Source: Enterobacteria phage KhF1. Taken from it: a DNA stretch of 64,000 bases. The stretch lies in the sequence record KT184313.1. One strand, given 5' to 3'. The position numbers and the translations under genes were made by a program. The notes beneath the pieces are model-generated. The model worked only from the letters and a program-made list of their open reading frames with translations. It was not told the origin of the DNA and ran no database searches. The stretch's first letter is position 1. Each line of letters starts with the position of its first letter. Shown piece by piece: positions 1 through 64,000 of this stretch.

Positions 1-528
1 ATCTGGATGAATTACATCATAGTTCTTGTCATCTTCATGTTTATCAGATGCTTGAGCTTTGATTTTCTTCATCGGCTGTTTAACAGCTACACGTTTACCA
101 TTTACTTCTTCAATCAGCATTACAGGGAATGACTGTTTAGCTGTCCACACAGCACCATCTTTATAAGCTGCTGCACGACTTACTTTCAAGATGTAGTAAG
201 TGTCTGCTTCAAAAGGTGGTTTACAACCAAACTTCTCTTCGAAGTCGTCTGCATCAACTGCTTCAGTAGTAACTTTATCCCATCCTTCTGGATTTTTCTT
301 AGACTTAGTAAACTCTTTAAACAGTTTGTTACCGTCTTCTGCCAGAATTGATACGCTGTAGTTACAATCTTTTCCTGGGAATTTCTTATCAATAGACTTA
401 CCTTTTCCCGGACGTGGTGAAGTATTCAGGTAATAAAACCAGACATCTTTCAGCAGGTAACGCAGAGTTTGACGTTCAGTACCGTTGTACTTCTCTACCG
501 GAGCTTTCATTTTAACAACTTTAGACAT
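1..528 (-). CDS. hypothetical protein, truncated at window edge (N-terminus MSKVVKMKAPVEKYNG...)
   Basis: Open minus-strand frame from ATG at 526-528 to position 1 with no stop; absent from ORF track because it lacks a stop inside the window. Confidence 0.5.
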   Translation of the reverse strand, partial: MSKVVKMKAPVEKYNGTERQTLRYLLKDVWFYYLNTSPRPGKGKSIDKKFPGKDCNYSVSILAEDGNKLFKEFTKSKKNPEGWDKVTTEAVDADDFEEKFGCKPPFEADTYYILKVSRAAAYKDGAVWTAKQSFPVMLIEEVNGKRVAVKQPMKKIKAQASDKHEDDKNYDVIHPD

Positions 529-601
529 TATTTTAAACCTCTATCTCAATTTATGAAGAGTACCAATTCTAATTTGTTGATACTCTATTGTCAAACATTA
601 A

Positions 602-751
602 TTACTGGAAGTTGTGCTTATCTTTAGAAGCTGCTTTACGTGCAGTTTTTCCAGTTCTTACACGTTTTTCTTCATAGTATTTTGCTGGTTTTCCAACAGT
701 GGCTTTTAAAGAGTCCCCAAAAACTTTTTCAAATGCTTTAGAGTGTTTCAT
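602..751 (-). CDS. small basic protein, 49 aa (MKHSKAFEKVFGDSLKATVGKPAKYYEEKRVRTGKTARKAASKDKHNFQ)
   Basis: Hand-translated minus-strand ORF; ATG overlaps stop of upstream ORF (ATGA coupling); below ORF-track size cutoff. Confidence 0.4.
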   Translation of the reverse strand: MKHSKAFEKVFGDSLKATVGKPAKYYEEKRVRTGKTARKAASKDKHNFQ

Positions 752-1041
752 GATATTCTCCGATATACTTGATATTCAAACACATTTTCTTTCATTATAA
801 ACAGCCAACCAATATTATGTTCAGGTATAGTAATAGTGACTGTGATAATACTGTGATGGAACTTTTCTTCTACCTCAACACCCCCATCACATTTCATGTA
901 GAGCATTCTATAGAACCTATCAATCTTTGTCAAACACTCTTCCTGAAATTTATTTAAACTTTTTTCTTCAAAGAAGGGTGTGAACCCCTCTCTTTTATAA
1001 CTATCACTCAGTTTCAAACGGGCAGTCATCTGCATCCTCAC
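748..1041 (-). CDS. hypothetical protein (true start probably ATG near 1029-1035)
   Basis: ORF track; GAGGA Shine-Dalgarno ahead of internal ATG; overlaps end of primase-helicase gene. Confidence 0.45.
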   Translation of the reverse strand: MRMQMTARLKLSDSYKREGFTPFFEEKSLNKFQEECLTKIDRFYRMLYMKCDGGVEVEEKFHHSIITVTITIPEHNIGWLFIMKENVFEYQVYRRIS

Positions 1042-2989
1042 TTAATACAGGTGGAATCGTTGAGCTTTGACGTTGTTCTTCAGTATAGACTTCACCAGTC
1101 TCACGGTCAAACACTTCATCCTCATAATGAGGCAAAGAGTCATCATAATGGTCTTCAGCTTCACCAATACCAAACTGTTGACGAATATTTTCTGCTGCGC
1201 CATCAATGTCAACACCACATCCAGAAGCTTTAATAAGACGTCCTGTATCTGGATTATACCAAGTATGACCAGCAATACCTGTTGACTTACCATGACGACG
1301 ACACTTAGTTAACTTGATTTTTGTCAAGTTTTTCTTAACTGGGTCTGGGTCAACCTTGTTACGCATTAACAGAATGTTATTCATAGAAATCTGAAAATAC
1401 GCACCAGAACCTTTGATATCCTCTTCAGAGATATCTCCACCTTCAGAGTTAGCTTTCTGACCACCTGCACTCTTACGAACGTGACATACGTTTACCTGCG
1501 CATACTGGTAGCGTTTGCAACGACGCAATAGCTCAGACAAAACTTCTTCTTCATCCGTATCAGAACGTGACAGGGCTAACGTGATAGGGTCAAGAATGAT
1601 AATCTTACAGTCTAAACTGTTAACAAGATAGTCAACAAACTCTAGCAGGTTATCTTGGTCAATTGCCCCTTGATGGTCAACGATATGGATACGACGGCCT
1701 TTAGATAGTTCTGCGTGTGCTCCTTTTAATTCATCCCAATCCCGTTCATCATAAGGAATCTCAGAAATCTGCTTGCTCAGGTGGATTGCACAGAGCATCT
1801 CCATCAACTCTTCATAGGTATCTTCTACAGGAATTACACCGATATTATAATCAGTTTCTTTCCAAGCTGAGTAAATCATCTCACGAGTGTAAGCTGACTT
1901 ACCTACTGAAGATGGTGCTGCAATAGTTGTAATCTCACCTAAACCGTAACCACCATAAGTCAGCCTGTTCAAATCTCCGAAAGATTCTGGGAAAGGAATC
2001 AATGGAATCTGACCACGATTCTTCATTGCCTCAAAACCATCTGCGAAGTTCTTGATACCAGCAGGGCAGTAACGGGGTGCATTGTAGATACGCTGCTTAA
2101 ATCCTTCCAGAACTGTATCTTTTTCTTTATAGAACTTTGTCCACCATTCGTTAAGGTCTTTTACACCTTCTGGATACTGGAATAAACGAACCTTCTCAAT
2201 AGGTAGGATACCAGCAGCCTCTTTAGTGGCTTTAGCACCTGCTTCATCGTTATCAAAGCACAAGTAAATCTCATCAAATGATGTAATGTACTGATAGTTA
2301 TCCTTGATAGACTTGATGTTTGCACCTGATGGAACAGATACGTGACAGTAATTCTTACGACGAGATTTGTCCTTAATCGCAAGAGAAGTCATATAGATTG
2401 CTGTCGCACATTCCATCTCACCTTCCCAGATGAATAGACGGTTACCACCTTCTGGAGCAATCCATGAACCGAACATTGCCAGTTCACCTTTAATGTCTCC
2501 AACACCACCAGAAAAGTCTTTTAACTTACCTCGTAGGTGCTCTTTTGGATGGTCTTCTGGGTAACGGTGACGAACACGATATCCAACATGCTCTAGCTTG
2601 CCATCTTCATTGCGTTTGTAAGTTGGGTAGAAATGCGCGTCAATTTCACCATCACTGTCAATGTCAACCTTGATACCCAAACGCTCAAGAACTTTTGCAG
2701 GAATCTTCCTGTCTTTCAAGTCCATCGCTTCAAGGTTTTCTTTCACATCGTCTAAATCCATTCCACGGAAAGTACGGTTTTTATTGTCTGAACCAGTAGA
2801 ATAAGTGCTCACGATTTGTCCTTTATCAAAATCCCACTCTGGGAAACCTTTGTTACAACTAAAGCAAGTCATTGAATAAGAACCATCGTCATGATGATAG
2901 ATTGAACCAGCATCTGATGAACCACAACGTGGACATGCGCAATGACCAACAAACTGACCAGCCTCTTTCAATTTACGACCTTTAGACAT
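1004..2989 (-). CDS. DNA primase/helicase (T7 gp4-like: zinc-binding domain, Toprim, DnaB-like helicase)
   Basis: N-terminal CPRCGSS...CFSCNKGF zinc ribbon; Toprim motif FDNDEAG; Walker A APSSVGKSAY; start set to ATG at 2989 with GAGGTG SD. Confidence 0.85.
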   Translation of the reverse strand: MSKGRKLKEAGQFVGHCACPRCGSSDAGSIYHHDDGSYSMTCFSCNKGFPEWDFDKGQIVSTYSTGSDNKNRTFRGMDLDDVKENLEAMDLKDRKIPAKVLERLGIKVDIDSDGEIDAHFYPTYKRNEDGKLEHVGYRVRHRYPEDHPKEHLRGKLKDFSGGVGDIKGELAMFGSWIAPEGGNRLFIWEGEMECATAIYMTSLAIKDKSRRKNYCHVSVPSGANIKSIKDNYQYITSFDEIYLCFDNDEAGAKATKEAAGILPIEKVRLFQYPEGVKDLNEWWTKFYKEKDTVLEGFKQRIYNAPRYCPAGIKNFADGFEAMKNRGQIPLIPFPESFGDLNRLTYGGYGLGEITTIAAPSSVGKSAYTREMIYSAWKETDYNIGVIPVEDTYEELMEMLCAIHLSKQISEIPYDERDWDELKGAHAELSKGRRIHIVDHQGAIDQDNLLEFVDYLVNSLDCKIIILDPITLALSRSDTDEEEVLSELLRRCKRYQYAQVNVCHVRKSAGGQKANSEGGDISEEDIKGSGAYFQISMNNILLMRNKVDPDPVKKNLTKIKLTKCRRHGKSTGIAGHTWYNPDTGRLIKASGCGVDIDGAAENIRQQFGIGEAEDHYDDSLPHYEDEVFDRETGEVYTEEQRQSSTIPPVLSEDADDCPFETE

Positions 2990-3182
2990 TAGCACCTCTT
3001 CGTTGTAGTTCTTCCTTCAATCCATTTTCAATCTTGTCCAGTTCATGAATTTCATCTGCAATCTCTTTCCTTCGTGATTCAACTCTCTTAAGACGTTCAA
3101 TCATTACCTCATTGGAAAGAGATGAGAGTTCCACTAAACGGTGGTCAATAACTTTAAAATTGTCTTTTACTCTCATCTTCAT
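2982..3182 (-). CDS. hypothetical small coiled-coil protein
   Basis: ORF track; charged, helical-looking sequence; compact operon spacing. Confidence 0.4.
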   Translation of the reverse strand: MKMRVKDNFKVIDHRLVELSSLSNEVMIERLKRVESRRKEIADEIHELDKIENGLKEELQRRGANV

Positions 3183-3190
3183 TCTCTCTT

Positions 3191-3934
3191 TTAAACTTTA
3201 ATGATGGCTCTTAGCTTGTTCTCAAGGTCTGCAAGAGTACCATTATTATGAATAATGTCACGCTCATATTTTGTAGAAATCCCATTTTCTGAAACATGTG
3301 ATGAAACTTTGTCCACATTGTCTCTTTTTACTTCAATAGTTTGGTGTGCAAATCTACTCAGCCATTCAGCTTCAGAGTCAAATCTTAAATCACTGATTAA
3401 GACAAAACCATATTGGTTTCTAAGTGAGCACATTTCATGGAATCTAACCATTCTTTTTTCAAGGTCTTTAGACCAGAACTTGTCGCCCATTACTTTACGG
3501 ACAACTTCAGTACCCCAAACCTGTTGAATTTGTCTTGATGAGAATTTATACTTTTTACTAAACCCCAGACGTGTTAATAGGGTAGGTTTAGCAACCTTCT
3601 TAAGTTCCATGATTAAGCGTCCTGTCAATTCTGACATAAGTTTAAAGTCCATATGGTAACGTTCATCTCTGAAGGTGAACTCCATAGCTTCCGTAACTTT
3701 AAACATCAGTTCAGAGTATGATAAGTCAAAAACCTGTGGAGTCTCTTTAGTTTCACCGTACAGGTCATTCCAAGTCAAGTCAAATATCTTTGATGCAGAT
3801 AGTTTAAGGTTGTCTGCAAAGGCCATTACAGCAACATTGTAGCCATACTCATCCTCTAAGATGTTCTTCACAATAGAACATGAGGTGTCTTTTCCAGAAC
3901 GTGCCTTTCCAGTAAATGCGATAATATTACTCAT
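3191..3934 (-). CDS. P-loop kinase, putative deoxynucleoside monophosphate kinase
   Basis: N-terminal Walker A AFTGKARSGKDT; strong SD AAGGGAGA before ATG; location in nucleotide-metabolism context. Confidence 0.55.
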   Translation of the reverse strand: MSNIIAFTGKARSGKDTSCSIVKNILEDEYGYNVAVMAFADNLKLSASKIFDLTWNDLYGETKETPQVFDLSYSELMFKVTEAMEFTFRDERYHMDFKLMSELTGRLIMELKKVAKPTLLTRLGFSKKYKFSSRQIQQVWGTEVVRKVMGDKFWSKDLEKRMVRFHEMCSLRNQYGFVLISDLRFDSEAEWLSRFAHQTIEVKRDNVDKVSSHVSENGISTKYERDIIHNNGTLADLENKLRAIIKV

Positions 3935-3995
3935 TTTATCTCCCTTAATTACTAAAAAGCCCCCAACTAAGGAGGCTTGTAAGATTTATAAAGAC

Positions 3996-4796
3996 TTAGT
4001 GCAGTTGCTCAGCAGACTCTTTTTCAGCCATAGCTGAGATTTGCTTCACAAAATCATCACCGAAGTTAATGCGTAGTTTCTCTTCAATGATTGAAGCACC
4101 AATATTCACCAAAACATCATTGATTGCTTGCATACTAACGCCACCAGTCATTTCCTCAATGAACTCAATACTCACACCCATCATCTGTGACAGTTGGATT
4201 AGTGCAACGATATTCATCATCGTAGAGATAGCTGGAATCATCAGTGCAACTTTCACCTGAAGTGGTTCAATGTCAGCTACAGAGTCATTTTCAACAGCTT
4301 CTTCCAAAGACTCTTTAGTTTGCTGGATAATCTCTTTGATTCGTGGGTTTAATTCTTCTACGCCCCAATCAAGTTTTTCATATCGTGAAAGTTTCTCTTC
4401 CATACGCTTCTCAAGAACAGCCATAACAGCACTCGTTGATGAGATAAGCGTATCAATAATGAAATCAGTGTCCTTAGTCAGCAACAGTTCCTTATCTTCG
4501 TCTGACATCCTGATATAGTCATTCTTTTGCATTTCATAAAAAATGAACTCAGCAAGTGCATCAACACCAACCGCAATAGATGCCAGAGCAAGTGTAGTGT
4601 CTGTTAACATCATGTTGACCTGTTCTGCAAAAGCACCGTTATCAGACTTGTCTTCAGGCAAGTTATAGCTTGCAGGCATAAACTGTTCTGTGTAGTTGTT
4701 ACCACGAAGAATCATAGCCATGCTTTCTACGGCATTGATTAAAAATGCTTCGTCAATACCTTTTTCTTCAAGCATCTTTTCTACATCGGTATTCAT
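3996..4796 (-). CDS. hypothetical acidic protein
   Basis: ORF track, 266 aa, Asp/Glu-rich; rho-independent terminator downstream. Confidence 0.5.
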   Translation of the reverse strand: MNTDVEKMLEEKGIDEAFLINAVESMAMILRGNNYTEQFMPASYNLPEDKSDNGAFAEQVNMMLTDTTLALASIAVGVDALAEFIFYEMQKNDYIRMSDEDKELLLTKDTDFIIDTLISSTSAVMAVLEKRMEEKLSRYEKLDWGVEELNPRIKEIIQQTKESLEEAVENDSVADIEPLQVKVALMIPAISTMMNIVALIQLSQMMGVSIEFIEEMTGGVSMQAINDVLVNIGASIIEEKLRINFGDDFVKQISAMAEKESAEQLH

Positions 4797-4797
4797 A

Positions 4798-5220
4798 TTA
4801 TTTCTCTCTCAGTTGGTTAAGTTTCTTTCTAGAACATTTTAAGTTTTCGGATGAAGAAAAGTCAAGTGTCTTTTCAGAACGTGGATAATAGTGTCTATCC
4901 CAAGAAGTTTCAACATCGTTAATCAGTGACGCTAGATTACACAGGTCTGTACCACTTTGCAATCTCTTTTTAAGAGAATCTAGTAAAGCAACTGTGTCTT
5001 TAGCTTTACGTCTCGCTGTAGCAACATCTTTCATATGCTCAAATACAGAGCATTTTAAGTCATCTTCATAGTTTTCAGACAACTCTATTTCATGTTGTAT
5101 ATCAACCATTCTCCTGTGATGGTGAGCATATTCCCGTTGAGCAGCAATGTCAAGTTCTTCCAACTTCTGCAAAGCTCTAACAAAGTCAGCTATGTCTGGG
5201 TGAACAAACATTTTCTGCAT
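4798..5220 (-). CDS. hypothetical protein
   Basis: ORF track, 140 aa; first gene of minus-strand operon diverging from the polymerase gene. Confidence 0.5.
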   Translation of the reverse strand: MQKMFVHPDIADFVRALQKLEELDIAAQREYAHHHRRMVDIQHEIELSENYEDDLKCSVFEHMKDVATARRKAKDTVALLDSLKKRLQSGTDLCNLASLINDVETSWDRHYYPRSEKTLDFSSSENLKCSRKKLNQLREK

Positions 5221-5477
5221 GTAAGCCTCTTTTAAGTAACTATTAAGTTTTAATCTTTTATCTTAACGTATTCTATACGTTATACTTTAAAGCTTTTTAA
5301 AAGCTATTAAATAATCTTTTAAGAATTTTAAAGTATCTGTATAGTTAAACTGTTAAGTAACCTTTTAAGTAAAAACCCACTTCGCAAAGATTAACACCTT
5401 GTCAAGTGCATTGTCAACTTGCTTTTTATAATTTTTTGCAGTAATGTATGAGGTTAATGATTTTAGAGGGAGTAAAA

Positions 5478-8177
5478 ATGGAAAACGTAGATTTTAAAAA
5501 CTTACATTTAGTTGGTGATACAGAAACTGATGGTTTACTCCTTGAGTTCACTAAAGTGCACGTAATGGCCTTTGCAGACTATAAATCTGACGATGAAGAG
5601 CCACCTGTATGGGTCTTTACAGATGAACCTATTCTCGGTCACAAGTACACCAAGTACATCAAGGGTGGCTTACGTGAAGGTATTGAGTTTGCGTTAAAGG
5701 CAAAACGTCTTTGCATCCATAATGGTCTCGGTTATGACTGGTGGGTTTTCAATCACATTGCACCTGATTTATGGAACTTTGATAATCCAAAGTGTAAACC
5801 GTGGAGTAATTTCTTTCAGGATTCTCTTATCCAGTCTCGTGTTCAGTGGATGGATAGACCAACTCCAAAGGGTTATAAAGGTGCTCATGGTTTGGCTGCA
5901 TGGGGTGCTCGTGTTGGTGTTCGTAAACCAGAGATTGAACACTGGGGTGTGTGGAATGCAGAAATCTTCACTCGTGTTGTAGAAGATATCCGTATTAACG
6001 CCAAAACTAAACGGGCACTTGATAACGAGTATCTCAAGCTTAAGAAGTGTGGCATAGACACTTATGAAACTTACATGAGAGCTAAAGAGACATCTTTCTG
6101 GATGAGCCAACAAGCTATCAATGGTTGGAAAGCTGATAAAGAGCTTATGGAGTTTCATGTAAAGGAACTTGACAAGTTGACTAATGAGCTTGCTTCAGAG
6201 GTTGAACCACATCTACCTCCAACTATTAAGACCAAAGGTAAAGTCACTGGAGAAGAGTTTGCAAAAGCTTGGAATGAGTATGTTGAAGCATTTGGTCATG
6301 CAGATGGACTGAAAAGAATTACCAAGTACCCTAAGACGAAGTATCGTCAGCAGGTTCGTAATGGTGAGATGCAGACTTACGCTATCAAACCTTTTGGTAA
6401 ACCAACTACCAAGATTTTCAACATTGAGAAGCGGAACTGCTACACTCCAACTAACACAGTTACTGGAGAAGAGTACAAAGAAGGCTTTGTAGCAATGAAG
6501 GATGCTCGTGCAATTTGCAATGAGTTGAATGCAAAGATTGGTAAGAAATGCAAAGACTGGAAGCCAGTAAAAACAGTCAAAACTGTGAAGTACTATAACA
6601 GCCACGTTGTTAACCACTTTGAACTTGAGTCAAGTCGCTACACAGGATTGATTGATGCACCATATACACCAATTGAGTTTGAAGTTTCTCGTATGACTCA
6701 GGTAGCAGTTGTAAAAGACTACTTGAAATCAGTTGGTTGGATTCCAGATGACTGGAACTACAAGAAAGACTCAGACGGTCGCCCTGTCAAAGTTTGTCGT
6801 TTCAAAGACAATAAAAAGATGATTACAAAACATCCTAAGTGGCAGGAGATGGTAGAACGGTGTGGATTGAGTTATGTCGAGCATGAAGGCGTCCAGTACA
6901 TCGAGCATAACTGGTCTGTGAAGAAGTACACAGATTTGCTTGAACCTTGCTTAATCCGTACTTCACCAAAACTTACGGAATCATCTTATGATACGATTGA
7001 AGGTGAGCTTGGACAGAAGATTGCTAAGTACTATACTTTGATGCACAGACGCAGAACTATTGAGAACTCAAAGGATGATGAAAAAGGTTGGTTGAACCAG
7101 ATTCGTCCTGATGGTCGCCTTAGTGCTGGCGCAATGGTGTTTGGTACTTCAACTGGACGTATGACACAATATGGTATTGTAAACGTACCGTCTGGTGCTG
7201 CTGTCTATGGGGAACCAATGAGGGCAGTGTGGATTTGTGAGGAAGGTACTAACGTTGTCTCTGTAGATATGAACTCAGCCCAGCTAGTTCTTCTTTGTAA
7301 CTTTATGGGTGATAAAGAGTTCACCAAAGCGGTAACGCAAGGTAAAGAAGAGATTGAGTTTATTCGTCAAGAAGATGGACGCTATTACTGCAAACATTTT
7401 GATGAGTACCTCAACCCAGAGATTGATAAGTACCTTCGCTATGACTCTGAGAATGACCTGTACGTTGTCTATTCAGGGACTGATGCACATACACTGAACA
7501 GTATTTACTTTAGCTTGAATGATGAGCAGGACATCTTGACTTGTCGAGCTACTCAGGATGAGAATCTTCTTCATGAGATTAGTAAAGGTCGTAAGAAAGC
7601 TAAGAATGGTATCTATGCACTGCTGTTCGGTGCAGGGGATGAGAAGTTTGCTAAGACGATTAAAGCTGCAACTACTCAGGAAGGTGCACTGACTAAACAA
7701 ACTTACTTTATTCGTTTGCCTAAAATTAAGAAGCTACTAGATGACTTGGAAGCTGACTACAAAGCAACTAAAAAGGCACTTGAAGAGGTGTTTGGTAAGA
7801 CTGCTGCAATCTCTAAAGGGGGTTTTGTAAAGGTTGCTGGAGCTTGGTTGTGGTGTAAATCTCCACACAAACTGTTGAACTACCTTTTGATGGGTTCAGA
7901 GGCCCAGATTCAAAATGAGGCAATTAACCTTGCTTGTCGTCGCATGATTGACGAAGGGTTGATGAAGCTAAATGGGCGTAAACCAGCTATAGGTGCTCGC
8001 TTATTGTGCGCATATCACGATGAGACTAGCTGGGAATGTCCAGAGAGTATGACGGCAGAAGTAAAAGCAGTTACTGATTGGTATTACGGGCAAGCTTCTA
8101 AGAACTTAGGTCTTAAGAAAGAAACACTTGTAACTGGTACAGGTAAGGTTGGAAAGAGTTGGCTTGAGGTTCACTGA
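5478..8177 (+). CDS. DNA polymerase, family A, with 3'-5' exonuclease domain
   Basis: Exo motif VGDTETDGL; Pol A motif B RKKAKNGIYALLFGAG; motif C YHDE; start set to ATG at 5478 after GAGGGAG SD. Confidence 0.9.
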   Translation: MENVDFKNLHLVGDTETDGLLLEFTKVHVMAFADYKSDDEEPPVWVFTDEPILGHKYTKYIKGGLREGIEFALKAKRLCIHNGLGYDWWVFNHIAPDLWNFDNPKCKPWSNFFQDSLIQSRVQWMDRPTPKGYKGAHGLAAWGARVGVRKPEIEHWGVWNAEIFTRVVEDIRINAKTKRALDNEYLKLKKCGIDTYETYMRAKETSFWMSQQAINGWKADKELMEFHVKELDKLTNELASEVEPHLPPTIKTKGKVTGEEFAKAWNEYVEAFGHADGLKRITKYPKTKYRQQVRNGEMQTYAIKPFGKPTTKIFNIEKRNCYTPTNTVTGEEYKEGFVAMKDARAICNELNAKIGKKCKDWKPVKTVKTVKYYNSHVVNHFELESSRYTGLIDAPYTPIEFEVSRMTQVAVVKDYLKSVGWIPDDWNYKKDSDGRPVKVCRFKDNKKMITKHPKWQEMVERCGLSYVEHEGVQYIEHNWSVKKYTDLLEPCLIRTSPKLTESSYDTIEGELGQKIAKYYTLMHRRRTIENSKDDEKGWLNQIRPDGRLSAGAMVFGTSTGRMTQYGIVNVPSGAAVYGEPMRAVWICEEGTNVVSVDMNSAQLVLLCNFMGDKEFTKAVTQGKEEIEFIRQEDGRYYCKHFDEYLNPEIDKYLRYDSENDLYVVYSGTDAHTLNSIYFSLNDEQDILTCRATQDENLLHEISKGRKKAKNGIYALLFGAGDEKFAKTIKAATTQEGALTKQTYFIRLPKIKKLLDDLEADYKATKKALEEVFGKTAAISKGGFVKVAGAWLWCKSPHKLLNYLLMGSEAQIQNEAINLACRRMIDEGLMKLNGRKPAIGARLLCAYHDETSWECPESMTAEVKAVTDWYYGQASKNLGLKKETLVTGTGKVGKSWLEVH

Positions 8178-8238
8178 TTAGTATTGACAAGGTTCTCATG
8201 GAAGAGTACCTTATACTGTATCTTATATAGGAGGGCTT

Positions 8239-8448
8239 ATGAGCCACCGTGGAAGAACTCATGCAGCAATGATGAAAGGTGCTTCAAAGGAGACTATCAA
8301 GAATCGTAAGCAAAAGTTGTTTGAGAGAATGAACAGACTCATTGATAACACTCCCCTGTCTGGTGGTGAGAAAGTTTTCCTTAAAAGTAACCTTAAAAGC
8401 ATTGCACAAGAACTTATAGACATTGAATATTGGAGATATCAAAAATGA
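8239..8448 (+). CDS. hypothetical protein
   Basis: ORF track, 69 aa. Confidence 0.4.
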   Translation: MSHRGRTHAAMMKGASKETIKNRKQKLFERMNRLIDNTPLSGGEKVFLKSNLKSIAQELIDIEYWRYQK

Positions 8449-8663
8449 CACTTGCAGACGTTATTCAGCAACTTCATGATAACTGCTATACTCCAGAGCT
8501 GATTCAGGAGATGTGCATTGTAGTCATGCCTAGTAGGTTCGTAAAAACCTTTAACAGTGACACTTTAAGGTCTGCACACATTCTTATTGTTGAAGGTAAG
8601 ATTGCAAAAGACCGTACTGGAGTACTCAAAGGTGAACGTATTGATATTCTGGAGTTGCTATGA
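8445..8663 (+). CDS. hypothetical protein
   Basis: ORF track; start moved to ATG at 8445 overlapping previous stop. Confidence 0.4.
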   Translation: MTLADVIQQLHDNCYTPELIQEMCIVVMPSRFVKTFNSDTLRSAHILIVEGKIAKDRTGVLKGERIDILELL

Positions 8664-8795
8664 AGAAAATGTACAGTCTCTGGGGGAGGGTTGGTAAAGG
8701 TTTTGACTGGACACTTCTTCGTTCAAACGTTAAACGTAGTGAATTACCAGAACTCATCACTCACTATTTAAAAACATACAGAGAGGTAGATTATC

Positions 8796-9056
8796 GTGAA
8801 CAATAAGGTTAAGAGTTGTGTGAAAGCAATGGTTGCACTTGGAGTAATTTTTCTGGCTGGCTGTAACCCATCTTATGAAAACAAAGATGCCTCTTACAGC
8901 CTCCCTCCAGAGATGCAAGACTGCAAAATCTACAAACTCAATGGGGATGCTATAAGCAGGGATATTGTTGTTGTCAGATGCCCAAACTCTCAAACAACAA
9001 CATCTTATAGATATGGCAAAAATGGTCAATCACACACTACTGTTATTGATGGATGA
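8796..9056 (+). CDS. putative lipoprotein
   Basis: Signal peptide with lipobox-like LAGC (MVALGVIFLAGCNPS). Confidence 0.5.
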   Translation: MNNKVKSCVKAMVALGVIFLAGCNPSYENKDASYSLPPEMQDCKIYKLNGDAISRDIVVVRCPNSQTTTSYRYGKNGQSHTTVIDG

Positions 9057-9063
9057 GACTAAT

Positions 9064-9270
9064 ATGCAAGTTTTAGTACACTATATCTACTGCTACGATG
9101 TTGTTTATTCCACTGCAACCGTGGCCCAACGTAACCCAATCGTACCGCGAGAAGGTGAATTGGTTCGCATTGAGGGTTGGACTTACACTGTGGAAAACAT
9201 CATTCATAAGTTTGATGTTGCTGGTGATGTTCAAGTTATTGACGTAGAGATTGTTGGTAAGAGAAAATGA
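9064..9270 (+). CDS. hypothetical protein
   Basis: ORF track; start moved to first ATG after upstream stop. Confidence 0.4.
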   Translation: MQVLVHYIYCYDVVYSTATVAQRNPIVPREGELVRIEGWTYTVENIIHKFDVAGDVQVIDVEIVGKRK

Positions 9271-9458
9271 ACAAAGAAGATAAGCATAAAAATGCTGTAC
9301 GGACTCCTGATGGAAAGGTTCAATCCTTCATCCTGACAGTTGGTGGAAAGCCGTTTCGTTGCCACTGCGGAGCAAACTGTTTTCATAAACCAGATAAAAA
9401 TGACTTAGAGCTTTACGCATGTAATGCTTGCAATACTTGGTATCACTCAGAGGATTGA
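9267..9458 (+). CDS. small zinc-finger-like protein
   Basis: CHCGANCFHK...CNACNTWYH cysteine/histidine cluster. Confidence 0.4.
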   Translation: MNKEDKHKNAVRTPDGKVQSFILTVGGKPFRCHCGANCFHKPDKNDLELYACNACNTWYHSED

Positions 9459-9460
9459 TT

Positions 9461-9985
9461 ATGATTGACAATAGGCGCAGAAATATAATCATCAAAAACT
9501 TCCGCGAAGTGTCTCAAAATTTAAGGCTAGATGATGTCAGACTTAGGAAATCTTGGTATGACATGAAGGTATTAGAATATTCTAAAAATCAGCCAATTAA
9601 GTTATCTATCTTAGAACATTGGTATACAAACTTTGCAACACCTGAAAATCATAATAAATTATACAAAAACTATGTAGATGTTTGTAAAAAGCTTGGTGTA
9701 GCAATAGTCGACGACAGTATTGGATTGCTTTATGACCTGTACACAAGGTTCTCTGAATATGCTTTTAATGTTCAGTTCAAGAACTACTTAAAGTATGATG
9801 ATGGTTCATTAAAGTTGTACAACTATGGTTATGGAAAACTAGCCTGCAAACAAGATGATGGTTCTTTTATAGACTTCTACACAGGGGTTTTTGTGTACTT
9901 ACCTGAACAGTGTATGTCACTATCTGATTTAGCAGTCTCACAATTTGGTATCTTTATTCCAGTAAAATCACACATGCTAAGGTAA
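9461..9985 (+). CDS. hypothetical protein
   Basis: ORF track; start moved to ATG at 9461. Confidence 0.45.
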   Translation: MIDNRRRNIIIKNFREVSQNLRLDDVRLRKSWYDMKVLEYSKNQPIKLSILEHWYTNFATPENHNKLYKNYVDVCKKLGVAIVDDSIGLLYDLYTRFSEYAFNVQFKNYLKYDDGSLKLYNYGYGKLACKQDDGSFIDFYTGVFVYLPEQCMSLSDLAVSQFGIFIPVKSHMLR

Positions 9986-9990
9986 TTTGA

Positions 9991-11091
9991 ATGACAATTC
10001 TATACAAACAAAATAAAGATGGCTCTTTTAACGTCTGGTCATGTGTCGCTGTAGGTGACAAAGTTGTTACCACGTATGGCAAAGAAAATGGCAAGATGAT
10101 GTTTGAAGAGTATACAGCAGAACCTAAAAACATCGGTAAAAAGAATGAGCGTAACGCTGAACAGCAAGCTCTCTTTGAAGTTGCTGCTAAGTATAAAAAG
10201 CAGGTTGACCGCAAAGGCTATGCTTACACAAAAGAGTCTGCACAGAATACTGAGAAGGTAGGTGTGCAGCTTGCTCATGATGCTGCAAAGGTTAGTCATG
10301 CAAAGTATCTGAAGTTCCCTGCTGATGCTCAACCAAAACTTGATGGTGTCCGTTGTAGAATTTCAAGAGATGCTGATTCAGTCAGTTTCACAGCTTATTC
10401 TCGTGAGAATACTGTTTACAACGTTCCAATAGAACTAATCCCAGATTTGCTTTTGTTGCTTAAATTACATCCGCAAGTTGAAGACTTTGACGGAGAGATT
10501 TATGCTCATGGTTGGGACTTAGAAGATATTGTATCTATGATTAAGAATGCTGACAATCCAGACCGTCACCTTCTTAAATTCTACTGGTATGATATCTGTG
10601 ACAATTCAAAATCTTGGCCTGAGCGTCGTGAAGTTATTGATAACTCACCTATTGTTGAGCTTGGGGATACCTGTAGAGTTGTTCCTGTACAGACTATCCG
10701 TGTAAATTCTTGGGAAGAGTTTGATGAAGCTCATGATAAGTGGGTTGAAGCTAAGTTTGAAGGTGCAATGTACCGTTCAATCTCTGAAGAATCTTTCTAT
10801 GAGTGTGGTCACCGTTCATACTTCTTGATTAAGCACAAGAAGATGCACACTGAAGAGTTTAAAGTGACTGGTGTAAAGACTGATAAGCGTGGTCATGGTA
10901 AGTTCGTTGTAGAGACTCTTCCTAACGTCTTTGTAGATGTTTCATGGAAAACTACACACGAGAAGAAACAGTATCTTGCTGAACATCCTGAAGAGTTTAT
11001 CGGGAAACCTTTAACGGTTCAGTTCCAGAAGATGACTCGTAAGGGGTCTTTACAGTTCCCTGTTGGGCTAGTTATACGAGATTACGAATAA
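9991..11091 (+). CDS. ATP-dependent DNA ligase
   Basis: Motif I KLDGVRCR (KxDG adenylation lysine), DGEIY, EGAMYR; size about 366 aa like T7-type ligases. Confidence 0.8.
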   Translation: MTILYKQNKDGSFNVWSCVAVGDKVVTTYGKENGKMMFEEYTAEPKNIGKKNERNAEQQALFEVAAKYKKQVDRKGYAYTKESAQNTEKVGVQLAHDAAKVSHAKYLKFPADAQPKLDGVRCRISRDADSVSFTAYSRENTVYNVPIELIPDLLLLLKLHPQVEDFDGEIYAHGWDLEDIVSMIKNADNPDRHLLKFYWYDICDNSKSWPERREVIDNSPIVELGDTCRVVPVQTIRVNSWEEFDEAHDKWVEAKFEGAMYRSISEESFYECGHRSYFLIKHKKMHTEEFKVTGVKTDKRGHGKFVVETLPNVFVDVSWKTTHEKKQYLAEHPEEFIGKPLTVQFQKMTRKGSLQFPVGLVIRDYE

Positions 11092-11098
11092 AAAGTTG

Positions 11099-11126
11099 TT
11101 GACATAAAAAATTTGGTGAGTATACT
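11099..11126 (+). promoter_or_regulatory. sigma70-like promoter (TTGACA, 16 nt, TATACT)
   Basis: Near-consensus -35 and -10 hexamers seen directly. Confidence 0.55.
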
Positions 11127-11468
11127 GAGCAGCATAAACCAACGGGTACTCACCAGCATCACTTAAGAGTCTTTTAAAAGGGTTTTTAAGTGATGTTTGG
11201 TAAAGTATGGTTCTGTCCGGTAATGCGATGTATGCTATGGTTTGGTGTGGGTAGTTAGTCTCAGCTACATTAAAATGAGACTTACCTTTTTAAAAGGTCT
11301 TTAAACAGGGTCTTTTAATAAGGTCTGGTCGTGTCCGGTTCGGTAGTGTTGGGCTTGGCTTGGTCTGGTCTGGTAAGGGTGGATGGTAGTAGCCACGTTA
11401 AAAATCTACCAAGTTTCTAAAGAGTCTTCTGTTGAGGGTTCTTTACAAACAACTTAACAATCAACTAA

Positions 11469-12074
<606 letters not shown>

Positions 12075-12076
12075 TT

Positions 12077-12517
12077 ATGAATACGAAAGCATTAGCAGCA
12101 AAGTTTAGTTACGGTGACACTGTATCACATTCTGAGATGGACACCTTCTTAGGTATTGTGAAACCAACTTATCAAGGTGACATTGTTAAGTACGAAGATG
12201 AAATGAAGGCTTATGCGCTTACACGTCTAAACCGACTTGAGAAGTTTATTGAGAAGCTTCTTAAAGAAGAGAAGATTTATCTGGTTGCTTCAATGGGTGT
12301 TGGTTATCGTGTGGTTGAACCTAAGCATCAAGCAACTATTGCAAAACGTAAAATGTCTGGTAAGATTGGTCGTGCTTTAAAGCAAGCCACTCAAGCAATT
12401 GAGAATGTGAACACTATGGCACTTAGTCATCAAGAACGTTCACGGTTGATTGAACAGCAAAACCATTTAGCTGCTATGAAAGCTAACATTAACAAGCAAC
12501 GCAGAAAACCTTTCTAA
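12077..12517 (+). CDS. hypothetical protein
   Basis: ORF track, 146 aa, basic C-terminus. Confidence 0.5.
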   Translation: MNTKALAAKFSYGDTVSHSEMDTFLGIVKPTYQGDIVKYEDEMKAYALTRLNRLEKFIEKLLKEEKIYLVASMGVGYRVVEPKHQATIAKRKMSGKIGRALKQATQAIENVNTMALSHQERSRLIEQQNHLAAMKANINKQRRKPF

Positions 12518-12528
12518 GTTGACTAGGT

Positions 12529-12551
12529 AGCCTCTTCGGAGGCTCCTTTTT
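12529..12551 (+). terminator. rho-independent terminator
   Basis: AGCCTC-TTCG-GAGGCT hairpin followed by CCTTTTT. Confidence 0.7.
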
Positions 12552-12756
12552 AAAAGGTCTTTAAGAGGGTCTTTTAATGAGGTACGGCGCGGTTAGGTAA
12601 GGTCTGGTAGGGTAGGGTGAGGTTTGGTATGGAAGGATGGCAGTAGCCTTATAAAAAATCTGCCAAATAAGCTATAAAATCTGTTGACAAGTCAGGTGTT
12701 ATAGCTTATTTTTATACTCAATGTAATACAAAATTTAATATAACTTTGAGGTCATT

Positions 12757-13140
12757 ATGAAAAAGATTTTATTAGCTGCTGCAATGGTTATGGTAATGAA
12801 TTTACCAGTCAATGCAACAGAACTTCCAAATGTGGACTTATCAGGTGTTCCAGAAGACACTTGCCAGATTGTTAAAGGTGTTGCCCTATCTAAAGGTGAA
12901 CTACTTAAACCAATCTCTGAAGAGTCTTTAACAGAGATGACTGATAAGGTAACTGACTATCAGTATCGTGTTCTTGCAGAGTATTTCCTGCAATCTGCAA
13001 ATATTAAAGAGAAGCACCCTGATGATATTGATGTACAGGCTATGCTCAATCATCGTATCCAGTTTAAAGAAGATTTGATGCAAAAAGCTATGTATGGTGT
13101 TGAGTATTTCTTAGAAAACAGAAGCTGCACAGGTATTTGA
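12757..13140 (+). CDS. putative secreted protein
   Basis: N-terminal signal peptide MKKILLAAAMVMVMNLPVNA. Confidence 0.5.
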   Translation: MKKILLAAAMVMVMNLPVNATELPNVDLSGVPEDTCQIVKGVALSKGELLKPISEESLTEMTDKVTDYQYRVLAEYFLQSANIKEKHPDDIDVQAMLNHRIQFKEDLMQKAMYGVEYFLENRSCTGI

Positions 13141-13141
13141 T

Positions 13142-13354
13142 ATGGCTCTTAAAAAGTTACATCCCAGAAGCGGTTATGGTAAGATAATTGACGATACAGA
13201 CGGCTTTACAGTCTTTACAGTCATCTGTCAGGATGATTCACAGATTGAAAAGGCTCTTGACGATTATCTTAATGATGAACGTGAAAAGGTCAGAGCTACA
13301 AACATAGACTCATTAATTGATACTTCACGTAAACGGAAGAAGAAAGATGAATGA
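13142..13354 (+). CDS. hypothetical protein
   Basis: ORF track, 70 aa. Confidence 0.4.
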   Translation: MALKKLHPRSGYGKIIDDTDGFTVFTVICQDDSQIEKALDDYLNDEREKVRATNIDSLIDTSRKRKKKDE

Positions 13355-13646
13355 GGTTTTTGACCCTTATGCTCCACAAGATGATTGGGAGGCTGATAGA
13401 GAGGCTGAAATGGAGAGTTATATTTGTCCAATGGATGTAGACGAGATGAGGGATTTCGTTGCACATCGTTTTAAGAGAGAGATTAAATCCAGAGGTCTTT
13501 CTCAAGAGCAAGTTGCTAAAATTTGTGGTATCTCTCAAGCTCGTGTATCCAACATAATCCACCTCACTGGGAATGTCTCTCTTGAGTATATGTTGGGTGT
13601 CTGTGAAAAATTTGGTGTTAATTTTAATTTAAGGTTGGCAGATTAA
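13347..13646 (+). CDS. helix-turn-helix DNA-binding protein
   Basis: HTH-like segment SQEQVAKICGISQARVSNIIH; start moved to ATG at 13347 (ATGA overlap). Confidence 0.55.
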   Translation: MNEVFDPYAPQDDWEADREAEMESYICPMDVDEMRDFVAHRFKREIKSRGLSQEQVAKICGISQARVSNIIHLTGNVSLEYMLGVCEKFGVNFNLRLAD

Positions 13647-13647
13647 T

Positions 13648-14007
13648 ATGAAACGTGAAAACATTATCCACTCTGAAAACTTTGCATTAGGCTTTTATGG
13701 TGTACCTACTCACCTTGAAAAGTATTATGGTGTGAAGATTCTCTCCAATCTCATTATGGCTTACAAAGATGGTAAGATTAAGCATACTGAGAAGAAACGT
13801 GTCATGGGCTATATGGCTGTAGGTTCAGCAATCTCAAACATTAAGCTGGAAACAACTAGCAGCCAGATTGTAAAAGACCACTTCATCAAAGAGCTTTACC
13901 ACAACCTTGATGGTGTAGATGTTCAGGCTGTTTGGCTGGATGTTGATGGTCATAACTACACAAGTTTTGTTTTCAAAAATGATGACATTAAGTGCTTGTT
14001 CCCATAA
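13648..14007 (+). CDS. hypothetical protein
   Basis: ORF track. Confidence 0.45.
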   Translation: MKRENIIHSENFALGFYGVPTHLEKYYGVKILSNLIMAYKDGKIKHTEKKRVMGYMAVGSAISNIKLETTSSQIVKDHFIKELYHNLDGVDVQAVWLDVDGHNYTSFVFKNDDIKCLFP

Positions 14008-14020
14008 TAGGTGATTAACT

Positions 14021-14536
14021 ATGATTGATATCTACTTACAAGATGCTCATGCAGATTTCCTTAAAGAAATGCTTAAAAAGTTTATGGCTTCACAGTATGA
14101 GAATGAAGCATCTTTTAAAATAGTTACATGTGGCGACGAAGCTGGTTTTGTTGAGATTGAACATGAAGGTACTGGAAAGACTGTTTGTAAGCTACCTGAT
14201 AGCATGTTCTCTAAAACGTTCTTAACAAAGACTAGTATAAATGTTAAGCTTGTTCCTCAGATTGAAACATACTCTGGTACAGGTTACCCTAAAGGCTTCA
14301 AGTCACTGATGAAACACTTCTTAGATGACTTTGTGAGTAATCTTCTAAGTGAGGTAACAGAAAGCCGTACAATATTAACTGTAGAGAATATAGGGAACAC
14401 TATCAGGGTTACTTCTGACCGATATTCTATGAGCCTCTTCGACTTTGTACCTAAGAACTTTGATGGTATTCTGGATGAAGAAGATGTCTGTGTAGACTTT
14501 ATATTGGTTCTTGAACCAGTTTTTGAGGTTAAATAG
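14021..14536 (+). CDS. hypothetical protein
   Basis: ORF track. Confidence 0.45.
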   Translation: MIDIYLQDAHADFLKEMLKKFMASQYENEASFKIVTCGDEAGFVEIEHEGTGKTVCKLPDSMFSKTFLTKTSINVKLVPQIETYSGTGYPKGFKSLMKHFLDDFVSNLLSEVTESRTILTVENIGNTIRVTSDRYSMSLFDFVPKNFDGILDEEDVCVDFILVLEPVFEVK

Positions 14537-14797
14537 ATGAAAATTGAACACTGCTATGAGTCTGATGGGACACCTATCCGATGTCCACATTGTGGGTGTA
14601 CAGACTTACAAGGTGAAGTTCATGTGATTGTTAATGGTCATATAGCTGAAGAAAGTACTACATGTGTTGGTTGTGGTGAGCATCTATCATTCTGGGCTTA
14701 TGGTTCATACCAACCTACACCACACCTAATATACCATAGCAATAAAGCCGTGAAGAATGTTATCAACTGGTTCATTAAGAAAGGATTTACAAAATGA
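14537..14797 (+). CDS. zinc-ribbon protein
   Basis: CPHCGC...CVGCGEH paired cysteine motifs. Confidence 0.45.
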   Translation: MKIEHCYESDGTPIRCPHCGCTDLQGEVHVIVNGHIAEESTTCVGCGEHLSFWAYGSYQPTPHLIYHSNKAVKNVINWFIKKGFTK

Positions 14798-15339
14798 TTA
14801 AATTAATCTTTGCAAGTGGTGAAAATGGGGAGTTTGGTACTCCAACTGGTATGCCGTGGCCTCGACATAAACAGGACATGCAAGAGTTTAAGAGACTCAC
14901 TAAAAATAACTTAGTAGTCATGGGTAATGAGACTTTTAAGACTCTGGGTAGTAAACCTTTACCAGAACGTGCAAACCTCATCTTAACAAATTCTGTACCA
15001 TACTTAGGTATAGACTTTGGCAAAGATGATGTAATGTATGCTAAAGCCAGTAAAGAGTCATTTGGAGCATTTTTGAAGTATCTTGATAGCTCTATTGATG
15101 AAGATGTCTTTGTAATTGGTGGTGCAGGTGTCCTTGTCAATGCTTTACCGTATGCTGGTGTGGTGTTCCATACAGTCTTCCATAAAGTTACTGAAGAGGC
15201 CACTGTGCATTTACCTTTTGAAAACTTCTTTGAGAAGCTGTATGATAACCGTGTATTTACAAAGGTACAGTCAAAACCATCAGAGGATGGTAAAGCAACC
15301 TTTGAAATTTATGTTCCACAAGTAAAAGGACACTTTTGA
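14794..15339 (+). CDS. frd: dihydrofolate reductase
   Basis: DHFR signatures IFASGENGEFG..MPW and VVMGNETFKTLG; directly upstream of thymidylate synthase. Confidence 0.8.
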   Translation: MIKLIFASGENGEFGTPTGMPWPRHKQDMQEFKRLTKNNLVVMGNETFKTLGSKPLPERANLILTNSVPYLGIDFGKDDVMYAKASKESFGAFLKYLDSSIDEDVFVIGGAGVLVNALPYAGVVFHTVFHKVTEEATVHLPFENFFEKLYDNRVFTKVQSKPSEDGKATFEIYVPQVKGHF

Positions 15340-15340
15340 T

Positions 15341-16240
15341 ATGTCACAAGCAGATTCAAGTTATAAAAATATCCTGAACCATGTTTTATCAGTCGGTGAA
15401 CTGCGTACTACACGAACTGGAGATGTTATCTCTGCATTCGCTCCACCTCAGTTTCGTTTTGATATGAGGACTGGTTTTCCACTATTGACATCTAAACAGG
15501 TGTTTACACGGCAAGTTATTGGGGAAGCTTTATGGTTCCTGAACGGTGAGAATAAGCTTGGTGAACTCCGTTACCGTACTTGGGGTGAAAATGATGGAGA
15601 ACGCTGGACTATCTGGTCTGATGATTTTAAGCGCTGGTTAAGCTCTAATTATTCTTCTGAACAAGATTGGTTAGAAGATGCAGGTGGAAGAATCTATGGG
15701 GTTCAGTGGAGAAACTTTGAAGGTCATAATGGTTGTGTTGTAGACCAGTTAGAAACCCTAGTAACAAAGATGAAAGGTGATATCACAGACCGTTACATGC
15801 TTGTTAATGCTTGGAATGCAGCAGATATTGCAGCAAACTCAATGGCTTTAGCACCTTGTCATGTCCTGTTTCAGATTTATATTACTAATGAAGGTGAAGT
15901 AGATTTGCAATGGTATCAGCGTTCTGTAGACACCTTTTTAGGACTTCCGTTTAACATTGCGTCTTATGGTTTTATTCTGGAAGTTCTTTGCAAGATGACT
16001 GGATATACTCCACGATACTTGATAGGTGTCTTTGGAGATACCCAGATTTATCAGAATCATATGAAGCAGGTTTATGAACTGATGAACAATGAAGAGTTTC
16101 ATGCACCTACTTTTGAGATTGGTATACCACTTAATAATTTAAGTGACTTAAAACATCTTACTGCAAGCGACTTTATTGGTGGCATTAACAACTACCAACA
16201 TGCAGGGAAGATTGAAGCACCTCTGTCAGTAGGCAAGTAA
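15341..16240 (+). CDS. thyA: thymidylate synthase
   Basis: Active-site region LAPCHVLFQIY and overall ThyA-like length. Confidence 0.85.
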   Translation: MSQADSSYKNILNHVLSVGELRTTRTGDVISAFAPPQFRFDMRTGFPLLTSKQVFTRQVIGEALWFLNGENKLGELRYRTWGENDGERWTIWSDDFKRWLSSNYSSEQDWLEDAGGRIYGVQWRNFEGHNGCVVDQLETLVTKMKGDITDRYMLVNAWNAADIAANSMALAPCHVLFQIYITNEGEVDLQWYQRSVDTFLGLPFNIASYGFILEVLCKMTGYTPRYLIGVFGDTQIYQNHMKQVYELMNNEEFHAPTFEIGIPLNNLSDLKHLTASDFIGGINNYQHAGKIEAPLSVGK

Positions 16241-16242
16241 AA

Positions 16243-16278
16243 CAAAAAAGGCTCCCGTAAAAAGGAGCCTTAAATTTT
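16243..16278. terminator. bidirectional rho-independent terminator between convergent genes
   Basis: GGCTCC-cgtaaaaa-GGAGCC hairpin flanked by A-run and T-run. Confidence 0.7.
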
Positions 16279-16648
16279 ATCTTTCAGTATTCTTTGTGTT
16301 CTTTTCAGTAATAGCTTGGAGGGCTGATACTGATTGAGCCAGATTGTTCACACTGTCAGAGAATTTATCAAGAGTTTTGGTAAGTTTTGCGTTTTCACCC
16401 TTAACATTCTCTAACTGAACTTTCTGGTTCTCCATCCCTAGCTGAATCAGTCTCATGTCAGACTGTAAATCACGAATAGCTGAATAGTTACTTTTGGAAT
16501 AATTATCTAGCTGCTGTAACTTTGTTGTGACAGACACTTCTTGTTTACCACTTGAAACCTGCATCGTGGTATACATCCCAATAACACTAAAAATACCAAC
16601 TACAATTGCACCAATATTATTTTTAAAAGCTTCCTCTAGCCACTTCAT
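16277..16648 (-). CDS. membrane-anchored coiled-coil protein (possible i-spanin-like or tail-fibre accessory)
   Basis: N-terminal TM segment IGAIVVGIFSVIGMYTT then long coiled-coil-like region. Confidence 0.4.
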   Translation of the reverse strand: MKWLEEAFKNNIGAIVVGIFSVIGMYTTMQVSSGKQEVSVTTKLQQLDNYSKSNYSAIRDLQSDMRLIQLGMENQKVQLENVKGENAKLTKTLDKFSDSVNNLAQSVSALQAITEKNTKNTER

Positions 16649-16843
16649 TTATTTCTCCCCCTTAAAAGCTTTTTCTAAGTTATCTACGAACTCATCATCA
16701 ATAGGTGTGTCTGTTTTACTCGCAAGGTATCTTGCAAGCTTAAAGAACACTTTCTCAATCATGTATTCACTTAGAAGGGATAAAATGAGTTTCCAGAAGA
16801 AGCTACCTAGATTTTTTAGAAGAATTGCTAGGATTGTAGGCAT
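16649..16843 (-). CDS. small hydrophobic protein (possible holin-like)
   Basis: 64 aa with hydrophobic N-terminal half. Confidence 0.35.
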   Translation of the reverse strand: MPTILAILLKNLGSFFWKLILSLLSEYMIEKVFFKLARYLASKTDTPIDDEFVDNLEKAFKGEK

Positions 16844-16922
16844 TTAATCACCTCATCAGCCAAGATGGTGAGAATACCCATAAAAAATATTAACACCATC
16901 TCAACAATCAGTCAACAAGGGA

Positions 16923-19307
16923 TTAAGCAGTTCTTACCCAAGCCATTAACTTGTAGAACTGGTTAGTAACACTAAATGCTGAACCAGAACCTGTACCACC
17001 AGTGTTACCACTAACTGTATGAGTGTGAGCACCGATACCTACAGAGTGGGTGTGAGCACCAGTGTTACTTGTAGTACCAGACCATGTGTGTGTATGGTTA
17101 CCAGTCGTGTTAGTGTTAGGGAATTTGTTATCAGTTCTGTCAAGCCAGTCAAGAGTTCTTGTCTTATTGTTACCAATAGTGGTATATCCGTACTGAGCAT
17201 CACCACCATTAACCAATAGCAGACCTAAGTGGTGAGCGTGGTTACCAGCAGCACTTGTTGTACCACTTACAGAGTGAGTATGACCACCAGTGCTATTAGT
17301 GTTCTTCGTACCATAATCAAAAGAGGAAGTGGTAGCAGAGAAACTATGGGTGTGTGATGGTAAGTTACCAACAGCTAACGTCACAGAATCTGAACCACCT
17401 GTTGTAGCAACATCTGAACCGTTTGCTGCTGCAATTCTGATAGTTCTACCAACACCATTGTTCAGGTACGTCCAAGTTAGACCAGGAAGTGCTGTATTAG
17501 GGTTAACGTTGCTGTTAAACCACGTTACAATACCTACTGGATAGATTTTATTAAGGTCTGTAGAGTCACTAATTGCTTCTGCAATCTTCTGGTCAGTCTC
17601 TGCTTTAGTGTATGCACCGATATCTGAAGGGGTTGGTTTAAAATCAGTTGTGTAAAGCTGTGCCTCTCCGGCATAGTCACCATTTTTGTCATAGGCATAG
17701 GTAAATGTTGCCAGTCCATTTGAGCCATACACAAAAGAGATTCCTCTTGCATGTGCAGCAGTCTTATTAGAGTGAGCAACATGAATTGCCAATTCTCTCA
17801 GTCCACTAGCAACCTGATTGTTTCTGACAAAACCTGAATATCCAAGATTAAAACCTGAAGGGTTTTCAAGGTTATCTACAGAAACAGTCATTAAGGATTG
17901 GTTTAATAACTGAGTTTTAACAAAATATCTAGCATCTAAGTTAGACCAATCAGAAGGTTGAACTTGACCAGTAATGGTTAGGTTCTTATTAGCCTTAATC
18001 GCTGAAGGCATAAGAGTAATTTGAGTCCCAGAGTAGCTGTTGTTTAATGCCACATCAGTAGAATTTGTGCCACCCACACCTACCCACCACCTAGATACAT
18101 TCTGGGTATCAACACCACGGATATATTGTGGCTGCCCCTGTGTTAAGTTTCTTAATACTACGCCTTCATTATTTGATACAATAGTTTGCACATTCACAAA
18201 TGTGTTAGCAACATTAAGCTTAGGTAGGTTACTCAAAGTTGCTGCCGGAATATATCTAGAGTCAATATTAGTCCAATCCGAAGGTTGAACTTGACCAGTG
18301 ATTCTGAAGTTCTGGTTGACTGAGATATAGCCATTATCAAGTCTGATATTTGAACCGTGTACATAGTTGTGTAGCAGCACAGAGGCTGTGTTATCCCCGT
18401 TCCCTACATACCACCTGTTAGTGTTCTGAGAGTCAACACCCTGAATGAATAGTGAGCTAGTTGTTGCATTTTTCAACCTTAAAGCAGCACTGTCACTGAT
18501 AATAAGTAGGTTTCTGCTAAACGTGTTAGTGCCAGTGAAATTGTTATTCGCAGCTAACTGTGCAAATCTCTGATTAGCAACTGTCTGAGTAAAGTATCTA
18601 GCATCTAAGTTAGAGAAATCTGAAGGTTGAACTTGACCAGTGATTGCTAAAGACTTATTAACAGAGACATTACTTGCAACAGTCAAGGCTGAGTTGTATT
18701 TGTTATTGTACAGCTTTACTTCGTCAGAGCCATTACTACCAATACCAACCCACCATCTAGCCGAACCATCTAGGTTTACACCTTCGATATATTGTGCATT
18801 ATTTGCATTTTGGTTTCTAAGGCGAAGTAAGCTAGCATCACCTTGAATATTTTGAGTTCCAGAGAATGTGTTTGTGATAGCTAGTCTTGCATACCTTGCA
18901 TCATTCTCTTCATTAGTTCTCATCCCAAGTTCATTAGGGCTTGGCTTATTCAGAGTATGATAAACAGTTGCCGACCTTGAAGTGTCTGCAATAGTCAGTT
19001 TAAGGCCATTTGCGTTGATTTTAAAAGTCTTTAAAACATCCCCAATATTAATCTCAGAAGAGCCTGTTGGGTTAAATACTACCTTACCACCATAAAGTAA
19101 CTTAACAATCCCTAAGTCACCCGCCATAGTGCTGCCAGCAATCTGAACAAATCTTTCAAGTTTAAAAGATGCTAAGAAATCTTGATAGGTCATTCGACGG
19201 TCTTCATCGCCAAGCATTTCAGGTCTCTTTTTAACTCTGACATGAAGAAGGTCATCTGAACGGATTGTATCGATTGAGTTTAATTCACTCAACTTGTAAT
19301 CTGCCAT
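16923..19307 (-). CDS. tail fibre protein with internal repeats and C-terminal His-x-His repeats
   Basis: Four copies of ...ITGQVQPSDWSNLDARYF...; C-terminal HTHSVSG/NHTHTWSG/AHTHSVGIGAHTHTVSG repeats. Confidence 0.75.
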   Translation of the reverse strand: MADYKLSELNSIDTIRSDDLLHVRVKKRPEMLGDEDRRMTYQDFLASFKLERFVQIAGSTMAGDLGIVKLLYGGKVVFNPTGSSEINIGDVLKTFKINANGLKLTIADTSRSATVYHTLNKPSPNELGMRTNEENDARYARLAITNTFSGTQNIQGDASLLRLRNQNANNAQYIEGVNLDGSARWWVGIGSNGSDEVKLYNNKYNSALTVASNVSVNKSLAITGQVQPSDFSNLDARYFTQTVANQRFAQLAANNNFTGTNTFSRNLLIISDSAALRLKNATTSSLFIQGVDSQNTNRWYVGNGDNTASVLLHNYVHGSNIRLDNGYISVNQNFRITGQVQPSDWTNIDSRYIPAATLSNLPKLNVANTFVNVQTIVSNNEGVVLRNLTQGQPQYIRGVDTQNVSRWWVGVGGTNSTDVALNNSYSGTQITLMPSAIKANKNLTITGQVQPSDWSNLDARYFVKTQLLNQSLMTVSVDNLENPSGFNLGYSGFVRNNQVASGLRELAIHVAHSNKTAAHARGISFVYGSNGLATFTYAYDKNGDYAGEAQLYTTDFKPTPSDIGAYTKAETDQKIAEAISDSTDLNKIYPVGIVTWFNSNVNPNTALPGLTWTYLNNGVGRTIRIAAANGSDVATTGGSDSVTLAVGNLPSHTHSFSATTSSFDYGTKNTNSTGGHTHSVSGTTSAAGNHAHHLGLLLVNGGDAQYGYTTIGNNKTRTLDWLDRTDNKFPNTNTTGNHTHTWSGTTSNTGAHTHSVGIGAHTHTVSGNTGGTGSGSAFSVTNQFYKLMAWVRTA

Positions 19308-19321
19308 TATAAATTTTCCTC

Positions 19322-19345
19322 TTAAAAGGGGCTATCAAGCCCCTG
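19322..19345 (-). terminator. rho-independent terminator between the two fibre genes
   Basis: GGGGCT-tgat-AGCCCC hairpin followed by TTTT on minus strand. Confidence 0.55.
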
Positions 19346-19353
19346 TAAAGAAA

Positions 19354-20541
19354 TTAAGCTGTTCTCTGCCATACATACAGTACGAAGGATGGCTGCTCAA
19401 TGTTAAAAGCTTGTCCACCACCAACACTGTTAGTGTTCCCGCTATGCGTATGCTCAGAAGAAGAAACTGTTACAGTACCATTGTGTGTATGTGAACCAAT
19501 ACCAACCGTATGGCTGTGAGCACCAATACCAACCGTGTGGTTGTGGTTACCAGTCGTGTTAGTGGTCACACTGAAAGAGTGGGTGTGTGAACCAGCAACT
19601 TCACAGACAGCATCTGCTGAGTACCATGATTGGTCATTCCTTGAAGACCAAACCATTGCAGGTCTTTCCGATAGACCACCACCTGATTCATAGGTCAATC
19701 TGTGGTTATGAGCACCAGCAGAACTTGTTGACCCACTACCAACATGGTTATGGTTACCAGTCGTGTTAGTGGTCTTAGTTCCATAGTCAAAAGAGTTAGT
19801 AGTCTTAGTTCCATAATCAAAAGTTGAAATTGACACCGTTGCATTATGAGTATGACCACCACCACTAAGAGACACAGAGTGTGAGTGTTGTGGCATGTTA
19901 TTAACTGACAAAGTGACAGTTGAAGCACCAAATACAGAGCCTGCTGGTCTTGTATCAGAGTCATAACCAACCAATGCTCTACCTTTTGAAACTAACTCCC
20001 AAGTTCCTCCACAAATTAAATACGTAGAAGGGTTTGCAGAGTTCATGGAAAGATGGATAGTACCTACTGGATAAGAAGCCTGAACAGCCTTGTACAAGTT
20101 ATTTACTGCTCTTGCTGTAGCATACTTATCTGCATCTTCGTTATAAAGGTTAGATGTTGTCCAGTTCTGAACATTACTCAATCCTACCTGTGCCTTAGTT
20201 GTATTATGTGGGTTGCTCTTGTCCTGAATATGCTGTTGAACAAGATTATTAACCTCTTCTGAAGACATAATCTGTAGATTTGCTCTTGCCTGAGCTACAT
20301 TAACAATATCTGATAAGTTATTTGCAGCAACTAACTGAAGAGCATTAATAACGTTATCTAAACCAATTTGTGTTTTAGTCACACCATGAGGGTTATTTCT
20401 TAGGCTTGAGTGTGGAGCAAGTAATTGCTCAAGAGTACATCTCTTATCCTCAATACCCTGCTTAAGATGGAAGATATCACTAAGGTCAATTGGTAAGGCT
20501 GCTTGAGGCAAGGCACTAATTTGAATTTCACCTACCGCCAT
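19354..20541 (-). CDS. tail fibre protein (second, HxH-repeat type)
   Basis: HxH repeats (GSHTHSFS, GNHNHTVGIGAHSHTVGIGSHTHNG); C-terminus ...YVWQRTA resembles ...MAWVRTA of the 794-aa fibre. Confidence 0.7.
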   Translation of the reverse strand: MAVGEIQISALPQAALPIDLSDIFHLKQGIEDKRCTLEQLLAPHSSLRNNPHGVTKTQIGLDNVINALQLVAANNLSDIVNVAQARANLQIMSSEEVNNLVQQHIQDKSNPHNTTKAQVGLSNVQNWTTSNLYNEDADKYATARAVNNLYKAVQASYPVGTIHLSMNSANPSTYLICGGTWELVSKGRALVGYDSDTRPAGSVFGASTVTLSVNNMPQHSHSVSLSGGGHTHNATVSISTFDYGTKTTNSFDYGTKTTNTTGNHNHVGSGSTSSAGAHNHRLTYESGGGLSERPAMVWSSRNDQSWYSADAVCEVAGSHTHSFSVTTNTTGNHNHTVGIGAHSHTVGIGSHTHNGTVTVSSSEHTHSGNTNSVGGGQAFNIEQPSFVLYVWQRTA

Positions 20542-20543
20542 TA

Positions 20544-28565
<8,022 letters not shown>

Positions 28566-28566
<1 letters not shown>

Positions 28567-28805
28567 TACATTTTTCCTGCTCTTCTAAGTTCGTTGTAAG
28601 CAATTTCCTCTTTATACGACCTCTGAATCTCAAGAAATTGTCTCAATGATAATAAATCAGAGAATGTCATAGCAAAGAGTTGGTCAAGTGTTTCTTTACA
28701 CCCTTCCATACCATAAATAGCAAGCACAAATTTCATCTCGTCTGCTTCTTCATAGGTTGCCTCTACAGCAGCATCAGTTAGTGGTGTCTGTAGAGTGTTA
28801 CCCAT
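28566..28805 (-). CDS. tail assembly chaperone (downstream member)
   Basis: Small ORF between chaperone and tape measure. Confidence 0.4.
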
Positions 28806-28807
28806 GT

Positions 28808-29206
28808 TTACTGAGAAGTTAGGCTTTTGAAAATGCTTGCTTCGAAAAAACTTCCGAAGTTTGCCTCCAGCGCAAATGCTAAGTAATCAATAAACTCACC
28901 GTAGTTTGCTTGGAAGTACGTATCAATATTAAGTGGGAAGTCGTCAACAGTTGCCCCTTGAAATAATAAGGTAGCCATCTCTTCAAGGTTAATTTCTTCA
29001 ATTCTGTCAAAACAAGCTTCAACAAGCTCTTTAAATGGAACCATTGGAGCTTCCTTCTTACCCTTGTCAGTCAGACTTGATAGCATCTGTGCAAAGGTTG
29101 GAACAACAATTTTACCCAACTTCATAGACATCTTAATACCATCTCTTGCCCCAAGCAGAACGATATTTACTTTCTTACCATTAATTACTCTAGATTCTGT
29201 TTTCAT
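28808..29206 (-). CDS. tail assembly chaperone
   Basis: Position between tube and tape measure. Confidence 0.45.
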   Translation of the reverse strand: MKTESRVINGKKVNIVLLGARDGIKMSMKLGKIVVPTFAQMLSSLTDKGKKEAPMVPFKELVEACFDRIEEINLEEMATLLFQGATVDDFPLNIDTYFQANYGEFIDYLAFALEANFGSFFEASIFKSLTSQ

Positions 29207-29227
29207 TGTGATTCCTTAATACTTTTA

Positions 29228-29270
29228 AAAGAAACAAAAAAGGGGAAGACCTTTTAAAGTCTCCCCCTTA
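29228..29270 (-). terminator. rho-independent terminator after tail tube gene
   Basis: GGGGAGAC...GTCTTCCCC hairpin followed by TTTTTTGTTTCTTTT on minus strand. Confidence 0.55.
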
Positions 29271-29279
29271 TAGGATTTA

Positions 29280-29726
29280 TTAAACACTTGACGCTGGAAT
29301 TGTAGAAGTGTAGTCTAGCTTCTCACAACCAAAAATCCAAGTTTTAGAGTTCTGGTCACGACCAAGTTCAATCTGTGGTAATTCCTGCAACCAAGCATTA
29401 ATACCAGTTGCCAGAACAGAGCCTGATGGGTCGTAGATTACGAAGTTAGAAGAGATATCTTCTTCAAGTTCCATATTGTCTTGTTTAGCTTGAATTGCAG
29501 AAAGCATCTGGTTAGAGAGAGAAGTCTGCATTAACTCAATCTCAATAGTACCTGTCTTGTCTGCATTTCTTGTCAGAGCAACCTGACCACCTGCACCAAC
29601 AACTGGTGTCACAAGTGGTGATGTTCTCTGTAGACGCAAGAATGAGTCTGGGGCAAAGCCTTCAATGGCAATACCATTCCAGCTACATACAACGTCTTTA
29701 GGGGAATATTGCTGATACATAGCCAT
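29280..29726 (-). CDS. tail tube protein
   Basis: 148 aa directly downstream of sheath gene. Confidence 0.6.
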   Translation of the reverse strand: MAMYQQYSPKDVVCSWNGIAIEGFAPDSFLRLQRTSPLVTPVVGAGGQVALTRNADKTGTIEIELMQTSLSNQMLSAIQAKQDNMELEEDISSNFVIYDPSGSVLATGINAWLQELPQIELGRDQNSKTWIFGCEKLDYTSTIPASSV

Positions 29727-29741
29727 TCCAATTTACCTCTA

Positions 29742-31094
29742 TTATTCGTAAGCCACTGTACCTTTCAAGTCAACAGCCAAGATAGCCCCTGCTAAGATAC
29801 CTGCGAAGGTAACGTCTTTCAGGATACGTGCTTTCTTGTCTGCCAAAGCAACTTGAGAGGCTTTAGGAACATTAACTGTGTAAGATGACAGGAAGTTTCT
29901 GTTGACTGCTCTTTGCAGAGAGGTTTCAATGACTTGACGAATACGGGTAATACCAGTATCATCATAAGTAATCTTACCACCCTTCTGGTTAATTAGCAAG
30001 TCTCTCAGAGAAGTTTTCAGGTCTGATTCTAACCAGTCAACACCACGGACGATATCAATCCATTCCCCACCAGAAGTAATCCCTCTACGAACCACTGGAA
30101 CACCACCATCAAGGTCAATAAAGTTACAGTGACGTACATCTAAAGCAGACTTCTGAATACTTGTCAGAGGTCTCTGATTAGATGGTTGTAGAGAAGCTGC
30201 TACGCCAGTTAGCTGAGCATTACCCCAAGCAATTGAGCCTGCATCATATGGAGCACCATAAGCAATGTATGCCATCTCTGGATAATCTTCTGCTGCTGCG
30301 TGATGCCACAAGCAAACTGTACGAGTGTACATATTCTTAGCAAGCTGTGCTGGAACATCATTTGCACTGGCTAATTCTGTACCTTGTAGGGCTGTTACAT
30401 CGGAGTTAGCCGTAAAGAAGATTTTCTTACGAGCCTGAATCTCAGAAGCCATTGCTAAGACAAACTGTTGCGTTCTGTCTTCTGCTGCAATGAAATACCA
30501 GTCAGTAGAGTAAGCTTCGATAGCTGCCAGAGCAGTTGCTGCTGTATCGGCAGTTGTACTTGCAATATATACAGTCTGTGCTGTGGTTGTTACTTTCACA
30601 AAGTCATTATCACCAGCTTTGGTAATAATCATTGTGGCAGAGCCATTGCTACCAGTTACATTCACAGAAACCTTATCTTTGATTGTTGGGTCAGCTTCAA
30701 TCTGTGTTTTAAACTGTTGCAACACTACCTCAGCAGTGTCTGAATCTTGTGCTGTGTACTGGTATGGTTGAGAAATTCCACCGCCAGCAGCTACAGTAAT
30801 TGAGTAGTCTGTACTTTCGGTAACGGCATCAGGAATTGATACAGTGTACTGCATAGCACGTCTACCAATATAAAGCTGAGTTACTTTAGGAGTCTGACTC
30901 CAAAGTTGTTTAGCAGCCTTATATGCAGCAGAGTTTTCATCGAAATCTTCAGCAACTTCAGTTAAGGAAGTGTAACCACGTACTCTTTCTTCAAAATTAT
31001 CTGTTGAAGCTAAGAATAGTGGCAAACCAAAACCTTCTCTTGTAGTTCCTGCGGTGTTCAATGTAATATCTACATTAACAATTGGATTCCACAT
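29742..31094 (-). CDS. tail sheath protein
   Basis: 450 aa upstream of tube; implies contractile tail. Confidence 0.65.
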   Translation of the reverse strand: MWNPIVNVDITLNTAGTTREGFGLPLFLASTDNFEERVRGYTSLTEVAEDFDENSAAYKAAKQLWSQTPKVTQLYIGRRAMQYTVSIPDAVTESTDYSITVAAGGGISQPYQYTAQDSDTAEVVLQQFKTQIEADPTIKDKVSVNVTGSNGSATMIITKAGDNDFVKVTTTAQTVYIASTTADTAATALAAIEAYSTDWYFIAAEDRTQQFVLAMASEIQARKKIFFTANSDVTALQGTELASANDVPAQLAKNMYTRTVCLWHHAAAEDYPEMAYIAYGAPYDAGSIAWGNAQLTGVAASLQPSNQRPLTSIQKSALDVRHCNFIDLDGGVPVVRRGITSGGEWIDIVRGVDWLESDLKTSLRDLLINQKGGKITYDDTGITRIRQVIETSLQRAVNRNFLSSYTVNVPKASQVALADKKARILKDVTFAGILAGAILAVDLKGTVAYE

Positions 31095-31694
31095 TTATTT
31101 TACCCCTTTGGAGTCTACATCTAGATGGATAGTATATTCTGGTGGCTCTTGTCCTTCTTCATAAACCAACTCACCATCAACAATGACACGCTCAATAATA
31201 CTTCCACGTTCATCCTTCAGGACTGAGTTTTTTACAAGAGTTACAACAAGAGGTGCAGAATTTTCGAAATCTGTATTGAGATAAGTATAGTCATTCGGGA
31301 TAGCTCCAGTGTCCAGTACTGTAGCTCCTGTTTCTTCAAGGATTAAATCTCTGACTGAACTCATCTCTAGTCGTTGTTTAAGCTCAAGCATAATACTGTG
31401 AGCACCTTTACCATTCACCGTAATTAATACAGGAATCTGAAAAGCAATTCTGTAGCAAACTACATCATCCTCAACAAACTTATCAAGAACCCAACCATAA
31501 GGTGTTGCAGCATCTTGACAATATACGGTAATAAATGGCTGGTCAGGTTTTAAACCTTTGTCATTTGAGTTATCAGAAGGGTAAGCTCTAATTACATTTG
31601 GTCTATTATTCTTATCACGAGCTAGTCTGTGACCAATAACATCCACTAAGGTTCTAACTAGACCTTTTTCAAGTTCTGCTGTTTCTAACTGCAT
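31095..31694 (-). CDS. head-tail joining or tail completion protein
   Basis: Synteny between capsid and sheath. Confidence 0.35.
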   Translation of the reverse strand: MQLETAELEKGLVRTLVDVIGHRLARDKNNRPNVIRAYPSDNSNDKGLKPDQPFITVYCQDAATPYGWVLDKFVEDDVVCYRIAFQIPVLITVNGKGAHSIMLELKQRLEMSSVRDLILEETGATVLDTGAIPNDYTYLNTDFENSAPLVVTLVKNSVLKDERGSIIERVIVDGELVYEEGQEPPEYTIHLDVDSKGVK

Positions 31695-32070
31695 TCATTT
31701 TATCCCTTCTAATAATGATATATTCATAATGGGACGTATGGGCTAATTGCTGTGACCAATCCATAGTCATAAATACTTCATACTCATGACCATCAATCAT
31801 AACAATGTCAGACTCATTCCACTCTACATCATCTGAAGTTCTAAGTTTATATGTGGTATACAGGATTCTTGTATCGGTAAGCCTAATACCTTCCGGTAAA
31901 GCAATCTGTGTACCATTCTTTACAGAACCTTTGATATATGGCTGGATATTACCTTTACAGTTAACCTCTACAACATCTTGTGAAGCTACCCAATCACCAT
32001 CATCATTATAATAACCGTCTTCAGAGACTTTACGCTTTACTACAAAGCTGTGTCTGTTTAAGAGTCTCAT
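31669..32070 (-). CDS. head-tail joining protein
   Basis: Synteny. Confidence 0.35.
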   Translation of the reverse strand: MRLLNRHSFVVKRKVSEDGYYNDDGDWVASQDVVEVNCKGNIQPYIKGSVKNGTQIALPEGIRLTDTRILYTTYKLRTSDDVEWNESDIVMIDGHEYEVFMTMDWSQQLAHTSHYEYIIIRRDKMNAVRNSRT

Positions 32071-32549
32071 TTCTTAATACCCTTCTTAGTAGAAATTTTA
32101 TAAGCAAGGTTATCTCTTAAGTCACCTGTCTCAACAAGAGGTGCATTAAAGCCTTTTTTCTTGACTGTGGAAGGTGCGTTAGGAGGGAGGATAGCAGAAT
32201 TACCAAAACCCCTTTTAATTGCCTTTTGAGCATTCTTTGCAAATGCTTCTAAGGTATTTGAAGGGTCTGTGTTGAGACTGCTAAGTTGCTTATATAGATT
32301 CTTCTTAGTCTGCTCTAACAAGGTCTGTTTGTTTAGCATCATAGTGATTTCAAACAACCTACGATATACTTTACCAGAAGCTGAAGGAACCCCAATAACT
32401 TCTTGTAAATACATTAAAGCAGGATAAGAAAAACCAGAGCTATGTTGACCTTGTTCTTGAAAATACCCAACTTGAGCATTAGCCGTTTGCAAGTTCTTCA
32501 TAGCCCCGACTAATTTTGCTCTAGCGGGGTGAATAACCCTTTTAACCAT
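32067..32549 (-). CDS. head-tail joining protein
   Basis: Synteny. Confidence 0.35.
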   Translation of the reverse strand: MVKRVIHPARAKLVGAMKNLQTANAQVGYFQEQGQHSSGFSYPALMYLQEVIGVPSASGKVYRRLFEITMMLNKQTLLEQTKKNLYKQLSSLNTDPSNTLEAFAKNAQKAIKRGFGNSAILPPNAPSTVKKKGFNAPLVETGDLRDNLAYKISTKKGIKK

Positions 32550-32998
32550 TATTCATCTCGCTCGATAATAAATACGCCATTAACACGGTTGCAGTAATCT
32601 CTGCCTTCGTATCTGGCAGCATCACCATATTCTGTGTATTTCTTGACAGAGCAAGGATTATGACGACGCATGTCAATATCACACTGATTAATACCACCTG
32701 CATAGGGTAGTCCTGAAACAGAGCTTTTAACAAGGTCGTCATAAACAGCTTTCAGAGATTTGAATCTGGAAGAGTTACGTAAGTAAACACCACCAACTTT
32801 CTCATCTCCCATCTTGGCTACTTGAAAGAGTAAATATTTAAGAGCTTTGATGGCTGCTTTCTTTTCATCCTTTCCAGATTCTAGGTAGAACCACTCTAGC
32901 ACAGACTGTTCAATAAGAATTTCGTCATTATTGGTGTCTGTGCAGAGGATTCTTACTCTATCAAGAGGGTTATTGGCTGGGTCGCCTGTATAACACAT
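32549..32998 (-). CDS. head completion / connector protein
   Basis: Synteny. Confidence 0.35.
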   Translation of the reverse strand: MCYTGDPANNPLDRVRILCTDTNNDEILIEQSVLEWFYLESGKDEKKAAIKALKYLLFQVAKMGDEKVGGVYLRNSSRFKSLKAVYDDLVKSSVSGLPYAGGINQCDIDMRRHNPCSVKKYTEYGDAARYEGRDYCNRVNGVFIIERDE

Positions 32999-33019
32999 TC
33001 ATAACCCTCCTTAAGAATA

Positions 33020-34126
33020 TTATTCGCCTTTAGCGTCAGCACGAACATCTACCAGCAACTGAGGACGAGTACAGTATGGCAGCATGTAAGAGTGGGCTTC
33101 GAAGTCAATACCTTCGTCACGGTCTTTTTCGTATTCAAATACGTACAGTTCCTGACCAAGTGTATTTGCATAACCCATCTTAGGACATGGGCCATATGCC
33201 ACTTCGAAGATGTTGTTAGCTTCACCCAGCATAGATACGTTAGGGAAAGCATGACCAACACCAACGGTGTCTGCTACGCTGTCAATGCTCACCAGAGTGT
33301 GAACCTTACCACGCTTGTCTTTGAACTTGCCGTTGTACTGGACAAACTTCACACCACCGTAGTAGAAAGTGTTCATGTGAGCCTGAACTCCGTCAGTACC
33401 ACCAGTTCTCAGAGAACCAGTAATCTGTTGCCAAGCCAGTGGAGTCTGCTGTGCAAGATAAGCGTCACGAATCTTAGGATGCTTGGTCAGTTTGCTGAAG
33501 AATACACGGTCAACAACTACGTGAATTTCTTCACCGTTGATTACAGTGCCAGTCTTAGCTTCGTCTTCCATGTGCATACGCAGTTCTTCAATAGAAGCGT
33601 CAATGTCAGCATTAGGGTTGTCAAGGTCGAAGTAAACAGTCTTCTTCTCAACGTCGAACTGCTTGTACAGGTCAGCATACAGAGTACCACGAGCATCAAC
33701 AACTTTACCCTTCAGAGCTTGCATAAACAAGAACTCACGAGTAATATCGAACTTGGTACGAATCTTCATCAGCTTCTTAGCACGTACTACAGCTTCAGTA
33801 GTCAGTTCGTTTGCAGTGCCTGGCTGACGTACACCCTGAATCTCATCAGGAGTAATGCTTTCAACTTCTTTGAAGTACATCATTGGGAAGCTGATTTGAC
33901 GAACACGCTCAGGTGCGCTAGTCTCTGCTTTACGGCTATCACGGTCTACCGCATCAAGCAAGCTAACATCCCAATCAGTCAAGTCCATAAGGAAAGTAGT
34001 TTGGGTGATTGGTGCTGAACGGAACAGACCTAAGTTGGAAATATACCCATAAGTATTTGGGATAGACTGGACTTCACCAGTCAGGTCAGCAAGGAAAAAT
34101 CTGCTTTTTTCAGAATTAGTCAACAT
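33020..34126 (-). CDS. major capsid protein (lambda gpE-like size class)
   Basis: 368 aa, follows decoration and protease genes; strong SD. Confidence 0.75.
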   Translation of the reverse strand: MLTNSEKSRFFLADLTGEVQSIPNTYGYISNLGLFRSAPITQTTFLMDLTDWDVSLLDAVDRDSRKAETSAPERVRQISFPMMYFKEVESITPDEIQGVRQPGTANELTTEAVVRAKKLMKIRTKFDITREFLFMQALKGKVVDARGTLYADLYKQFDVEKKTVYFDLDNPNADIDASIEELRMHMEDEAKTGTVINGEEIHVVVDRVFFSKLTKHPKIRDAYLAQQTPLAWQQITGSLRTGGTDGVQAHMNTFYYGGVKFVQYNGKFKDKRGKVHTLVSIDSVADTVGVGHAFPNVSMLGEANNIFEVAYGPCPKMGYANTLGQELYVFEYEKDRDEGIDFEAHSYMLPYCTRPQLLVDVRADAKGE

Positions 34127-34159
34127 TGTAAAATTCTCCAGAATGTCTTATTATTGTTA

Positions 34160-34537
34160 TTACAGGCCAGTTGGTACGAAATCAATACCTTTAGCAGCCA
34201 GAGCTGTCTTGACTGCATCAGCATCAACACCTGATTCAAGAGTAAGCAGGTCTTTTAGTTCTGCGTCACGGGAAATACCAACCACTTTCAACTGACCGTG
34301 GTAAGACAGTTGCAGGTCTGCATAAAAGTTAACGATACATACAGAATCAGCCTGAGCTTCTTCTCCTGCTGCAACTTTAGTACCATCTGCTTTCAGAACT
34401 TCACCTACACGGTATTCTGTTGAAGCAACTGGGGTGTACTCTTTACGAGAGTGGCCTGTTGGGGTAACCTGTTCCCAAAGAATGATATCATTCAGAGGTT
34501 CTCTTTTACCTAACTTAGTAAAACCTTGATATGCCAT
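34160..34537 (-). CDS. head decoration protein (lambda gpD-like position)
   Basis: 125 aa between protease and capsid genes. Confidence 0.5.
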   Translation of the reverse strand: MAYQGFTKLGKREPLNDIILWEQVTPTGHSRKEYTPVASTEYRVGEVLKADGTKVAAGEEAQADSVCIVNFYADLQLSYHGQLKVVGISRDAELKDLLTLESGVDADAVKTALAAKGIDFVPTGL

Positions 34538-34548
34538 TATTGTGTTCC

Positions 34549-35895
34549 TTATTTGATAAGAGATTTTAGAGCATTCTGGAGAGCCAGTTTGCGTTGTTCA
34601 GCGGTGTCTTCGGAAGCATTCTTAGCTGGTTCTTTTTCTTCTTCAACCAAATCAGCTTCGCCGTCATTACCCATTTCTTCCATAGCATTAGAATGTTCAA
34701 GAACAGCACCAGCAGTTTCTTTCAGCTTGGTAATTTCTGATTCTTTTTCTTCCATTGCAGAAGCATGGGACGCGATAGTTTCATTAAGTTTCTGGTTAGC
34801 ACCTTCCATAGCATTCATAAACAGAACGCTCAGAGGGTTATCAAGACCAGCACCTAAAATAGTCGTTGCAGCTTCTTTTGCATCAAACCCAAAAGCTTCA
34901 GCAGAAGCAGAAATCTTATTAGTCAAATCTGACAAAGCAGCTTCCTGTTCTTTAGCTTTCATTTGAGCAACCTGAAGACGCAAAGCTTCTAGTTCTTGCT
35001 TTTCTTGTTCAGTCATTTCTTCACCTGAATTGTTAACGTTTAAACTTACAGGAGCCTCTTCAGAACCTTGTAAGTAATTTAAGAAATCATCTTGAGACAT
35101 GATTGAGTTAATTAAACCAAGTTCAAGAGCTTCCTGAGCAGAATAAACATTCGCCTCAGTATTCTTTACAGCTTCTTCAGAGAGATTACGAGATTCTGCT
35201 ACAAAACCTGTAAAGGTTGCGTAGGTATCATTAATTCTCTTTTGAAGTCTTTCTTTGCTTTCTTCTGAGAGTGCTTGGAATGGTGAACCCATCCCTTTAA
35301 ATTCACCAGCTTTAATGACGTTAATTGTTACGCCATTCTTTTCAAATGCCTTAGTTAATTCCTGATGAACCATAATTACACCAATAGAACCAACATCTGC
35401 ATCTGGTGATGCAATAATTTCTTCAGCAGAAGATGCAAGAGCGTATGCAGCGGAACAAGCGAACTCATCTACATAAGCAATAATTTTCTTTTGGCCTCTT
35501 GAAGCCATAATGTGACGTGCTAATTCAAAGCAACCTGAAGCTTCACCACCACCAGAATCGATGTGCAGAACAATAGTCTTGATTGACTCATCTGCTAAAG
35601 CTTCGTCAAAGCCTCTACGCAAACCTTCATAAGAGCTTAATCCACCTGTACACATTGCATCAATGAATGTCATACGATGGGTTAAACCACCCATAATAGG
35701 AATAATAGCAATGTCATCTTTTACTTTTAAAAGACTTCTTGCTTCACCTTTGGGTTTATCAAAGTTTACTGCTGCTTGGACATCACCCAGCAATCTGTTA
35801 TTCACATAAGTTGCTGCTGAGTGAGCTAATGATTCAGTGGCTAGTAAAGGTTGGTTGAATAATCTATCAGCAAGTCTGAAGATATTCGAACTCAT
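34549..35895 (-). CDS. prohead protease (S49/ClpP-like) fused to scaffold-like coiled-coil domain
   Basis: S49 peptidase-like N-terminal half (VLHIDSGGGEASG, DEFACSAAYALAS); acidic coiled-coil C-terminal half. Confidence 0.75.
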   Translation of the reverse strand: MSSNIFRLADRLFNQPLLATESLAHSAATYVNNRLLGDVQAAVNFDKPKGEARSLLKVKDDIAIIPIMGGLTHRMTFIDAMCTGGLSSYEGLRRGFDEALADESIKTIVLHIDSGGGEASGCFELARHIMASRGQKKIIAYVDEFACSAAYALASSAEEIIASPDADVGSIGVIMVHQELTKAFEKNGVTINVIKAGEFKGMGSPFQALSEESKERLQKRINDTYATFTGFVAESRNLSEEAVKNTEANVYSAQEALELGLINSIMSQDDFLNYLQGSEEAPVSLNVNNSGEEMTEQEKQELEALRLQVAQMKAKEQEAALSDLTNKISASAEAFGFDAKEAATTILGAGLDNPLSVLFMNAMEGANQKLNETIASHASAMEEKESEITKLKETAGAVLEHSNAMEEMGNDGEADLVEEEKEPAKNASEDTAEQRKLALQNALKSLIK

Positions 35896-35906
35896 TTTTA
35901 CTCACC

Positions 35907-36239
35907 CTATTTGTTTAAATCTACAGAGACTGAAGAGATAACATAGATACCTTCTTCAGCGAAGAATTGAGGTTTGCTAAGAGCACCAGTTGCCACGCAT
36001 TTATCGTTAGCATCCCACAAGCTATAGTGTGAGACCGTTGCAGAAGCTGGGACAGTAATATTAACTGTGTCTTCTGAGGCAATTAAGCCATTATCCGGTT
36101 CAGAAAAATAAATAGCCACTGGCTGAGTAACCTTATTTGCTGTAGGGTCTGCCGTTGGGTCTACATTGTGTAAAATAATAGTCGTTGGGGTTAGCGTGGC
36201 GAGGATTTTATTCTTACCATCAATAGTTAATGTTCCCAT
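35907..36239 (-). CDS. hypothetical protein
   Basis: ORF track, 110 aa. Confidence 0.4.
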   Translation of the reverse strand: MGTLTIDGKNKILATLTPTTIILHNVDPTADPTANKVTQPVAIYFSEPDNGLIASEDTVNITVPASATVSHYSLWDANDKCVATGALSKPQFFAEEGIYVISSVSVDLNK

Positions 36240-36739
36240 TAATTAAACCTTACTTTTTGTTTAAGGACTGTTGAATGGTTACCAGATTCATCTACCACAT
36301 TTACAATCATATCATATACTTTGCCTTTGACAAGTACTTTGTAATCATTTTGTGAAAAAATGTATTCAAGTCTGTTTGTTTCTTTATTAACTGTCATTGG
36401 AGATTGAAATGCAGTGTCGAGGGTAATGAAAGCGGCTTCAATGCTATTAACATTGATACGTTTATTCTCGCAGTTATATAACTTTACACCCAAAAGGCAT
36501 GAACTGTCAAATGGAATTTTAACAATTTCACTACAATTTCCTAAAATAAACGGTTTTCCACTCATTGGTGCATCAAGTAACCTGCAAATAGTGAAAACGT
36601 CAGAGGTTCCACCATCACTTACATAACCTGAAAGGCTGACCCTTGAGCCAGCCTCTACAGATAATTTGTCAGTGATAATAAGAACACCTCTATACGAATG
36701 CACTCGTGTAGCATTTGAAATAGAGATAACTTCAGCCAT
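36239..36739 (-). CDS. hypothetical protein
   Basis: ORF track, 166 aa. Confidence 0.4.
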   Translation of the reverse strand: MAEVISISNATRVHSYRGVLIITDKLSVEAGSRVSLSGYVSDGGTSDVFTICRLLDAPMSGKPFILGNCSEIVKIPFDSSCLLGVKLYNCENKRINVNSIEAAFITLDTAFQSPMTVNKETNRLEYIFSQNDYKVLVKGKVYDMIVNVVDESGNHSTVLKQKVRFN

Positions 36740-38214
36740 TATTTATTTGCCTTATTTGCTGTGCTTGGGTCTTTCGCTGAAGGTGTCTTTGCAGTGCCTT
36801 CCCCAGCGGTCTTATAACCATCTCCTGAACGGCTTTGGCTATTTGGAGAAAGCTTTTCAGATACTGGTTGAGACTCATCAGCAGGAGGAAGACCAATATG
36901 CTCTCTAAGCTTGTTAGATAGCTCTTTGTCAACTTCCAAAGCACCTACTGCAACAGTCTTCTGGATATAAGAACCAATTGCTTCAAGGTCTGGAGTTTCG
37001 ATATCATCATATGTGATTTGTACATGTTCTTCATCATCCCACATATTAAGAGCATAAGTCTGTGCAACTAAATCACGGTTAATTACGTTCTTAATTTGCT
37101 TCAGCAGAATATCTACTGACATTGCTAGTAAGCTTGTCTTAGAATCTGCAAGAGAGAATGAACCATATTTTGACTGACCCATAGCAAGAACATCTGACAT
37201 AAATGCCATCATAATCTGCTTGGAATATCTGTCAATAATAGAACCTGTATCGTATGCTTTAGCACCCTGTCTAGAAACTAATGAGAACTCGAAAATATCC
37301 TCTTTAGTATCTGGGTCGATATATCTAGGCCAGATTAAACCTGCTCTATCATTAGCAATCATATCGTTAACAACAGTTTTGCAGTATTGTACGAAAGCTT
37401 TCTTTTCAGGTTCTGCATTTTCATCCAGATAATCTGGTGGTAAACCAATCTTTGGCATACCTACCAAGTCTCTTGAAACACCAACAGCTTCGTACTCTTC
37501 AATCTGAACTTTATACTTCCACGGTACATAGGCATTAAGTAATGGTGAACGACCTTCTGGGTTTCCATATTCATCATCATACTTAAACAGCATGAATTTA
37601 GCTCGTGGAAGTTTTCTTGTTAGCGGTCTTTCTCCAAGATTAATTGCTCCAGCAATATGTGAAACATTTCTCAGATTCTGTCTGACACCAGTAACTTTTC
37701 TAAAGTCTTCGTCAAAATACCACTTATCAAGTGTTGATTGGTTTCTGATTGGTAATTTAGCCCATCCAATTAGACCATCATCAAATTTTGACTGGTACTT
37801 TCCTTTTTTACCCTGTCGCTTCTTATAAACTTTCTCGTTAACACAGAACCCATAAGTGCAGAATGACATTACAGAATTAATAAAATCTGCCCAATCATGC
37901 TCCATGTCATCCATTAAAGAATTAAAGAAGTCTGCTCTTTCAAGCATTTTAGGGTCTTGCTCTTTTCCCTTTGGAGGTACGAATCTCCAGTTGACTTTTC
38001 TGACAAACATCTTAATAATATTTACAGATGCTGCTACAGCAGGGTCACGCATCATTAATTGGAAAGTTTTAATACTTTCAGGGAACCTTAGTGCCTGACG
38101 AGGTTCTTCATAGATTCTTCCATTCTTAACCTTCAGACCCAAAGAACCTACTTCACCCATTCTAAATGGTGGTAAGCTTTCTTGTGTTTCTGTAATATCT
38201 GCCATTCTTCTCAC
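36739..38214 (-). CDS. portal protein
   Basis: 491 aa directly downstream of large terminase. Confidence 0.7.
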   Translation of the reverse strand: MRRMADITETQESLPPFRMGEVGSLGLKVKNGRIYEEPRQALRFPESIKTFQLMMRDPAVAASVNIIKMFVRKVNWRFVPPKGKEQDPKMLERADFFNSLMDDMEHDWADFINSVMSFCTYGFCVNEKVYKKRQGKKGKYQSKFDDGLIGWAKLPIRNQSTLDKWYFDEDFRKVTGVRQNLRNVSHIAGAINLGERPLTRKLPRAKFMLFKYDDEYGNPEGRSPLLNAYVPWKYKVQIEEYEAVGVSRDLVGMPKIGLPPDYLDENAEPEKKAFVQYCKTVVNDMIANDRAGLIWPRYIDPDTKEDIFEFSLVSRQGAKAYDTGSIIDRYSKQIMMAFMSDVLAMGQSKYGSFSLADSKTSLLAMSVDILLKQIKNVINRDLVAQTYALNMWDDEEHVQITYDDIETPDLEAIGSYIQKTVAVGALEVDKELSNKLREHIGLPPADESQPVSEKLSPNSQSRSGDGYKTAGEGTAKTPSAKDPSTANKANK

Positions 38215-38221
38215 CTAGCTA

Positions 38222-39838
38222 TCAACGTCTAAGCCCCTCATATGGGTTTCCTCTCACTAAGTCTGTGTGAGCACCCATTGATGGTGGCTTGAATAATTTA
38301 ACTTCGTTCAGACTGTTGAAAGCATCACTGGTAGCATCCACTTGGTCATCTTTAGTTTTGCCGTCACCACAAAAGCCTTCAAGTTCTTGAAAATAAGCTT
38401 CGTTCCAACTACCTCTCAAGACTTTTACAAGTCCAGCTTCAGAAGCAGCAGAAAATCCCGCAAAGCGGGTAACTTTATCTTTATTTGTTGGTTTGGCCCT
38501 TGCTCGATAACCTTTCTCGGCAAGTTTCCTGATGAGGGATGTTGCGTAGGATTTACCAGCAGCGCCTGGGTCTTGAGGGATAAAAATACCAGTTCGCTTA
38601 CCGTCACTTTCAGCAGTCAAATTAATTTGTGTTTCGACTCCAGAGGGTCTATCTCTAAATCTTACTACATCAATGATATAATAGCAACCGTCTTTTTTAG
38701 ATTTACCCATCTTAACACCTGCTGTCCAGTCTGGATTAGGGTTAACCTCAGATGGTAAAGTTGCTGCTAAGTCCCATGCTCTAACATCAAACACATCTTC
38801 TGGGAGTGAATCAACAATCTCACACCATTGTCTTTGCCAATAGTTTGAACCTTCTGCACGAGCCTTCCAGTTACCGAAACGAAGTCTTGCAACGTTTACA
38901 GGAGTGTTGTTTTCAAGCTTACCGCGATACTTTGGTTCTAAGAAGTCAAGAATTGGATTATCATCAATTGTACCAGAGATGAAGGTGTATGTTTGAGGAA
39001 TCTCAAGAGGGAACATTTCAAGAATCTTGTCTCTCTCCCAATCAGAAACCATCACACCATCATTCATTACATACCAACGAATACGACCACACTTTTCAGG
39101 GTCTGGGTAACCTTCTTCATCTAAGAATGGTTCTACCCAATCGTAAATAAAGTGGTCTCTATCTGGGTTCATGGAAATCTTCATGTATGAATCACCTTCA
39201 GCACCAGAACGTAGACGGGTTTGTAGGTATGAAATCTGTGAAGCAGAGAAGTGTGTACCTTCGTCAAAGTAAATAGCTGAGTATTCAATCCCCTGATGAC
39301 CTTCAGCGTGCTTTTCAAGTTCTAGGTAGGTAAACTTGATAGTTGCCCCAGAAGGGAATGTGATAGTCATTTTCTGCTCGTGAGGAATCCCACCAAACTT
39401 ACCAAATAGTTTCTTTGCAGCAGGCCATAAACCACCTTGTAACTGTGTTGTATTTCGACGGAAATATACAGCATTATAGTTAGGGTCTTCAATAAATCTT
39501 AAAGAGTCCATTAACAATGCAGCAGTTTTACCAGCACCAGCAGCACCACCATAAAGAACCAAGTCAGCATTAGTATTTAAAAAGACCTCTTGAGAACCCG
39601 GCTGAGGGGCTACATAGTTCTTATCAGTCATCAATTTGAAGATAAGTCTAACTTGGTCTGGTGTGTATCTTAATAAAGTCAGAATTTGAGTTGGAAGGAA
39701 TTTAGAGGGGTCTTTACCGAATGATTTGATAATTTCTTTTACTTCATCAGAAAGCCCCAACTCTCCAGCTAGGACTTTCCTAACATCTTCCACTCGCTTC
39801 TGCTTAACAGCATTTAAGTCCATTAAGCACCTCCGCAA
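38222..39838 (-). CDS. terminase large subunit
   Basis: Walker A VLYGGAAGAGKTAALL; ATPase then nuclease-like C-terminal half. Confidence 0.85.
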   Translation of the reverse strand: MRRCLMDLNAVKQKRVEDVRKVLAGELGLSDEVKEIIKSFGKDPSKFLPTQILTLLRYTPDQVRLIFKLMTDKNYVAPQPGSQEVFLNTNADLVLYGGAAGAGKTAALLMDSLRFIEDPNYNAVYFRRNTTQLQGGLWPAAKKLFGKFGGIPHEQKMTITFPSGATIKFTYLELEKHAEGHQGIEYSAIYFDEGTHFSASQISYLQTRLRSGAEGDSYMKISMNPDRDHFIYDWVEPFLDEEGYPDPEKCGRIRWYVMNDGVMVSDWERDKILEMFPLEIPQTYTFISGTIDDNPILDFLEPKYRGKLENNTPVNVARLRFGNWKARAEGSNYWQRQWCEIVDSLPEDVFDVRAWDLAATLPSEVNPNPDWTAGVKMGKSKKDGCYYIIDVVRFRDRPSGVETQINLTAESDGKRTGIFIPQDPGAAGKSYATSLIRKLAEKGYRARAKPTNKDKVTRFAGFSAASEAGLVKVLRGSWNEAYFQELEGFCGDGKTKDDQVDATSDAFNSLNEVKLFKPPSMGAHTDLVRGNPYEGLRR

Positions 39839-39844
39839 ATAGAA

Positions 39845-40045
39845 TTATTCAGAGTCTGTAGCAGTCTCTTCTTTCTTAACTTCGAACTTTGCATCAACAA
39901 CATCAAGAAGTGCATCCATAGATGCTTCTTTAATATCAATACCTGTTGCTACAGATAATCTGTCTGCAATTGCCATGATAGTGTTCTGCATAAATTCTAG
40001 CTTCTTATTAGCTTCATAAAGTTCTTTATAAACGGTCTCGCTCAT
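39845..40045 (-). CDS. hypothetical small protein upstream of terminase
   Basis: ORF track, 66 aa. Confidence 0.4.
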   Translation of the reverse strand: MSETVYKELYEANKKLEFMQNTIMAIADRLSVATGIDIKEASMDALLDVVDAKFEVKKEETATDSE

Positions 40046-40079
40046 TATGTTTTCTCCAAATAGTTAACCATGTTTCCCC

Positions 40080-40106
40080 TTAAAAAAGACGGTACAGAGA
40101 CCGTCA
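40080..40106 (-). terminator. rho-independent terminator downstream of tRNA cluster
   Basis: GACGGT-ctctgt-ACCGTC hairpin followed by TTTTTT on minus strand. Confidence 0.6.
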
Positions 40107-40267
40107 AGGAGAAACCACAATGTACGTCAGAGACATACTGTATAAGCCTTCTTATAAAGTATAACTCTGTAAAAAAGCCCTGTCTAAAAATACTCTTCGG
40201 TAGCGAAAGGAAGAATACTTATAGCAGGGCATTATTATTATTTTAATTGAGAGAGAGTAAAATAACT

Positions 40268-40343
40268 TGGAGAATCCGAAGGGACTCGAACCCTTATAAA
40301 CCTGTTTTGCAGACAGGCACATAGCCATTTCTGTCACGGATTC
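40268..40343 (-). tRNA. tRNA-Cys (anticodon GCA)
   Basis: Acceptor GAATCCG/CGGATTC, T-arm AAGGG-TTCGAGT-CCCTT, anticodon loop CTGCAAA, CCA encoded. Confidence 0.7.
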
Positions 40344-40347
40344 AAAT

Positions 40348-40440
40348 TGGAGGAAGATACCAGACTTGAACTGGTACACCGATTTCTCAGCTACTGGCAG
40401 TTTAGCAAACTGCTCCCTTACCTTTTAGGGTTAATCTTCC
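40348..40440 (-). tRNA. tRNA-Ser (anticodon GCT), long variable arm
   Basis: T-arm ACCAG-TTCAAGT-CTGGT, anticodon loop TTGCTAA, about 90 nt. Confidence 0.6.
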
Positions 40441-40441
40441 A

Positions 40442-41176
40442 TTATTTCTGTAATGCGTTCTTCATTTCTGGTGTTGCAATAGTGTCAATCACACCAGTTT
40501 TACAAGCATCATCAAACCAGTCTGGTAAGATACCTGCTAAGAACCCATTGATATTCGTTTTAAGGTACTCTGCAATAAGGGCAGCTTCTTCTTCAATCAT
40601 CTGCACAACTTCATCTGCATAAGCTGTAATCTTTGAGATACCTTCATTAATCTTACTGACAGCTTGGTTAGCTAAATCAGAAACAGTATCAAGACCCTTA
40701 TCAATAGCATCTTGTAAGTCACTTAACACACCATTAACACTATCTAGTGTACTGTTCATCATGTCAATAGCTTTTTGACCATACTCTGTAGCAACACCCA
40801 TAATACCACTGAATGGTGTACAACCAACTTGTTCTCCTGCTGCACCCATAACATTGGAGTATCCCTTTGCTACCTGCATACGTGATGAAAACTCATCAAT
40901 AGACTTTTGACCGTAGTCTGTTAGGGTCTTAGTAGTTGCTGTAGTGCTTGTAAGGCTTGTTGTAAAGCTGTTTAGAAGGACTGTTGTAAGTCCAGCAGCA
41001 ACAAGTTTCTCCTTCATTGTAGGGTCTGTTACAGAGCTAATAGAGCTTACAAGTGATGTAGAAGCAGCTACGGTTCCACCGAGAACTGCTGCACCAGTAA
41101 TAAGTGGGTTAGAGAACCCTTTACCGGTTTTTAAGAGATTAAAAATCTCCTTACCTTGTTCTGTCATCTCTTTCAT
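40442..41176 (-). CDS. hypothetical Ala/Thr/Ser-rich protein inside tRNA cluster
   Basis: ORF track; start moved to internal ATG at 41176 because the annotated start would overlap tRNA-Phe. Confidence 0.45.
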   Translation of the reverse strand: MKEMTEQGKEIFNLLKTGKGFSNPLITGAAVLGGTVAASTSLVSSISSVTDPTMKEKLVAAGLTTVLLNSFTTSLTSTTATTKTLTDYGQKSIDEFSSRMQVAKGYSNVMGAAGEQVGCTPFSGIMGVATEYGQKAIDMMNSTLDSVNGVLSDLQDAIDKGLDTVSDLANQAVSKINEGISKITAYADEVVQMIEEEAALIAEYLKTNINGFLAGILPDWFDDACKTGVIDTIATPEMKNALQK

Positions 41177-41192
41177 TAAGCACCTTTGAAAT

Positions 41193-41269
41193 TGGTAGTC
41201 CAGTGGGATTTGAACCCTCTTCTCATGTTTTTCAGACACGCGCTTTAACCATATAAGCTACTTGGACTA
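41193..41269 (-). tRNA. tRNA-Phe (anticodon GAA)
   Basis: Acceptor pairing, GGGTTCAAATCCC T-arm, anticodon loop CTGAAAA. Confidence 0.6.
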
Positions 41270-41274
41270 TAAAT

Positions 41275-41350
41275 TGGGGTGACCTACGGGATTTGAACCC
41301 GTATAGACCATGTTCACAGCATGGGTCATTACCATTTATGATAAGGCCAC
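41275..41350 (-). tRNA. tRNA-His (anticodon GTG)
   Basis: Acceptor GTGGCCT/AGGTCAC, anticodon stem CCATG/CATGG, loop CTGTGAA. Confidence 0.7.
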
Positions 41351-41381
41351 ATTTAAGGACTCTCGTAAGAATCCTTAGAAG

Positions 41382-41457
41382 TGGCAGCGGCATAAGGATT
41401 TGAACCTTAATAGGACAGCTTCAGAGACTGTTGCATTGCCAGTTATGCTATACCGCT
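41382..41457 (-). tRNA. tRNA-Gln (anticodon CTG)
   Basis: Acceptor AGCGGTA/TGCCGCT, T-loop TTCAAAT, anticodon loop CTCTGAA. Confidence 0.6.
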
Positions 41458-41462
41458 AAATT

Positions 41463-41534
41463 TGGTACTCCATATCGGATTCGAACCGATACATAACACA
41501 GATTTTAAGTCTGGCCTCTCTGCCAATTGGAGTA
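41463..41534 (-). tRNA. tRNA, short and atypical, isotype undetermined (anticodon possibly TAA)
   Basis: Acceptor ACTCCAA/TGGAGT, T-arm ATCGG-TTCGAAT-CCGAT; anticodon arm does not parse cleanly. Confidence 0.45.
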
Positions 41535-41543
41535 ATGGAGCAT

Positions 41544-41618
41544 TGGCGGGGGATGTTGGAATTGAACCAACTTCTTCGATTTCAAAGACCGAGGTTTTAA
41601 CCTTGTAAACTAATCCCC
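41544..41618 (-). tRNA. tRNA-Gln (anticodon TTG), tentative
   Basis: T-arm GTTGG-TTCAATT-CCAAC, anticodon loop CTTTGAA; acceptor pairing imperfect. Confidence 0.5.
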
Positions 41619-41627
41619 TTTAAATCT

Positions 41628-42185
41628 TTACTTTCTCAGTGGATGAATAAAGAATGCCAACATAACTCTTTCCCTTGAGAATGCTCTTTCTTCTGGGACA
41701 ACACTTTTTAGTTTCCATCCAATATAAATTCTCCAGTAAAACTGTTTACCAAAGACTTTAATTGATGGGATAAAGGCGAATAATCCCCAAGCATTACTGT
41801 TCCACATTAGGAGATAACCAGTCTGATTATCTTCAGGGTCAGAACTTACGTTGATATTACCTTTCCACTTAGTAACATCTTTTACATCTCTTCCTAATAC
41901 ATGGTAAGAGAAGTTATAAGCTTTGTTTCTCCAGAGCCATCCGACTCTTTGCATGTAGACGCCTAGTTTACCAATCCATCTAATATTAGCCCATCTTTTA
42001 ACGTGACCTTCATCACCATCAATTGGGTTGTCATATGTCTCCATCCATCTGAACCCGAAAGGTAAGTGTCCTTTCTTCTCACTGTAGAATGGAACTACAA
42101 AAGGTGCTAAGATAACTGCTAAGATTGCTGCAAATGGCTCTAACAAAGCTAAGAAAATCCATGAAACATATTTTAAGTATCTCAT
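41628..42185 (-). CDS. integral membrane protein
   Basis: N-terminal hydrophobic helices WIFLALLEPFAAILAVILAPFVVPF; Trp-rich. Confidence 0.5.
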   Translation of the reverse strand: MRYLKYVSWIFLALLEPFAAILAVILAPFVVPFYSEKKGHLPFGFRWMETYDNPIDGDEGHVKRWANIRWIGKLGVYMQRVGWLWRNKAYNFSYHVLGRDVKDVTKWKGNINVSSDPEDNQTGYLLMWNSNAWGLFAFIPSIKVFGKQFYWRIYIGWKLKSVVPEERAFSRERVMLAFFIHPLRK

Positions 42186-42424
42186 TGTCTAACCCTCGTA
42201 AGGAGGTAAGCATTATTATTTGTTTCTGAGCTTTCTGGTAACATTGTCTCAAAATTGACGCTTTTAAGTTGTCTTCCACCAAAGCAATGACCAATAAATC
42301 TTTCTACTTTTATTGGGTCGCATTCCCATCCGACTTTCAAGAAAATGTGGGTATCTATAGTGGGAACCCTTACAAACTCAATACTATTGGGATTTTCATG
42401 TTCAACGACGATTAATGTTTGCAT
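42182..42424 (-). CDS. hypothetical protein
   Basis: ORF track; ATGA overlap with downstream membrane-protein gene. Confidence 0.45.
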   Translation of the reverse strand: MQTLIVVEHENPNSIEFVRVPTIDTHIFLKVGWECDPIKVERFIGHCFGGRQLKSVNFETMLPESSETNNNAYLLTRVRQ

Positions 42425-42441
42425 AAATTCCTCTTGCTTAT

Positions 42442-42517
42442 CTGGCGCAGGATAAGGGATTCGAACCCCTATTAACAGCTTCGTAGACTGTTGCTCTATC
42501 CATTTGAACTAATCCTG
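42442..42517 (-). tRNA. tRNA-Arg (anticodon ACG)
   Basis: Acceptor GCAGGAT/ATCCTGC, T-arm GGGGTTCGAATCCC, anticodon loop CTACGAA. Confidence 0.7.
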
Positions 42518-42522
42518 CAAAA

Positions 42523-42600
42523 TTGGTGTTCCAAGACGGATTCGAACCGTCACTAGTACAAGGTTTGAGCTTGCATCCTCTGCCAATTGGGATACTGGAA
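42523..42600 (-). tRNA. tRNA with anticodon CAA (Leu-type anticodon on a short-variable-arm body)
   Basis: Acceptor GTTCCAG/TTGGAAC, T-arm GACGG-TTCGAAT-CCGTC, anticodon loop CTCAAAC. Confidence 0.5.
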
Positions 42601-42601
42601 C

Positions 42602-42677
42602 ATGGTACTCACTAAAGGACTTGAACCTTTTTCTTCATCTTGTAAGGGTGATGTTTTACCATATAAACTAAGCGAGT
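42602..42677 (-). tRNA. tRNA-Val (anticodon TAC)
   Basis: Acceptor TACTCGC/GTGAGTA, T-loop TTCAAGT, anticodon loop CTTACAA. Confidence 0.55.
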
Positions 42678-42681
42678 ATGA

Positions 42682-42768
42682 AAGAGGTCTGGAGTTGTGC
42701 CGCTAACTCAACTCCGTGGAATTTGTTACGGTCTTCAGTTGACTCAAAGCGGTCTTTCACTTGACCTC
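42682..42768 (-). ncRNA. tRNA-sized structured element, not a canonical tRNA
   Basis: 7-bp terminal pairing AGAGGTC/GACCTCT encloses a 7-bp hairpin GGAGTTG/CAACTCC; no TTCGA T-loop. Confidence 0.35.
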
Positions 42769-42772
42769 TGAA

Positions 42773-42848
42773 TTGGTGCTCCCACAAGGATTCGAACCCT
42801 GATAAGTTGCTTACAAGGCAACCGTAATAGCCAATTATACGATAGGAG
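42773..42848 (-). tRNA. tRNA-Thr (anticodon TGT)
   Basis: Acceptor GCTCCTA/TGGGAGC, anticodon stem GTTGC/GCAAC, loop CTTGTAA. Confidence 0.7.
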
Positions 42849-42855
42849 CATTAAT

Positions 42856-42931
42856 TTGGAGCATCCAGAGGGAATCGAACCCTCAACCTCAGTTTGGAAG
42901 ACTGTAATTTTCCCGTTTAAACTATGGATGC
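42856..42931 (-). tRNA. tRNA-Gly (anticodon TCC)
   Basis: Acceptor GCATCCA/TGGATGC, T-loop TTCGATT, anticodon loop CTTCCAA. Confidence 0.65.
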
Positions 42932-42936
42932 ACTAA

Positions 42937-43012
42937 TTGGTGGAGTCACTGAGAATTGAACTCAGTTCCCAAGTTTGCAAAACTCGAATTTTAACCATAT
43001 AAACTATGACCC
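42937..43012 (-). tRNA. tRNA-Ala (anticodon TGC)
   Basis: Acceptor GGGGTCA/TGACTCC (G3-T70 wobble), anticodon loop TTTGCAA. Confidence 0.65.
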
Positions 43013-43018
43013 CAATGT

Positions 43019-43095
43019 TTGGTACAGGTGGAGGGAATTGAACCCATCGTCTTACTGATTAAGAGTCAGCCGCATAACCATTTTGCTACACCTGC
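43019..43095 (-). tRNA. tRNA-Lys (anticodon CTT)
   Basis: Acceptor GCAGGTG/CACCTGT, anticodon stem GCTGA/TCAGT, loop CTCTTAA. Confidence 0.55.
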
Positions 43096-43101
43096 ATTAA
43101 T

Positions 43102-43180
43102 TTGGTGGGAGACAAGGGATTCGAACCCTCAAACACCAACTTCTAAGGATGGTAGGTTTACCAATTACCGTCAATCTCCC
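43102..43180 (-). tRNA. tRNA with anticodon TAG (Leu-type anticodon on a short-variable-arm body), tentative
   Basis: Acceptor GGGAGAT/GTCTCCC, T-arm GAGGG-TTCGAAT-CCCTT, anticodon loop CTTAGAA. Confidence 0.45.
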
Positions 43181-43438
43181 ATTAAATCTTTTTAGAGAAC
43201 TTCTAAGAACCTAAGCAACAAGGTTCCACAACAAGCTGTAATAACCTTAGAAGCCCTCTAAAAAGACCTAAAAAGGTCTTTGCATAGTCTTGTTTAATCC
43301 GGTGACTAGAACCTTTGGAGAGCTTGATATTATCTCTTCTCCGTGACACCTACTAGGTGCTTTACTGTGCGTGTACGACAATACACGAGGGATACCAAAG
43401 CAACATCCGAATGAAGCTTGGCTTTAAAATCTTATTAG

Positions 43439-43526
43439 GCGGTAAGTAAAGGAGTCGAACCCTCACCGTATCTCTACAGTGGCAACAGTTTTCAAGACTG
43501 TTTGGCTGCCATTAGCCGCTACCTAC
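43439..43526 (-). tRNA. tRNA-Ser (anticodon TGA), long variable arm
   Basis: Acceptor GGTAGGT/ACTTACC, anticodon stem ACAGT/ACTGT, loop CTTGAAA, about 88 nt. Confidence 0.6.
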
Positions 43527-43539
43527 CCCTAATAAGACT

Positions 43540-43622
43540 TTGGCATGGGACGGAGGAGTTGAACCCCTTTGAAACGGTTTTGGAGGCCGTTGCTCATGCC
43601 TTAGAGTCTTAACATCGTCCCA
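43540..43622 (-). tRNA. tRNA, atypical; possibly tRNA-Trp (anticodon CCA) with extended D region
   Basis: Acceptor GTGGGAC/GTCCCAT, T-loop TTCAACT, candidate anticodon loop CTCCAAA; about 8 extra nt in D region. Confidence 0.45.
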
Positions 43623-43774
43623 CACTATAATTCGAAGCTTACCCTATTATCTCAACACTGTAAAGCCCCTTCTCAGATTATTTACATGTTCTGGAAAACA
43701 TGAGATACAGACCACCTCCCTACAGGAAGACCCGCTTAGGTCGTATAAGTAATCTGCTAACTATTTGGCACACC

Positions 43775-43842
43775 CTACAGGATTCGAACCTGTAACTAAC
43801 GATTTAGAAGACCGTTGCTCTATCCAATTGAACTAAGGGTGC
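43775..43842 (-). tRNA. tRNA-Arg (anticodon TCT)
   Basis: Acceptor GCACCCT/AGGGTGT, T-arm ACAGG-TTCGAAT-CCTGT, anticodon loop CTTCTAA. Confidence 0.65.
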
Positions 43843-44088
43843 ATTAATCTTTAAAGACTCTCTTAGAAAGCCCTTAAAGATGCCCACCTTATTAATCATA
43901 CCGTGGGCGAGTACGCCAAATTCTTTGATGAGGGATTGGAAGACCTCACTGGTGTTTAGCCTATCAAGCTACTGCCAGAAAAACATTGTCGTTTGCATTT
44001 ATTTTAAATTTGCAAAATAGACGCTACGCAACGAAAACTAAGGTTACTATAAAGTGGTCACATCTCAATGTCAACAACTTTATTGAAA

Positions 44089-44164
44089 TTGGTACTGGTA
44101 GGTGGAATCGAACCACCGATGTTCCCTTATCAGGGGAGTGTTATAACCTTCTTAACTATACCAG
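44089..44164 (-). tRNA. tRNA-Ile (anticodon GAT)
   Basis: Acceptor GCTGGTA/TACCAGT, T-arm GGTGG-TTCGATT-CCACC, anticodon loop CTGATAA. Confidence 0.7.
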
Positions 44165-44165
44165 C

Positions 44166-44243
44166 TTGGAGGTTCAGATGGGAATCGAACCCACATTCAT
44201 AGGGCTTATGAGACCCTTGCATTACCTTATCTGCGACTGAACC
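44166..44243 (-). tRNA. tRNA-Met (anticodon CAT), copy 1
   Basis: Acceptor GGTTCAG/CTGAACC, anticodon stem AGGGT/GCCCT, loop CTCATAA. Confidence 0.65.
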
Positions 44244-44246
44244 ATT

Positions 44247-44322
44247 TTGGTAGAAGTGGAGGGATTCGAACCCATCGCCTGTCAGATTAAAAGTCTGCCG
44301 CATCACCATTCTGCTACACTTC
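44247..44322 (-). tRNA. tRNA-Lys (anticodon TTT)
   Basis: Acceptor GGAAGTG/CACTTCT, T-loop TTCGAAT, anticodon loop CTTTTAA. Confidence 0.6.
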
Positions 44323-44325
44323 CAT

Positions 44326-44469
44326 TAAATTATCTTTGTAGATAAGCTACCCAGACTTGCTTAAGGTCTGTAGCGATGTGCCTTGTTGGGTTTAAATCTA
44401 GAATTTACCCTTTCACCCTTTGTGGTCGCATACTCACAGGTAAGCTTAATAACTTATCTACAAAGATAA
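44326..44469. repeat. 19-bp perfect inverted repeat pair (AATTATCTTTGTAGATAAG) enclosing about 106 nt
   Basis: Arms at about 44326-44344 and 44451-44469 are exact reverse complements. Confidence 0.6.
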
Positions 44470-44470
44470 T

Positions 44471-44602
44471 TACCAGACCGTTGTTTATCATCTTAAGTGC
44501 TACCATTACACCAACTCGACATCTGCCGAGTGAAGGAATCGAACCTTCGCCTTTTCTTTACCGAGAAATAGATTGTTTAAGTTTTGCTGTAAACGGTCTT
44601 CT
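44471..44602 (-). ncRNA. tRNA-like domain in permuted (Y RNA-like / YrlA-like) arrangement inside a long closing stem
   Basis: On minus strand: T-arm GAAGG-TTCGATT-CCTTC, acceptor-like 7-bp helix ACTCGGC/GTCGAGT capped by a 4-nt loop, D-arm GTGT-AATGGTA-GCAC, CTTAA/TTAAG helix, outer stem AGACCGTT/AACGGTCT. Confidence 0.45.
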
Positions 44603-44615
44603 GTAAATTTGTTGA

Positions 44616-44691
44616 GCCAGACCAAGTTTTAAATTTTTCAAAATTAAATTGGCTTGAAATTTTCATACGTTCTTGCTGTATTTGGTCTTCT
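44616..44691 (-). repeat. spacer hairpin element, family member 2 (CCAGACCAA ... TTGGTCTTCTG)
   Basis: Same conserved arms and TTGCTGTA block as 44471..44602 but AT-rich interior. Confidence 0.5.
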
Positions 44692-44752
44692 GCTCCTTTA
44701 AAGGATACTCGTAAGAACCCTTTAAGGGAGGGGCTAAATAGCCCTCTCAAAA

Positions 44753-44829
44753 TTGGCGGCTACGATGAGACTTGAACTCACATCATCTCCCGTGACAGGG
44801 GAGTATTTTCTCCAGTTAAACTACATAGC
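44753..44829 (-). tRNA. tRNA-Asp (anticodon GTC)
   Basis: Acceptor GGCTATG/CGTAGCC, T-loop TTCAAGT, anticodon stem CTCCC/GGGAG, loop CTGTCAC. Confidence 0.7.
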
Positions 44830-44834
44830 CTTTA

Positions 44835-44922
44835 TTGGTGTGCCGTGTAGGAGTCGAACCTACCGAGTCTCAATGACAAGGGATTTACAGTCCCCACCGC
44901 TACCATCTACGGGATAACGACA
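44835..44922 (-). tRNA. tRNA-Tyr (anticodon GTA), long variable arm
   Basis: Acceptor GTGTCGT/ACGGCAC, T-arm GTAGG-TTCGACT-CCTAC, anticodon loop CTGTAAA. Confidence 0.65.
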
Positions 44923-44930
44923 CATTTAAT

Positions 44931-45007
44931 TTGGCGGTTAGTCAGGGATTCGAACCCTGTGCCATTCGCTTAACAGGCGACCGCACATACCTTATGTGCT
45001 TCCTAAC
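44931..45007 (-). tRNA. tRNA-Asn (anticodon GTT)
   Basis: T-arm CAGGG-TTCGAAT-CCCTG, anticodon loop CTGTTAA. Confidence 0.65.
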
Positions 45008-45020
45008 CATGTTTAGTATT

Positions 45021-45085
45021 ACCAGACCGTATATTTCAATTTTTTCCGCTAAAAATTTAATAAATATTGCTGTAAACGGTCTTCT
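45021..45085 (-). repeat. spacer hairpin element, family member 3 (CCAGACCGT ... AACGGTCTTCTG)
   Basis: Conserved arms and TTGCTGTAAACGGTCTTCTGTAAA block. Confidence 0.5.
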
Positions 45086-45091
45086 GTAAAT

Positions 45092-45167
45092 TTGGAGGCG
45101 GGTGCAGGAGTCGAACCTGCCGATACCATGCTAATGAGACATGTGAGACGCCCTTTCTCTATACCCG
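45092..45167 (-). tRNA. tRNA with anticodon CAT, copy 2 (initiator, elongator Met or Ile2 undetermined)
   Basis: T-arm GCAGG-TTCGACT-CCTGC, anticodon stem CATGT/GCATG, loop CTCATTA. Confidence 0.6.
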
Positions 45168-45179
45168 CAATTCTTAATG

Positions 45180-45251
45180 ACCAGACCAAATATCTTCTTT
45201 GTCCGATTAACTTTCAGATGAGTAGATTAAGTTTGCTGTAATTGGTCTTCT
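45180..45251 (-). repeat. spacer hairpin element, family member 4 (CCAGACCAA ... TTGGTCTTCTG)
   Basis: Conserved arms and TTGCTGTAATTGGTCTTCTG block. Confidence 0.5.
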
Positions 45252-45258
45252 GTCAAAA

Positions 45259-45336
45259 CTGGCGTTCCAGAAGGGATTTGAACCCTCAAATATCCACTTT
45301 GAAAGAGTGGTGACTTTACCATTTTGTCTACTGGAA
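45259..45336 (-). tRNA. tRNA-Glu (anticodon TTC)
   Basis: Acceptor GTTCCAG/CTGGAAC, anticodon stem CCACT/AGTGG, loop CTTTCAA. Confidence 0.7.
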
Positions 45337-45343
45337 CATTAAT

Positions 45344-45423
45344 TTGGTCTCCGTTGAAGGATTTGAACCCTCGACCCCTTGCTCCCAAAGCAAGTGCTGC
45401 TAAACCAAACTGAGCTAAACGGA
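45344..45423 (-). tRNA. tRNA-Pro (anticodon TGG)
   Basis: Acceptor CTCCGTT/AACGGAG, anticodon stem CTTGC/GCAAG, loop TTTGGGA. Confidence 0.7.
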
Positions 45424-45542
45424 GATAAACTTTTCAAACTCTATGTAACCACTTTAACATTATTTTTTAGTGATTGTCAAGAACTTTTTTAAAATATTTT
45501 TCAGTATCTTAGAAAAGCTCTCATTTCGTTTCTATGTAGAAC

Positions 45543-45571
45543 ATATTAAAGGGTATTAAACACATTGTCAA
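45543..45571 (-). promoter_or_regulatory. sigma70-like promoter reading into the tRNA cluster (TTGACA, 17 nt, TAATAT)
   Basis: Reverse complement reads GGTA-TTGACA-atgtgtttaataccctt-TAATAT; sits inside inverted repeat GGGTATT...AATACCC. Confidence 0.6.
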
Positions 45572-45589
45572 TACCCTTTTTAAAACTTT

Positions 45590-47005
45590 TTACCAGATAT
45601 AACGGTCAATCATTACTGCTTTGAGCATTACACTGATTGGGTCAAACTTCTCACCACCAAGCAGAGCTTTTAAAGTGGCTGGAGAGAACCCTGATACCAT
45701 TGCTACACCGTTATCCTTAACAGATACTTCGCAAGTACCATTACGGTTTGCTAAGTACCAGAATACCAGTTGTGGCATCTCATATCCAGCTTTTTTGTAC
45801 TTACTCTGAATTGCTTCAAAGTTTGTACGTCCGTTAGCTCCATCAACCTGATTGAACTCCATATCGGAGAAGATGATAAGCTTACTTGGCATATCTTTCT
45901 GAGTCAAGTTGTTTCTTTTACCTGTTTCAAGAATGCGGTCAAAAGCTGCTTGTAAGTTAGTTGAGCCATATTCAACGTGTCGCATCACCTGACGATGACG
46001 GTTTCGTAAATCACCACTCAATTCGATGAAATGAGGGTTTGTTGAATAAACCATTAACTCGTTCTTAAAGCAACCTGTATTGCGTTCTGCTACATACAAG
46101 GCAAGGGATACACCAATATCAAGGGCAGTGATTGAACCAAGATTCACCCAAGACATTGAGCTTGAAACATCAGTCATACACAGGATGTTTTCACCTTCTG
46201 CCATCCAGTTTGGTAGTGCTTTCCACTGCTCATTAGCAACATCTGCATTACCATACTTGATAGATTTAATCACATCGTATGGATAAACAGCACCAGCATT
46301 AATCTTAGTCTCGCCCTTTGATAAGGACTCAATGTAAGATTTGTAGCGTTCTCCATCTTTACGGTTAAAGAGTTTTTGGTAACGTGCAGCAGCAAGTGAA
46401 GGAATCTTACTGTAGTCGATATTACCAAACTCATTAGCAGAGATTTTTTGTTCAACTGTATCAGATAGTGCAGACAGCAGTGTGCGGTACTCTTTCTCAC
46501 TCAAGTTTGCAAACTTGCAGAAACGTTTTACAAACTGTTTGTGACGTGGTTTTACTCGTGGTAACCACTTAGCTGCTAAACCTGCTGTTGCAGGGTCTAG
46601 TAATGCTGCTTCTAAATGTTTGAAGGCATCTGTCTCGAAACGAGTACCTACAAAGATTTTGAAGTCATCAAAGCGACCAAGCTCTGCAATCTTATCCATA
46701 ATGCGAAGAACCTGCGTAGGTTCTAAAACTTTATCTTCAATCGCTTGAAGTAAAACAGTTCGGAAAGCTTTACGCTCACCCATACCTTCTCGTACATCTC
46801 GCATATGCAGTAAAATACGAACTGCAACATCAACATCCTCATGCAAAGCTTTGTATAACAAGTCTGGTAAGATTTCTACATTGCTACGGCTGGAACCAGC
46901 AGCTTTGTAAAAGTCCACAAGAGCAGACATTGATGAAGTATGGTTTACAGCACCATTTTCAGTTCGACCTGCATGAAGGTGCGCATGTTTAAATAATTCG
47001 CTCAT
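45590..47005 (-). CDS. von Willebrand factor A (MIDAS) domain protein with N-terminal helical domain
   Basis: MIDAS-like DVSSSM (DxSxS) at about residue 275 and downstream IIFSDMEF; N-terminal 270 aa unassigned. Confidence 0.65.
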   Translation of the reverse strand: MSELFKHAHLHAGRTENGAVNHTSSMSALVDFYKAAGSSRSNVEILPDLLYKALHEDVDVAVRILLHMRDVREGMGERKAFRTVLLQAIEDKVLEPTQVLRIMDKIAELGRFDDFKIFVGTRFETDAFKHLEAALLDPATAGLAAKWLPRVKPRHKQFVKRFCKFANLSEKEYRTLLSALSDTVEQKISANEFGNIDYSKIPSLAAARYQKLFNRKDGERYKSYIESLSKGETKINAGAVYPYDVIKSIKYGNADVANEQWKALPNWMAEGENILCMTDVSSSMSWVNLGSITALDIGVSLALYVAERNTGCFKNELMVYSTNPHFIELSGDLRNRHRQVMRHVEYGSTNLQAAFDRILETGKRNNLTQKDMPSKLIIFSDMEFNQVDGANGRTNFEAIQSKYKKAGYEMPQLVFWYLANRNGTCEVSVKDNGVAMVSGFSPATLKALLGGEKFDPISVMLKAVMIDRYIW

Positions 47006-47086
47006 ATTTTACTCTCTTCTCTCATTTGTTGTTTGATGTGACAGACTTTAGAGCAACCTTGTAGAGTCTGTCAACACCTTTTAAAA

Positions 47087-47458
47087 TTATTTTTTAAGAG
47101 TCGCTACAGCAGAGAACGTTGGTTTGTTATCTGTCTGAGGTTGACCACCGTTATCAGGGGTCTTCTTAGTGTCTGCTGCAATTGCTTTCATCTCACCTGC
47201 TGAGTGAGTCATGATAGTTTTACCAACTTCAATCATGCTCTTGATGGTTACGTCATCTGTGTTTAACCCGAACTCTGCAAGCTTAGCAGCATCCCTTGTA
47301 ACAATCGCTTCAAATAACTTTGCAGCAAACTCAGCAGAATTGTCAATGGTCAGTTGAGCTTTTACAAGTGAGCTTTTGTTGCGAGAGCCTTTTGGTCTTC
47401 CAGATGGGTTTCCAGATTGGCCTTTTTTAAACTGGCCTTTGTTTGTTCTGTTTTTCAT
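47087..47458 (-). CDS. small basic protein
   Basis: N-terminus GQFKKGQSGNPSGRPKGSRNKSS; first gene of minus operon that includes the vWA protein. Confidence 0.5.
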   Translation of the reverse strand: MKNRTNKGQFKKGQSGNPSGRPKGSRNKSSLVKAQLTIDNSAEFAAKLFEAIVTRDAAKLAEFGLNTDDVTIKSMIEVGKTIMTHSAGEMKAIAADTKKTPDNGGQPQTDNKPTFSAVATLKK

Positions 47459-48077
47459 TGGTATGCCTCTTATAAGACCTCTTAAAAGGCTTTTAAGATA
47501 AAAGATAGATATCCAGAAAGATATCTGTTTAAATAGCCTTTTTAGAGGAACCTTTTAAGTTATCTTCTAAGTATTTATAAGCCTACACCTTGTCAAGTAC
47601 TTTGTCAACAACTTTTTTAACTTGCAATAGTTCTTGACTTGTTGTATGGATTACTGTACCATCTTACTTAAAGCTGTAGGTCTGCCTTGTTCTACAAAGG
47701 AGACTTAATGAGAAAATCAAATAACCCGAAGAAAGGTAAAAATACCAATCACTGTAAGGAATCAAAAAGGGTAGAGTTACTCTACTATTCATCCTCTGAA
47801 ATTGGTCTGTACCTGTTCTTTCAAAATTACAGAAGACAAGAGGATTATCTATGTGTAGTTCCCAATTAGAAATCGCAGATATTATAGATTTATATAAAAC
47901 TGCAAAGAGTCATGGCTATATAACCTCAATTGGAAAGAATAGTCACTACGATGCTTTGACTGGAATGTATTTCAGGGCAATGGCTCAATCTAGTGAACAA
48001 CACTTAATGGTTTCTTCCAGTGAGTTTACTTCGTTTCTCTATTGCAGCAAAATCATAAATCGCAGGAGAACTGAAAA

Positions 48078-48668
48078 ATGTTAACAGTAAGTTTTAATTA
48101 CAATAGTGATGGCTCTGTATCAATTAATTCACCATATGCAAATGACCTGCTTAAAGAGCTAGTCAATCAGTGTGATAGAGGTCTTCACTATGTTCAAAAT
48201 TCTTTTAAACAGAAGACTATTGCTAATAACTTGATGCGTGTAACAGTGACGCCATCGAATCCAAATTATGACTTTGATAGTGAAAGTCCGTACTCATTAG
48301 TTGCGCTTGGAGAGAGCAGCCAATTCAAACTTGTTTGCCACGACTCAGAAACATTTCTTAAGGTATTTTCCAACCTTATCCATAATAATAAGTACAGCTA
48401 CGTTGATGGTAGTGTAAACTTCTATCCAGCAAACTATACATGTTTGTTGGTTGATAATATGAGAAAAAGTAAGCAAGAACCTACAGAAATTTCATTTGAT
48501 GTGAACTCTAGTCCAGACGCAGAAACAAGTAAGAACTTCGATATGAGTTACGCATTGTCACTCAGTAAGAAATCCGAGTTCATTGATTATGTCAATGGAT
48601 TTGGTTTTAAGTTTGATGAGAGTATGAATCTTAAAAAACTTAAGAACCTACTTAAGACCAAAGCTTAA
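48078..48668 (+). CDS. hypothetical protein
   Basis: ORF track, 196 aa; terminator-like hairpin downstream. Confidence 0.45.
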   Translation: MLTVSFNYNSDGSVSINSPYANDLLKELVNQCDRGLHYVQNSFKQKTIANNLMRVTVTPSNPNYDFDSESPYSLVALGESSQFKLVCHDSETFLKVFSNLIHNNKYSYVDGSVNFYPANYTCLLVDNMRKSKQEPTEISFDVNSSPDAETSKNFDMSYALSLSKKSEFIDYVNGFGFKFDESMNLKKLKNLLKTKA

Positions 48669-48677
48669 GTGTGAATA

Positions 48678-48700
48678 GGGGCTGATGCCCCTTTAACTAT
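48678..48700 (+). terminator. rho-independent terminator (weak)
   Basis: GGGGC-tgat-GCCCC hairpin then TTTAACTATTT. Confidence 0.45.
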
Positions 48701-48715
48701 TTATAAGGATATTTA

Positions 48716-49087
48716 ATGAAAGCTAAGAGTGCAAAAGACTTTTATTGCTTCCTACAATCCTATATCAATTCCGTGCAAAATGGTGAAAGGTACAACCTTA
48801 ATGATGTTATCCCGACACCTTTGACATGGAGACTAAGTAAATGGCCTGAAGAAGATATTACACCAACAATCGAACAACGCACCTACAAACCCGAAATCAA
48901 TATTCCAGACTCTGAGAATCTATTATATCCAATGTTCCATATTGTTGGTCTTGGAAGATTCCTTATGGATATTCAGTATGTAATTGGTAAAGGTTATAAG
49001 GTTAAAGGTATTGTTGTTGGTGATGTATCTCCGCATCACAAAGGTTATTTTAGACTAAACGCACATTTAGAGGCTAAAAAGAAATGA
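48716..49087 (+). CDS. hypothetical protein, paralogous to N-terminal domain of the next gene
   Basis: Shares conserved positions with 49084..49968 product (KAK..DF, RY, WPE.DI, YKP, LLY, FMDLQY.I..GK). Confidence 0.5.
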   Translation: MKAKSAKDFYCFLQSYINSVQNGERYNLNDVIPTPLTWRLSKWPEEDITPTIEQRTYKPEINIPDSENLLYPMFHIVGLGRFLMDIQYVIGKGYKVKGIVVGDVSPHHKGYFRLNAHLEAKKK

Positions 49088-49968
49088 TTAAAGCAAAGAC
49101 TTACCCAGACTTCAAAGAGTTTGTGAAGGGCTTCATTGCAAACGTAAAGGCTGGTAAGAGGTATGATTTTAGAACATATCAAGAGGCTATTTTACCACTT
49201 ACCTATAGCTCGTATTGGCCTGAAGCTGATATTGCAGAAGTTGAGAAGTTTGACTATAAACCAGACTATAAAGTTCCTTTTAGTGATGAACTCCTTTACA
49301 GTGTTGGTGCACAGATGAGAACTGCTGATTTCTTCATGGATTTGCAGTATGCAATCATCAATGGTAAAGATGTTGACACTATTTACTGTGAATGGTTGGC
49401 AAGAGTTAAGCCGTTCTCAATGTTGAATGCTAAGCTGAAGGATGCTATCAAGCCACCAGCAATTACTCAGCAACCAACAGGTCAAACAGTCAATGAGGGT
49501 GGCACACTTACCCTAAGCATTCTAGCAACTAACGCCACTGGATATCAGTGGAAGAAGGATGGTGAGGATATCCCTAGTGCCAATTCTGCAACTTACACAA
49601 AACAGTCAGTAGCACCTTCTGATGCTGGTTCATACACTTGTGTTGTATCTGGAGAGGGTGGAACAAGTGTTACCTCAGATGCAGCAACAGTGACTGTGAA
49701 TGCACTTCCAGTAATCACTCAACAGCCAACCAATCAAGAAATCACTGAAGGTGAAACCTTAACGCTGAATGTTGTGGCAACAGGTGCGACAGGTTACCAG
49801 TGGAAGAAAGGTGAGGAAGACATCCTCGATGCAACTACTGCAACTTACACCAAAGAAGGTGCAACCGCTGCTGATTCAGGAAGCTACACCTGTGTAGTGA
49901 CTGGTGCAGGTGGTTCTGTAACGTCTAATGCTGCAACAGTTACTGTTAACCCAGCAGGGGAGGCATAA
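49084..49968 (+). CDS. protein with N-terminal paralogous domain and two tandem Ig-like domains
   Basis: Two ~85-aa repeats each with GYQWKK...ATYT...GSYTCVV (Ig I-set-like strand pattern). Confidence 0.6.
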   Translation: MIKAKTYPDFKEFVKGFIANVKAGKRYDFRTYQEAILPLTYSSYWPEADIAEVEKFDYKPDYKVPFSDELLYSVGAQMRTADFFMDLQYAIINGKDVDTIYCEWLARVKPFSMLNAKLKDAIKPPAITQQPTGQTVNEGGTLTLSILATNATGYQWKKDGEDIPSANSATYTKQSVAPSDAGSYTCVVSGEGGTSVTSDAATVTVNALPVITQQPTNQEITEGETLTLNVVATGATGYQWKKGEEDILDATTATYTKEGATAADSGSYTCVVTGAGGSVTSNAATVTVNPAGEA

Positions 49969-50432
49969 TGCAACTCTCAAGAAAAGGTTTAGAAGCTATT
50001 AAGTTCTTCGAAGGTCTTGAGTTAGAGGCTTACGAAGACTCTGCCGGAATCCCAACAATCGGGTATGGTACAATTCGTATTGACGGAAAACCTGTTAAGA
50101 TGGGAATGAAAATCACCGCTGAACAAGCTGAACAGTATCTTCTCGCGGATGTTGAGAAGTTTGTTGCAGCAGTGAACAAAGCTATCAAGGTTCCAACTAC
50201 TCAGAATGAGTTCGATGCACTTGTAAGTGAAACATACAACATCGGTATCACAGCTATGCAGGATTCCACATTTATCAAGCGCCACAATGCTGGTAATAAG
50301 GTAGGTTGTGCAGAAGCTATGCAGTGGTGGAACAAGGTTACAGTCAAAGGTAAGAAGGTCACTTCAAACGGTCTTAAAAACAGACGTAGGATGGAAGCTG
50401 ACATTTATCTTGACAGTGTATACCCAAAGTAA
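49968..50432 (+). CDS. endolysin, T4 lysozyme family (GH24)
   Basis: N-terminal FEGLELEAYEDSAGIPTIGYGT catalytic Glu/Asp/Thr signature; about 154 aa. Confidence 0.8.
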   Translation: MQLSRKGLEAIKFFEGLELEAYEDSAGIPTIGYGTIRIDGKPVKMGMKITAEQAEQYLLADVEKFVAAVNKAIKVPTTQNEFDALVSETYNIGITAMQDSTFIKRHNAGNKVGCAEAMQWWNKVTVKGKKVTSNGLKNRRRMEADIYLDSVYPK

Positions 50433-50442
50433 TATCTTCATA

Positions 50443-50470
50443 GGCTCCTTCGGGAGCCTTTTTTATTTTC
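50443..50470 (+). terminator. rho-independent terminator after endolysin
   Basis: GGCTCC-TTCG-GGAGCC hairpin followed by TTTTTTATTTT. Confidence 0.75.
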
Positions 50471-50483
50471 TAAGGAGAAAACT

Positions 50484-50882
50484 ATGAAACTTTGGGCTAG
50501 TGACTTTGGAACTTTTAAGTACACTCGTAATGGCTCGCTTGTACGCATTGTAGGAAACAATGTGGTTTCAAGAGGCGACAAGGTATATACACGGTTTACT
50601 GTAGAACTTGTTGAATTGTCACCTATTGAGTCTGTGAACAATGGCCTGTTCAAGTTTGAGACTTACAATGTCAACGAACATGGACAATTCAACCCTCTTG
50701 GTGAAAGTGGACTTGATATTATTTCAGAGCACCCATTGACAAAAGAGCAACTCGCAAGTTATTATAAAACTGTTCTGGAAAGGCAGTTAGCAACACATGA
50801 ACAAGAAGCTAACTATCATTTACAACATTGCGAAGCTTTAAGAGCAAAAATAGAACAAGCAGAGAGAGGTTTTTATGAATAA
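50484..50882 (+). CDS. hypothetical protein
   Basis: ORF track; AGGAGA SD. Confidence 0.45.
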   Translation: MKLWASDFGTFKYTRNGSLVRIVGNNVVSRGDKVYTRFTVELVELSPIESVNNGLFKFETYNVNEHGQFNPLGESGLDIISEHPLTKEQLASYYKTVLERQLATHEQEANYHLQHCEALRAKIEQAERGFYE

Positions 50883-51264
50883 AGAGATTCAAGTAAAAGT
50901 TGACACCTTTGGCCATGATGGTCGAGAAGATGCTGGACTTGCTGACGCAGTGATTTTTGAGTGTAATGGAAATATTAGTCTTCGCTTTACAGGCTCAGGT
51001 AGCACCCTTCGCAGAATGCGAGATGATGCAGATGGTTGCCCTGTATTTGGTTGGTATGACATGGAGTTTCCTCTTTACGCCATCCATTATCCAGATGGTG
51101 GAGAAGACTGGACAACTCAATCAATCCGCGATGAGCTTAATGGCATTCCAGTTGAGCAAGAAGAGCAAGAGCCTGTTGAACTCACATTCACTTTTATCAA
51201 AGAAGAGAAAGTTGGTGATTTGTCTGTAACTGAAGCAATTCAAGTCTCACAGGTTATTCGTTAA
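50875..51264 (+). CDS. hypothetical protein
   Basis: ORF track; overlapping start. Confidence 0.45.
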   Translation: MNKEIQVKVDTFGHDGREDAGLADAVIFECNGNISLRFTGSGSTLRRMRDDADGCPVFGWYDMEFPLYAIHYPDGGEDWTTQSIRDELNGIPVEQEEQEPVELTFTFIKEEKVGDLSVTEAIQVSQVIR

Positions 51265-51557
51265 TGAGTAAAGTACAGGTTGTTTTCCCTATTTGTGACT
51301 TCTCACTAGAGCGTGAACTTGACCTGTACGAAGAAATTACTGACGAAATTATCTGGTCTGTTGTAGAAGAGGCTATCAAGAAGCTGTATGGTGGCCTCTT
51401 AAATCCATCAAGTAAGAAGTTAAGCACTAAGCAAGTAGCTGACCCATATGTTTCATACGATGCCTACAACAAGCCTTTTGAAAATACCTGCTTTGACCTT
51501 ATGGTAGGTAATAACAAAGTCAACTATTTCTTCGTCAGAGAGTTTAACGATGAGTAA
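51264..51557 (+). CDS. hypothetical protein
   Basis: ORF track. Confidence 0.45.
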   Translation: MSKVQVVFPICDFSLERELDLYEEITDEIIWSVVEEAIKKLYGGLLNPSSKKLSTKQVADPYVSYDAYNKPFENTCFDLMVGNNKVNYFFVREFNDE

Positions 51558-51894
51558 GCTCCATGTCACAGTTTACAAAAACTTCTCAGATATCAAAGAG
51601 TCTTTAACAAATAAGCTTGACTTACAACGTAAAAGACTCTTTTTAATGTATGACATAGACAACTACAACCATCCTAAAGAGTTTAACTACAAAGATGGTA
51701 CAAAGGTTGTTGAGTTTGAAGATTCTGTGACGGTGTATGTCAAGCATGACTTACCAGCAAAGTATATAGGGATGTTAGAGTACTACATATTCAAACACAC
51801 TGGTATGCGTGGTGAGTCTGTCAAGATATCTTCTATAGAAGTTTTTGAGAAACCTAACACACAACTTAAAAAGTATTTAATGAGGAAACTGTAA
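51550..51894 (+). CDS. hypothetical protein
   Basis: ORF track. Confidence 0.45.
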   Translation: MSKLHVTVYKNFSDIKESLTNKLDLQRKRLFLMYDIDNYNHPKEFNYKDGTKVVEFEDSVTVYVKHDLPAKYIGMLEYYIFKHTGMRGESVKISSIEVFEKPNTQLKKYLMRKL

Positions 51895-52484
51895 TGTCCG
51901 AAGAGCAACAGAATATTACCCCACAAGTAACACTAGTCCAACATTTTGGGAACATTGAAGGTTGTGTTGCACTTTTTCAACCAAATATCAATTCTCCTGC
52001 AAAAGTCTGTAAGTTGACTATGAATGTCAACAATATCAGTGTTTGCCTTGTTGACGAAGTACAATACTTCAAATTCAATGACAGAGAAGTTGATGCTGCA
52101 CTATTGAAGTATCGAGCAAGCCTCGAAAAAGATATTGACCACAAAGAACTTGTAACACTGTTTGGTGACCTTCACAAGCTTCTTGAAAAGGTTATTAAGC
52201 GTACATACTACATGAACAATGGTTCAATCATCACAACTTTGATTTCTCCATGTATCTCAGAGCCAATTCTGACTGATGAAGGTGGATACTACGTAGTGGC
52301 ATCAGCAGATTCTGATTGGTGGATGAAAAATACAGCACTTAAGACAGTTATTGAGGCTATTCGTGAGCATATCCCTTCATTCAGCCCGTGGAAAGGTAAA
52401 GGTGATGACTTTATCGCACTATTGAGTGAAGAAAGTAGCAAACGCAGTGCATTAATGCCTAAGAAGTACTCTTGCCGAGTATAA
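51894..52484 (+). CDS. hypothetical protein
   Basis: ORF track. Confidence 0.45.
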   Translation: MSEEQQNITPQVTLVQHFGNIEGCVALFQPNINSPAKVCKLTMNVNNISVCLVDEVQYFKFNDREVDAALLKYRASLEKDIDHKELVTLFGDLHKLLEKVIKRTYYMNNGSIITTLISPCISEPILTDEGGYYVVASADSDWWMKNTALKTVIEAIREHIPSFSPWKGKGDDFIALLSEESSKRSALMPKKYSCRV

Positions 52485-52556
52485 AATATTGACTATAATG
52501 GGAGCTATCGAGAGGTAGTTCCCTTTTTAGCTTCTTAAGAAGATGCGTGGTGAAAA

Positions 52557-52775
52557 ATGAAAAAACTAACTACAGTTGAAGATTACTACAAACTGTCCCT
52601 ATTAGAACAATATCGTAGGAGTCAGAATATCAGAAAATGCTATGGTAAACACGCTGAAGGTGACTTTTACCGTTGCTACGATGCAGATTTAAAAGGTGTA
52701 ACACCTAGAGGGAAAGTCCTGCAAAGACTTGTTGACCTTGAGTGGAATAAACGATTGAGAGGGATTGGAAAATGA
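52557..52775 (+). CDS. hypothetical protein
   Basis: ORF track. Confidence 0.4.
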   Translation: MKKLTTVEDYYKLSLLEQYRRSQNIRKCYGKHAEGDFYRCYDADLKGVTPRGKVLQRLVDLEWNKRLRGIGK

Positions 52776-53275
52776 TTTATGAAGAAAGATACAAAATAGA
52801 CTATCAAGATACTCGTCATCACACCTCTTTGAGAGTAACCAAACCAAATGGGGATACTGGTATCATAGCGCATTTTGGTGGTGATTATTGGTATGGTACA
52901 GGTTGCTTTGAAGGCTACACTCAAGAATACTTGAAAGCTTTCTACAGAGACTTTACAAATGACTACAACAGGGTTGTTGAAGAGAAGAATAAGTGCATTA
53001 AGCATGAATACCATGCCAGAGGTTGTCTGAATATTGCTATGATACTGGTTTTCTTCTTAGCAACATTACTAGCTGTATCAGCAATCAGCTACATAGCTCA
53101 AGACTTGACCATTACACAGATTACTGCAAAGTTGCATGATGTCTGGTACTTGTATGCTGTTCCTTTAGCTGGTATCATAATCTCACTACTAAGATTCAGA
53201 GTTCATAAGAAACGGCTTAAGGACTCTGAGGTTAAACTTGAAGAGGTAAGTAAAGAATGCAACCTACAATTATAG
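52772..53275 (+). CDS. membrane protein
   Basis: Two C-terminal hydrophobic helices (IAMILVFFLATLLAVSAI, YLYAVPLAGIIISLL). Confidence 0.45.
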   Translation: MIYEERYKIDYQDTRHHTSLRVTKPNGDTGIIAHFGGDYWYGTGCFEGYTQEYLKAFYRDFTNDYNRVVEEKNKCIKHEYHARGCLNIAMILVFFLATLLAVSAISYIAQDLTITQITAKLHDVWYLYAVPLAGIIISLLRFRVHKKRLKDSEVKLEEVSKECNLQL

Positions 53276-53351
53276 CTGTATGTGTTCGTTTTGCAATCGC
53301 TGAAATGATTAACAAGGCAATCTTAAAAGATGCCTATGGAGAGACTAAGTA

Positions 53352-53576
53352 ATGATTAAGACACCTGTACCAATTTTTGGATTTCCTTCTATAGAAGAGT
53401 TCAAAGTTTATCTTGACAAAAACTTCTACAACGAGCAGCCTGTTACTTTGCTGAAGAGTGACTTATCAGAGCTTCTTGATATGGTTATCAAGGCAACTTC
53501 TGAGAAGGAACCTGAGCAGAAAGCTGAGAAGAAGACTAGTAAGAAATCTGATAAGAAGACTGAAAAGTCTGAGTAG
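53352..53576 (+). CDS. hypothetical protein with lysine-rich C-terminus
   Basis: ORF track. Confidence 0.4.
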   Translation: MIKTPVPIFGFPSIEEFKVYLDKNFYNEQPVTLLKSDLSELLDMVIKATSEKEPEQKAEKKTSKKSDKKTEKSE

Positions 53577-53629
53577 TAACTTGAGGGGTTACTTGATAGC
53601 CCCTTTGTAGAAACTTAGAAGGTAGCGAA

Positions 53630-54052
53630 ATGAAAGAGCTTATTGGTAAAAGATTGACAGTTTACTGCTCTAAAACAAAGAAACCACTCACTTCTGTGAA
53701 GGTTTTTGATGTTGACACCACTGGTGTAGAGTACCCAATCCAATGCACAATAATTACTCCATTCAATGCAGATGATATGGATTTTAAAGAGTGTGAAGTG
53801 ATATCTTTTAATGCTGATGGGTATTGGAGAGGTAAGTTAAACAAGCAATCAAAAGATTTTGATATGCAAATCCTTATCAATGAAGGCTATATCTGTGTAA
53901 AAGATATCCTCGTAGAAGCCTATGAAGAAGGTATAATTGATATTGTGCATGATGTTGAAAAAGCTTTAAAGCTTGTTATGCCGCATTTAGAATCTGGAAA
54001 GCTGACTTTAGAGATGCTTAATAGGGTTATTCGGAGAGCTTATGAAAATTAA
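53630..54052 (+). CDS. hypothetical protein
   Basis: ORF track; GGTAGCGAA SD. Confidence 0.45.
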   Translation: MKELIGKRLTVYCSKTKKPLTSVKVFDVDTTGVEYPIQCTIITPFNADDMDFKECEVISFNADGYWRGKLNKQSKDFDMQILINEGYICVKDILVEAYEEGIIDIVHDVEKALKLVMPHLESGKLTLEMLNRVIRRAYEN

Positions 54053-54506
54053 AGAAGTAGTGCAAAGAGCAATGCTTGACAATTCTACTAAAGATGAGAT
54101 GTACACAGAAATTTGTGATAAGTTGAACTGCTCAAGACATGCTGCTAAGGTTCTTGTACATTGTTTTATTTGGGAATGCTCAGAAGCCTATATGAAACAC
54201 GTAGCTTTTGAGAGTTCTCATTTACTCGGTGATGCAAAAATAGGTGTAGCACTAAAAGAGCCTGAGATGAAAACAGTACCTAAAGTTGGTAATGTGTATA
54301 AACTAAAAAATTTTATTACAGGCGAGATTGTTGCAGAAGGTGAAGTGCAACAGGTTTATCATGATGGTAAATATCTGTTTAAGATATTCGAGTATGATAG
54401 TCGTTACAGACACTTATGTGGTATTACATTTTTAGTTTCAGAGGATGACCTCATCAAGAACAATAGTAATAAATTCGCAGTACCAGAATATCAAGTTTTA
54501 CGATAA
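54042..54506 (+). CDS. hypothetical protein
   Basis: ORF track. Confidence 0.45.
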   Translation: MKIKEVVQRAMLDNSTKDEMYTEICDKLNCSRHAAKVLVHCFIWECSEAYMKHVAFESSHLLGDAKIGVALKEPEMKTVPKVGNVYKLKNFITGEIVAEGEVQQVYHDGKYLFKIFEYDSRYRHLCGITFLVSEDDLIKNNSNKFAVPEYQVLR

Positions 54507-54519
54507 TGGTGTGATAGAT

Positions 54520-55068
54520 ATGGAAAAAGATAACTTAAAAGAAGTTGAAGGTAACTACTTAGTACTTGACTGGAAGGATGTTCGGGAAGCACTCTCCGAA
54601 GAAAATCTTGACTGGTTCGAACAAATTATCTTTGCAGTACGGCATAACAGAGAAGTTGAAAATGGTAAAGAGCCACTTGAAGGAATCTTTGTAGAAAGGT
54701 CTTATCCGTTCTATGAAGACACTTTGCAGAAAGTTAAGATGTACTTTAAACAGAAGAACCGTAAAGTGGTCACTATGGTATCTCTTGGTGGACAGAGTAT
54801 GTCTGTGATGGAAGATATCAACCCTAAGAGACCGAGTAAAGGTGTTTGTATAAAAATCACAGGTCATGAAGAGTACATCTCAGTGGATGATTTTAGTATG
54901 TTCTGTAATGGTTCTGCTGTCTTTAATGGGTTTCACTATGATATCCGAGTGTATCCAATCAAGGGAGATGCTGTTATGATGCAGATGTTCGATAACAATA
55001 ATGGATTTACTCATTTTTATCAGACAACCAAGTCATCATTAAAAACAGTTCTGGAAACACTGATTTAA
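54520..55068 (+). CDS. hypothetical protein
   Basis: ORF track; start moved to ATG at 54520 after upstream stop. Confidence 0.45.
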   Translation: MEKDNLKEVEGNYLVLDWKDVREALSEENLDWFEQIIFAVRHNREVENGKEPLEGIFVERSYPFYEDTLQKVKMYFKQKNRKVVTMVSLGGQSMSVMEDINPKRPSKGVCIKITGHEEYISVDDFSMFCNGSAVFNGFHYDIRVYPIKGDAVMMQMFDNNNGFTHFYQTTKSSLKTVLETLI

Positions 55069-55087
55069 AATATCTTAAGAGCCTCCT

Positions 55088-55116
55088 TAATTGGGGGCTT
55101 TTTATTGAGTAAAATT
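55088..55116 (+). terminator. rho-independent terminator closing the plus-strand operon
   Basis: GAGCCTCC...GGGGGCT hairpin followed by TTTTTATT. Confidence 0.6.
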
Positions 55117-55119
55117 TAC

Positions 55120-56600
55120 GAAATTTATATTTTTTATAAAATTTTATCGGTTGTCCCAACCCCTGGGTCACCATTATATGTGAACAAAATATCTACCCTT
55201 CTTAACAACCTTCTTAAGCTTACTCTCTATATATAGTTATATAGTACTATATAGTATCTTAGTATCTATCTAGTGGTCTTAATAGCCCTCTGTATAACCC
55301 TTCTAACTAGCCTTCTAACAAGCCTTCTTAACAACCTATACAATCACCTTAACCATCTCTCTATACGCTCTTAGAAGCCTCTATACACCTCTTAATCTCT
55401 AGGTAAGCTATGTGACTCTCTATAGGTGTTCACTAGGTATTACTAAGCCTCTATATAGACTGTTTTAACAAACTTAACAGGAATATCTTTACAGACCTTA
55501 TCTCACAAGGTCTAACACGGTACTAACAAGGTATCTTATAAGCCTGTTATTACCTGTATTTTTAAAAGGCTGTATAGGTAATTATTCAGAATCTTAAAAT
55601 TTTTATAAAATAGGACTATCAAGTCATTTTTTAGGGTCTTTGAAGGAACTGAAAAATATCTGTAGAAGATGTATATCTGCTTGGTAGCCCTTAACAACTC
55701 CCTTACAAGTACTTTGCAAAATTTTAAAATATCATTAACAATTCCTTAACAACTCTCTCAAGTTCTTAACATCTCTTCAGAGGTCTTAACAGATTCTTAA
55801 CAGAACTAACAAGGTTGTAACAAGTTCTTAACAGTTGATACATAGGCTTTACAGAATCTTAACAGATGACTAACAAGAGCTAACAAGTTAATTTTTAAGA
55901 GTTATTTTGTTAAGATAATTAACAAGTCTCTAATAAGTGTTTAATCTTTTTAACAAGCTATTAACATGGTCACTACTCTTTTCTTATCGTTCCCTTTCCT
56001 TTCTTAGTGATTCTTTAAACATACCTCTTAAAAGCTCTCTATAGCCCCTTGTAAGCTCTTTTAAGCCTCTTCCTAGTAATTACACCCCAACTGTACAGAT
56101 ACCTCTTTATAAGGCTTTACAGGGGCTTTAAAGGCTATGTCAAAGACTCTTACAAGGTTTTTACGTGGTCTTAACAGAGATTTAACAAGGGGCTAACAAG
56201 TTGCTAACAAGTGCCTTAAAAGCATAACTATGTAGGGATTGTTAAGAAATTGTTAAGAGAATGTTAAGGGGGCTAGCATTTACGTAACTTTTAAGCAACT
56301 TCAAAGTAACTTTATAGCCCCTATAACATACTTTTAAGACACTAACAAGCCCTTTTTAGATATTCACAAGAATACTAATGAGATGATAAAGCTTACACCC
56401 TTATAAGATTCTTTTAAGTCTCTGGGAAGCTTTATAAAGGGCTTTTAAGGGTGAGGTAATGCAATCCCTTAAGTTAGGTTGATAAGGCTGTTATAGAGCT
56501 TTATAGAGCGTTTAAATGGGCCATCCCCTTTCTGGGGTTATTGGCTTTTATTTAAGTTGATTTGATAAGAGGTTATAGAGTAGACTATAGAGTTATTGTT
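55120..56600. repeat. 1.5 kb non-coding tract dense in degenerate short repeats (CTTAACAA, CTAACAAG, TATAGAG and relatives)
   Basis: No ORF over 60 aa; dozens of TTAACA-containing 8-10-mers seen directly. Confidence 0.7.
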
Positions 56601-56727
56601 TTTAAGGTCTGATAAGATTCTGGAAAGGAAAGGAAAAGGATTGTATAGAGGCTATTACATAGACGTAAAAAGCCCCATTTTAAGGGGCTGTTCAGGTATC
56701 TGGGGCTATTTAGCCCCGTTGCGTCGA

Positions 56728-56976
56728 TTAGTTATAATCTTGTTTGTTGTAGTACAGGGAGACGATTTTTTCTCCCCAATAGTGATAAGTATAACCATCC
56801 TTGAGAACTTCTTGTTTTGTTTCCTCCCAGAACTCATCCGAAGGATTATAATCTTTGATGGTCTGACTGATAAGACATTTCACCATTTCAAAGGCGTTAT
56901 CAGTGCCTGCAATGTCAAATTTAACATCCAGAGAGGAAAAACCGAACTCGTTAACAGTAGCGCGGATAGTTGCCAT
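56728..56976 (-). CDS. small early-type hypothetical protein
   Basis: Preceded by conserved type A leader (hairpin + GGAG SD). Confidence 0.55.
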   Translation of the reverse strand: MATIRATVNEFGFSSLDVKFDIAGTDNAFEMVKCLISQTIKDYNPSDEFWEETKQEVLKDGYTYHYWGEKIVSLYYNKQDYN

Positions 56977-57042
56977 TTTTGAATCTCCTAGTTTAAGGGT
57001 TTTATTTAGTGGGGAGGTTATCGCCTCCCGTTGATTAGTAAT
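56977..57042 (-). promoter_or_regulatory. conserved intergenic leader, type A (GGGGAGG hairpin + SD)
   Basis: catttttgaatctcctagtttaagg...tttagtggggaggttatcgcctcccgttgat; contains stop of upstream gene. Confidence 0.6.
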
Positions 57043-57306
57043 TTACTGCATATTGGCGTATGTTGCAAGCCTTTTTTCGTTGTATTTTGTAAGAATCTCA
57101 CAAGATACAACATCATACTTTGTAACAGCGTTGCCTTTATCGAGGTCAAAAAAGCCAAACGCTTTACCATCTTTGAATCCGACAACTTCGTAAGATTCTT
57201 TGATGATTTCACCATTGAACAAATCACTTTCGATACGGTGAAATAATGCTACATCTTCTTTGTCGGTTGCAATTTGTAAAAGTGTGGTTAATTCTACGTT
57301 TTCCAT
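57043..57306 (-). CDS. small early-type hypothetical protein
   Basis: Preceded by type A leader. Confidence 0.55.
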   Translation of the reverse strand: MENVELTTLLQIATDKEDVALFHRIESDLFNGEIIKESYEVVGFKDGKAFGFFDLDKGNAVTKYDVVSCEILTKYNEKRLATYANMQ

Positions 57307-57372
57307 CTTGATAACTCCAGTTTAGGATTTTATTTAGTGGGAAAGGTCATTCCCTCCCCGTTGATTGACAAT
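57307..57372 (-). promoter_or_regulatory. conserved intergenic leader, type A
   Basis: ccagtttaggattttatttagtgggaaaggtcattccctccccgttgattgacaatttacag. Confidence 0.6.
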
Positions 57373-57903
57373 TTACAGACTTTTGATTGTCTCGTCAATA
57401 TCTTTTTCAATATCTTTTAAAGTTTTTTCTAAGTTCTTGATATTGAACGTTAAACCTTCACCAAGAGTCTTAGAGTAACCACTAGGACGTAAATTATACA
57501 GTTTAATTTCTTCCACTTTAAAGAGGCTAGCTAACTCACCGTTTACATCATAAGCCATTGAAACAGTATTTGCAGGTGCATTGTAAAACTTGTTTAGTGA
57601 CTTGATAGAACGTTCATAAGCCATTTTATAACCGTTTAAAAGGCTTTTAACGTGGTTGTGAACGTTTTTACACTCATCTAGATAAATCTCTAAGAATAAC
57701 GGTAATAATTCCGCTACAGCTTGCATAAAGTGAGAGACTACAACGGTTGAGACATTACGACGATGAACGTAATAAGCCCCGTTTTCTGATTTGGTGATTG
57801 TTGCGAAATGTACCCCATTACAACGAAATTCGTATGTATCTTTTACAGGCTTAGACATTACAGCATTTGAACGAATGAAGTTGATAGCTTGAAATTTGTT
57901 CAT
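57373..57903 (-). CDS. small early-type hypothetical protein
   Basis: Preceded by type A leader. Confidence 0.55.
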   Translation of the reverse strand: MNKFQAINFIRSNAVMSKPVKDTYEFRCNGVHFATITKSENGAYYVHRRNVSTVVVSHFMQAVAELLPLFLEIYLDECKNVHNHVKSLLNGYKMAYERSIKSLNKFYNAPANTVSMAYDVNGELASLFKVEEIKLYNLRPSGYSKTLGEGLTFNIKNLEKTLKDIEKDIDETIKSL

Positions 57904-57975
57904 TTTAGAATCTCCAGTTTAGGACTTTATTTAGTGGGGAGGTCATCCCTCCCGTTGATTAGTAATTTACTTGTT
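57904..57975 (-). promoter_or_regulatory. conserved intergenic leader, type A
   Basis: ccagtttaggactttatttagtggggaggtcatccctcccgttgattagtaatttac; tandem TTGACA -35-like boxes further upstream at about 58060-58095. Confidence 0.55.
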
Positions 57976-58121
57976 TTGATAGCTGATTGCAAGCAATTTT
58001 TTAAGCTTATCTATAAAGAATCTTTTAAGTTAATCCCTTTTAGATAAACCCCCTCGAACAAAGTTACCAATGTCAAGGGGTATTGTCAACACTTTTTTAA
58101 AAGTTTTTTGTAAGTCATTGA

Positions 58122-58463
58122 TTAACTGATGAATATTTTTTCAGGTTTTACATAGCTGATACGCTGACTTTTTAGCAGGTCATCCCAGATTAACGCGGCG
58201 ATATGGGCATAACCGGATTCACGTAAAAGCTTCATTGTTTTACTTCTCGTTTCAAAACGGCTTGCGTAGTACTCACTATTTAAAACCGTTTTATTCCCTT
58301 CGTTATCTGTATGGATGATTTGCATCACTTGAAAGGGGCTGACATCCTCGCCTTTGTTCCACTGCTCAAAGTATTTTAGGCACTGCATAGGTGACATCTT
58401 ATCACTTACTTGAGTTGACCAAGATGAATCTTCTTTATCGGTAATTACAGTTACATAAGCCAT
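58122..58463 (-). CDS. small early-type hypothetical protein
   Basis: Preceded by type A leader. Confidence 0.55.
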   Translation of the reverse strand: MAYVTVITDKEDSSWSTQVSDKMSPMQCLKYFEQWNKGEDVSPFQVMQIIHTDNEGNKTVLNSEYYASRFETRSKTMKLLRESGYAHIAALIWDDLLKSQRISYVKPEKIFIS

Positions 58464-58554
58464 TTTAGAATCTCCTAGTTTAAGGACTTTATTTAGTGGG
58501 GAAGGTCATTCCCTCCCCGTTGATTGACAATTTACAGACTTTTATCAGGCTTGT
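58464..58554 (-). promoter_or_regulatory. conserved intergenic leader, type A
   Basis: cctagtttaaggactttatttagtggggaaggtcattccctccccgttgattgacaatttacagac. Confidence 0.6.
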
Positions 58555-58788
58555 CTAGTCTTTTTCAATGATAATTTCATATTGACCATCGACACTGTCA
58601 AAATAGACGCCGTCTTCATCTTCTGTCTTAAAGTAGCATTGAATATCATCACTGGCGGGATAGTCTTGTCTTGCTATCTGGCAAACTTGAATAGCATTTT
58701 CTTTACTCCCTGTAAACTCCTCAAGCCCTTTAAAATCACATGAATGACCATTACAAATAGAAAGGATAAGATAAACGGTTGTAAGCAT
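58555..58788 (-). CDS. small protein with N-terminal signal-peptide-like segment
   Basis: MLTTVYLILSICNG hydrophobic N-terminus; preceded by variant hairpin AGCCCCT-gtga-GGGGCT. Confidence 0.5.
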   Translation of the reverse strand: MLTTVYLILSICNGHSCDFKGLEEFTGSKENAIQVCQIARQDYPASDDIQCYFKTEDEDGVYFDSVDGQYEIIIEKD

Positions 58789-58854
58789 GATTTAAGCCTC
58801 CTAAAAGCCCCTGTGAGGGGCTAATCAGTGTTTATAAGGTGATTGCATAGGTTT

Positions 58855-59397
58855 TTAGAAAAAACCCTTTAAATCCTCTTCTGCGATGTTTTCTGTCAGT
58901 GTATCCATGATGTCACAAAAAACCTGAATACTGTCCGATTGTTGAACACTTTTAGCAAGTAGTTCTAATGTCTCATCAAGATAGTTCATATTTGGGTTAT
59001 CCAGTGAAGGAAGACAAAAAGGCGAATACATAGCGTTAAACTCTGTTGTATAGACCTTTTTAATCCAATTTATATCAAAATACTCTGTAAAACTTGCTAC
59101 ACTCGACATATTATCACAAGAATAATCGTCGTTTAGTTCAGCCTCTGGAATATCAAGTTCTAGGATAACAATATTTTGTGTCTTCATCTGGAAAGCTGCG
59201 GTGATAGTGGCATTGCCTAAAGCTTGCTGGATACCTTCAGAGATTATTTCTTCCTCATCGTCGCCATAGATTTTATTTTCTGGATACACGTAAAAATTGC
59301 CGTCCATATCCGAACAATTCCATGCGCCTGATGGTTTATCACCGTTATTAATCAGGTTGAGGAAATTTTCTTGAGTAGTTCCGTGATAGCATTTCAT
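58855..59397 (-). CDS. early-type hypothetical acidic protein
   Basis: Preceded by type B leader. Confidence 0.55.
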   Translation of the reverse strand: MKCYHGTTQENFLNLINNGDKPSGAWNCSDMDGNFYVYPENKIYGDDEEEIISEGIQQALGNATITAAFQMKTQNIVILELDIPEAELNDDYSCDNMSSVASFTEYFDINWIKKVYTTEFNAMYSPFCLPSLDNPNMNYLDETLELLAKSVQQSDSIQVFCDIMDTLTENIAEEDLKGFF

Positions 59398-59484
59398 TTT
59401 TGAATCTCCTAGTTTAAGGATTTAGTGGTAAAGCTCTTTATCTGGGGCTTACTTTATCGAACTATAAGCCCCTTGTAAAGTACT
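59398..59484 (-). promoter_or_regulatory. conserved intergenic leader, type B (GGGGCTTA...TAAGCCCC hairpin, TAAAGTACTTTA palindrome, SD)
   Basis: tttagtggtaaagctctttatctggggcttactttatcgaactataagccccttgtaaagtactttattt. Confidence 0.6.
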
Positions 59485-59733
59485 TTATTTAACTTTCTTT
59501 GAGAAAATTAGTTTAACTGCAACCGTAGGAACCTCGTCAGCGATTGTAACCAGCATCACTTTTTGAGTGACCAACTTATAACCGTTCTTTGCAGCGTATG
59601 CGGTAAAACGGTTGACATTGTAACTATAAGTTTTTGGTGTGTTATCTGGCATGTGGTAAATGAAAGGTTTACCCAAATTTTCTTCTTGTGTCAATAATCT
59701 ACAGGTATCGGGAATGTTAAAGTAGTTCATCAT
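59485..59733 (-). CDS. small early-type hypothetical protein
   Basis: Preceded by type B leader. Confidence 0.55.
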   Translation of the reverse strand: MMNYFNIPDTCRLLTQEENLGKPFIYHMPDNTPKTYSYNVNRFTAYAAKNGYKLVTQKVMLVTIADEVPTVAVKLIFSKKVK

Positions 59734-59819
59734 TTTTAGAATCTCCAGTTTAGGATTTAGTGGTAAAGCTCTTTATCTGAGGCTTAAGTTATCAACTTTT
59801 AAGCCCCTTGTAAAGTACT
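59734..59819 (-). promoter_or_regulatory. conserved intergenic leader, type B
   Basis: tttaggatttagtggtaaagctctttatctgaggcttaagttatcaacttttaagccccttgtaaagtactttatttg. Confidence 0.6.
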
Positions 59820-60023
59820 TTATTTGTTATTTTTGACAACTTTTAAAACTGCAAGATAGCCTAAGCAATAAGAATCACCGAAGAGAGTCCTACCCATGAA
59901 AGAATCCTCTTTGATATCCTTTGCAGTGACAGTTTTTTCTACGCCGTGGGAAAGGACTATATCACCAACTTTGATATCTTTGATGTGTGTAGTTTCAATG
60001 GTTAAACCATTAATAATAGCCAT
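59820..60023 (-). CDS. small early-type hypothetical protein
   Basis: Preceded by type A leader. Confidence 0.5.
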   Translation of the reverse strand: MAIINGLTIETTHIKDIKVGDIVLSHGVEKTVTAKDIKEDSFMGRTLFGDSYCLGYLAVLKVVKNNK

Positions 60024-60124
60024 TTTGGAATCTCCAGTTTAGGACTTTATTTAGTGGGGAAGGTCATTCCCTCCCCGTTGATGTGTAATTTAATCTATCT
60101 AAAAACCAGTGTCAACAAAATTTT
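60024..60124 (-). promoter_or_regulatory. conserved intergenic leader, type A, with full promoter (TTGACA, 17 nt, TAAATT)
   Basis: Reverse complement reads TGTTGACA-ctggtttttagatagat-TAAATT-acacatcaacGGGGAGGGAATGACCTTCCCC...GGAGATTCCAAAATG. Confidence 0.65.
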
Positions 60125-60529
60125 TTAGAGTTCTGCATAAATTGCATCACAGATATCGCGGAAGTCATGATTAGTCAAATTACGCTGCAACCAAGTGGCG
60201 AAAAAGTCAGCGATTGCAAAGTTAGCATCATACTCGACAGATAGCCACACTTTAACAGCAAATCGGAACATTTTCAAATCTAACTCTTTATTCATTACCT
60301 TAGATTTGCCTAACATGTCGGACATTTCATATTGCGCACCGTCTAGTGTGATACCTGCTGCAACGTCAGCCAATGAATTTTTTACGTTTCCAACGTCTAA
60401 AATAACGCTTTGAATCTTTCCGATAATGTTGTGCAATGTCTCATCAGGCGCTGATGATGTCATAATGTTGATTCGATTAACGGTCAAACGTGCTTTTAAG
60501 GTTGATAATTCACGGTTATTAATAGCCAT
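60125..60529 (-). CDS. early-type hypothetical protein
   Basis: Start set to ATG at 60529 (MAINNRE...); track start is a non-ATG codon inside the leader. Confidence 0.5.
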   Translation of the reverse strand: MAINNRELSTLKARLTVNRINIMTSSAPDETLHNIIGKIQSVILDVGNVKNSLADVAAGITLDGAQYEMSDMLGKSKVMNKELDLKMFRFAVKVWLSVEYDANFAIADFFATWLQRNLTNHDFRDICDAIYAEL

Positions 60530-60615
60530 TTTTAAGTTCTCCAATTTAGGATTGAGTGGTAAAGCTCTTTATCTGGGGCTTAAGATATCAACTCCCAAGC
60601 CCCATGTAAAGTACT
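60530..60615 (-). promoter_or_regulatory. conserved intergenic leader, type B
   Basis: ttaggattgagtggtaaagctctttatctggggcttaagatatcaactcccaagccccatgtaaagtactttaca. Confidence 0.6.
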
Positions 60616-60888
60616 TTACATTAAATGCAGTTTTTTGCCTTTTACTATAATGTAACTCGATGCGCTATTGCTTTGCACATCCTGATAAATTCTGCGCAAA
60701 CGTCCTTCGTAGTGTACTTTCCAACTGGTTGGAATCTTTTTACCGTATCCCGTAGCAGTTTTTTGGAGTCCTGCTACTTGCCAATCTAAGATATGAGTTT
60801 CAGCCTGTAAATCCTCAAAGTGCATGACACCATCTACATAGTGACGTAGTGTGACATTTAAAGTACGACCGTTGTTAGTAGTATACAT
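60616..60888 (-). CDS. small early-type hypothetical protein
   Basis: Preceded by type A leader. Confidence 0.55.
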   Translation of the reverse strand: MYTTNNGRTLNVTLRHYVDGVMHFEDLQAETHILDWQVAGLQKTATGYGKKIPTSWKVHYEGRLRRIYQDVQSNSASSYIIVKGKKLHLM

Positions 60889-60977
60889 TTTGGAATCTCC
60901 AGTTTAGGACTTTATTTAGTGGGGAAGGTCATTCCCCCCCCCGTTGATGTGTAATTTAATCTATCTAAAAACCAGTG
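60889..60977 (-). promoter_or_regulatory. conserved intergenic leader, type A, with TTGACA/TAAATT promoter
   Basis: Near-identical to element at 60024..60124 (hairpin arm has an extra C run). Confidence 0.65.
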
Positions 60978-61310
60978 TCAACAGTTTTGTTTTCGTTTGC
61001 TCAATTCTTGAACAATTACAGCGTAGTAGTCTTTTAAGTCACTGACATTTAAAGCATTTATCAGAGAATTATAATCATCAACTAACTGAAAATCATCTTT
61101 GAAGATGTCACTTATCTGATAGGTTTTCGCTTTGTATCTGAAGCTCATCTCTAGCCGCTTTATTTGCTCATCACTGAGACGCCCTAGAAAGCTCTCTACA
61201 AGGTTATTGCTGACCTGCTGTGTGATTGCCTTATTTGCTAGATTATAGGCTTTATATGCCTTATATAGCGCGAAAATGGCAATGATTGCAGTGATACCAG
61301 TCATTAACAT
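60978..61310 (-). CDS. small membrane protein
   Basis: N-terminal TM helix MLMTGITAIIAIFALY. Confidence 0.5.
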   Translation of the reverse strand: MLMTGITAIIAIFALYKAYKAYNLANKAITQQVSNNLVESFLGRLSDEQIKRLEMSFRYKAKTYQISDIFKDDFQLVDDYNSLINALNVSDLKDYYAVIVQELSKRKQNC

Positions 61311-61600
61311 GGTGTTTCCTCTTTACGTGATACTTTGCCATTTACAGTTATCTCATAGGATTCTAATAAATCGCTTTTAGACTTTACAGGACTTTTAAAA
61401 GTATCATCATAAATATTAACTTGCAATACAGGTTTTTTATATTCCCTGCAACTATTCCATAAGCAAATCACTACACGACGGCCTTTTATTTTGCCGTGTA
61501 ACCATTCCATAACATCATGACTATTTCTTGATGTCTCGATAAAATCAATTTTGTTGAGTAACTTGCTTAGATTTTCACGAACTTTATTCGATAATTTCAT
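61304..61600 (-). CDS. small early-type hypothetical protein
   Basis: Preceded by type B leader; overlaps downstream gene start. Confidence 0.5.
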   Translation of the reverse strand: MKLSNKVRENLSKLLNKIDFIETSRNSHDVMEWLHGKIKGRRVVICLWNSCREYKKPVLQVNIYDDTFKSPVKSKSDLLESYEITVNGKVSRKEETPC

Positions 61601-61690
61601 TTTAGAATCTCCAGTTTAGGGGTTAATTTGATAAAGCTCTTTATCTGGGGCTATCATATCAGCTTGTTAGCCCCGTGTAAAGAGGTCTAT
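61601..61690 (-). promoter_or_regulatory. conserved intergenic leader, type B variant
   Basis: tttaggggttaatttgataaagctctttatctggggctatcatatcagcttgttagccccgtgtaaag. Confidence 0.55.
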
Positions 61691-62203
61691 TTAGTTCTTA
61701 AAGATATTCATCACTGAGTCTTTTAATGATTCCAAACGTTCTAATACTTCAGATTCTGCGTCTGAGTTGTTCACTTCTTCTTTCAGTCTGTCATCTAAAT
61801 CATCGCCGTCACTATAGCACCAATCGAAAGCGTAACCAATATAAAAACTGTCTAAAATTGTTTGACCATTTGCATCGACAACTTTCGCGGCAAGGTTGTA
61901 TTCTGAAGCCTCTAAATCTCTTTCTAATTCTTTCTGTAAGCTTGTGTAAGCCTCTTTTGATGGATTTTCCCGGCCTTGTTTTGCATAGTCACTTGAAAGC
62001 TGTTTAAGGCTGTAATGTAAAGGGATTGCATATTTAAATTCATTACGCTGACAGTTAGGATTTTTAACAGTCACGCCGCCTTGATGGTCATCTGTAAACT
62101 TCCAATTATCAAGATTATGGCTTGCTTCGTAGCAATTAACAGCTTCGTAAATGATGGAAAATTTTTCTTTTACAACTTCAAAGGTAGCGTCTACAGTTTT
62201 CAT
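61691..62203 (-). CDS. early-type hypothetical acidic protein
   Basis: Preceded by type B leader. Confidence 0.55.
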   Translation of the reverse strand: MKTVDATFEVVKEKFSIIYEAVNCYEASHNLDNWKFTDDHQGGVTVKNPNCQRNEFKYAIPLHYSLKQLSSDYAKQGRENPSKEAYTSLQKELERDLEASEYNLAAKVVDANGQTILDSFYIGYAFDWCYSDGDDLDDRLKEEVNNSDAESEVLERLESLKDSVMNIFKN

Positions 62204-62290
62204 TTTTGAATCTCCTAGTTTAAGGATTTAGTGGTAAAGCTCTTTATCTGGGGCTTACTTTATCGAACTATAAGCCCCTTGTAAAGTACT
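62204..62290 (-). promoter_or_regulatory. conserved intergenic leader, type B
   Basis: Same sequence family as 59398..59484. Confidence 0.6.
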
Positions 62291-62584
62291 TTATTTGTTA
62301 ATTTTCAGCTTTGCATAACTTCTCATTGTACGAATGGGGGATGTTAATGCTACGCGTCTAATGTATGCCTTTTTCGTGTATACAGTTGTCTTCCCGATAG
62401 TGTTTACACATGTAAAAAGGTTTATCGGTGAATTTTTTAACTTCAACTGTTTATCAACCTTCACGCCCCACCTTACAGCAGATTGTTTTCCGTTGTCAAC
62501 CACTTTCCCGCATAACTTTTTAGCCATGATACGAGCGTCATCACGAGTCTTTGCGGTAATTACAACGTTTTTGATAATAGCCAT
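62291..62584 (-). CDS. small early-type hypothetical basic protein
   Basis: Start set to ATG at 62584 (MAIIKNV...). Confidence 0.5.
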   Translation of the reverse strand: MAIIKNVVITAKTRDDARIMAKKLCGKVVDNGKQSAVRWGVKVDKQLKLKNSPINLFTCVNTIGKTTVYTKKAYIRRVALTSPIRTMRSYAKLKINK

Positions 62585-62670
62585 TTTTAAGTTCTCCAAT
62601 TTAGGATTTAGTGGTAAAGCTCTTTATCTGGGGCTTACTTTATCGAACTATAAGCCCCTTGTAAAGTACT
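62585..62670 (-). promoter_or_regulatory. conserved intergenic leader, type B
   Basis: Near-identical to 62204..62290. Confidence 0.6.
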
Positions 62671-63054
62671 TTATTTGTTAATTTTGAAGATAGTTACATA
62701 ACCATCGCTGCCGATTATTTGAGATACTCCAGCTTTTTCCACTGAATAGCCCATATTTTCAAGATGATAAACAGCATCATCATAACCATATGCGCCACCC
62801 TGATAACGTCTCTTATCGCATCTTATCAGGTTTTTACCACGTCCTGCAAGTGCATTCAGTACAGCTTTTTCACTTGATAGTGTACCATCTAACATGGTTG
62901 CCGTGTAATGGTTGATTTTATTCCCGTTAATATCATACTTAAAATTGAATGCGTGAACAACAATCAATTTGCCGTTAAATTTTTCATCAAGTGACTTCTC
63001 CAGTGCGTTGCGGAAGTTGTCTTTGTTGATGAATTTCGGTGCACGATAAGCCAT
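62671..63054 (-). CDS. early-type hypothetical protein
   Basis: Preceded by type B leader. Confidence 0.55.
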   Translation of the reverse strand: MAYRAPKFINKDNFRNALEKSLDEKFNGKLIVVHAFNFKYDINGNKINHYTATMLDGTLSSEKAVLNALAGRGKNLIRCDKRRYQGGAYGYDDAVYHLENMGYSVEKAGVSQIIGSDGYVTIFKINK

Positions 63055-63142
63055 TTTTAAATCTCCTAGTTTAAGGGTTAATTTAGTAAAGCTCTTTATC
63101 TGGGGCTTAAGATATCAGCTTTTAAGCCCCCTGTAAAGTACT
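63055..63142 (-). promoter_or_regulatory. conserved intergenic leader, type B
   Basis: tttaagggttaatttagtaaagctctttatctggggcttaagatatcagcttttaagccccctgtaaagtactttatttg. Confidence 0.6.
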
Positions 63143-63364
63143 TTATTTGTCGTAGTAGTAAATCGCTGTCTGCCTTGTAAATTTCTTAGTGTTTCTTGTA
63201 AGGTAGCAATTAGAATTAATAGCCGTTTCTACATAGTTGCAATAGTCGGCTTCTGATATTCTGGACCATACGCCACAAATTTGCATGTAAAAACGTTTTA
63301 CCTTTGTGTTAACGTTAGTTGTAACCATCAATTCACGACTGTAAAGCATTATTTCGCGCTCCAT
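63143..63364 (-). CDS. small early-type hypothetical protein
   Basis: ORF track; overlaps upstream gene end. Confidence 0.45.
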   Translation of the reverse strand: MEREIMLYSRELMVTTNVNTKVKRFYMQICGVWSRISEADYCNYVETAINSNCYLTRNTKKFTRQTAIYYYDK

Positions 63365-63537
63365 TTCTCAAAGAGTTCAGCAGGGAAACGTTCGCTATAC
63401 CCTTTTAAGGAAAAAGTATTATCTTTGTGGATAGCTTCCACCTGATAAACCTTATAAGAGCGTATAGTTAGCATTTTGTAAGAGTATTCGTGCTTAATGT
63501 TAACCTCATCGCCAACTTTAATTTTTCTTGATGCCAT
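63349..63537 (-). CDS. small early-type hypothetical protein
   Basis: Preceded by type A leader. Confidence 0.5.
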   Translation of the reverse strand: MASRKIKVGDEVNIKHEYSYKMLTIRSYKVYQVEAIHKDNTFSLKGYSERFPAELFEKWSAK

Positions 63538-63605
63538 TTTTGAATCTCCAGTTTAGGATTTTATTTAGTGGGGAAGGTCATTCCCTCCCCGTTGATGTAA
63601 ATATT
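63538..63605 (-). promoter_or_regulatory. conserved intergenic leader, type A (first of the array)
   Basis: ccagtttaggattttatttagtggggaaggtcattccctccccgttgatgtaaatattag. Confidence 0.6.
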
Positions 63606-63750
63606 AGATAACCACGTTCAAAGAGTCAATAAAAATTTTAAAAATATTTTTGGCAAAACTGTAATGAAACGGATGCGCACGACTACCACAAAACAGAACG
63701 CAAATCAAGAATTATTTTTCAATCCGCTACAAATTTTTCTATTGACTTTT

Positions 63751-63786
63751 GGGGAGAGGGGGAGTAAGAGGGGGAGAGGGGTTGGG
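63751..63786. repeat. G-rich tract GGGGAGAGGGGGAGTAAGAGGGGGAGAGGGGTTGGG
   Basis: Four G-runs of at least 4 within 36 nt on plus strand. Confidence 0.6.
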
Positions 63787-63805
63787 CTGGCTGTCTATAA
63801 AAACC

Positions 63806-63983
63806 TACCTGCACAATTCTAAAATGATTTTTCTTGCCCGACCTGAGCGGGGTCTGCACGTTTTGAAAATGAAAAAGCTCTTTGGAGATTACCTGCACAG
63901 TTTGAAAATGAATTTTCTCTTTGGAGTTCAAAATTCTCTCTACAGATTTCTCTACAGAGATATACCTGCACAATTCTGAAATG
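63806..63983. repeat. three copies of 21-bp iteron ACCTGCACA(A/G)TT(C/T)T(A/G)AAATGA plus a degenerate fourth
   Basis: Copies at 63806-63826, 63891-63911, 63963-63983; degenerate copy at about 63853-63873. Confidence 0.65.
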
Positions 63984-64000
63984 AAAAAGCCCTCCTTACC

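Follow-up and report, generated by a model that had tools for sequence, protein, structure and literature searches.

In the window analysed here, the 64,000-nucleotide stretch of Enterobacteria phage KhF1 (KT184313.1), a minus-strand tRNA cluster probably serves all 20 amino acids through 26 genes that standard tools can detect and one restructured tRNA-Trp, and we put the probability that this Felix O1-type set is complete, with its armless leucine tRNAs and its restructured tRNA-Trp both functional, at roughly 0.6. The sequences, structures, conservation and covariation on which this reading is built were observed directly. A preprint on one Felixounavirus counts against it, since most of the tRNA genes of that phage could be dispensed with on laboratory hosts.

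The tRNA cluster

The window is the genome of a Felixounavirus (Felix O1-like) phage, and its cluster region is 94-97% identical to other Felixounavirus genomes; in GenBank records of the Ounavirinae (Felix O1-like), the clusters agree with it in gene content and gene order at this identity. ARAGORN reported 26 tRNAs at 40268-45424, all on the minus strand, which cover 19 amino acids and leave Trp as the sole absentee, and 24 of them also passed the Rfam tRNA model at its gathering score. Both programs detected tRNA-Cys(GCA) (40268..40343; Rfam 56.4 bits), tRNA-Ser(GCU) (40348..40440, 93 nt, long arm), tRNA-Phe(GAA) (41193..41268), tRNA-His(GUG) (41275..41350), tRNA-Gln(CUG) (41382..41457), tRNA-Gln(UUG) (41544..41619), tRNA-Arg(ACG) (42443..42518), tRNA-Val(UAC) (42603..42677), tRNA-Thr(UGU) (42774..42849), tRNA-Gly(UCC) (42857..42931), tRNA-Ala(UGC) (42938..43013), tRNA-Lys(CUU) (43020..43095), tRNA-Arg(UCU) (43766..43842), tRNA-Ile(GAU) (44090..44165), a tRNA(CAU) of the elongator Met or Ile2 type with U73 (44167..44243), tRNA-Lys(UUU) (44248..44323), tRNA-Asp(GUC) (44754..44830), tRNA-Asn(GUU) (44932..45008), tRNA-Glu(UUC) (45260..45337) and tRNA-Pro(UGG) (45345..45424), together with tRNA-Ser(UGA) and the leucine genes described below. 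The two genes missed by the Rfam tRNA model were tRNA-Tyr(GUA) (44836..44923, 88 nt, long arm), which fell below the threshold, and a second tRNA(CAU) (45093..45169). The latter is initiator-like, with a 1.72 mismatch, U73 and U37; its T stem covaries among relatives, and its acceptor stem resembles that of the annotated T5 tRNA-fMet.

Addition of a Trp-like element at 43541-43623 brings the total to 27, in agreement with the original prediction of about 27 minus-strand tRNA genes that generally encode CCA. The CCA end is indeed encoded in 25 of the 26 ARAGORN tRNAs and in the Trp-like element, the exception being the long-armed tRNA-Ser(UGA) (43438..43527), whose leader and trailer could pair over 14 bp (inverted repeat I4).

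Leucine tRNAs with short variable regions

According to ARAGORN, all three tRNA-Leu genes, namely tRNA-Leu(UAA) (41463..41541, 79 nt, 7-nt variable region, D loop AAUUGGCAG), tRNA-Leu(CAA) (42524..42601, 78 nt, short variable region, Leu-type D arm) and tRNA-Leu(UAG) (43103..43180, 78 nt, 4-nt variable region, D loop AAUUGGUAA, 3-nt connector), have a variable region of 4-7 nt and no long arm; all carry A73, and the tools assign the Leu isotype to each. Short arms had been predicted for the CAA and TAG genes, which was correct apart from coordinates shifted by 1. There are three such genes and not two. The third had been described as an unusually short tRNA at 41463..41534, a reading that fails because its 5' end was placed 7 nt too far in. 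The original prediction had allowed that its oddities were either misparsed by eye or genuinely atypical: the 41463 gene was a parsing error, whereas the short Leu arms and the Trp-like structure, the latter upheld by covariation, are real. Conventional isotypes and structures were thus not found throughout, because the short Leu variable regions and the non-canonical Trp-like element were confirmed, although the Leu isotypes themselves are conventional.

In an alignment with long-arm phage tRNA-Leu, the short genes match over their full length apart from 9-12 gapped columns at the arm, with A14, A15, G18, G19, A20a and A73 conserved, and they probably derive from ordinary class II long-arm tRNA-Leu by loss of the variable stem-loop. 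As reviewed, leucylation in E. coli is set by A73, A15-U48, G18G19 and A20a and not by the long arm, and tRNA-Leu variants without this arm are still active (PMC9976931). All three phage genes contain the E. coli LeuRS elements given in that review (A73, A14, A15-U48, G18G19, A20a), and because these are retained, we infer that the host LeuRS would charge them with leucine. Animal mitochondrial tRNA-Leu and engineered armless E. coli tRNA-Leu similarly lack the long arm and are charged by LeuRS, for which tertiary D/T-loop elements together with A73 and A14 suffice (PMC9976931), but the phage genes are natural and would act in an enterobacterial cytoplasm with a class II-type host LeuRS.

The leucine codon fractions in the phage are CUU 0.29, UUA 0.28, UUG 0.13, CUA 0.11 and CUG 0.13. 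UUA, UUG and CUN are Leu codons little used by E. coli, and the short-arm tRNAs would read these codons, which the phage prefers. When the Ro60-like gene next to the cluster was compared with distant homologs, its UUA, UUG, CUA and CUU codons stood mostly opposite Leu, as often as the control codon CUG in this small sample from one gene, and UGG stood opposite Trp. tRNA-Leu(UAA) was found with at least 99% identity in 215 of 263 phage records. tRNA-Leu(UAG) has a U.U mismatch in the anticodon stem and A37, not G37, two features that speak against normal function, and sister phages carry a second, unrelated short-arm allele of this tRNA; the anticodon stems of the two alleles differ in sequence with pairing preserved. 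GenBank records of Felix O1-like phages label the three genes plainly as tRNA-Leu, and our literature search found no comment on the missing Leu arm in these phages.

The Trp-like element

The 83-nt element at 43541..43623 (minus strand) is the sole candidate for the missing 20th amino acid, Trp, and its likeliest identity is that of a derived tRNA-Trp with which the set would be complete. The Trp-like loop CTCCAAA and the approximately 8 extra nucleotides in the D region had been predicted one position away and were both found. The acceptor stem has 7 bp, or 8 bp if G8-C65 pairs, and is followed by a connector of about 10 nt (GAUGUUAAGA, counted from G8) that holds the approximately 8 extra nucleotides before a D hairpin with a CUC/GAG stem and a GG loop. 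An anticodon stem of 5 bp then leads to the loop CUCCAAA, closed by a C.A mismatch and with anticodon CCA between U33 and A37, and the remainder consists of a 5-nt variable region, a 4-bp T stem and a G73-CCA end; mismatches are present at 31.39 and 49.65.

The element occurs in 235 phage records, and no tRNA annotation was found among the matches listed from them. It was unreported by ARAGORN at default settings and was not matched by the Rfam tRNA model, its sole Rfam match being to the tRNA-Sec model (23 bits, E 0.4). RNAalifold and single-sequence folding agree on one cloverleaf, of which the folding energy by itself is unremarkable (z = -1.3). All 20 pairs of the four helices are intact in all 8 distinct variants, which span Felixounavirus, Mooglevirus, Suspvirus and Pectobacterium and Yersinia phages, while pairing fell to 33-54% when the 3' partners were slid by 1-3 columns. 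Compensatory changes were seen at 8 of the 20 pairs, a count to be read with the fact that the 8 variants are few and from related phages, so that several of these changes may share few events. While the stems vary, the anticodon and the 10-nt connector show no change at all, and the other anticodon-loop positions show almost none.

The bacterial Trp identity elements include the CCA anticodon, G73, G5-C68 and A1-U72 (PMC9976931); the first three are present here and A1-U72 in most relatives, the window copy having G1.U72 instead, which is a point against the tRNA-Trp reading. A covariance model built from the element matches ordinary tRNAs with 7 connector positions skipped, and its best outside matches include the Trp tRNAs of phiEa21-4, a jumbo phage and T5. 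Erwinia phage phiEa21-4, a Kolesnikvirus of the same subfamily, has a canonical tRNA-Trp that shares GGC-CUCCAAA-ACC with the C.A closing mismatch and G73 and has the A1-U72 of most relatives. This tRNA, however, is 76 nt long, its connector has the standard 2 nt and its D stem is GUUU/AAAU; it lies elsewhere in its cluster and does not encode CCA. The T5 tRNA-Trp (T5t20, 71 nt, NC_005859) has the anticodon arm GGGC-CUCCAAA-ACCC with the same mismatch, and likewise an encoded G73-CCA, a non-canonical D region and no ARAGORN call; however, its D arm is shrunken (3 bp and a 5-nt loop), whereas the Felix-type element has a normal-size D hairpin and a connector 8 nt longer.

We infer that the D region of a tRNA-Trp took up about 8 nt, that a new D hairpin would arise as the inserted CUC pairs with GAG, the former 3' strand of the D stem, and that the former 5' strand (GUU) would be left in the invariant single-stranded connector. 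The usual U8-A14 contact may be lost, and we know of no functional tRNA of a bacterial system with a 10-nt connector between acceptor and D arm. Because the 12-bp acceptor/T stack is retained along with the anticodon arm and G73-CCA, the element should remain a TrpRS substrate and a reader of UGG; charging and decoding, here as for the short-arm Leu tRNAs, are predictions from sequence.

Alternative explanations

A possible, though unlikely, alternative for the Trp-like element is a structured non-decoding tRNA mimic whose structure is selected without charging or ribosomal use. Such a mimic could mark processing sites in a polycistronic tRNA precursor, distract a host nuclease that targets tRNAs or bind the Ro60-like protein. 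Its 10-nt non-canonical connector, its escape from ARAGORN and the Rfam tRNA model and the presence of other tRNA-like non-tRNA RNAs in the cluster beside a Ro60-like gene are consistent with such a role, as are the T5 tRNA cluster, in which "tRNA-like stable RNAs with unknown functions" are annotated, and the speculation in a preprint that the "tRNAs" of Bas63 include Y RNAs. However, what decoding needs has been kept (CCA in a U33/A37 loop, G73, an encoded CCA end), the anticodon arm is common to bona fide phage tRNA-Trp genes, the closing-stem module of the four Y-like units is absent, and nothing else in the cluster would supply Trp.

More doubtful is the idea that the armless Leu and restructured Trp shapes are adaptations that evade a tRNA-cleaving host defence with synthetase recognition kept, or, in a variant, that protect phage tRNAs against an activity which the phage itself directs at those of the host; this would supply a reason for a functional set and not replace it. 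tRNAs are cut by defence systems (PMC12916289), and sequence changes let phage tRNAs escape anticodon nucleases (PMC10264068). Short-arm Leu genes also recur in separate phage lineages, namely in three Ounavirinae genera and relatives that are unclassified, in Akh-2 of the Demerecviridae and in IMG/VR contig L101, but Wc4-1 and L101 retain a long-arm Leu alongside a short one. We know of no nuclease for which the variable arm of tRNA-Leu or the D region of tRNA-Trp serves as a recognition site.

Decay of the Trp-like element into a pseudogene kept only by its conserved cluster is disfavoured as very improbable: the D-region insertion, the 31.39 and 49.65 mismatches and the silence of annotation tools would fit, but the four helices are 100% paired across genera with 8 compensated pairs, the connector and anticodon stay invariant while the stems change, and the C.A mismatch also occurs in the phiEa21-4 canonical tRNA-Trp and the T5 tRNA-Trp. 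A switch of identity, in which the short-arm tRNAs insert another amino acid at UUR/CUN in the manner of yeast mitochondrial tRNA-Thr(UAG), has precedents in CUN reassignment (PMC7609411), and animal mitochondria are the one other setting for which class II arm loss has been described (PMC9976931), but it can be practically dismissed given the retained A73 and Leu-type D loop, the absence of G3.U70, the alignment with long-arm Leu tRNAs and the codon comparison in the Ro60-like gene, a small sample from one gene.

Ro60-like gene and Y-RNA-like units

Directly upstream of the tRNA cluster lies a gene for a Ro60-like protein (TROVE and vWA fold; 45590..47005, minus strand). The protein matches Pfam DUF2828 and DUF7788, and its structural model (pLDDT 89) predicts a Ro60 fold, each of the best 12 matches in the PDB being a Ro60/TROVE entry. 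The spacers of the cluster contain four unannotated Y-RNA-like units on the minus strand (unit 1, 45175..45257; unit 2, 45016..45091; unit 3, 44611..44697; and 44467..44608), all four of which share a closing-stem module and none of which was matched in Rfam. In one of them, 44467..44608, the arms are arranged as in a tRNA mimic of the YrlA type: closing-stem module, V-like hairpin, T arm, capped 7-bp acceptor-like hairpin and D arm. In YrlA-type Y RNAs, which occur with Ro60 (Rsr), a terminal stem encloses V, the T arm, a capped acceptor-like stem and the D arm (PMC4201824), so that arm order, terminal stem and an adjoining Ro60-fold gene are common to both. The phage differs from the YrlA/Rsr systems in its stem motif (C-AGA-AGACC versus GNCGAAN0-1G), in a protein that belongs to Pfam DUF2828 and not TROVE, and in having four tandem units among tRNA genes.

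tRNA gene content of the cluster

The ARAGORN search found 26 tRNA genes, all on the minus strand, at 40268-45424, and CCA is encoded in 25 of them, with Ser(UGA) as the exception. Together they cover 19 amino acids, Trp alone being absent. The Rfam tRNA model recovers 24 of the 26 at its gathering score and misses the Tyr gene at 44836-44923 and the CAU tRNA at 45093-45169. The cluster as such is an already known feature of Felix O1-like phages and is annotated in many GenBank records, because the 5.3-kb region that contains it shares 94-97% identity with many Felixounavirus (Felix O1-like, Ounavirinae) genomes; 233 of the 368 phage records that match this region cover at least 80% of it. By contrast with the cluster, its armless tRNA-Leu genes and a restructured tRNA-Trp are previously unremarked variants of known tRNA kinds, and it is plausible that both function. 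The original prediction, which had picked out three oddities by eye, was largely right, as the Leu genes and the Trp-like element are truly odd, and its coordinates for Leu(CAA), Leu(UAG) and the Trp-like element were correct to within 1 base. Its third oddity, an unusually short tRNA at 41463..41534, was a boundary error: ARAGORN places the true gene, a tRNA-Leu(UAA) of 79 nt, at 41463-41541.

Leucine tRNAs without a long variable arm

The variable region of a bacterial tRNA-Leu is normally a stem-loop. The three Leu genes of the cluster, namely Leu(UAA), Leu(CAA) (42524-42601, minus strand) and Leu(UAG) (43103-43180, minus strand), are 78-79 nt long including CCA, and all of them lack the class II long variable arm (at least 10 nt with a stem). 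The short arms that had been noticed by eye were borne out by ARAGORN, which gave variable regions of 7, 5 and 4 nt for UAA, CAA and UAG, respectively. Each gene carries the discriminator A73 and a Leu-type D region, in which a stem of 3 bp bears the loop A14 A15 U U G18 G19 Y A20a; these features rule out mislabelled tRNAs of another family, and in each gene U48 closes the variable region. In alignment A6, in which the short genes were set against long-arm tRNA-Leu of T5, Pectobacterium phage Wc4-1 and two IMG/VR contigs, the two forms match end to end, and the sole gap, of 9-12 columns, falls exactly at the variable arm.

Researchers have found that E. coli LeuRS depends on A73, the A15-U48 pair, G18G19 and A20a, that the anticodon and the long arm are irrelevant to it, and that armless variants are still active (PMC9976931). 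Direct reading and the alignment both found the E. coli LeuRS recognition set (A73, A14, A15-U48, G18G19, A20a) complete in all three genes; since all of the published determinants are present, charging of the short-arm tRNAs by the host LeuRS would be the natural inference. According to reviews, the long arm of tRNA-Leu is kept everywhere but in animal mitochondria (PMC9976931), and the armless phage genes are an exception to this textbook rule. Felix-type phages, together with no fewer than two further phage lineages, offer natural armless tRNA-Leu presumed to work with enterobacterial LeuRS, a point of interest for the rules of tRNA identity and for designing compact or orthogonal tRNAs. 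No description of short-arm phage tRNA-Leu or of the Felix O1 tRNA oddities was found in the literature searched.

Judging from comparison among phages, selection acts on the Leu genes. Leu(UAA) shows at least 99% identity in 215 of the 263 records that match it, and Leu(UAG) occurs as several alleles with anticodon stems that are quite different yet paired, and also as a short-arm allele of a second, unrelated kind. Genes of the armless type are found beyond Felixounavirus as well: Erwinia phage phiEa21-4 carries three, Yersinia phage P778 two and Aeromonas phage Akh-2 (Demerecviridae) one, while phage Wc4-1 carries one short and one long Leu gene and an unrelated IMG/VR contig (L101) combines a long UAA and a short UAG gene whose D arms are almost alike. 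T5 itself, by contrast, carries a long-arm tRNA-Leu. A blastn search of E. coli genomes with the Leu(UAA) and Trp elements gave no match, which is uninformative as the queries are too short for the size of the database.

The codon use of the phage fits a supply role for these tRNAs. Across 40 long ORFs in the window, the fractions of Leu codons are CUU 0.29, UUA 0.28, UUG 0.13, CUA 0.11, CUC 0.05 and CUG 0.13, CUG being the Leu codon preferred by E. coli. In the gene at 45590-47005 nothing points to recoding: each type of Leu codon is matched mostly by Leu in distant homologs (39-62%, a range shared with CUG), and UGG is matched by Trp, both observations coming from one gene and a small sample. 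In the IMG/VR copy of an 84,419-bp Si3-like Salmonella phage (L048), we also observed a chimeric Leu gene at 5124-5202, the 5' part of which is Leu(CAA) and the rest Leu(UAA), and this chimera implies a deletion by recombination between two similar Leu genes.

A restructured tRNA-Trp candidate

The Trp-like element is 83 nt long, lies at 43541-43623 on the minus strand and has the anticodon CCA. ARAGORN does not report it at default settings, RF00005 does not match it, and its sole Rfam match, to the tRNA-Sec model, scores 23 bits (E 0.4), where the threshold is 47. It is conserved in 235 phage records; among the matches listed, none annotates it as a tRNA: its place is left without a feature, is given to a small hypothetical ORF or, in a single record, is marked as a promoter. 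The comparison drew on eight distinct variants, found in Felixounavirus, Mooglevirus, Suspvirus and phages of Pectobacterium and Yersinia.

RNAalifold and single-sequence folding agree on one cloverleaf. The acceptor stem has 7 bp, or 8 bp with a G8-C65 pair, and forms with the T stem a stack of 12 bp, either 8 + 4 or 7 + 5 with an A49.C65 mismatch; G73-CCA is encoded at the 3' end. The canonical two nucleotides between the acceptor stem and the D hairpin (U8, N9) are absent, and their place is taken by a connector of about 10 nt, GAUGUUAAGA from G8, which is invariant in all eight variants and of which 9 nt are single-stranded if G8 pairs with C65. The D hairpin has 3 bp, CUC-UAAGGCAU-GAG, with GG in the loop as expected of G18G19. 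The anticodon stem consists of five Watson-Crick pairs followed by C.A (C.C in the Pectobacterium and Yersinia phages), so that the 7-nt loop CUCCAAA is closed by a mismatch or can be read as a 9-nt loop. The variable region is 5 nt, and the T arm has a 4-bp stem and the loop UUCAACU or UUCGAAU (UUCRAMU; UUCRANY type).

This fold is paired throughout: all 160 cells of 20 pairs in the eight variants are standard, and eight pairs change on both sides. None of 500 shuffles attained the observed pairing or covariation score, and when the 3' partners were slid by 1-3 columns, pairing fell to 33-54% and no compensated pair was left. Three versions of the anticodon stem are seen (AACGG/CCGUU, GUAAG/CUUAC and GUAGG/CCUAC), the middle pair of the D hairpin changes from U-A to A-U, a T-stem pair changes from G-C to U-A in Sf13, and pairs 1-72 and 2-71 are altered in the Pectobacterium and Yersinia phages. 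A long-arm parse given by ARAGORN at low threshold, with the 4-base anticodon 'agca' and broken stems, was rejected in favor of the fold supported by covariation. The D stem drawn by eye, UGUU/AGCA around a 16-nt loop, did not hold up either; it is broken in half of the variants by an A32 to U substitution, and it was rejected because the same substitution is compensated in the CUC/GAG hairpin.

We read 43541-43623 as a probable tRNA-Trp for four reasons: it is the sole candidate for the one missing amino acid, it has the bacterial Trp identity elements CCA, G73 and G5-C68, with A1-U72 in most relatives, it shares an anticodon arm motif with two other phage tRNA-Trp genes, and the matches to its covariance model include phage Trp tRNAs. 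Bacterial Trp identity rests on the anticodon CCA, G73, G5-C68 and A1-U72, the last two being minor elements (PMC9976931). The anticodon CCA and the discriminator G73 are invariant in the eight variants, G5-C68 is found in all of them, and pair 1-72 is A-U in five, G.U in the window copy and G-C in two. The sister phage phiEa21-4 has a canonical tRNA-Trp of 76 nt with the anticodon motif GGC-CUCCAAA-ACC and the C.A mismatch of the Felix-type element. The same arm and mismatch are present in the annotated 71-nt tRNA-Trp of T5, which ARAGORN likewise missed and which has an oddity of its own, a shrunken D arm of 3 bp with a 5-nt loop. The T5 gene (8178-8248 in the comparison sequence L131; 35177-35247 in NC_005859) also has a U1.U72 mismatch. 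The covariance model built on the element fits ordinary tRNAs by skipping seven connector positions, and its best outside matches include the Trp tRNAs of phiEa21-4, T5 and a jumbo phage.

The D regions of phage tRNA-Trp genes seem unusually plastic. The phiEa21-4 gene has the connector UA and the D arm GUUU-AACUGGCA-AAAU, where the Felix-type counterpart reads GAU-GUUA-AGACUCU-AAGGCAU-GAGC. From this comparison we infer that some 7-8 nt were inserted into the D loop of an ancestral tRNA-Trp; the inserted CUC would now pair with the old 3' D-stem strand GAG, and the old 5' strand GUU would have been left stranded in the connector. When IMG/VR was scanned with the anticodon and T arm as anchors, no insertion-free intermediate came up, only an unrelated jumbo-phage tRNA-Trp, and an exact 14-mer scan of the same collection gave mostly chance matches and few new variants.

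A non-decoding tRNA mimic is still a serious rival to the tRNA-Trp reading. We know of no functional tRNA in a bacterial system with a 10-nt connector, the folding energy of the element is unexceptional (z = -1.3), and, since the eight variants come from related phages, the independent compensatory events are fewer than the cell counts suggest. Simple decay of a tRNA gene is an unlikely account of so consistently paired an element. The tRNA genes of Felixounavirus Bas63 are mostly dispensable on laboratory hosts (preprint, 10.1101/2024.10.10.617714), which is neither for nor against function. With the restructured tRNA-Trp, the phage set would cover 20 amino acids rather than 19, and the element indicates that phage tRNAs are under-counted by standard tRNA finders; should it prove functional, the bacterial ribosome and TrpRS would tolerate a wider range of connector lengths.

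Y RNA-like units and the Ro60-like gene

Directly upstream of the tRNA cluster, on the minus strand, the gene at 45590-47005 encodes a protein of 471 aa with Pfam DUF2828 and DUF7788. Its predicted structure (pLDDT 89) has the Ro60 (TROVE + vWA) fold: Ro60/TROVE entries make up all of its top 12 PDB matches (E 1e-8 to 1e-6), among them Xenopus and human Ro60, Deinococcus Rsr and Thermus phage Ro60. A phmmer search against PDB sequences found nothing, so the resemblance surfaced by fold comparison alone. The Ro60 resemblance of the Bas63 ortholog, gp130, was already noted in a preprint, which reported an action of gp130 against the Ppl defence and surmised that there might be Y RNAs among the annotated tRNAs (10.1101/2024.10.10.617714).

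On the same strand, 0.3-1.1 kb downstream of this gene and thus Ro60-adjacent, four repeat units (families D4 and D6) lie in unannotated spacers of the cluster, outside the annotated tRNAs, at 45175-45257, 45016-45091, 44611-44697 and 44467-44608. A closing module is common to all four: an outer helix of 4 bp is followed by an internal loop (AGA on the 5' side, G on the 3' side), the inner helix AGACCnn/nnGGUCU and finally the conserved sequence UWCAGCAA. Across 35 distinct variants of this module, the 11 pairs are standard apart from a single cell with A.C, and covariation is seen at five of them. YrlA-type bacterial Y RNAs are tRNA mimics of V/T/capped acceptor/D architecture encoded beside Ro60 (PMC4201824), and the RNAalifold consensus of the unit at 44467-44608 has the same arm order inside its terminal helix: a V-like hairpin and a T arm come first, followed by a capped acceptor-like hairpin of 7 bp and then a D arm. 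This acceptor-like hairpin is found with three different, compensated sequences and has three compensated pairs. The C-AGA-AGACC of the phage units is similar, not identical, to the published YrlA motif GNCGAAN0-1G on the 5' strand of the Ro-binding stem (PMC4201824), and none of the four units matches an Rfam family. They are, on these features, concrete and testable candidate Y RNAs for the phage Ro60-like protein, an anti-defence factor according to the preprint.

A broader reading would hold that the Trp element works on the E. coli ribosome despite its 10-nt connector and 8/4-type acceptor/T stack, that the tRNA-Leu of the subfamily are all of class I shape, that both were selected because they hide phage tRNAs from host defences that target tRNAs without loss of charging by the host synthetases, and that the four new Y RNAs serve the phage Ro60 in countering the Ppl defence. 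As a whole, this conjunction is improbable, with odds of roughly one in seven.

Other features of the cluster

The CAU tRNA at 45093-45169 (minus strand) has a 1.72 mismatch, U73 and the pyrimidine U37. It is conserved, shows T-stem covariation among relatives and is like a T5 gene annotated as initiator tRNA; the covariation and this resemblance argue that it is a real tRNA despite the miss by the Rfam model. The Ser(UGA) gene at 43438-43527, which lacks an encoded CCA, has a 5' leader and a 3' trailer that can pair over 14 bp and lengthen the acceptor stem (43426-43541 with these flanks), and this pairing may be a precursor-processing structure; its 5' leader is the trailer of the Trp candidate.

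An element of 152 nt at 44324-44475 (minus strand) is closed by a terminal stem of 24 bp around a branched interior (MFE -48 kcal/mol, z = -5.8); its sequence varies between sister genera, and in their alignment (A3) the stem arms appear to change compensatorily. Two long hairpins lie in tRNA spacers, one at 43182-43271 with 26-nt arms at 85% complementarity and the other at 43847-43881 with 17-nt arms, and they may be processing or termination sites; the first has a weak miRNA-precursor-like Rfam match, which means just a long hairpin. Strong sigma-70-like promoter matches (10-11 of 12 positions) at 44046-44074, 45451-45480 and 45543-45571 on the minus strand, inside and just upstream of the cluster, suggest several possible transcription units, the total count of such matches being not above the shuffled expectation. 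Finally, the Staphylococcus phage SA1 record GU169904.1 contains at about 62026-62103 an exact copy (100% identity) of the Felix-type Leu(UAA) gene and has a match to the Trp element as well, and the occurrence of both in a Staphylococcus phage suggests a chimeric or contaminated record.

Follow-up and report, generated by a model that had tools for sequence, protein, structure and literature searches.

The window analysed here (64,000 nucleotides of the genome of Enterobacteria phage KhF1) is ~97% identical to many deposited genomes, and its sequence identifies the source phage as a Felixounavirus, i.e., a Felix O1-like myovirus. ARAGORN detects 26 tRNA genes in it, every one on the minus strand, and 25 of them encode the 3' CCA. 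Among these tRNA genes lie three ORFs, designated here genes A, B and C in their order along the window (Table 1). The mechanical ORF list gives them as 40442..41239 (265 aa, GTG start), 41628..42185 (185 aa) and 42182..42424 (80 aa), the last being the 80-aa ORF of the original prediction. All three are on the same strand as the tRNAs, and the gaps of 1-18 nt agree with the minimal spacing that had been noted for them. The tRNA-Arg gene had been described as beginning 18 nt upstream of position 42424. This distance is right, but the gene does not begin there: it runs from 42518 to 42443, and the end facing gene C is its 3' CCA end. The start of the first ORF, an Ala/Thr-rich protein as described (11.1% Thr, 9.8% Ala), does indeed have to be moved to an internal ATG, as the 265-aa frame overlaps tRNA-Phe. 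The ATG at 41176 leaves 244 aa, and the same start (735-nt CDS) is used for gene A in deposited relatives. The stop codon of gene C and the start codon of gene B overlap by 4 nt (ATGA).

Table 1. Coordinates of the genes and putative signals of the tRNA/ORF unit, in window positions and in the order of transcription.
Feature	Position	Strand	Basis
Hairpin at the end of the preceding gene (terminator t42/t43 of Felix O1)	45548..45579	-	scan, conserved
Sigma-70-type promoter-like site, TTGACA-18 nt-TAAAGT, TG-extended -10	45451..45480	-	consensus scan, conservation
tRNA cluster, 26 genes	40268..45424	-	ARAGORN, Rfam tRNA matches, 3' ends
tRNA-Arg(ACG), 3' CCA 18 nt before gene C start	42443..42518	-	ARAGORN
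Gene C, 80 aa, phrog_14202	42182..42424	-	PHROG, dN/dS, Shine-Dalgarno motif
Gene B, 185 aa, DUF7338	41628..42185	-	Pfam, AlphaFold2, dN/dS, genomic contexts
tRNA-Gln(UUG), 8 nt past gene B stop	41544..41619	-	ARAGORN
tRNA-Phe, CCA 16 nt before gene A ATG	41193..41268	-	ARAGORN
Gene A, 244 aa, DUF7217	40442..41176	-	Pfam, AlphaFold2, dN/dS, alignment
tRNA-Ser(GCU), 1 nt past gene A stop codon	40348..40440	-	ARAGORN
20-bp hairpin with U6 tail, probable terminator of the tRNA/ORF unit	40171..40230	-	consensus fold, alignment
Second terminator-like hairpin with T-run	40082..40105	-	scan, alignment, fold

Lack of ribosome-binding sites and of conservation had been named as the signs of spurious reading frames. 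Neither applies to any of the three ORFs. Shine-Dalgarno-like motifs are located 4-7 nt ahead of the ATG in A, B and C (AAGAGGA, 4 nt ahead, in gene C), and all three remain uninterrupted in relatives and evolve under purifying selection, with dN/dS of 0.04-0.13 for gene A, 0.07-0.12 for gene B and ~0.23 for gene C (the latter in comparison with wV8). In genes A and B, the differences from relatives are mostly at third codon positions. In 200 shuffles of the region 40000-46000, the longest stop-free run had a mean of 110 codons and a maximum of at most 183; genes A and B are longer than in every shuffle, whereas gene C is inside the chance range, and its reality therefore rests on conservation. 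It is extremely improbable that the ORFs are just chance frames in tRNA spacers, even though gene C is short and matches nothing in Pfam or NCBIfam, and even though further small ORFs in the cluster annotations of relatives do look spurious (the homologue of Felix O1 ORF46, for instance, carries a frameshift in the window, where it also overlaps tRNA-Ser). For genes A and B this possibility is refuted by their length, by matches to curated HMMs (E of the order of 1e-87 and 1e-61), by structure models with pLDDT >90 and by dN/dS of ~0.1. Gene C remains uninterrupted in homologues with identities of 44-100%, has a dN/dS of 0.23 and is preceded by a strong Shine-Dalgarno motif. Judged by their sequence conservation, A, B and C are genuine conserved protein genes.

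Gene C matches PHROG 14202 over the whole profile (positions 1-76 of 76, E = 2.4e-40), and its product is predicted to be soluble. It is present in 69 phage records at 44-100% identity and is absent from Felix O1. Going by their names, these records are from Ounavirinae, with a single exception that is labelled Staphylococcus phage SA1. On these comparisons, gene C is a fast-evolving accessory gene confined to the Ounavirinae lineage. A role as an RIII-like cofactor was considered as well and dropped, as there is no similarity to RIII of phage Ah1.

The same genes can be found between the same tRNAs in Felix O1 (NC_005282; ORF48/ORF49), wV8 (gp054-056) and HP1 (HP1_23-25), and the orthologues of A and B in Felixounavirus and Mooglevirus share 95-100% protein identity. 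The tRNA groups and the intervening ORFs are described in the Felix O1 genome paper (PMC3185647). In comparison with the window, the Felix O1 cluster additionally contains three genes for HNH endonucleases and one more small ORF, and 22 tRNAs were reported for it versus the 26 detectable here. Aeromonas phage Ah1 and Pseudomonas phage phiPsa381 likewise have coding sequences interspersed among their clustered tRNA genes. The arrangement is thus ordinary and has been annotated before in hundreds of Felix O1-like genomes; ORFs among phage tRNA genes are commonplace, and the arrangement itself adds little. Mixed tRNA-mRNA units are well known from the tRNA regions of T4 and T5, with their interspersed ORFs and homing-endonuclease genes, from the thrU-tyrU-glyT-thrT-tufB operon of E. 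coli and from the "tRNA punctuation" model of mitochondria. Like the window, these units combine tRNAs and ORFs on the same strand with minimal spacers, and processing by RNase P and at the 3' ends is expected. The spacers of the window (1-18 nt) are tighter than those of the tufB operon, and the processed mRNAs would be left almost without untranslated regions.

The putative transcription signals are found at the outer ends of the cluster. The promoter-like site precedes the first tRNA gene (Pro) by 27 nt; both of its hexamers are kept in Felix O1 and wV8, and the -10 element of Citrobacter phage HP1 reads TATAGT. Further upstream, a hairpin identical in sequence to Felix O1 terminator t42 (PMC3185647, Table 2) sets the tRNA unit apart from the preceding 471-aa gene. 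At the other end, the 20-bp hairpin followed by U6 is located ~40 nt past the last tRNA gene (Cys), and a consensus fold on four phages revealed one compensatory change in it (U-A to C-G); the second hairpin precedes a 66-aa ORF and the terminase gene. Promoter and terminators are conserved from Felixounavirus to Mooglevirus, although the synonymous divergence of the ORFs is saturated at this distance (dS ~1). Consensus scans revealed neither a promoter-like site in the ORF/tRNA spacers nor a terminator-like site between tRNAs and ORFs. Scans and conservation thus give the layout of a tRNA-mRNA operon: a single strand with an outer promoter and outer terminators, and no such signals within the spacers. 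Felix O1 ORFs 45, 46, 48 and 49, all of which belong to the cluster, have their expression peak at 5 min, and the downstream ORFs 51-53 at 25-60 min (PMC3185647, Table 3), in a data set that its authors call preliminary and in which several structural genes also fall into the 5-min class. Short spacers without promoters, conserved outer signals and the Felix O1 expression classes together support shared transcription, and genes A, B and C are probably transcribed together with the tRNAs. The literature yielded no transcript-level (RNA-seq) study of any Felixounavirus.

If the ORFs used internal promoters of their own, either host-type or phage-specific (e.g., late) ones, their place among the tRNAs would be incidental. 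We consider this unlikely. The 16-nt and 18-nt spacers ahead of A and C, respectively, are too short, which leaves only the interior of a tRNA gene as a place for a promoter, and a scan of the minus strand at 42425-42700 and 41177-41400 gave no promoter; nor does any terminator-like site separate the ORFs from the tRNAs. Note, however, that the late promoters of Felix O1 are undefined and hence invisible to a consensus scan, that a weak match (9/12) is present inside gene C, upstream of B (42241-42212), and that a strong promoter-like site (11/12 matches) lies within the cluster at 44074-44046, so that the unit may have several starts.

The likely mechanism is a single tRNA-mRNA transcript that is cut by the tRNA-processing enzymes of the host. 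Host RNA polymerase would initiate at the conserved sigma-70-type promoter upstream of tRNA-Pro, read across tRNAs and ORFs and halt at the hairpin-U6 terminators after tRNA-Cys. To excise the tRNAs, RNase P would then cut at their 5' ends, and RNase E together with 3' exonucleases would act at the encoded CCA. This would leave two mRNAs, a bicistronic one for C and B and a monocistronic one for A. These would have leaders of just 16-18 nt, each with a Shine-Dalgarno motif, and 3' tails of just 1-8 nt, and translation of gene B may be coupled to that of gene C via the ATGA overlap.

No function for A, B or C emerged from searches of Pfam, NCBIfam and the sequences of solved structures, and no paper mentioning DUF7217 or DUF7338 was found in the literature. 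Gene A matches Pfam family DUF7217 (PF23854) with 293.5 bits (E = 1.7e-87, profile positions 2-238 of 238, cut-off 29). The protein (25.7 kDa, pI 4.5) is modelled by AlphaFold2 as an all-helical bundle (pLDDT 94.9), the fold search retrieved generic helical bundles only, and the family alignment shows two near-invariant cysteines. Some deposited records label members of this family "putative membrane protein", and residues 25-43 do barely exceed the hydropathy threshold (1.62). Nevertheless, there is little chance that gene A encodes an inner-membrane protein: Ala, Gly, Ser and Thr abound in this segment, which is not hydrophobic in homologues (the hydrophobic stretch 25-47 is not conserved), the model packs it as one helix of the compact bundle, and the protein is acidic and has no signal peptide. 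The membrane label for DUF7217 is probably wrong.

The product of gene A is probably a soluble acidic helical-bundle protein, and it is possibly carried in the virion. A distant homologue, ORF129 of phage LIMEstone1 (25.03 kDa), was detected in virions with two peptides and 18% coverage, in a preparation that also gave single peptides of DNA ligase and rIIB (PMC3296691). This protein and the corresponding "putative structural protein" of Kuttervirus belong to the same Pfam family as the gene A product, share ~27-29% full-length identity with it and agree with it in length and in the conserved cysteines; their gene is located near a gp3-like tail-completion gene, whereas gene A is located in the tRNA cluster. 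Gene A is not on the stringent Felix O1 virion list, and the assignment of gp49 to a 51-kDa band in the same paper is at odds with a product of 25.7 kDa (PMC3185647). The wV8 proteome paper contains nothing on the gene A orthologue, and the neighbourhoods of divergent DUF7217 members gave no functional clue. The gp4-gp2-gp3-like synteny in Kuttervirus led us to consider gene A as a counterpart of the T4 DNA end protector gp2. This was rejected: BLASTP against gp2 gave E = 6.5, and the "GTP-binding" neighbour in Kuttervirus belongs to the SLOG family, in contrast to the TnsA-like gp4 of T4.

The homology search suggested for the membrane protein, gene B, led to a curated family far above threshold, DUF7338 (PF24027; 208 bits, E = 1.1e-61, profile positions 1-176 of 180, cut-off 27). 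The protein (22 kDa, pI 9.9) is Trp-rich as described (5.9% Trp), and its characterization as an integral membrane protein holds in part, as a single helix is predicted (hydropathy peak 2.38), i.e., a single-pass rather than a multi-pass protein. The AlphaFold2 model (pLDDT 91.9) consists of one N-terminal membrane helix (residues 2-32) and a Trp-rich alpha/beta domain for whose fold no solved relative was found. In divergent DUF7338 members, the flank N-terminal to the helix stays positive and the C-terminal flank turns neutral or acidic, which favours an N-in topology. Gene B thus probably encodes a single-pass inner-membrane protein with N-in/C-out orientation. Its small size and its membrane helix are traits that it shares with holins, and it resembles the T4 holin T (class III, Pfam Phage_holin_T), which is close to it in size (218 versus 185 aa) and likewise has one near-N-terminal membrane helix and a large C-terminal domain. 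Homology with T was rejected at the level of sequence and profile, since hhalign gave a probability of 0.1 and a Pfam scan of gene B at E <= 1 gave no Phage_holin_T match. Some records do label DUF7338 proteins as holins. This label can be traced to topology-based annotation (PMC4392139, PMC4319497), and no experimental paper on a holin function of DUF7338 was found.

The genomic contexts of the homologues are more informative. In the Aeromonas T4-like phages Ah1 and avDM12-TAAL, the gene B homologue is located between the tail-fibre genes and asiA, the slot of gene t in T4, and abuts the lysozyme gene; a tblastn search of the complete Ah1 genome revealed no T-holin homologue (best E = 0.9). 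In three unrelated metagenomic phages, the homologue is found within a lysis cassette with spanins and differing endolysins (GH108, peptidase M15, Phage_lysozyme). Altogether, linkage to endolysin and spanin genes was found in five phages, corresponding to four independent contexts and four cassette types. In two of the cassettes (L019, L030), a canonical small holin or a holin-like membrane protein is encoded as well, and there the homologue may be an accessory rather than the holin. Five other DUF7338 neighbourhoods were uninformative. In the window itself, the endolysin gene (49968-50432, plus strand) is located ~8 kb from gene B on the opposite strand. The recurrent linkage to lysis cassettes and the replacement of T in T-less phages lend contextual support to a holin label that was previously based on topology alone. 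On this genomic context and the topology, we consider the chances about even that gene B has a role in host lysis, be it as a holin with a topology like that of T4 T or as a holin accessory.

Envelope proteins such as superinfection-exclusion or receptor-masking factors are often encoded beside phage tail-fibre genes, and gene B could be an early protein of this kind without a role in lysis. Indeed, tail-fibre or tailspike genes are neighbours in five contexts (Ah1, avDM12-TAAL, L012, L019 and phage Moabite, in which the homologue adjoins the tailspike gene), and one homologue (P0034) also has a match to a tail-fibre C-terminal Pfam domain. The timing fits as well: a sigma-70-type promoter lies ahead of gene B, its Felix O1 counterpart ORF48 is in the 5-min class, and holins are not usually expressed from early sigma-70 promoters. 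Furthermore, RB43-like phages and T4-like phages of Klebsiella and Enterobacter appear, from a comparison across close relatives, to possess both T holin and DUF7338, and L019 and L030 already have their small holin-like protein. However, tail-fibre genes are merely the last structural genes ahead of many lysis cassettes, the L030 homologue comes after the spanins and has no tail-fibre neighbour, and Ah1, in which the homologue abuts the lysozyme gene, has no other recognizable holin. We regard a purely envelope-related role as rather unlikely and prefer a role of gene B in lysis.

A more far-reaching proposal, which we put forward tentatively and consider possible though doubtful, is that DUF7338 represents an unrecognized holin family of T4-T-like topology that took the place of T at the t locus of certain T4-like phages of Aeromonas and has long been kept in the tRNA operon of Felix O1-type and Otagovirus phages. 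Taken as a whole, the picture of three genuine genes in a tRNA operon, with the mechanism and the gene functions proposed above, appears to us quite likely to be right.

The only new lead is the apparent relation of the membrane protein to lysis. Felix O1-type phages are used for Salmonella diagnostics and biocontrol, and to our knowledge their holin has never been identified experimentally; gene B provides a concrete candidate. If DUF7338 is such a holin family, the output of the lysis trigger would be tied to transcription of the tRNA operon and to its processing by RNases P and E, via an mRNA that would have almost no untranslated regions.

Positions 40200-42700 are 96-98% identical to ~200 deposited phage genomes, nearly all of them from Felixounavirus, i.e., Felix O1-like myoviruses infecting Salmonella, Escherichia and Shigella. 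All 26 tRNA genes (40268-45424; called by ARAGORN and confirmed with Rfam) are on the minus strand, and the succession of tRNA cluster, 66-aa ORF, large terminase and portal is common to Felix O1, wV8 and Citrobacter phage HP1. The three protein-coding ORFs (A, B and C) are inserted between the tRNA genes with extreme spacings: the ATG of C stands 18 nt past the tRNA-Arg CCA, the start of B overlaps the stop of C (ATGA), tRNA-Gln lies 8 nt past the B stop, the ATG of A is 16 nt past the tRNA-Phe CCA, and tRNA-Ser follows the A stop after 1 nt. The minimal same-strand spacing claimed in the original prediction is thus confirmed, with spacers of 1-18 nt; its only slip was that tRNA-Arg ends, rather than begins, 18 nt upstream of C. 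It also rightly moved the start of A to an internal ATG, as the 244-aa form starting at 41176 is the product annotated in every deposited relative. The compositions agree as well (A, moderately rich in Thr and Ala; B, 5.9% Trp).

Features of the tRNA cluster, its surroundings and the DUF7338 loci compared
Feature	Position	Strand	Details
Sigma-70-type promoter-like site	45480-45451	minus	TTGACA, 18 nt, TAAAGT, TG extension
ORF C	42182-42424	minus	80 aa
ORF B	41628-42185	minus	185 aa
ORF A, mechanical call	40442-41239	minus	overlaps tRNA-Phe
20-bp hairpin with U6	40230-40171	minus	past the last tRNA (Cys); likely terminator; one compensatory change
Second terminator-like site	40105-40082	minus	downstream of the 40230-40171 hairpin and a second hairpin
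66-aa ORF		minus	beyond the tRNA cluster, before large terminase
Large terminase	38222-39838	minus	
Portal gene	36739-38214	minus	
Endolysin	49968-50432	plus	154 aa
Felix O1 HNH genes ORF44, ORF45	3031-3516, 4004-4396 (L006)		window has tRNA-Met and tRNA-Arg(UCU) in these places
Metagenomic phage cassette L012			GH108 endolysin, Rz-type spanin, DUF7338
Metagenomic phage cassette L019			peptidase M15 endolysin, inner- and outer-membrane spanins, DUF7338
Metagenomic phage cassette L030			holin_2 gene, Phage_lysozyme, DUF2570, LysC, DUF7338 last

Spurious reading frames would be expected to lack ribosome-binding sites and conservation. However, 4-7 nt ahead of their ATG, A, B and C each have a Shine-Dalgarno-like sequence (AAAGGTG, GAGGG and AAGAGGA), and purifying selection is evident from dN/dS values of 0.04-0.13 for A and 0.07-0.12 for B against five relatives and of 0.23 for C against wV8. 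Differences in A and B fall mostly at third codon positions, even in comparison with HP1, where synonymous sites are saturated (dS ~1), and the frame of C is intact in homologues down to 44% identity. A and B match Pfam DUF7217 (293 bits) and DUF7338 (208 bits), phrog_14202 being the only family match of C, and the stop-free runs in 200 shuffles were all shorter than A and B. Judged from these sequence data, all three are genuine genes, which supports their interpretation as embedded genes; the feature itself is ordinary and already annotated.

The promoter-like site at 45480-45451 lies directly past the terminator of the upstream gene, 27 nt ahead of tRNA-Pro, and is kept in Felix O1, wV8 and HP1; scanning the spacers flanking A, B and C revealed no promoter- or terminator-like site. 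CCA is encoded in 25 of the 26 tRNAs. The simplest reading would be a single tRNA-mRNA precursor, which host RNase P, RNase E and 3' exonucleases would process to mRNAs with leaders of 16-18 nt and tails of 1-8 nt. Such co-transcription is known from the tRNA regions of T4 and T5, the E. coli tufB operon and mitochondrial tRNA punctuation, and the proposed KhF1 precursor would follow the same principle; direct inspection showed interspersed coding sequences in the Ah1 and phiPsa381 tRNA clusters as well. In Felix O1, expression of ORFs 45, 46, 48 and 49, all within the cluster, peaks at 5 min, and that of ORFs 51-53, past the terminators, at 25-60 min (PMC3185647, Table 3; preliminary according to its authors). 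The best promoter match of the region (44046-44074, minus; TTGACA, 17 nt, TATAGT, 11/12) is situated between tRNA-Ile and tRNA-Arg(UCU) and may provide a further transcription start, serving the downstream half of the cluster, including A, B and C. The non-coding stretch after tRNA-Cys (40040-40267, minus; 220 nt, to the 66-aa ORF) contains three hairpins in series and is ~92% conserved even in the Mooglevirus HP1, i.e., more than the neighbouring coding sequence (dS ~1 vs HP1). This exceeds what a plain terminator requires, and a late promoter, regulatory site or small RNA may also be present there.

Gene content at the cluster is evidently plastic. The product of C is soluble, and C is lineage-restricted: of the 69 phage records that contain it, 68 are Ounavirinae by name and one is labelled Staphylococcus phage SA1, and it was also found in seven protein clusters at at least 74% identity. 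Felix O1 lacks C and has a different small ORF instead. This ORF, with its own AGGAG, lies between tRNA-Leu(CAA) and tRNA-Arg(ACG) in Felix O1 (L006, 5960-6350) and HP1 (L007, 3140-3500), an interval of only 5 nt in the window (42519-42523) and wV8, which is another sign of small-gene gain and loss in inter-tRNA spacers. Furthermore, the Felix O1 cluster contains three HNH endonuclease genes, whereas none of them is present in the window; the places of two of these homing-endonuclease genes (43766-43842 and 44167-44243 in the window) are occupied there by tRNA-Met and tRNA-Arg(UCU). ORF46 of Felix O1 is unlikely to represent a gene, to judge from its homologue (43271-43466, minus), which is split across two frames and overlaps, at its start, tRNA-Ser(UGA), for which Felix O1 has no annotation.

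In the 238 nt that separate tRNA-Ser(UGA) from tRNA-Arg(UCU) lies a tRNA-like element not called by ARAGORN (43547-43621, minus; acceptor-like stem GGGACGA...CGTCCCA, Trp-type anticodon loop CCA; Rfam tRNA-clan match of only 23 bits, E = 0.43), perhaps a tRNA-Trp that is degenerate or otherwise unusual. An orphan T-arm-like hairpin, GCGAAGGTTCGATTCCTTCAC (44530-44550, minus), looks like a tRNA remnant, the remainder of the tRNA around it not being recognisable; the surrounding 430-nt gap (44324-44753) has no convincing ORF. ARAGORN found no tmRNA in the window, and Rfam tmRNA and permuted tmRNA matches at 43843-44148 (minus) are sub-threshold (16-30 bits; gathering score, 47); an ARAGORN "ssrA/tmRNA" call is mentioned in the Felix O1 and Moogle genome notes. 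A sub-threshold Rfam hairpin match (MIR473, 32.7 bits) lies at 43176-43275.

The family of A is small (22 clusters at 50% identity among 1.8 billion proteins). In the alignment C119 and C225 are nearly invariant; the "putative membrane protein" label of A is doubtful, because the weakly hydrophobic segment (residues 25-47) is not conserved. Ackermannviridae homologues lie near a gp3-like tail-completion gene; a relationship to T4 gp2 did not hold up when tested. Two peptides of the homologue LIMEstone1 ORF129 (25 kDa) were detected in virions (PMC3296691). The stringent virion list of Felix O1 does not include A, and the statement there that gp49 is the 51-kDa band does not fit the 25.7-kDa product of A (PMC3185647).

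The "holin" label that some records give to the B family goes back to how phages Mushroom and Moogle were annotated, on the basis of topology ("class III holin, 1 TMD, N-in C-out"; PMC4392139, PMC4319497); no experiment behind it was found in the literature, and B has no homology to T4 holin T. Nevertheless, the Aeromonas T4-like phages Ah1 and avDM12-TAAL (two genera) carry a DUF7338 homologue between tail-fibre genes and asiA, exactly where T4 holds gene t, with a lysozyme gene directly adjoining, and a T homologue is absent from the whole 221-kb Ah1 genome. In both phages a three-gene unit replaces holin T at the t locus (Ah1 NC_055733, 213537-215006): the DUF7338 gene, the lysozyme gene (165 aa in avDM12-TAAL, labelled "baseplate central spike gp5") and a third ORF, whose product combines a membrane helix with a coiled coil. 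DUF7338 also occurs in lysis cassettes of three unrelated metagenomic phages with three different endolysins. These cassettes, together with the t-slot position, support an envelope or lysis role. We regard a lysis function of B, as holin or accessory protein, as an even chance. A small holin-like protein is already present in two of these cassettes, T and DUF7338 apparently occur together in RB43-like and Klebsiella T4-like phages, and in Moabite a tailspike gene adjoins the DUF7338 gene; an early envelope or exclusion function of B is an unlikely but real alternative. Five further neighbourhoods were uninformative. The endolysin gene of the window lies 8 kb from B. No membrane protein is encoded beside it, which agrees with reports that lysis genes are scattered in Felix O1-like phages; the gene ahead of the endolysin (both within 49084-50432, plus) encodes a 294-aa protein carrying two Ig-like repeats. 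As Pseudomonas phage phiPsa381 (Otagovirus) has its DUF7338 homologue inside a tRNA cluster too, this location reaches beyond Ounavirinae. DUF7338 as a lysis protein is the one lead deserving experiment.

Follow-up and report, generated by a model that had tools for sequence, protein, structure and literature searches.

The window analyzed here is a 64,000-nucleotide stretch of Enterobacteria phage KhF1 (KT184313.1) and represents a Felix O1-like phage (Ounavirinae, Felixounavirus), as judged from a 93-98% match over 2 kb. ARAGORN places an array of 26 tRNA genes on its minus strand, mostly spaced by 1-8 nt, and tRNAs are the only Rfam models that are matched in the window. A 96-nt gap between the genes for tRNA-Thr and tRNA-Val is occupied by an 87-nt RNA unit that is encoded on the same strand as the 26 surrounding tRNAs (Table 1). 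On its 5' side the CCA end of tRNA-Thr is followed by AUUC, and on its 3' side UUCAU leads into tRNA-Val; these spacers of 4 nt and 5 nt fall within the 1-8 nt range of the neighboring tRNAs. Read on the minus strand the unit is AGAGGUC-AAGUGAAAGACCGCUUUGAGUCAACUGAAGACCGUAACAAAUUCCAC-GGAGUUG-AGUUAGCGGCA-CAACUCC-A-GACCUCU, with nt n of the element corresponding to window coordinate 42770 - n. A sequence-only reading of this DNA had already described a tRNA-sized structured element between tRNA-Val and tRNA-Thr, with a 7-bp terminal pairing (AGAGGTC/GACCTCT in plus-strand letters) and an internal 7-bp hairpin (GGAGTTG/CAACTCC). The element and its position hold, as do both pairings, which are present in the sequence and kept by compensatory changes; the span of 42682-42768 that had been given has to be moved 1 nt to the right, to 42683-42769. 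Similarity to phage Av-05 ends at these boundaries.

Table 1. Coordinates of the RNA unit, its parts and neighboring features in the window
Feature	Position	Strand	Remarks
tRNA array	40268..45424	-	26 genes
Whole RNA unit	42683..42769	-	covariance model R1, 115 bits; homologues in 259 phage records
tRNA-Thr(UGU), upstream neighbor	42774..42849	-	ends in CCA; spacer AUUC at 42770-42773, 4 nt
tRNA-Val(UAC), downstream neighbor	42603..42677	-	spacer UUCAU at 42678-42682, 5 nt
P1 5' strand, nt 1-7 AGAGGUC, acceptor-like	42763..42769	-	pairs with nt 81-87; plus-strand letters GACCTCT
P1 3' strand, nt 81-87 GACCUCU	42683..42689	-	followed by UUCAU, not CCA; plus-strand letters AGAGGTC
Candidate P2 5' strand, nt 10-12 GUG	42758..42760	-	opposite CAC, nt 52-54
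Candidate P2 3' strand, nt 52-54 CAC	42716..42718	-	opposite GUG, nt 10-12
Pseudoknot 5' strand, nt 18-21 CCGC	42749..42752	-	pairs with GCGG of the P3 loop
Variable linker, nt 22-26	42744..42748	-	length and sequence differ among strains
Core, nt 27-53 GUCAACUGAAGACCGUAACAAAUUCCA	42717..42743	-	invariant between Ounavirinae and the Av-05 group
Candidate mini-hairpin GUC-AACUGAA-GAC, nt 27-39	42731..42743	-	7-nt loop; at the anticodon-arm position
P3 5' strand, nt 55-61 GGAGUUG, T-arm-like	42709..42715	-	100% of cells paired; plus-strand letters CAACTCC
Pseudoknot 3' strand, nt 67-70 GCGG, within the 11-nt P3 loop	42700..42703	-	backed by pair counts
P3 3' strand, nt 73-79 CAACUCC	42691..42697	-	one A (nt 80) before P1; plus-strand letters GGAGTTG
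80-aa ORF (CDS80)	42182..42424	-	homologues downstream of the unit in the window, L216, L155 and Av-05/TH18
DUF7338 gene	41628..42185		
Ro-like gene	45590..47005	-	471-aa DUF2828 + DUF7788 protein

A BLAST search retrieved the unit from 259 phage records. Its identity is 94-100% within Felixounavirus, Mooglevirus and Suspvirus and ~83% in six records of the Av-05/TH18 group, which belong to the Vequintavirinae and are unrelated to the Ounavirinae. None of the 259 records annotates the unit as an RNA. A few overlay it with a "hypothetical protein", an annotation that is spurious; copies from different strains differ by 1-nt indels in nt 22-26, so that the unit cannot be coding. All 27 related loci examined have the unit, with an identity of at least 83% (94-100% within Ounavirinae). 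Across these loci tRNA-Thr, tRNA-Ala and tRNA-Val are represented by alleles of 76-85% identity, and many of the loci lack tRNA-Arg and tRNA-Leu(UAG). The core, nt 27-53, is identical between Ounavirinae and the Av-05 group, the sole variation being at nt 50 in two metagenome contigs, and it is preceded by a linker that varies among strains (UUUGA, UGGU, UUGA and UUGG, with a 1-nt indel). As judged from sequence comparison, this pattern of conservation is that of a functional RNA gene, not that of a spacer or a pseudogene.

The unit also behaves as a self-contained module. In Ounavirinae its place is between tRNA-Thr and tRNA-Val, in Av-05 and TH18 it comes directly after tRNA-Gly and before an ORF, and it is missing from two Ounavirinae-like metagenomic phages, L144 and L145, that have homologous arrays. 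The Thr-Val gap of L145 is 35 nt, and L144 is without the entire Thr-to-Arg block. Compared with the window, Av-05 is ~83% identical in the unit, 33% in the neighboring small ORF, 74-78% in DUF7338 and 88% in tRNA-Gly. Metagenome contigs contributed point variants of the known lineages as well as a more divergent Ounavirinae-like lineage, L155, in which the unit is ~91% and the Ro-like protein 62% identical. Searching IMG/VR for the core and for two 15-mers recovered no more distant relatives, and the covariance model R1 detected no homologue in L144, L145, the T4-like phages Matisse and IME281, Otagovirus VCM, phiR1-37 or T4.

The minus strand of the unit folds with a z-score of -3.8, a stability that is reached by none of 200 shuffles, and the plus strand with a z-score of -3.0. 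To define the conserved fold, 50 copies of the unit, 18 of them distinct, were aligned on the covariance model. Pair counts in this alignment back three helices: P1, P3 and a 4-bp pseudoknot, CCGC/GCGG, which is new relative to the sequence-only reading. Across the 18 distinct sequences 98% of cells are paired, versus ~38% when the partners are slid, and the covariation score is matched by none of 500 shuffles, with the covariation coming from few independent events, essentially two deep lineages and a few point variants. In P1, a stem of 5-7 bp, the 4-84 pair occurs as G-C, G-U and U-A, and the outer one or two pairs are loose, being variable or mismatched in the Mooglevirus type and in L155. 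P3 remains fully paired in all 18 distinct sequences despite variation at 55-79, 56-78, 57-77 and 59-75; for example, 57-77 is found as A-U, G-U or G-C and 56-78 as G-U (the majority), G-C or A-U. In the pseudoknot, pair 20-68 is G-C in 16 distinct sequences, G-U in one (L182) and A-U in another (L170). Since nt 67-70 lie inside the P3 loop, the CCGC/GCGG helix and P3 together constitute an H-type pseudoknot that is enclosed by P1. The G.U pairs also point to the functional strand: most copies have G56.U78, and G1.U87, G55.U79 and U59.G75 are seen as well, all of which would be A-C mismatches on the plus strand, indicating that the functional strand is that of the tRNAs.

Two smaller helices are candidates. 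P2 reads AUG/CAU in Av-05, given one A shifted in the alignment, and is invariant elsewhere, which lends it weak support. The mini-hairpin appears in the minimum-energy folds computed for the Av-05 and L155 copies, with Av-05 adding a fourth pair (G26-C40); its sequence is invariant and hence offers no covariation test. For the Felix-type sequence the computed minimum is a different, nested fold (28-33/57-62 plus 39-42/53-56), which RNAalifold also prefers. The helices of this nested fold display no two-sided changes and three broken cells, the remaining changes being compatible, and the minimum fold of the Av-05 and L155 sequences consists of P1, P3 and the mini-hairpin. We take the pseudoknotted model as the conserved fold and retain the nested one as a potential second conformer. 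It may be that the RNA alternates between the two, or that the model is incomplete.

The order of parts in the unit is that of a cloverleaf: P1, 19 nt (8-26) that replace the D-arm, the candidate hairpin, a 15-nt "variable" stretch, P3, one bulged A and the 3' strand of P1. The unit thus shares with tRNAs a 7-bp terminal stem whose 3' strand is directly preceded by a hairpin, a small 7-nt-loop hairpin at the anticodon-arm position, and a tRNA-like spacing and position in a tRNA array. The contact of CCGC in the D-region with the T-like loop is furthermore reminiscent of the D-loop/T-loop contact at the tRNA elbow. However, where a T-arm has 5 bp and a 7-nt GTPsiCRA loop, P3 has 7 bp and an 11-nt loop, AGUUAGCGGCA, that has no GTPsiC, and where an anticodon arm has 5 bp and U33, the unit has a stem of 3 bp (4 in Av-05), the loop AACUGAA and an A at position 33. 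There is additionally no D stem, one nucleotide is bulged between the two long stems, and CCA, which is encoded by 25 of the 26 array tRNAs, is replaced after P1 by UUCAU (UCUAUC in Av-05). Global alignment of the unit with each of the 26 tRNAs gave z-scores of at most 1.2, as compared to 3.7 for tRNA-Val against tRNA-Thr. As far as sequence similarity can tell, the tRNA resemblance of the unit is one of shape and position, with no detectable descent. Anticodon arms that would present UCA or CCA anticodons were also considered and rejected, as their supposed stems are broken by strain indels.

ARAGORN calls no tRNA at the unit with default settings or at -ps80, and the unit has no match in Rfam 15 at the gathering threshold or, in a 261-nt search, at E values up to 10. 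At -ps60 ARAGORN reports a plus-strand tRNA-His, but this call lies opposite the tRNA strand and does not rise above noise, the same setting giving three spurious calls in a 251-nt control. The sequence-only reading, which had seen neither a TTCGA T-loop nor a clean anticodon arm, is borne out in that there is no T-loop, the middle stem has 3 bp and U33 is absent; nor do ARAGORN (default and -ps80) or Rfam assign a conventional tRNA, and relatives have retained the segment in conserved form. That reading had left three options for the nature of the element. A degenerate tRNA, if this is taken to mean a pseudogene in decay, finds no support, as the unit is found in every relative examined, is at least as conserved as the surrounding tRNAs and has no similarity to tRNAs. 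A tRNA mimic is the best-fitting of the three with respect to shape, although the likeness does not extend beyond shape. A processing element, taken alone, leaves a 27-nt core that is invariant across two subfamilies unexplained.

In kind, the nearest analogues are the species 1 and 2 RNAs of phage T4 (rnaC and rnaD), which are likewise non-tRNA RNA genes within a phage tRNA cluster, on the strand of the tRNAs and with tRNA-like spacing. In the T4 genome (NC_000866) rnaD starts 1 nt after tRNA-Arg and rnaC follows 6 nt after rnaD. These RNAs are about as large as a tRNA or somewhat larger (119 and 139 nt versus 87 nt for the unit), and rnaC ends in a canonical T-arm, CCGGGUUCGAAUCCCGG, whereas the unit has an 11-nt non-T loop that would be locked in the pseudoknot. 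The analogy is not one of homology, as a search of T4 positions 69500-73500 with R1 and filters off gave at most 8.5 bits (E 0.34), and the folds differ. A search of a literature library for non-coding RNAs of Felix O1-type phages and for T4 rnaC/rnaD returned nothing relevant. The T4 species 1 and 2 RNAs are matured together with tRNAs and, after 50 years, are not known to have a function. The unit would constitute a new and narrowly distributed RNA family among the non-tRNA structured RNAs of phage tRNA arrays.

Two protein-coding neighbors were examined as possible companions of the unit. The 80-aa ORF accompanies the unit in every unit-bearing lineage compared, including the Mooglevirus type (L216), and is absent from L144 and L145. 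Its family comprises four clusters among 1.84 billion representative proteins; it has no Pfam match and falls into a PHROG of unknown function. A match of this ORF to an FNIP-repeat protein in the PDB was rejected as an artefactual summed match. In phiSUSP1 a CDS after tRNA-Leu occupies the position of the 80-aa ORF, a match by position only. DUF7338 accompanies the unit in Felixounavirus and Av-05, is missing from L155 and the Mooglevirus type, and in T4-like phages and Otagovirus is found in tRNA regions that do not contain the unit. An obligatory partnership of DUF7338 with the unit was therefore rejected, as L155 and the Mooglevirus type have the unit without DUF7338.

Given tRNA-level conservation, a covarying pseudoknot and a move between two subfamilies, the unit is very probably a functional structured RNA gene. 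Our preferred reading, to which we assign a probability of roughly 0.6, is that of a gene for a small tRNA-shaped RNA that does not decode and that would probably be cut out by the enzymes of tRNA processing and act via its invariant core. Maturation via the tRNA pathway is itself probable. From its context the unit would be co-transcribed with the array tRNAs in a polycistronic transcript, in which an RNase P cut at the 5' end of tRNA-Val would free its 3' side and 3' exonucleases would then trim it back to P1. The P1/P3 stack, which resembles an acceptor/T minihelix, may allow a spacer endonuclease to free the 5' end, or RNase P, provided that this enzyme accepts a stack of 7+7 bp in which an A is bulged and the loop is non-canonical. 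The outcome would be a stable tRNA-shaped RNA that can be neither aminoacylated nor used in decoding. Such an RNA might act in trans, with the invariant segment as a recognition surface for a conserved partner, the likeliest candidates being a tRNA-directed host or phage protein that is decoyed or sponged, or the co-inherited 80-aa protein. Any one specific role in trans is, however, unlikely.

A bolder version of this idea holds that the repurposed tRNA-shaped RNA and the 80-aa protein constitute a small mobile module, with the RNA as its active part, in which the body is locked by the pseudoknot and the core inhibits a tRNA-targeting defense. The module would have been exchanged between unrelated myovirus subfamilies that infect Enterobacteriaceae, its L-shaped body would pass as a tRNA to processing enzymes and tRNA-directed host factors, and the 27-nt segment would capture or inhibit a conserved target such as an anticodon nuclease. 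In this full form the proposal is improbable, but if true it would amount to an undescribed RNA-based counter-defense. Phage tRNA arrays are now studied as counter-measures against host tRNA-cleaving defenses, and annotation pipelines ignore the non-tRNA units within them. Additionally, Felix O1-like phages are widely used in Salmonella typing, diagnostics and biocontrol. If a role as decoy or adaptor is borne out, the known counter-defense tools of phages would be extended by one RNA class, and the unit would offer a tractable system for studying what the T4 species 1 and 2 RNAs do.

Rather than acting in trans, the unit could be a cis-acting element of the transcript, serving either as punctuation or an insulator for the processing of tRNA-Thr and tRNA-Val, or as a leader or switch for the 80-aa ORF and DUF7338. 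It is always found upstream of the 80-aa ORF in the same direction, at ~35 nt from its start in Av-05/TH18, the Felix-type sequence has two near-isoenergetic and mutually exclusive folds, and its tRNA-like ends could recruit RNase P. However, two to three tRNA genes intervene between the unit and the 80-aa ORF in Ounavirinae, and there is no visible terminator or pairing that would sequester a ribosome-binding site. The 35-nt Thr-Val spacer with which L145 manages indicates that the unit is not needed for processing, and pure punctuation does not explain 27 invariant nucleotides. A cis-acting role is thus quite doubtful.

A partnership with an RNA-binding protein is suggested by the Ro-like gene, which lies 2.8 kb upstream of the unit on the same strand. 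Its 471-aa product is assigned to a PHROG annotated as "RNA-binding protein", and homologues in mycobacteriophages are annotated as "Ro-like RNA binding protein". The AlphaFold model (pLDDT 90) has Ro60/TROVE proteins as all of its best eight Foldseek matches (TM 0.55-0.67, E ~2e-8), and on the strength of this model the protein is a structural homologue of Ro60. In bacteria and phages, Ro60 proteins bind Y RNAs that mimic tRNAs and have their genes close by (PMC4201824, PMC12135203), and the bacterial YrlA RNAs, which are tRNA mimics, are encoded on the same strand as the Ro60 gene and at most 4 kb from it (Chen et al. 2014, PMC4201824). We consequently tested a link between the unit and the Ro-like gene, in which the unit would be a Y-RNA-like partner that binds the ring-shaped Ro60-like protein of the phage and tethers or gates it as YrlA RNAs do.

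Like YrlA-type Y RNAs, the unit is a non-coding RNA with tRNA-like features, has a closing stem formed by its 5' and 3' ends and resides near a Ro60-type gene, at a distance that conforms to the rule described for YrlA RNAs (PMC4201824). The ACNGAAGACCGU box is, moreover, common to the unit and to four spacer repeats of the array that track the Ro-like gene. The two differ in that YrlA-type RNAs have a canonical T-/D-arm domain and a Ro-binding motif, GNCGAAN0-1G, near the 5' end (PMC4201824). The 5' part of the unit, AGAGGUCAAGUGAAAGACCGC, contains no CGAA, there is no canonical T-loop/D-arm domain, and the Y-RNA models of Rfam are unmatched by cmscan at E values up to 10 at the locus and up to 5 over the whole array. 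The distributions of the unit and the Ro-like gene are also uncoupled, as Av-05 has the unit and no Ro-like gene in its whole genome by tblastn. Conversely, the unit is missing from L144 and L145, even though both possess a tRNA array and a Ro-like gene, of 63% and 55% identity, respectively. This mismatch renders a Y-RNA role quite improbable.

The spacer repeats, or S units, are four same-strand elements of the array that share the box aCAGAAGACC(g/a)wwUACAGCAA, which pairs with wwGGUCUGG 50-115 nt downstream. L144 and L145 also have them, with stems that covary, and Av-05 has none; it is the S units, not the RNA unit, that track the Ro-like gene. Both the core of the unit (aCuGAAGACCGUaACA-AAuu) and nt 12-21 (GAAAGACCGC) resemble the S-unit box. 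This raises the possibility that the unit is an S-unit derivative and that its GAAGACCG boxes share the function of the S units, be it protein binding, a processing site or a DNA-level promoter. The pattern ACNGAAGACCRW occurs four times in 64 kb versus 0.12 expected, a count that is partly circular since the pattern was chosen after seeing these sequences; all copies are on the minus strand inside the array, in three S units and the RNA unit. AAGACCG occurs twice and AGACC three times within the unit, and nt 31-56 resemble a shortened S unit (box, loop, ACGG). However, the likeness spans only ~12-20 nt, the unit has neither the -35-like TTGACA/TTTACA hexamers nor the 7-bp AGACCNN/NNGGUCU stem of the S units, and Av-05 has the unit and no S units. 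Derivation from an S unit is thus very improbable.

An identity as a tRNA pseudogene in decay, or as an exotic tRNA that functions in decoding and escapes the search tools, is hardly credible. In its favor, the unit is tRNA-sized with a cloverleaf-like order of arms, the array also has a non-canonical tRNA-Trp-like gene that default ARAGORN misses, and there is the tRNA-His call at -ps60. However, that call concerns the opposite strand, purifying selection on the unit is strong and comes with compensatory changes, which indicates that it is not decaying, CCA, U33, a 5-bp anticodon stem, a T-loop and tRNA similarity are all lacking, and 20 of 20 amino acids are already covered once the Trp-like gene is counted.

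Searches for a base-pairing target of the preferred non-decoding RNA, and for other identities, were negative in the data sets covered. Nowhere in the 64-kb window is nt 8-54 complemented over more than 11 nt, a length typical of shuffled sequences, and no complementary partner was found among E. coli genomes. Local alignment to the E. coli rrn operon, sense and antisense, gave similarity and complementarity at shuffle level. Mimicry of the 16S rRNA 3' region/helix 44 (GAAG.CGUAACAA) was rejected, as the rrn alignment is no better than those of shuffles. A hammerhead ribozyme, suggested by CUGAAGA, GAAA and GUC, was rejected because the order of helices does not fit; on inspection CUGAAGA agrees with the hammerhead CUGANGA, but helix II is not followed by GAA and there is no room for helix I after GUC. 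Rfam contains no self-cleaving ribozyme or riboswitch that matches the unit. The E. coli genomes are without a copy of the unit, the one match among 5,426 genomes being a 24-nt chance match. Genomes of bacterial species contain 12 exact 18-mer matches, all of them low-scoring, which read as the conserved coding motif G-I-C-Y-G-L-Q, a motif that we take to be glutamine-amidotransferase-like.

A gene lying 165 nt upstream of the KhF1 tRNA array encodes a 471-aa protein with DUF2828 and DUF7788 domains, whose AlphaFold model has a pLDDT of 90. The best eight PDB structure matches of this model are all Ro60/TROVE proteins (8/8), and on the predicted fold the protein is a structural homologue of the Ro60 autoantigen over its full length, with a HEAT-repeat ring and a vWA domain. 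Homologues of this Ro60-like protein were recovered by tblastn from 709 phage records that span many host genera.

Features in and around the tRNA array of KhF1, and one in phage Av-05
Feature	Position	Strand	Remarks
DUF7338 membrane protein	41628-42185	-	
80-aa ORF	42182-42424	-	
Hairpin, long and very stable	43181-43310	-	z = -3.6; array gap of 240-260 nt
Probable non-canonical tRNA-Trp(CCA)	43541-43623	-	acceptor stem, CCA end, anticodon stem-loop
Hairpin, long and very stable	43843-43970	-	z = -4.35; array gap of 240-260 nt
Strong sigma-70-like promoter	44074-44046		TTGACA, 17 nt, TATAGT
Circularly permuted tRNA-like arrangement	~44480-44560	-	within one spacer unit
Four paralogous spacer units	45170-45259, 45009-45092, ~44615-44700, ~44470-44611	all -	common start box and closing strand
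Ro60-like protein, 471 aa	45590-47005	-	DUF2828+DUF7788
tRNA-like sequence in Av-05	L004 441-516		GGGAGUG...CACUCCCACCA

The array also holds four paralogous spacer units, each of which starts with aCAGAAGACC(g/a)wwUACAGCAA and is closed 50-115 nt downstream of this box by wwGGUCUGG. Their stems covary among the paralogues (AGACCGU/ACGGUCU vs AGACCAA/UUGGUCU). Spacer units also occur in the two Ounavirinae-like metagenomic phages L144 and L145, both of which carry the Ro60-like gene, with the stem reading AGACU/AGUCU in L145; none were found in the Vequintavirinae-group phage Av-05, which itself has no Ro60-like gene. The units are candidates for RNAs that partner the Ro60-like protein, or for promoters with -35-like hexamers (TTGACA/TTTACA). 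One unit additionally contains tRNA parts in circularly permuted order, running from a T-arm (GAAGGUUCGAUUCCUUC) through the acceptor 3' strand ACUCGGC, AGAU and the acceptor 5' strand GUCGAGU to a D-arm (GUGUAAUGGUAGCAC), an arrangement at which ARAGORN made no call. For the two hairpins in array gaps, Rfam returned only spurious microRNA-like matches.

Tryptophan is the sole amino acid lacking a tRNA among the 26 called in the array, and a further gene is probably a non-canonical tRNA-Trp(CCA). The acceptor stem of this gene has 7 bp, CCA comes after the discriminator G, and the anticodon stem-loop (AACGG-CCUCCAAAA-CCGUU, anticodon CCA) resembles the one in E. coli tRNA-Trp. The D region is abnormally long; ARAGORN called the gene in mitochondrial mode only, and Rfam gave a weak tRNA-Sec match (23 bits). 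In Av-05, ARAGORN missed a tRNA-like sequence whose T-loop is unusual (GGCAGAG) and whose anticodon loop reads CCGAUAA; a 10-bp hairpin (CUGUACUGGC...GCCAGUACAG) immediately precedes it. The Av-05 array therefore has non-canonical units too.

In otherwise near-identical Felixounaviruses (loci L009-L033), tRNA-Thr, tRNA-Ala and tRNA-Val (42774-43013, 42603-42677) each occur as two alleles of 76-85% identity, and tRNA-Arg(ACG) and tRNA-Leu(UAG) vary in presence. These sequence comparisons therefore point to cassette-like replacement within the array while the 87-nt RNA unit (42683-42769) stays constant. Two records matching this region, GU169904.1 ('Staphylococcus phage SA1'; 98% identity over 2 kb) and MG065664.1 ('Campylobacter phage A132'), are probably mislabelled, or chimeric or contaminated assemblies.

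Towards its C-terminus the 80-aa ORF (G-x-x-[FL]-[KN]-Q-x-I-F-E-x-x-L-P-E-S) looks like one FNIP-type repeat, and this similarity gave rise to an artefactual summed match with Crov588 (PDB 6nyr), a repeat protein from a giant virus. The DUF7338 gene lies in or adjoins tRNA regions of unrelated myoviruses, namely Felix O1-like phages, Av-05, Otagovirus VCM and the T4-like Dhakavirus IME281. In IME281 the gene is preceded by three tRNAs and a ~190-nt stretch resembling rnaD/rnaC, the small stable RNA genes of phage T4.

Follow-up and report, generated by a model that had tools for sequence, protein, structure and literature searches.

The gaps of the tRNA cluster

The question raised by this locus is what fills the long gaps between the tRNA genes of Enterobacteria phage KhF1, where a sequence-only reading had suggested that small stable RNAs may be held. 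The window analysed here, a stretch of 64 kb from record KT184313.1, belongs to a Felix O1-like phage and is 98.6% identical to phage HY02. The genes of its tRNA cluster lie on the - strand, where 26 tRNAs were placed by ARAGORN and by Rfam at gathering score. Two gaps are of concern, gap A (43181-43437, 257 nt), located between tRNA-Ser and tRNA-Leu, and gap C (43843-44089, 247 nt). Both were left empty by ARAGORN and by Rfam at gathering score, in agreement with the earlier statement that segments 43190..43438 and 43843..44088 lack a convincing tRNA, and the Rfam scan proposed there found no family at threshold in any gap of the cluster. Matches to miRNA and plastid Rfam families in the gaps were rejected as hairpin or antisense-tRNA artefacts. 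Remnants of HNH homing endonucleases were likewise rejected, as the HNH proteins of Felix O1 and of typing phages gave no significant tblastn match in 42400-45600. Also inside the span 43190-44088 are tRNA-Ser and tRNA-Arg, as well as a third gap, 43528-43765, which contains an atypical tRNA-Trp-like element.

It could be supposed that the gaps encode small proteins, namely the 46-aa ORF on the + strand of gap C (43880-44020), and the 37-48-aa ORFs on the - strand or the Felix O1 'ORF46' in gap A. Such ORFs do exist, and a 'hypothetical protein' is annotated here in some GenBank records, yet we give this explanation almost no credence. ORFs within the gaps do not exceed 48 aa and none is conserved, which upholds the earlier view that no credible ORF is present. 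The gap C frame, antisense to the RNA described below, is broken in most relatives (longest open run 19-29 of ~42 codons), ORF46 starts inside tRNA-Ser and is frame-shifted and split across two frames in the KhF1 window, and the - strand ORFs of gap A are disrupted by 1-nt indels.

Gaps A and C both encode structured RNAs, on the same strand as the tRNAs. Folded as - strand RNA, gap A reaches -73.6 kcal/mol (z = -3.4) and gap C -58.6 kcal/mol (z = -3.8), and none of 200 dinucleotide shuffles was as good in either case.

A tmRNA-like RNA in gap C

The gap C RNA carries the tag-coding half of a tmRNA without the tRNA-like half, and is in this respect similar to the coding piece found in two-piece tmRNAs. 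Its parts are the following:

44046..44074, - strand: sigma-70 promoter of the tmRNA-like RNA (TTGACA, 17-nt spacer, TATAGT)
43843..44041, - strand: tmRNA-like small RNA, transcript or precursor segment (match to covariance model R1; fold z = -3.8)
44031..44039, - strand: D-loop-like 5′ motif AGUUUUCGU, resembling the tmRNA D-loop segment GGAUUCGAC / GGUUUCGAC
43992..44016, no strand assigned: hairpin 2 (TTTGCA ... TGCAAA), whose 3′ arm is, on the - strand, the resume-codon region UGCAAA
43961..43996, - strand: tag frame, GCA AAC GAC AAU GUU UUU CUG GCA GUA GCU UGA UAG
43949..43978, - strand: helix-5-like stem with the stop codon in its loop (CUGG/CCAG enclosing UAGC/GCUA)
43916..43948, - strand: H-type pseudoknot (stem 1 UGAGG/CCUCA; stem 2 formed by loop CCAA with downstream UUGG)
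43882..43908, - strand: terminal hairpin GCCCAC/GUGGGC with conserved loop GGUAUGAUUAAUAAG, by covariation
43847..43881, - strand: 3′ hairpin AUCUUUAA.../...UUAAAGAU, by minimum-free-energy fold, ending just before tRNA-Arg

The promoter agrees with the consensus at 11 of 12 positions, represents the best site in 42400-45700 and adjoins the D-loop-like motif directly on its upstream side. Promoters at the equivalent position could also be read from the upstream sequences of other lineages (TTGACA...TAGATT, TTGACA...TAATCT). The RNA would measure about 160-200 nt; its 5′ end is probably near 44039, and its 3′ end presumably lies where RNase P would cut at tRNA-Arg (43842/43843). The 5′ motif is nearly invariant across 44 family members; its likeness to ARAGORN-called coding pieces of phage two-piece tmRNAs and to E. 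coli ssrA, judged by eye and carrying no score, suggests that it may be homologous to the tmRNA D-loop segment.

The tag is ANDNVFLAVA, 10 codons followed by two stops, with AUAAAU directly before GCA, and the region matches the Rfam permuted-tmRNA consensus UAAaUGCaAACGAuAAcguUu. As is characteristic for tmRNAs, the frame has no start codon; an A-rich stretch precedes the Ala codon at which it resumes, and it ends in a stop, which is presented by the helix-5-like stem and followed by a pseudoknot, here one. The hairpin TTTGCA/TGCAAA, which the sequence-only reading had placed at about 44000-44025, is present a few bases away (arms 43992-43997 and 44011-44016) but loses its standing as a key feature: it overlaps the tag resume codon, and it is not conserved, since its 5′ arm is missing in the close relatives L015 and L080. 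For the structure of the 5′ leader and an equivalent of PK1, no consistent covarying pairing was seen by eye. At the position of the 3′ hairpin, relatives carry a longer cassette (AAAGAGCAU...AGUGCUCUUU).

An unannotated family of phage RNAs

The gap C RNA belongs to a large family of phage RNAs that lacks annotation and is akin to the coding piece of two-piece tmRNA. Covariance model R1, built from Ackermannviridae, Schitoviridae, lambdoid, P1-like and other members outside Ounavirinae, matches the window in a single copy at 43881..44010, over model positions 1-131 of 131 (113.4 bits, E=2e-29). Relatives of the element were found in 627 phage records from unrelated groups, including Felix O1-like, Vi1-like, N4-like, P1-like and lambdoid phages, so the conservation check proposed at the outset came out positive far beyond close kin. 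The element is also present in 691 of 5,426 E. coli genomes (~13% of complete genomes), where most copies sit on P1-like plasmids or, in lambdoid prophages, downstream of Q. None of the records examined annotates an RNA for the family members, and a literature search, mostly without subscription journals, found no description of a tmRNA-like RNA devoid of the tRNA domain in these phages. A copy of host ssrA or an attachment-site fragment was rejected as the source: because only the stated fraction of E. coli genomes matches, the search does not detect ssrA itself. The phages are mostly virulent.

The family is under purifying selection. Pairing holds in 92% of alignment cells, compared with 32-54% in slid controls, and compensatory changes were seen at 11 of 14 pairs; a second count gave 87% paired, with compensatory changes in 14 of 17 pairs. 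Among the individual elements, the outer helix-5-like stem, paired to 84-97%, shows compensatory replacements of G-C by A-U, and its inner stem varies in register (63% paired). Pseudoknot stem 1 is 97% paired with both-side changes in 3/5 pairs, and stem 2 is 95% paired with both-side changes in 4/4 pairs (CCGA/UCGG, CCAA/UUGG, CCAG/CUGG, GUCG/CGAC). The terminal hairpin (87% paired) has both-side changes in 4/4 pairs, with a nearly invariant loop placed inside at least 8 different stem sequences.

The reading frame was preserved as well. In each of the 44 members, exactly 10 codons precede the stop. The 27 distinct nucleotide versions specify 17 peptides, all fitting AN[DE]....[AV]A with freely varying middle codons; the tag of P1, for example, is ANDDLMMVAA. 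The tag closes with a GCN codon in which each of the four bases occurs at the third position, the stop alternates among UAA, UGA and UAG at one position, and the other two frames vary. Part of this coding pattern could reflect RNA structure, because codons 7-10 sit in helices.

In regard to its origin, the element could be what remains of a two-piece tmRNA gene after loss of the acceptor piece, as it looks like the coding piece that genuine two-piece tmRNAs of phages possess, with the acceptor piece missing. Such decay is extremely improbable, since a pseudogene would hardly be kept in so many records of unrelated families with compensatory changes, an intact frame and a promoter.

Absence of the tRNA-like domain and comparison with known RNAs

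Acceptor stem, T arm and CCA end are all absent from the gap C RNA. ARAGORN called no tmRNA, whether in the window, at 10 related loci or across the full HY02 genome, and when the 64 kb were scanned for T arms, the only additional one belonged to module M4 (described below). The G3:U70 alanine identity pair was not found, the gap C RNA having no acceptor stem to carry it, and the only acceptor-like stem nearby (M4: GUCGAGU/ACUCGGC) has C3-G70. Curated Rfam tmRNA scores (RF00023, RF04321, RF01849-RF01851) were not reached by the gap C RNA: RF04321, whose gathering score is 47, gave 29.5-29.6 bits, with an alignment that borrows the T arm of tRNA-Ile, and RF00023 gave 8.8-15.9 bits against 47. 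Duplex scans of the 5′ leader with the rest of the window and with E. coli tmRNA performed no better than shuffles, a weak negative in both cases given the unrestricted and crude method. We know of no route by which a ribosome could start at GCA without an aminoacylated tRNA-like end.

The closest known system is the two-piece (circularly permuted) tmRNA (RF04321, RF01849-RF01851), with phage examples called by ARAGORN in IMG/VR contigs (L023, L028, L037, L051, L105, L119, L120). Its coding piece shares with the gap C RNA the resume context (AUAAAU, then GCA AAC GA), a short tag that starts with AND and ends in small hydrophobic residues before the stop, a hairpin loop that contains the stop codon, a small pseudoknot after this hairpin, an upstream GGUUUCGAC-like motif, its own sigma-70 promoter and a site among phage tRNA genes. 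R1 picks up permuted phage tmRNAs called by ARAGORN at their tag region, with 25-36 bits, and the Rfam permuted-tmRNA model aligns the tag region of the gap C RNA. In contrast to two-piece tmRNAs, the gap C RNA has neither a 5′ GGGG... acceptor strand nor an upstream acceptor piece (T arm and CCA), stays below the Rfam gathering thresholds and gets no ARAGORN call. Family tags end in ...AVA or ...MAA, whereas the two-piece tmRNA tag ends in ...LAA, and the terminal hairpin with its conserved loop GUGAUUAAUAA has no counterpart in real tmRNAs. One pseudoknot is present in both the gap C RNA and the small phage two-piece tmRNAs, compared with four in E. coli tmRNA.

Stable RNAs within a phage tRNA gene cluster also include species 1 and 2 of T4 (rnaC, rnaD), which are alike by description in being small non-tRNA RNAs co-transcribed and processed together with phage tRNAs. 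To our knowledge, they do not carry a tmRNA-type reading frame.

A lineage-specific RNA in gap A

Gap A shows a different distribution. It recurs with 83-99% identity in 253 records, all from Felixounavirus, Suspvirus and Mooglevirus, so here the conservation holds within three genera only. The features are:

43181..43437, - strand: structured non-coding RNA segment from tRNA-Ser to tRNA-Leu (fold z = -3.4)
43275..43360, - strand: nearly invariant core GCACCUAGUAGGUGUCACGGAGAAGAGAUAAUAUCAAGCUCUCCAAAGGUUCUAGUCACCGGAUUAAACAAGACUAUGCAAAGACC (alignment A2)
43262..43281, - strand: hairpin 1 (AAAGACC, loop, GGUCUUU), stem kept and loop varying
43182..43271, - strand: long terminal hairpin of ~26 pairs, by consensus structure, ending at the 5′ edge of tRNA-Leu

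In alignment A2, almost all columns of the core are identical across the three genera, while the flanking hairpins vary; with so little variation, the core offers little covariation for the predicted structure. The long terminal hairpin shows many pairing-preserving changes (G-U/A-U, C-G/U-G) and one compensatory pair (U-A to G-C in 3 sequences), and its apical part is wholly replaced between genera. Hairpin 1, expected at about 43259-43279, was located a few bases off (arms 43262-43268 and 43275-43281). Its loop takes the forms UUUUUA, UAUUUA, AGUUA, GUUUA and AAUA above a stem with G-U changes. Its 3′ arm overlaps the base of a longer conserved helix preferred by RNAalifold, and it competes with this helix, which weakens its role as a key feature. 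As an intrinsic terminator it was not called by a terminator scan, and too few U follow the stem. Gap A encodes a lineage-specific folded RNA, which is probably excised from the tRNA precursor.

The proposal of small structured RNAs is strong for gap C, with its promoter, cross-phage family and covariation, and plausible but weaker for gap A, which is significantly structured but lineage-restricted and poor in covariation. The idea of small structured RNAs was largely right, and it was the tmRNA-like identity that the earlier reading missed.

Both gaps could also be mere punctuation of the operon, consisting of a promoter, processing stems and weak terminators, with no gap RNA that accumulates or acts. 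The promoter of gap C and the lineage restriction of gap A would suit such a role, as would the long stems of gaps A and C and of 44330-44469, each of which stops precisely where the following tRNA begins, a pattern that looks like processing signals. We nevertheless consider it quite improbable. The gap C element is retained in phages where no tRNA follows (N4-like L012; lambdoid L013 and L135), it holds a conserved reading frame and pseudoknot, and the conservation of the gap A core exceeds what any processing stem needs.

The neighbouring Ro60-like gene and Y-RNA-like modules

The tRNA cluster is flanked by a gene for a Ro60-like protein and by four Y-RNA-like modules (M1-M4):

45590-47005: gene for a Ro60-like protein of 471 aa, just upstream of the cluster (predicted fold)
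44470-44606: module M4, with a tRNA-like domain (T arm, D arm, 7-bp acceptor stem closed by a loop)

Sequence searches did not detect Ro60 in the 471-aa protein, and its likeness emerged only from fold comparison, where the top 11 matches of the predicted structure (pLDDT 85) were all Ro60/TROVE (E ~1e-7, TM 0.5-0.66). The modules begin 335 nt downstream of this gene, and Y RNAs are normally encoded beside Ro60 (PMC4201824). The acceptor stem of the M4 type covaries in relatives (ACUCGGC/GUCGAGU, ACCCUUC/GAAGGGU, ACACG/CGUGU), while M1-M3 have no tRNA-like domain. YrlA-type Y RNAs (PMC4201824) are similar to M1-M4, and not to the gaps, in having a Ro60-like gene alongside and a terminal stem with a conserved internal loop, and to M4 in its tRNA-like domain. 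On the other hand, the Rfam YrlA model RF02553 has no match to M4 at E<=10, the GNCGAAN0-1G motif was not found near the 5′ end of the modules (the sole GGCGAAG overlaps the T stem), and binding of the protein is putative. A Ro60 together with Yrl1 and Yrl2 is present in Thermus phage phiLo (PMC12135203).

Such a neighbourhood raises the possibility that the gap RNAs themselves are ligands of the Ro60-like protein, the more so as hairpin 1 of gap A and the inner stem of M1-M4 are identical in stem sequence (AGACC/GGUCU). This is nonetheless very improbable: the tmRNA-like RNA occurs in many phages (lambdoid, P1-like) without a Ro60-like gene in the sampled loci, gaps A and C do not have the outer-stem, AGA/G-loop architecture of the modules, and the GNCGAA motif, as read from sequence, is absent from both.

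Possible function of the gap C RNA

The explanation that we regard as reasonably probable is a joint one, in which the gap C RNA, similar to a tmRNA coding piece, engages trans-translation, and gap A encodes a lineage-specific folded RNA. The gap C RNA would be transcribed by the host RNA polymerase, its 3′ end would be set by the RNase P cut at the downstream tRNA-Arg, and the product may then engage the host trans-translation machinery, namely SmpB and stalled ribosomes. The tag is most likely decoded, because frame, length and stop were kept through much sequence change. Rescued proteins would then gain a phage-specified C-terminus (...LAVA, ...LMAA) in place of the host ...ALAA degron.

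It is also possible, although we hold it for doubtful, that the RNA acts as a decoy which binds SmpB, ribosomal protein S1 or RNase R with the tag never decoded, so that host trans-translation is shut down during infection by a mimic of the tmRNA body devoid of the tRNA domain. SmpB contacts the D-loop/helix-2 region of tmRNA and the segment upstream of the resume codon, and it is a D-loop/helix-2-like 5′ motif and the region before the resume codon that were retained here, while acceptor stem, T arm and CCA end are missing and the middle tag codons are free to vary. A precedent exists in mycobacteriophage DS6A, whose tmRNA-derived RNA consists of little beyond the tRNA-like domain (PMC4131195, PMC11915505); a similar RNA strongly inhibits tmRNA, perhaps by titrating SmpB (PMC4131195). 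Both phage-borne RNAs are partial tmRNAs keeping one functional half, but they are mirror images, the DS6A RNA having a tRNA-like domain without a tag and the gap C RNA a tag without a tRNA-like domain. DS6A thereby shows that phages carry incomplete tmRNA derivatives able to interfere with trans-translation. However, a pure binding mimic needs neither an open frame of 10 codons with a stop in 27 distinct sequences, nor the switching among UAA, UGA and UAG, nor Ala/Val codons with free third bases.

A more specific form of engagement, which we think unlikely, is that phages of many families use a split or hijacked trans-translation, where a tag template devoid of a tRNA domain is decoded on stalled ribosomes with the tRNA-like function provided in trans. 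This function could come from host Ala-tmRNA/SmpB, from M4, or from the T-arm cassettes that follow the element elsewhere. If true, the host ...ALAA degron would be swapped for a tag chosen by the phage (...LAVA, ...LMAA), through a mode of trans-translation not described before.

That this family retains the mRNA-like half alone implies one of two things: ribosomes are supplied with a tag template by a new route, or phages widely disable or re-route ribosome rescue together with proteolysis of the ClpXP type. In hundreds of genome records, gaps now without annotation would be filled by the family. Finally, the occurrence of a tmRNA-like RNA together with a Ro60-like protein and Y-like modules indicates that what is called a "tRNA cluster" in a phage can be a wider array of small RNAs.

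Gaps of the tRNA cluster

The window belongs to the genome of a Felix O1-like myovirus. Escherichia phage HY02, the closest relative, shares 98.6% identity with it over 43100-44400, and this stretch finds matches in 282 phage records, most of them from Felixounavirus. ARAGORN called 26 tRNA genes on the minus strand (40268-45424), Rfam at gathering score found nothing in the window besides tRNAs, and the cluster includes seven gaps free of tRNA genes:

42678-42773, non-tRNA gap
43181-43437, gap A, 257 nt
43528-43765, gap B
43843-44089, gap C
44324-44753, non-tRNA gap
45009-45092, non-tRNA gap
45170-45259, non-tRNA gap

The sequence-only reading had picked out gaps A and C as lacking tRNAs and credible ORFs and possibly holding small stable RNAs, and it was right that both merited a second look. 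Neither contains a tRNA by ARAGORN or, in the Rfam scan it had proposed, any known family; the longest ORFs do not exceed 48 aa and none is conserved, and the two hairpins it cited are real (43262-43281 and 43992-43997/44011-44016). Folded as minus-strand RNA, gaps A and C gave z-scores of -3.4 and -3.8, with 0 of 200 dinucleotide shuffles as good in either, which agrees with structured RNAs in both. Conservation in related phages held for both to different extents: a sensitive BLAST of the gap C minus strand reached 627 phage records, including groups unrelated to Felix O1, whereas gap A is confined to Felixounavirus, Suspvirus and Mooglevirus.

Gap B contains an atypical tRNA-Trp-like element (43541-43621, minus strand) with the anticodon-loop sequence CUCCAAA, mismatched anticodon and T stems and an odd D region. 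It received no ARAGORN call and scored 23 bits with the Rfam tRNA-Sec model. A conserved copy exists in Felix O1, and typing phage 15 has a different, annotated tRNA-Trp in its place. The same gap shares the motif GGAGGUGGUCUGUAUCUC (43680-43740, minus strand) with the Erwinia Ounavirinae phage Tian (L011), where it lies downstream of the tmRNA-like element described below. The motif looks like a ribosome-binding site, and no conserved ORF follows it. HNH homing endonuclease genes lie between the tRNA genes of relatives at differing points (1830-2243, 3161-3553 and 4041-4526 in the Felix O1 locus, L001; 2861-3265 in the related locus L003), and the window has neither such a gene nor a detectable remnant. 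The HY02 locus (L163) carries an RNA-repair type polynucleotide kinase (4208-4903) and a 1.7-kb stretch without annotated gene (14155-15850).

A tmRNA-like element in gap C

Gap C holds an RNA gene that is conserved and structured, has a promoter of its own and maintains a reading frame of the tmRNA type. It belongs to a widespread family of tmRNA-derived RNAs without a tRNA-like domain. Its minus strand contains the conserved block AUAAAU GCA AAC GAC AAU GUU UUU CUG GCA GUA GCU UGA UAG, read as ANDNVFLAVA and two stops; in E. coli tmRNA the tag is ANDENYALAA. The tag frame runs for exactly 10 codons to a stop in each of the 44 family members compared, which comprise 27 distinct nucleotide versions and 17 peptides; both other frames are variable. 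Its final codon is GCN, with each of the four bases occurring at the third position, and the stop alternates between UAA, UGA and UAG.

The stop codon lies in a hairpin loop enclosed by a CUGG/CCAG stem, a placement as in tmRNA helix 5. Downstream are an H-type pseudoknot and then a terminal hairpin that combines a variable stem with the conserved loop GUGAUUAAUAA. In a plain MAFFT alignment 92% of cells were paired, compared with 32-54% in slid controls, with both-side changes at 11 of 14 pairs, including all 4 pairs of the second pseudoknot stem. Model R1, a covariance model of the family built without any Ounavirinae sequence, matched the window once (43881..44010, 113.4 bits, E=2e-29). In the alignment of its 62 hits the outer helix 5 stem, pseudoknot stem 1 and terminal hairpin were 97%, 97% and 87% paired, each with compensatory changes. 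The predicted RNA starts with AGUUUUCGU directly after a near-consensus promoter (TTGACA, 17 nt, TATAGT; 11 of 12 matches), and equivalent promoters lie upstream of the element in several other lineages.

The segment at about 44005-43881 is 70-82% identical in Ackermannviridae, N4-like Schitoviridae, Erwinia Ounavirinae, a lambdoid Enterobacter phage and 45-50 kb siphoviruses of Klebsiella, Acinetobacter and Aeromonas. None of the records examined annotates it as RNA; it appears as unannotated DNA or short 'hypothetical protein' calls, often near tRNA genes and on their strand. Among E. coli assemblies it occurs in 691 of 5,426, at 591 plasmid and 150 chromosomal places. In the plasmid that was inspected, which is P1-like, dmt and tRNA-Asn flank the element; the chromosomal copy inspected belongs to a lambdoid prophage and comes directly after Q, its promoter and terminator.

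In the non-Felix loci L007, L012, L013, L021, L027, L029, L072, L074, L085 and L099 the element sits within arrays of RNA cassettes, seen in the 100-600 nt on either side. One type has a conserved long stem (CACAACAGGUAAGAGCAUU.../...AGUGCUCUUUCCGUUGUG) with variable inserts, some with T arms, and Mooglevirus and Felix O1 have a small form of it after the element; the other type is GUGGUGAAUGCGCAGGCUGAUGCGC...GCCGGAGAUCAGCACCGGCCACCAC. Escherichia phage EC1-UPM (L012, N4-like) has about 2 kb (1317-3280) with no annotated gene or ARAGORN tRNA, where several T-arm-like hairpins (e.g. 2420-2440, 2545-2565, 2675-2695, 2745-2765) lie downstream of the element.

Comparison with complete tmRNAs

A viral contig scan for ATAAATGCAAACGA also brought up contigs with ARAGORN-called permuted (two-piece) tmRNAs, with tags including ANDSVYSLAA, ANDEKFALAA and ANDNFAPMALAA. 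Their order is promoter, acceptor piece ending in ...CCACCA, intervening sequence and coding piece (GGGG...GGAUUCGAC...AUAAAUGCAAACGA..., then tag and small pseudoknot), and model R1 found their tag regions at 25-36 bits. Compared by eye, the 5' AGUUUUCGU of the window RNA resembles the D-loop segment GGUUUCGAC of these coding pieces and UUCGAC...GAUUUGCG of E. coli tmRNA. Unlike the two-piece tmRNAs with their acceptor piece, the gap C RNA lacks an acceptor strand, a T arm and a CCA end. ARAGORN called no tmRNA in the window, ten related loci or the complete HY02 genome, and Rfam at gathering score found only tRNAs in the latter. Rfam tmRNA models stayed below threshold on the element, the best alignment taking its T arm from the upstream tRNA-Ile; apart from those of the tRNAs, the 64 kb contain a single canonical T arm, which belongs to a separate module (44470-44606).

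The RNA of gap A

Gap A holds a lineage-specific structured RNA. Its sequence recurs at 83-99% identity in 253 records, all from Felixounavirus, Suspvirus or Mooglevirus, and is lacking outside these genera. Folding of the minus strand gives five hairpins plus a terminal helix (about 26 bp) that ends at tRNA-Leu. The first hairpin keeps its shape with its sequence replaced. In the terminal helix, G-U/A-U changes and one compensatory pair leave the pairing intact, and the apex is swapped. The core (43360-43275, 86 nt) is almost invariant, and covariation is therefore uninformative there. The hairpin AAAGACC/GGUCUUU, with a kept stem and variable loop, overlaps the base of the longer helix. No promoter or terminator was called in gap A, and release from the tRNA precursor is its likeliest origin.

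Ro60-like protein and Y-RNA-like modules

Other cluster gaps hold four RNA modules, located after a gene directly upstream of the cluster:

45590-47005, minus strand, Ro60-like protein gene (predicted), 471 aa, Pfam DUF2828 and DUF7788
45178-45255, minus strand, RNA module
45019-45089, minus strand, RNA module
44614-44695, minus strand, RNA module
44470-44606, minus strand, fourth RNA module
44532-44548, minus strand, T arm of the fourth module's tRNA-like domain
44525-44531 and 44514-44520, minus strand, acceptor strands of that domain
44497-44512, minus strand, D arm of that domain

The Felix O1 and HY02 annotations call the protein 'RNA-binding protein', and by sequence it matched no solved structure. 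Its predicted fold is that of Ro60 (TROVE plus vWA); the 11 best PDB matches of the AlphaFold model (pLDDT 85) are all Ro60/TROVE structures, among them Ro60 of Thermus phage phiLo. Each module has an outer stem, an AGA/G internal loop, an AGACC/GGUCU stem and UACAGCAA. The motif gave 4 matches versus 0.01 expected, and its covarying 4-bp outer stem pairs in all 47 distinct copies, in six sequence forms; it is essentially restricted to Felix-like contigs. The modules are candidate Y-RNA-like partners of the protein.

The fourth module's tRNA-like domain is circularly permuted, with a T arm, a 7-bp acceptor stem that is closed by an AGAU loop and covaries in relatives, and a D arm. YrlA-type Y RNAs share this architecture (PMC4201824), but the module lacks their GNCGAA motif and gave no match with the Rfam YrlA model. 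If the analogy with M. smegmatis YrlA extends to processing, RNase P could cut the module and CCA could be added to it. A further structured segment of about 149 nt (44324-44472, minus strand), with a near-perfect closing helix of about 24 bp (UUAUCUUUGUAGAUAAG.../...CUUAUCUACAAAGAUAA), ends just before tRNA-Lys; it is a further small-RNA candidate, and Felix-like relatives conserve it.

Possible role of the tmRNA-derived family

The literature searched contained no description of the gap C family. The tmRNA database demands the CCA positions of the tRNA-like domain (PMC11915505), and would therefore have rejected it. No pairing partner for the RNA was found above chance in the window or the host tmRNA.

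We infer that the gap C RNA acts on the host trans-translation system. As the main alternative to decoding of its tag, the RNA could serve as a decoy, titrating SmpB or other partners of tmRNA. Such a decoy would mirror the mycobacteriophage DS6A RNA, which consists of the tRNA domain only (PMC4131195; PMC11915505). Decoding is favoured, since the length of the frame, the identity of the stop and the Ala/Val codon patterns have been kept despite extensive sequence change.
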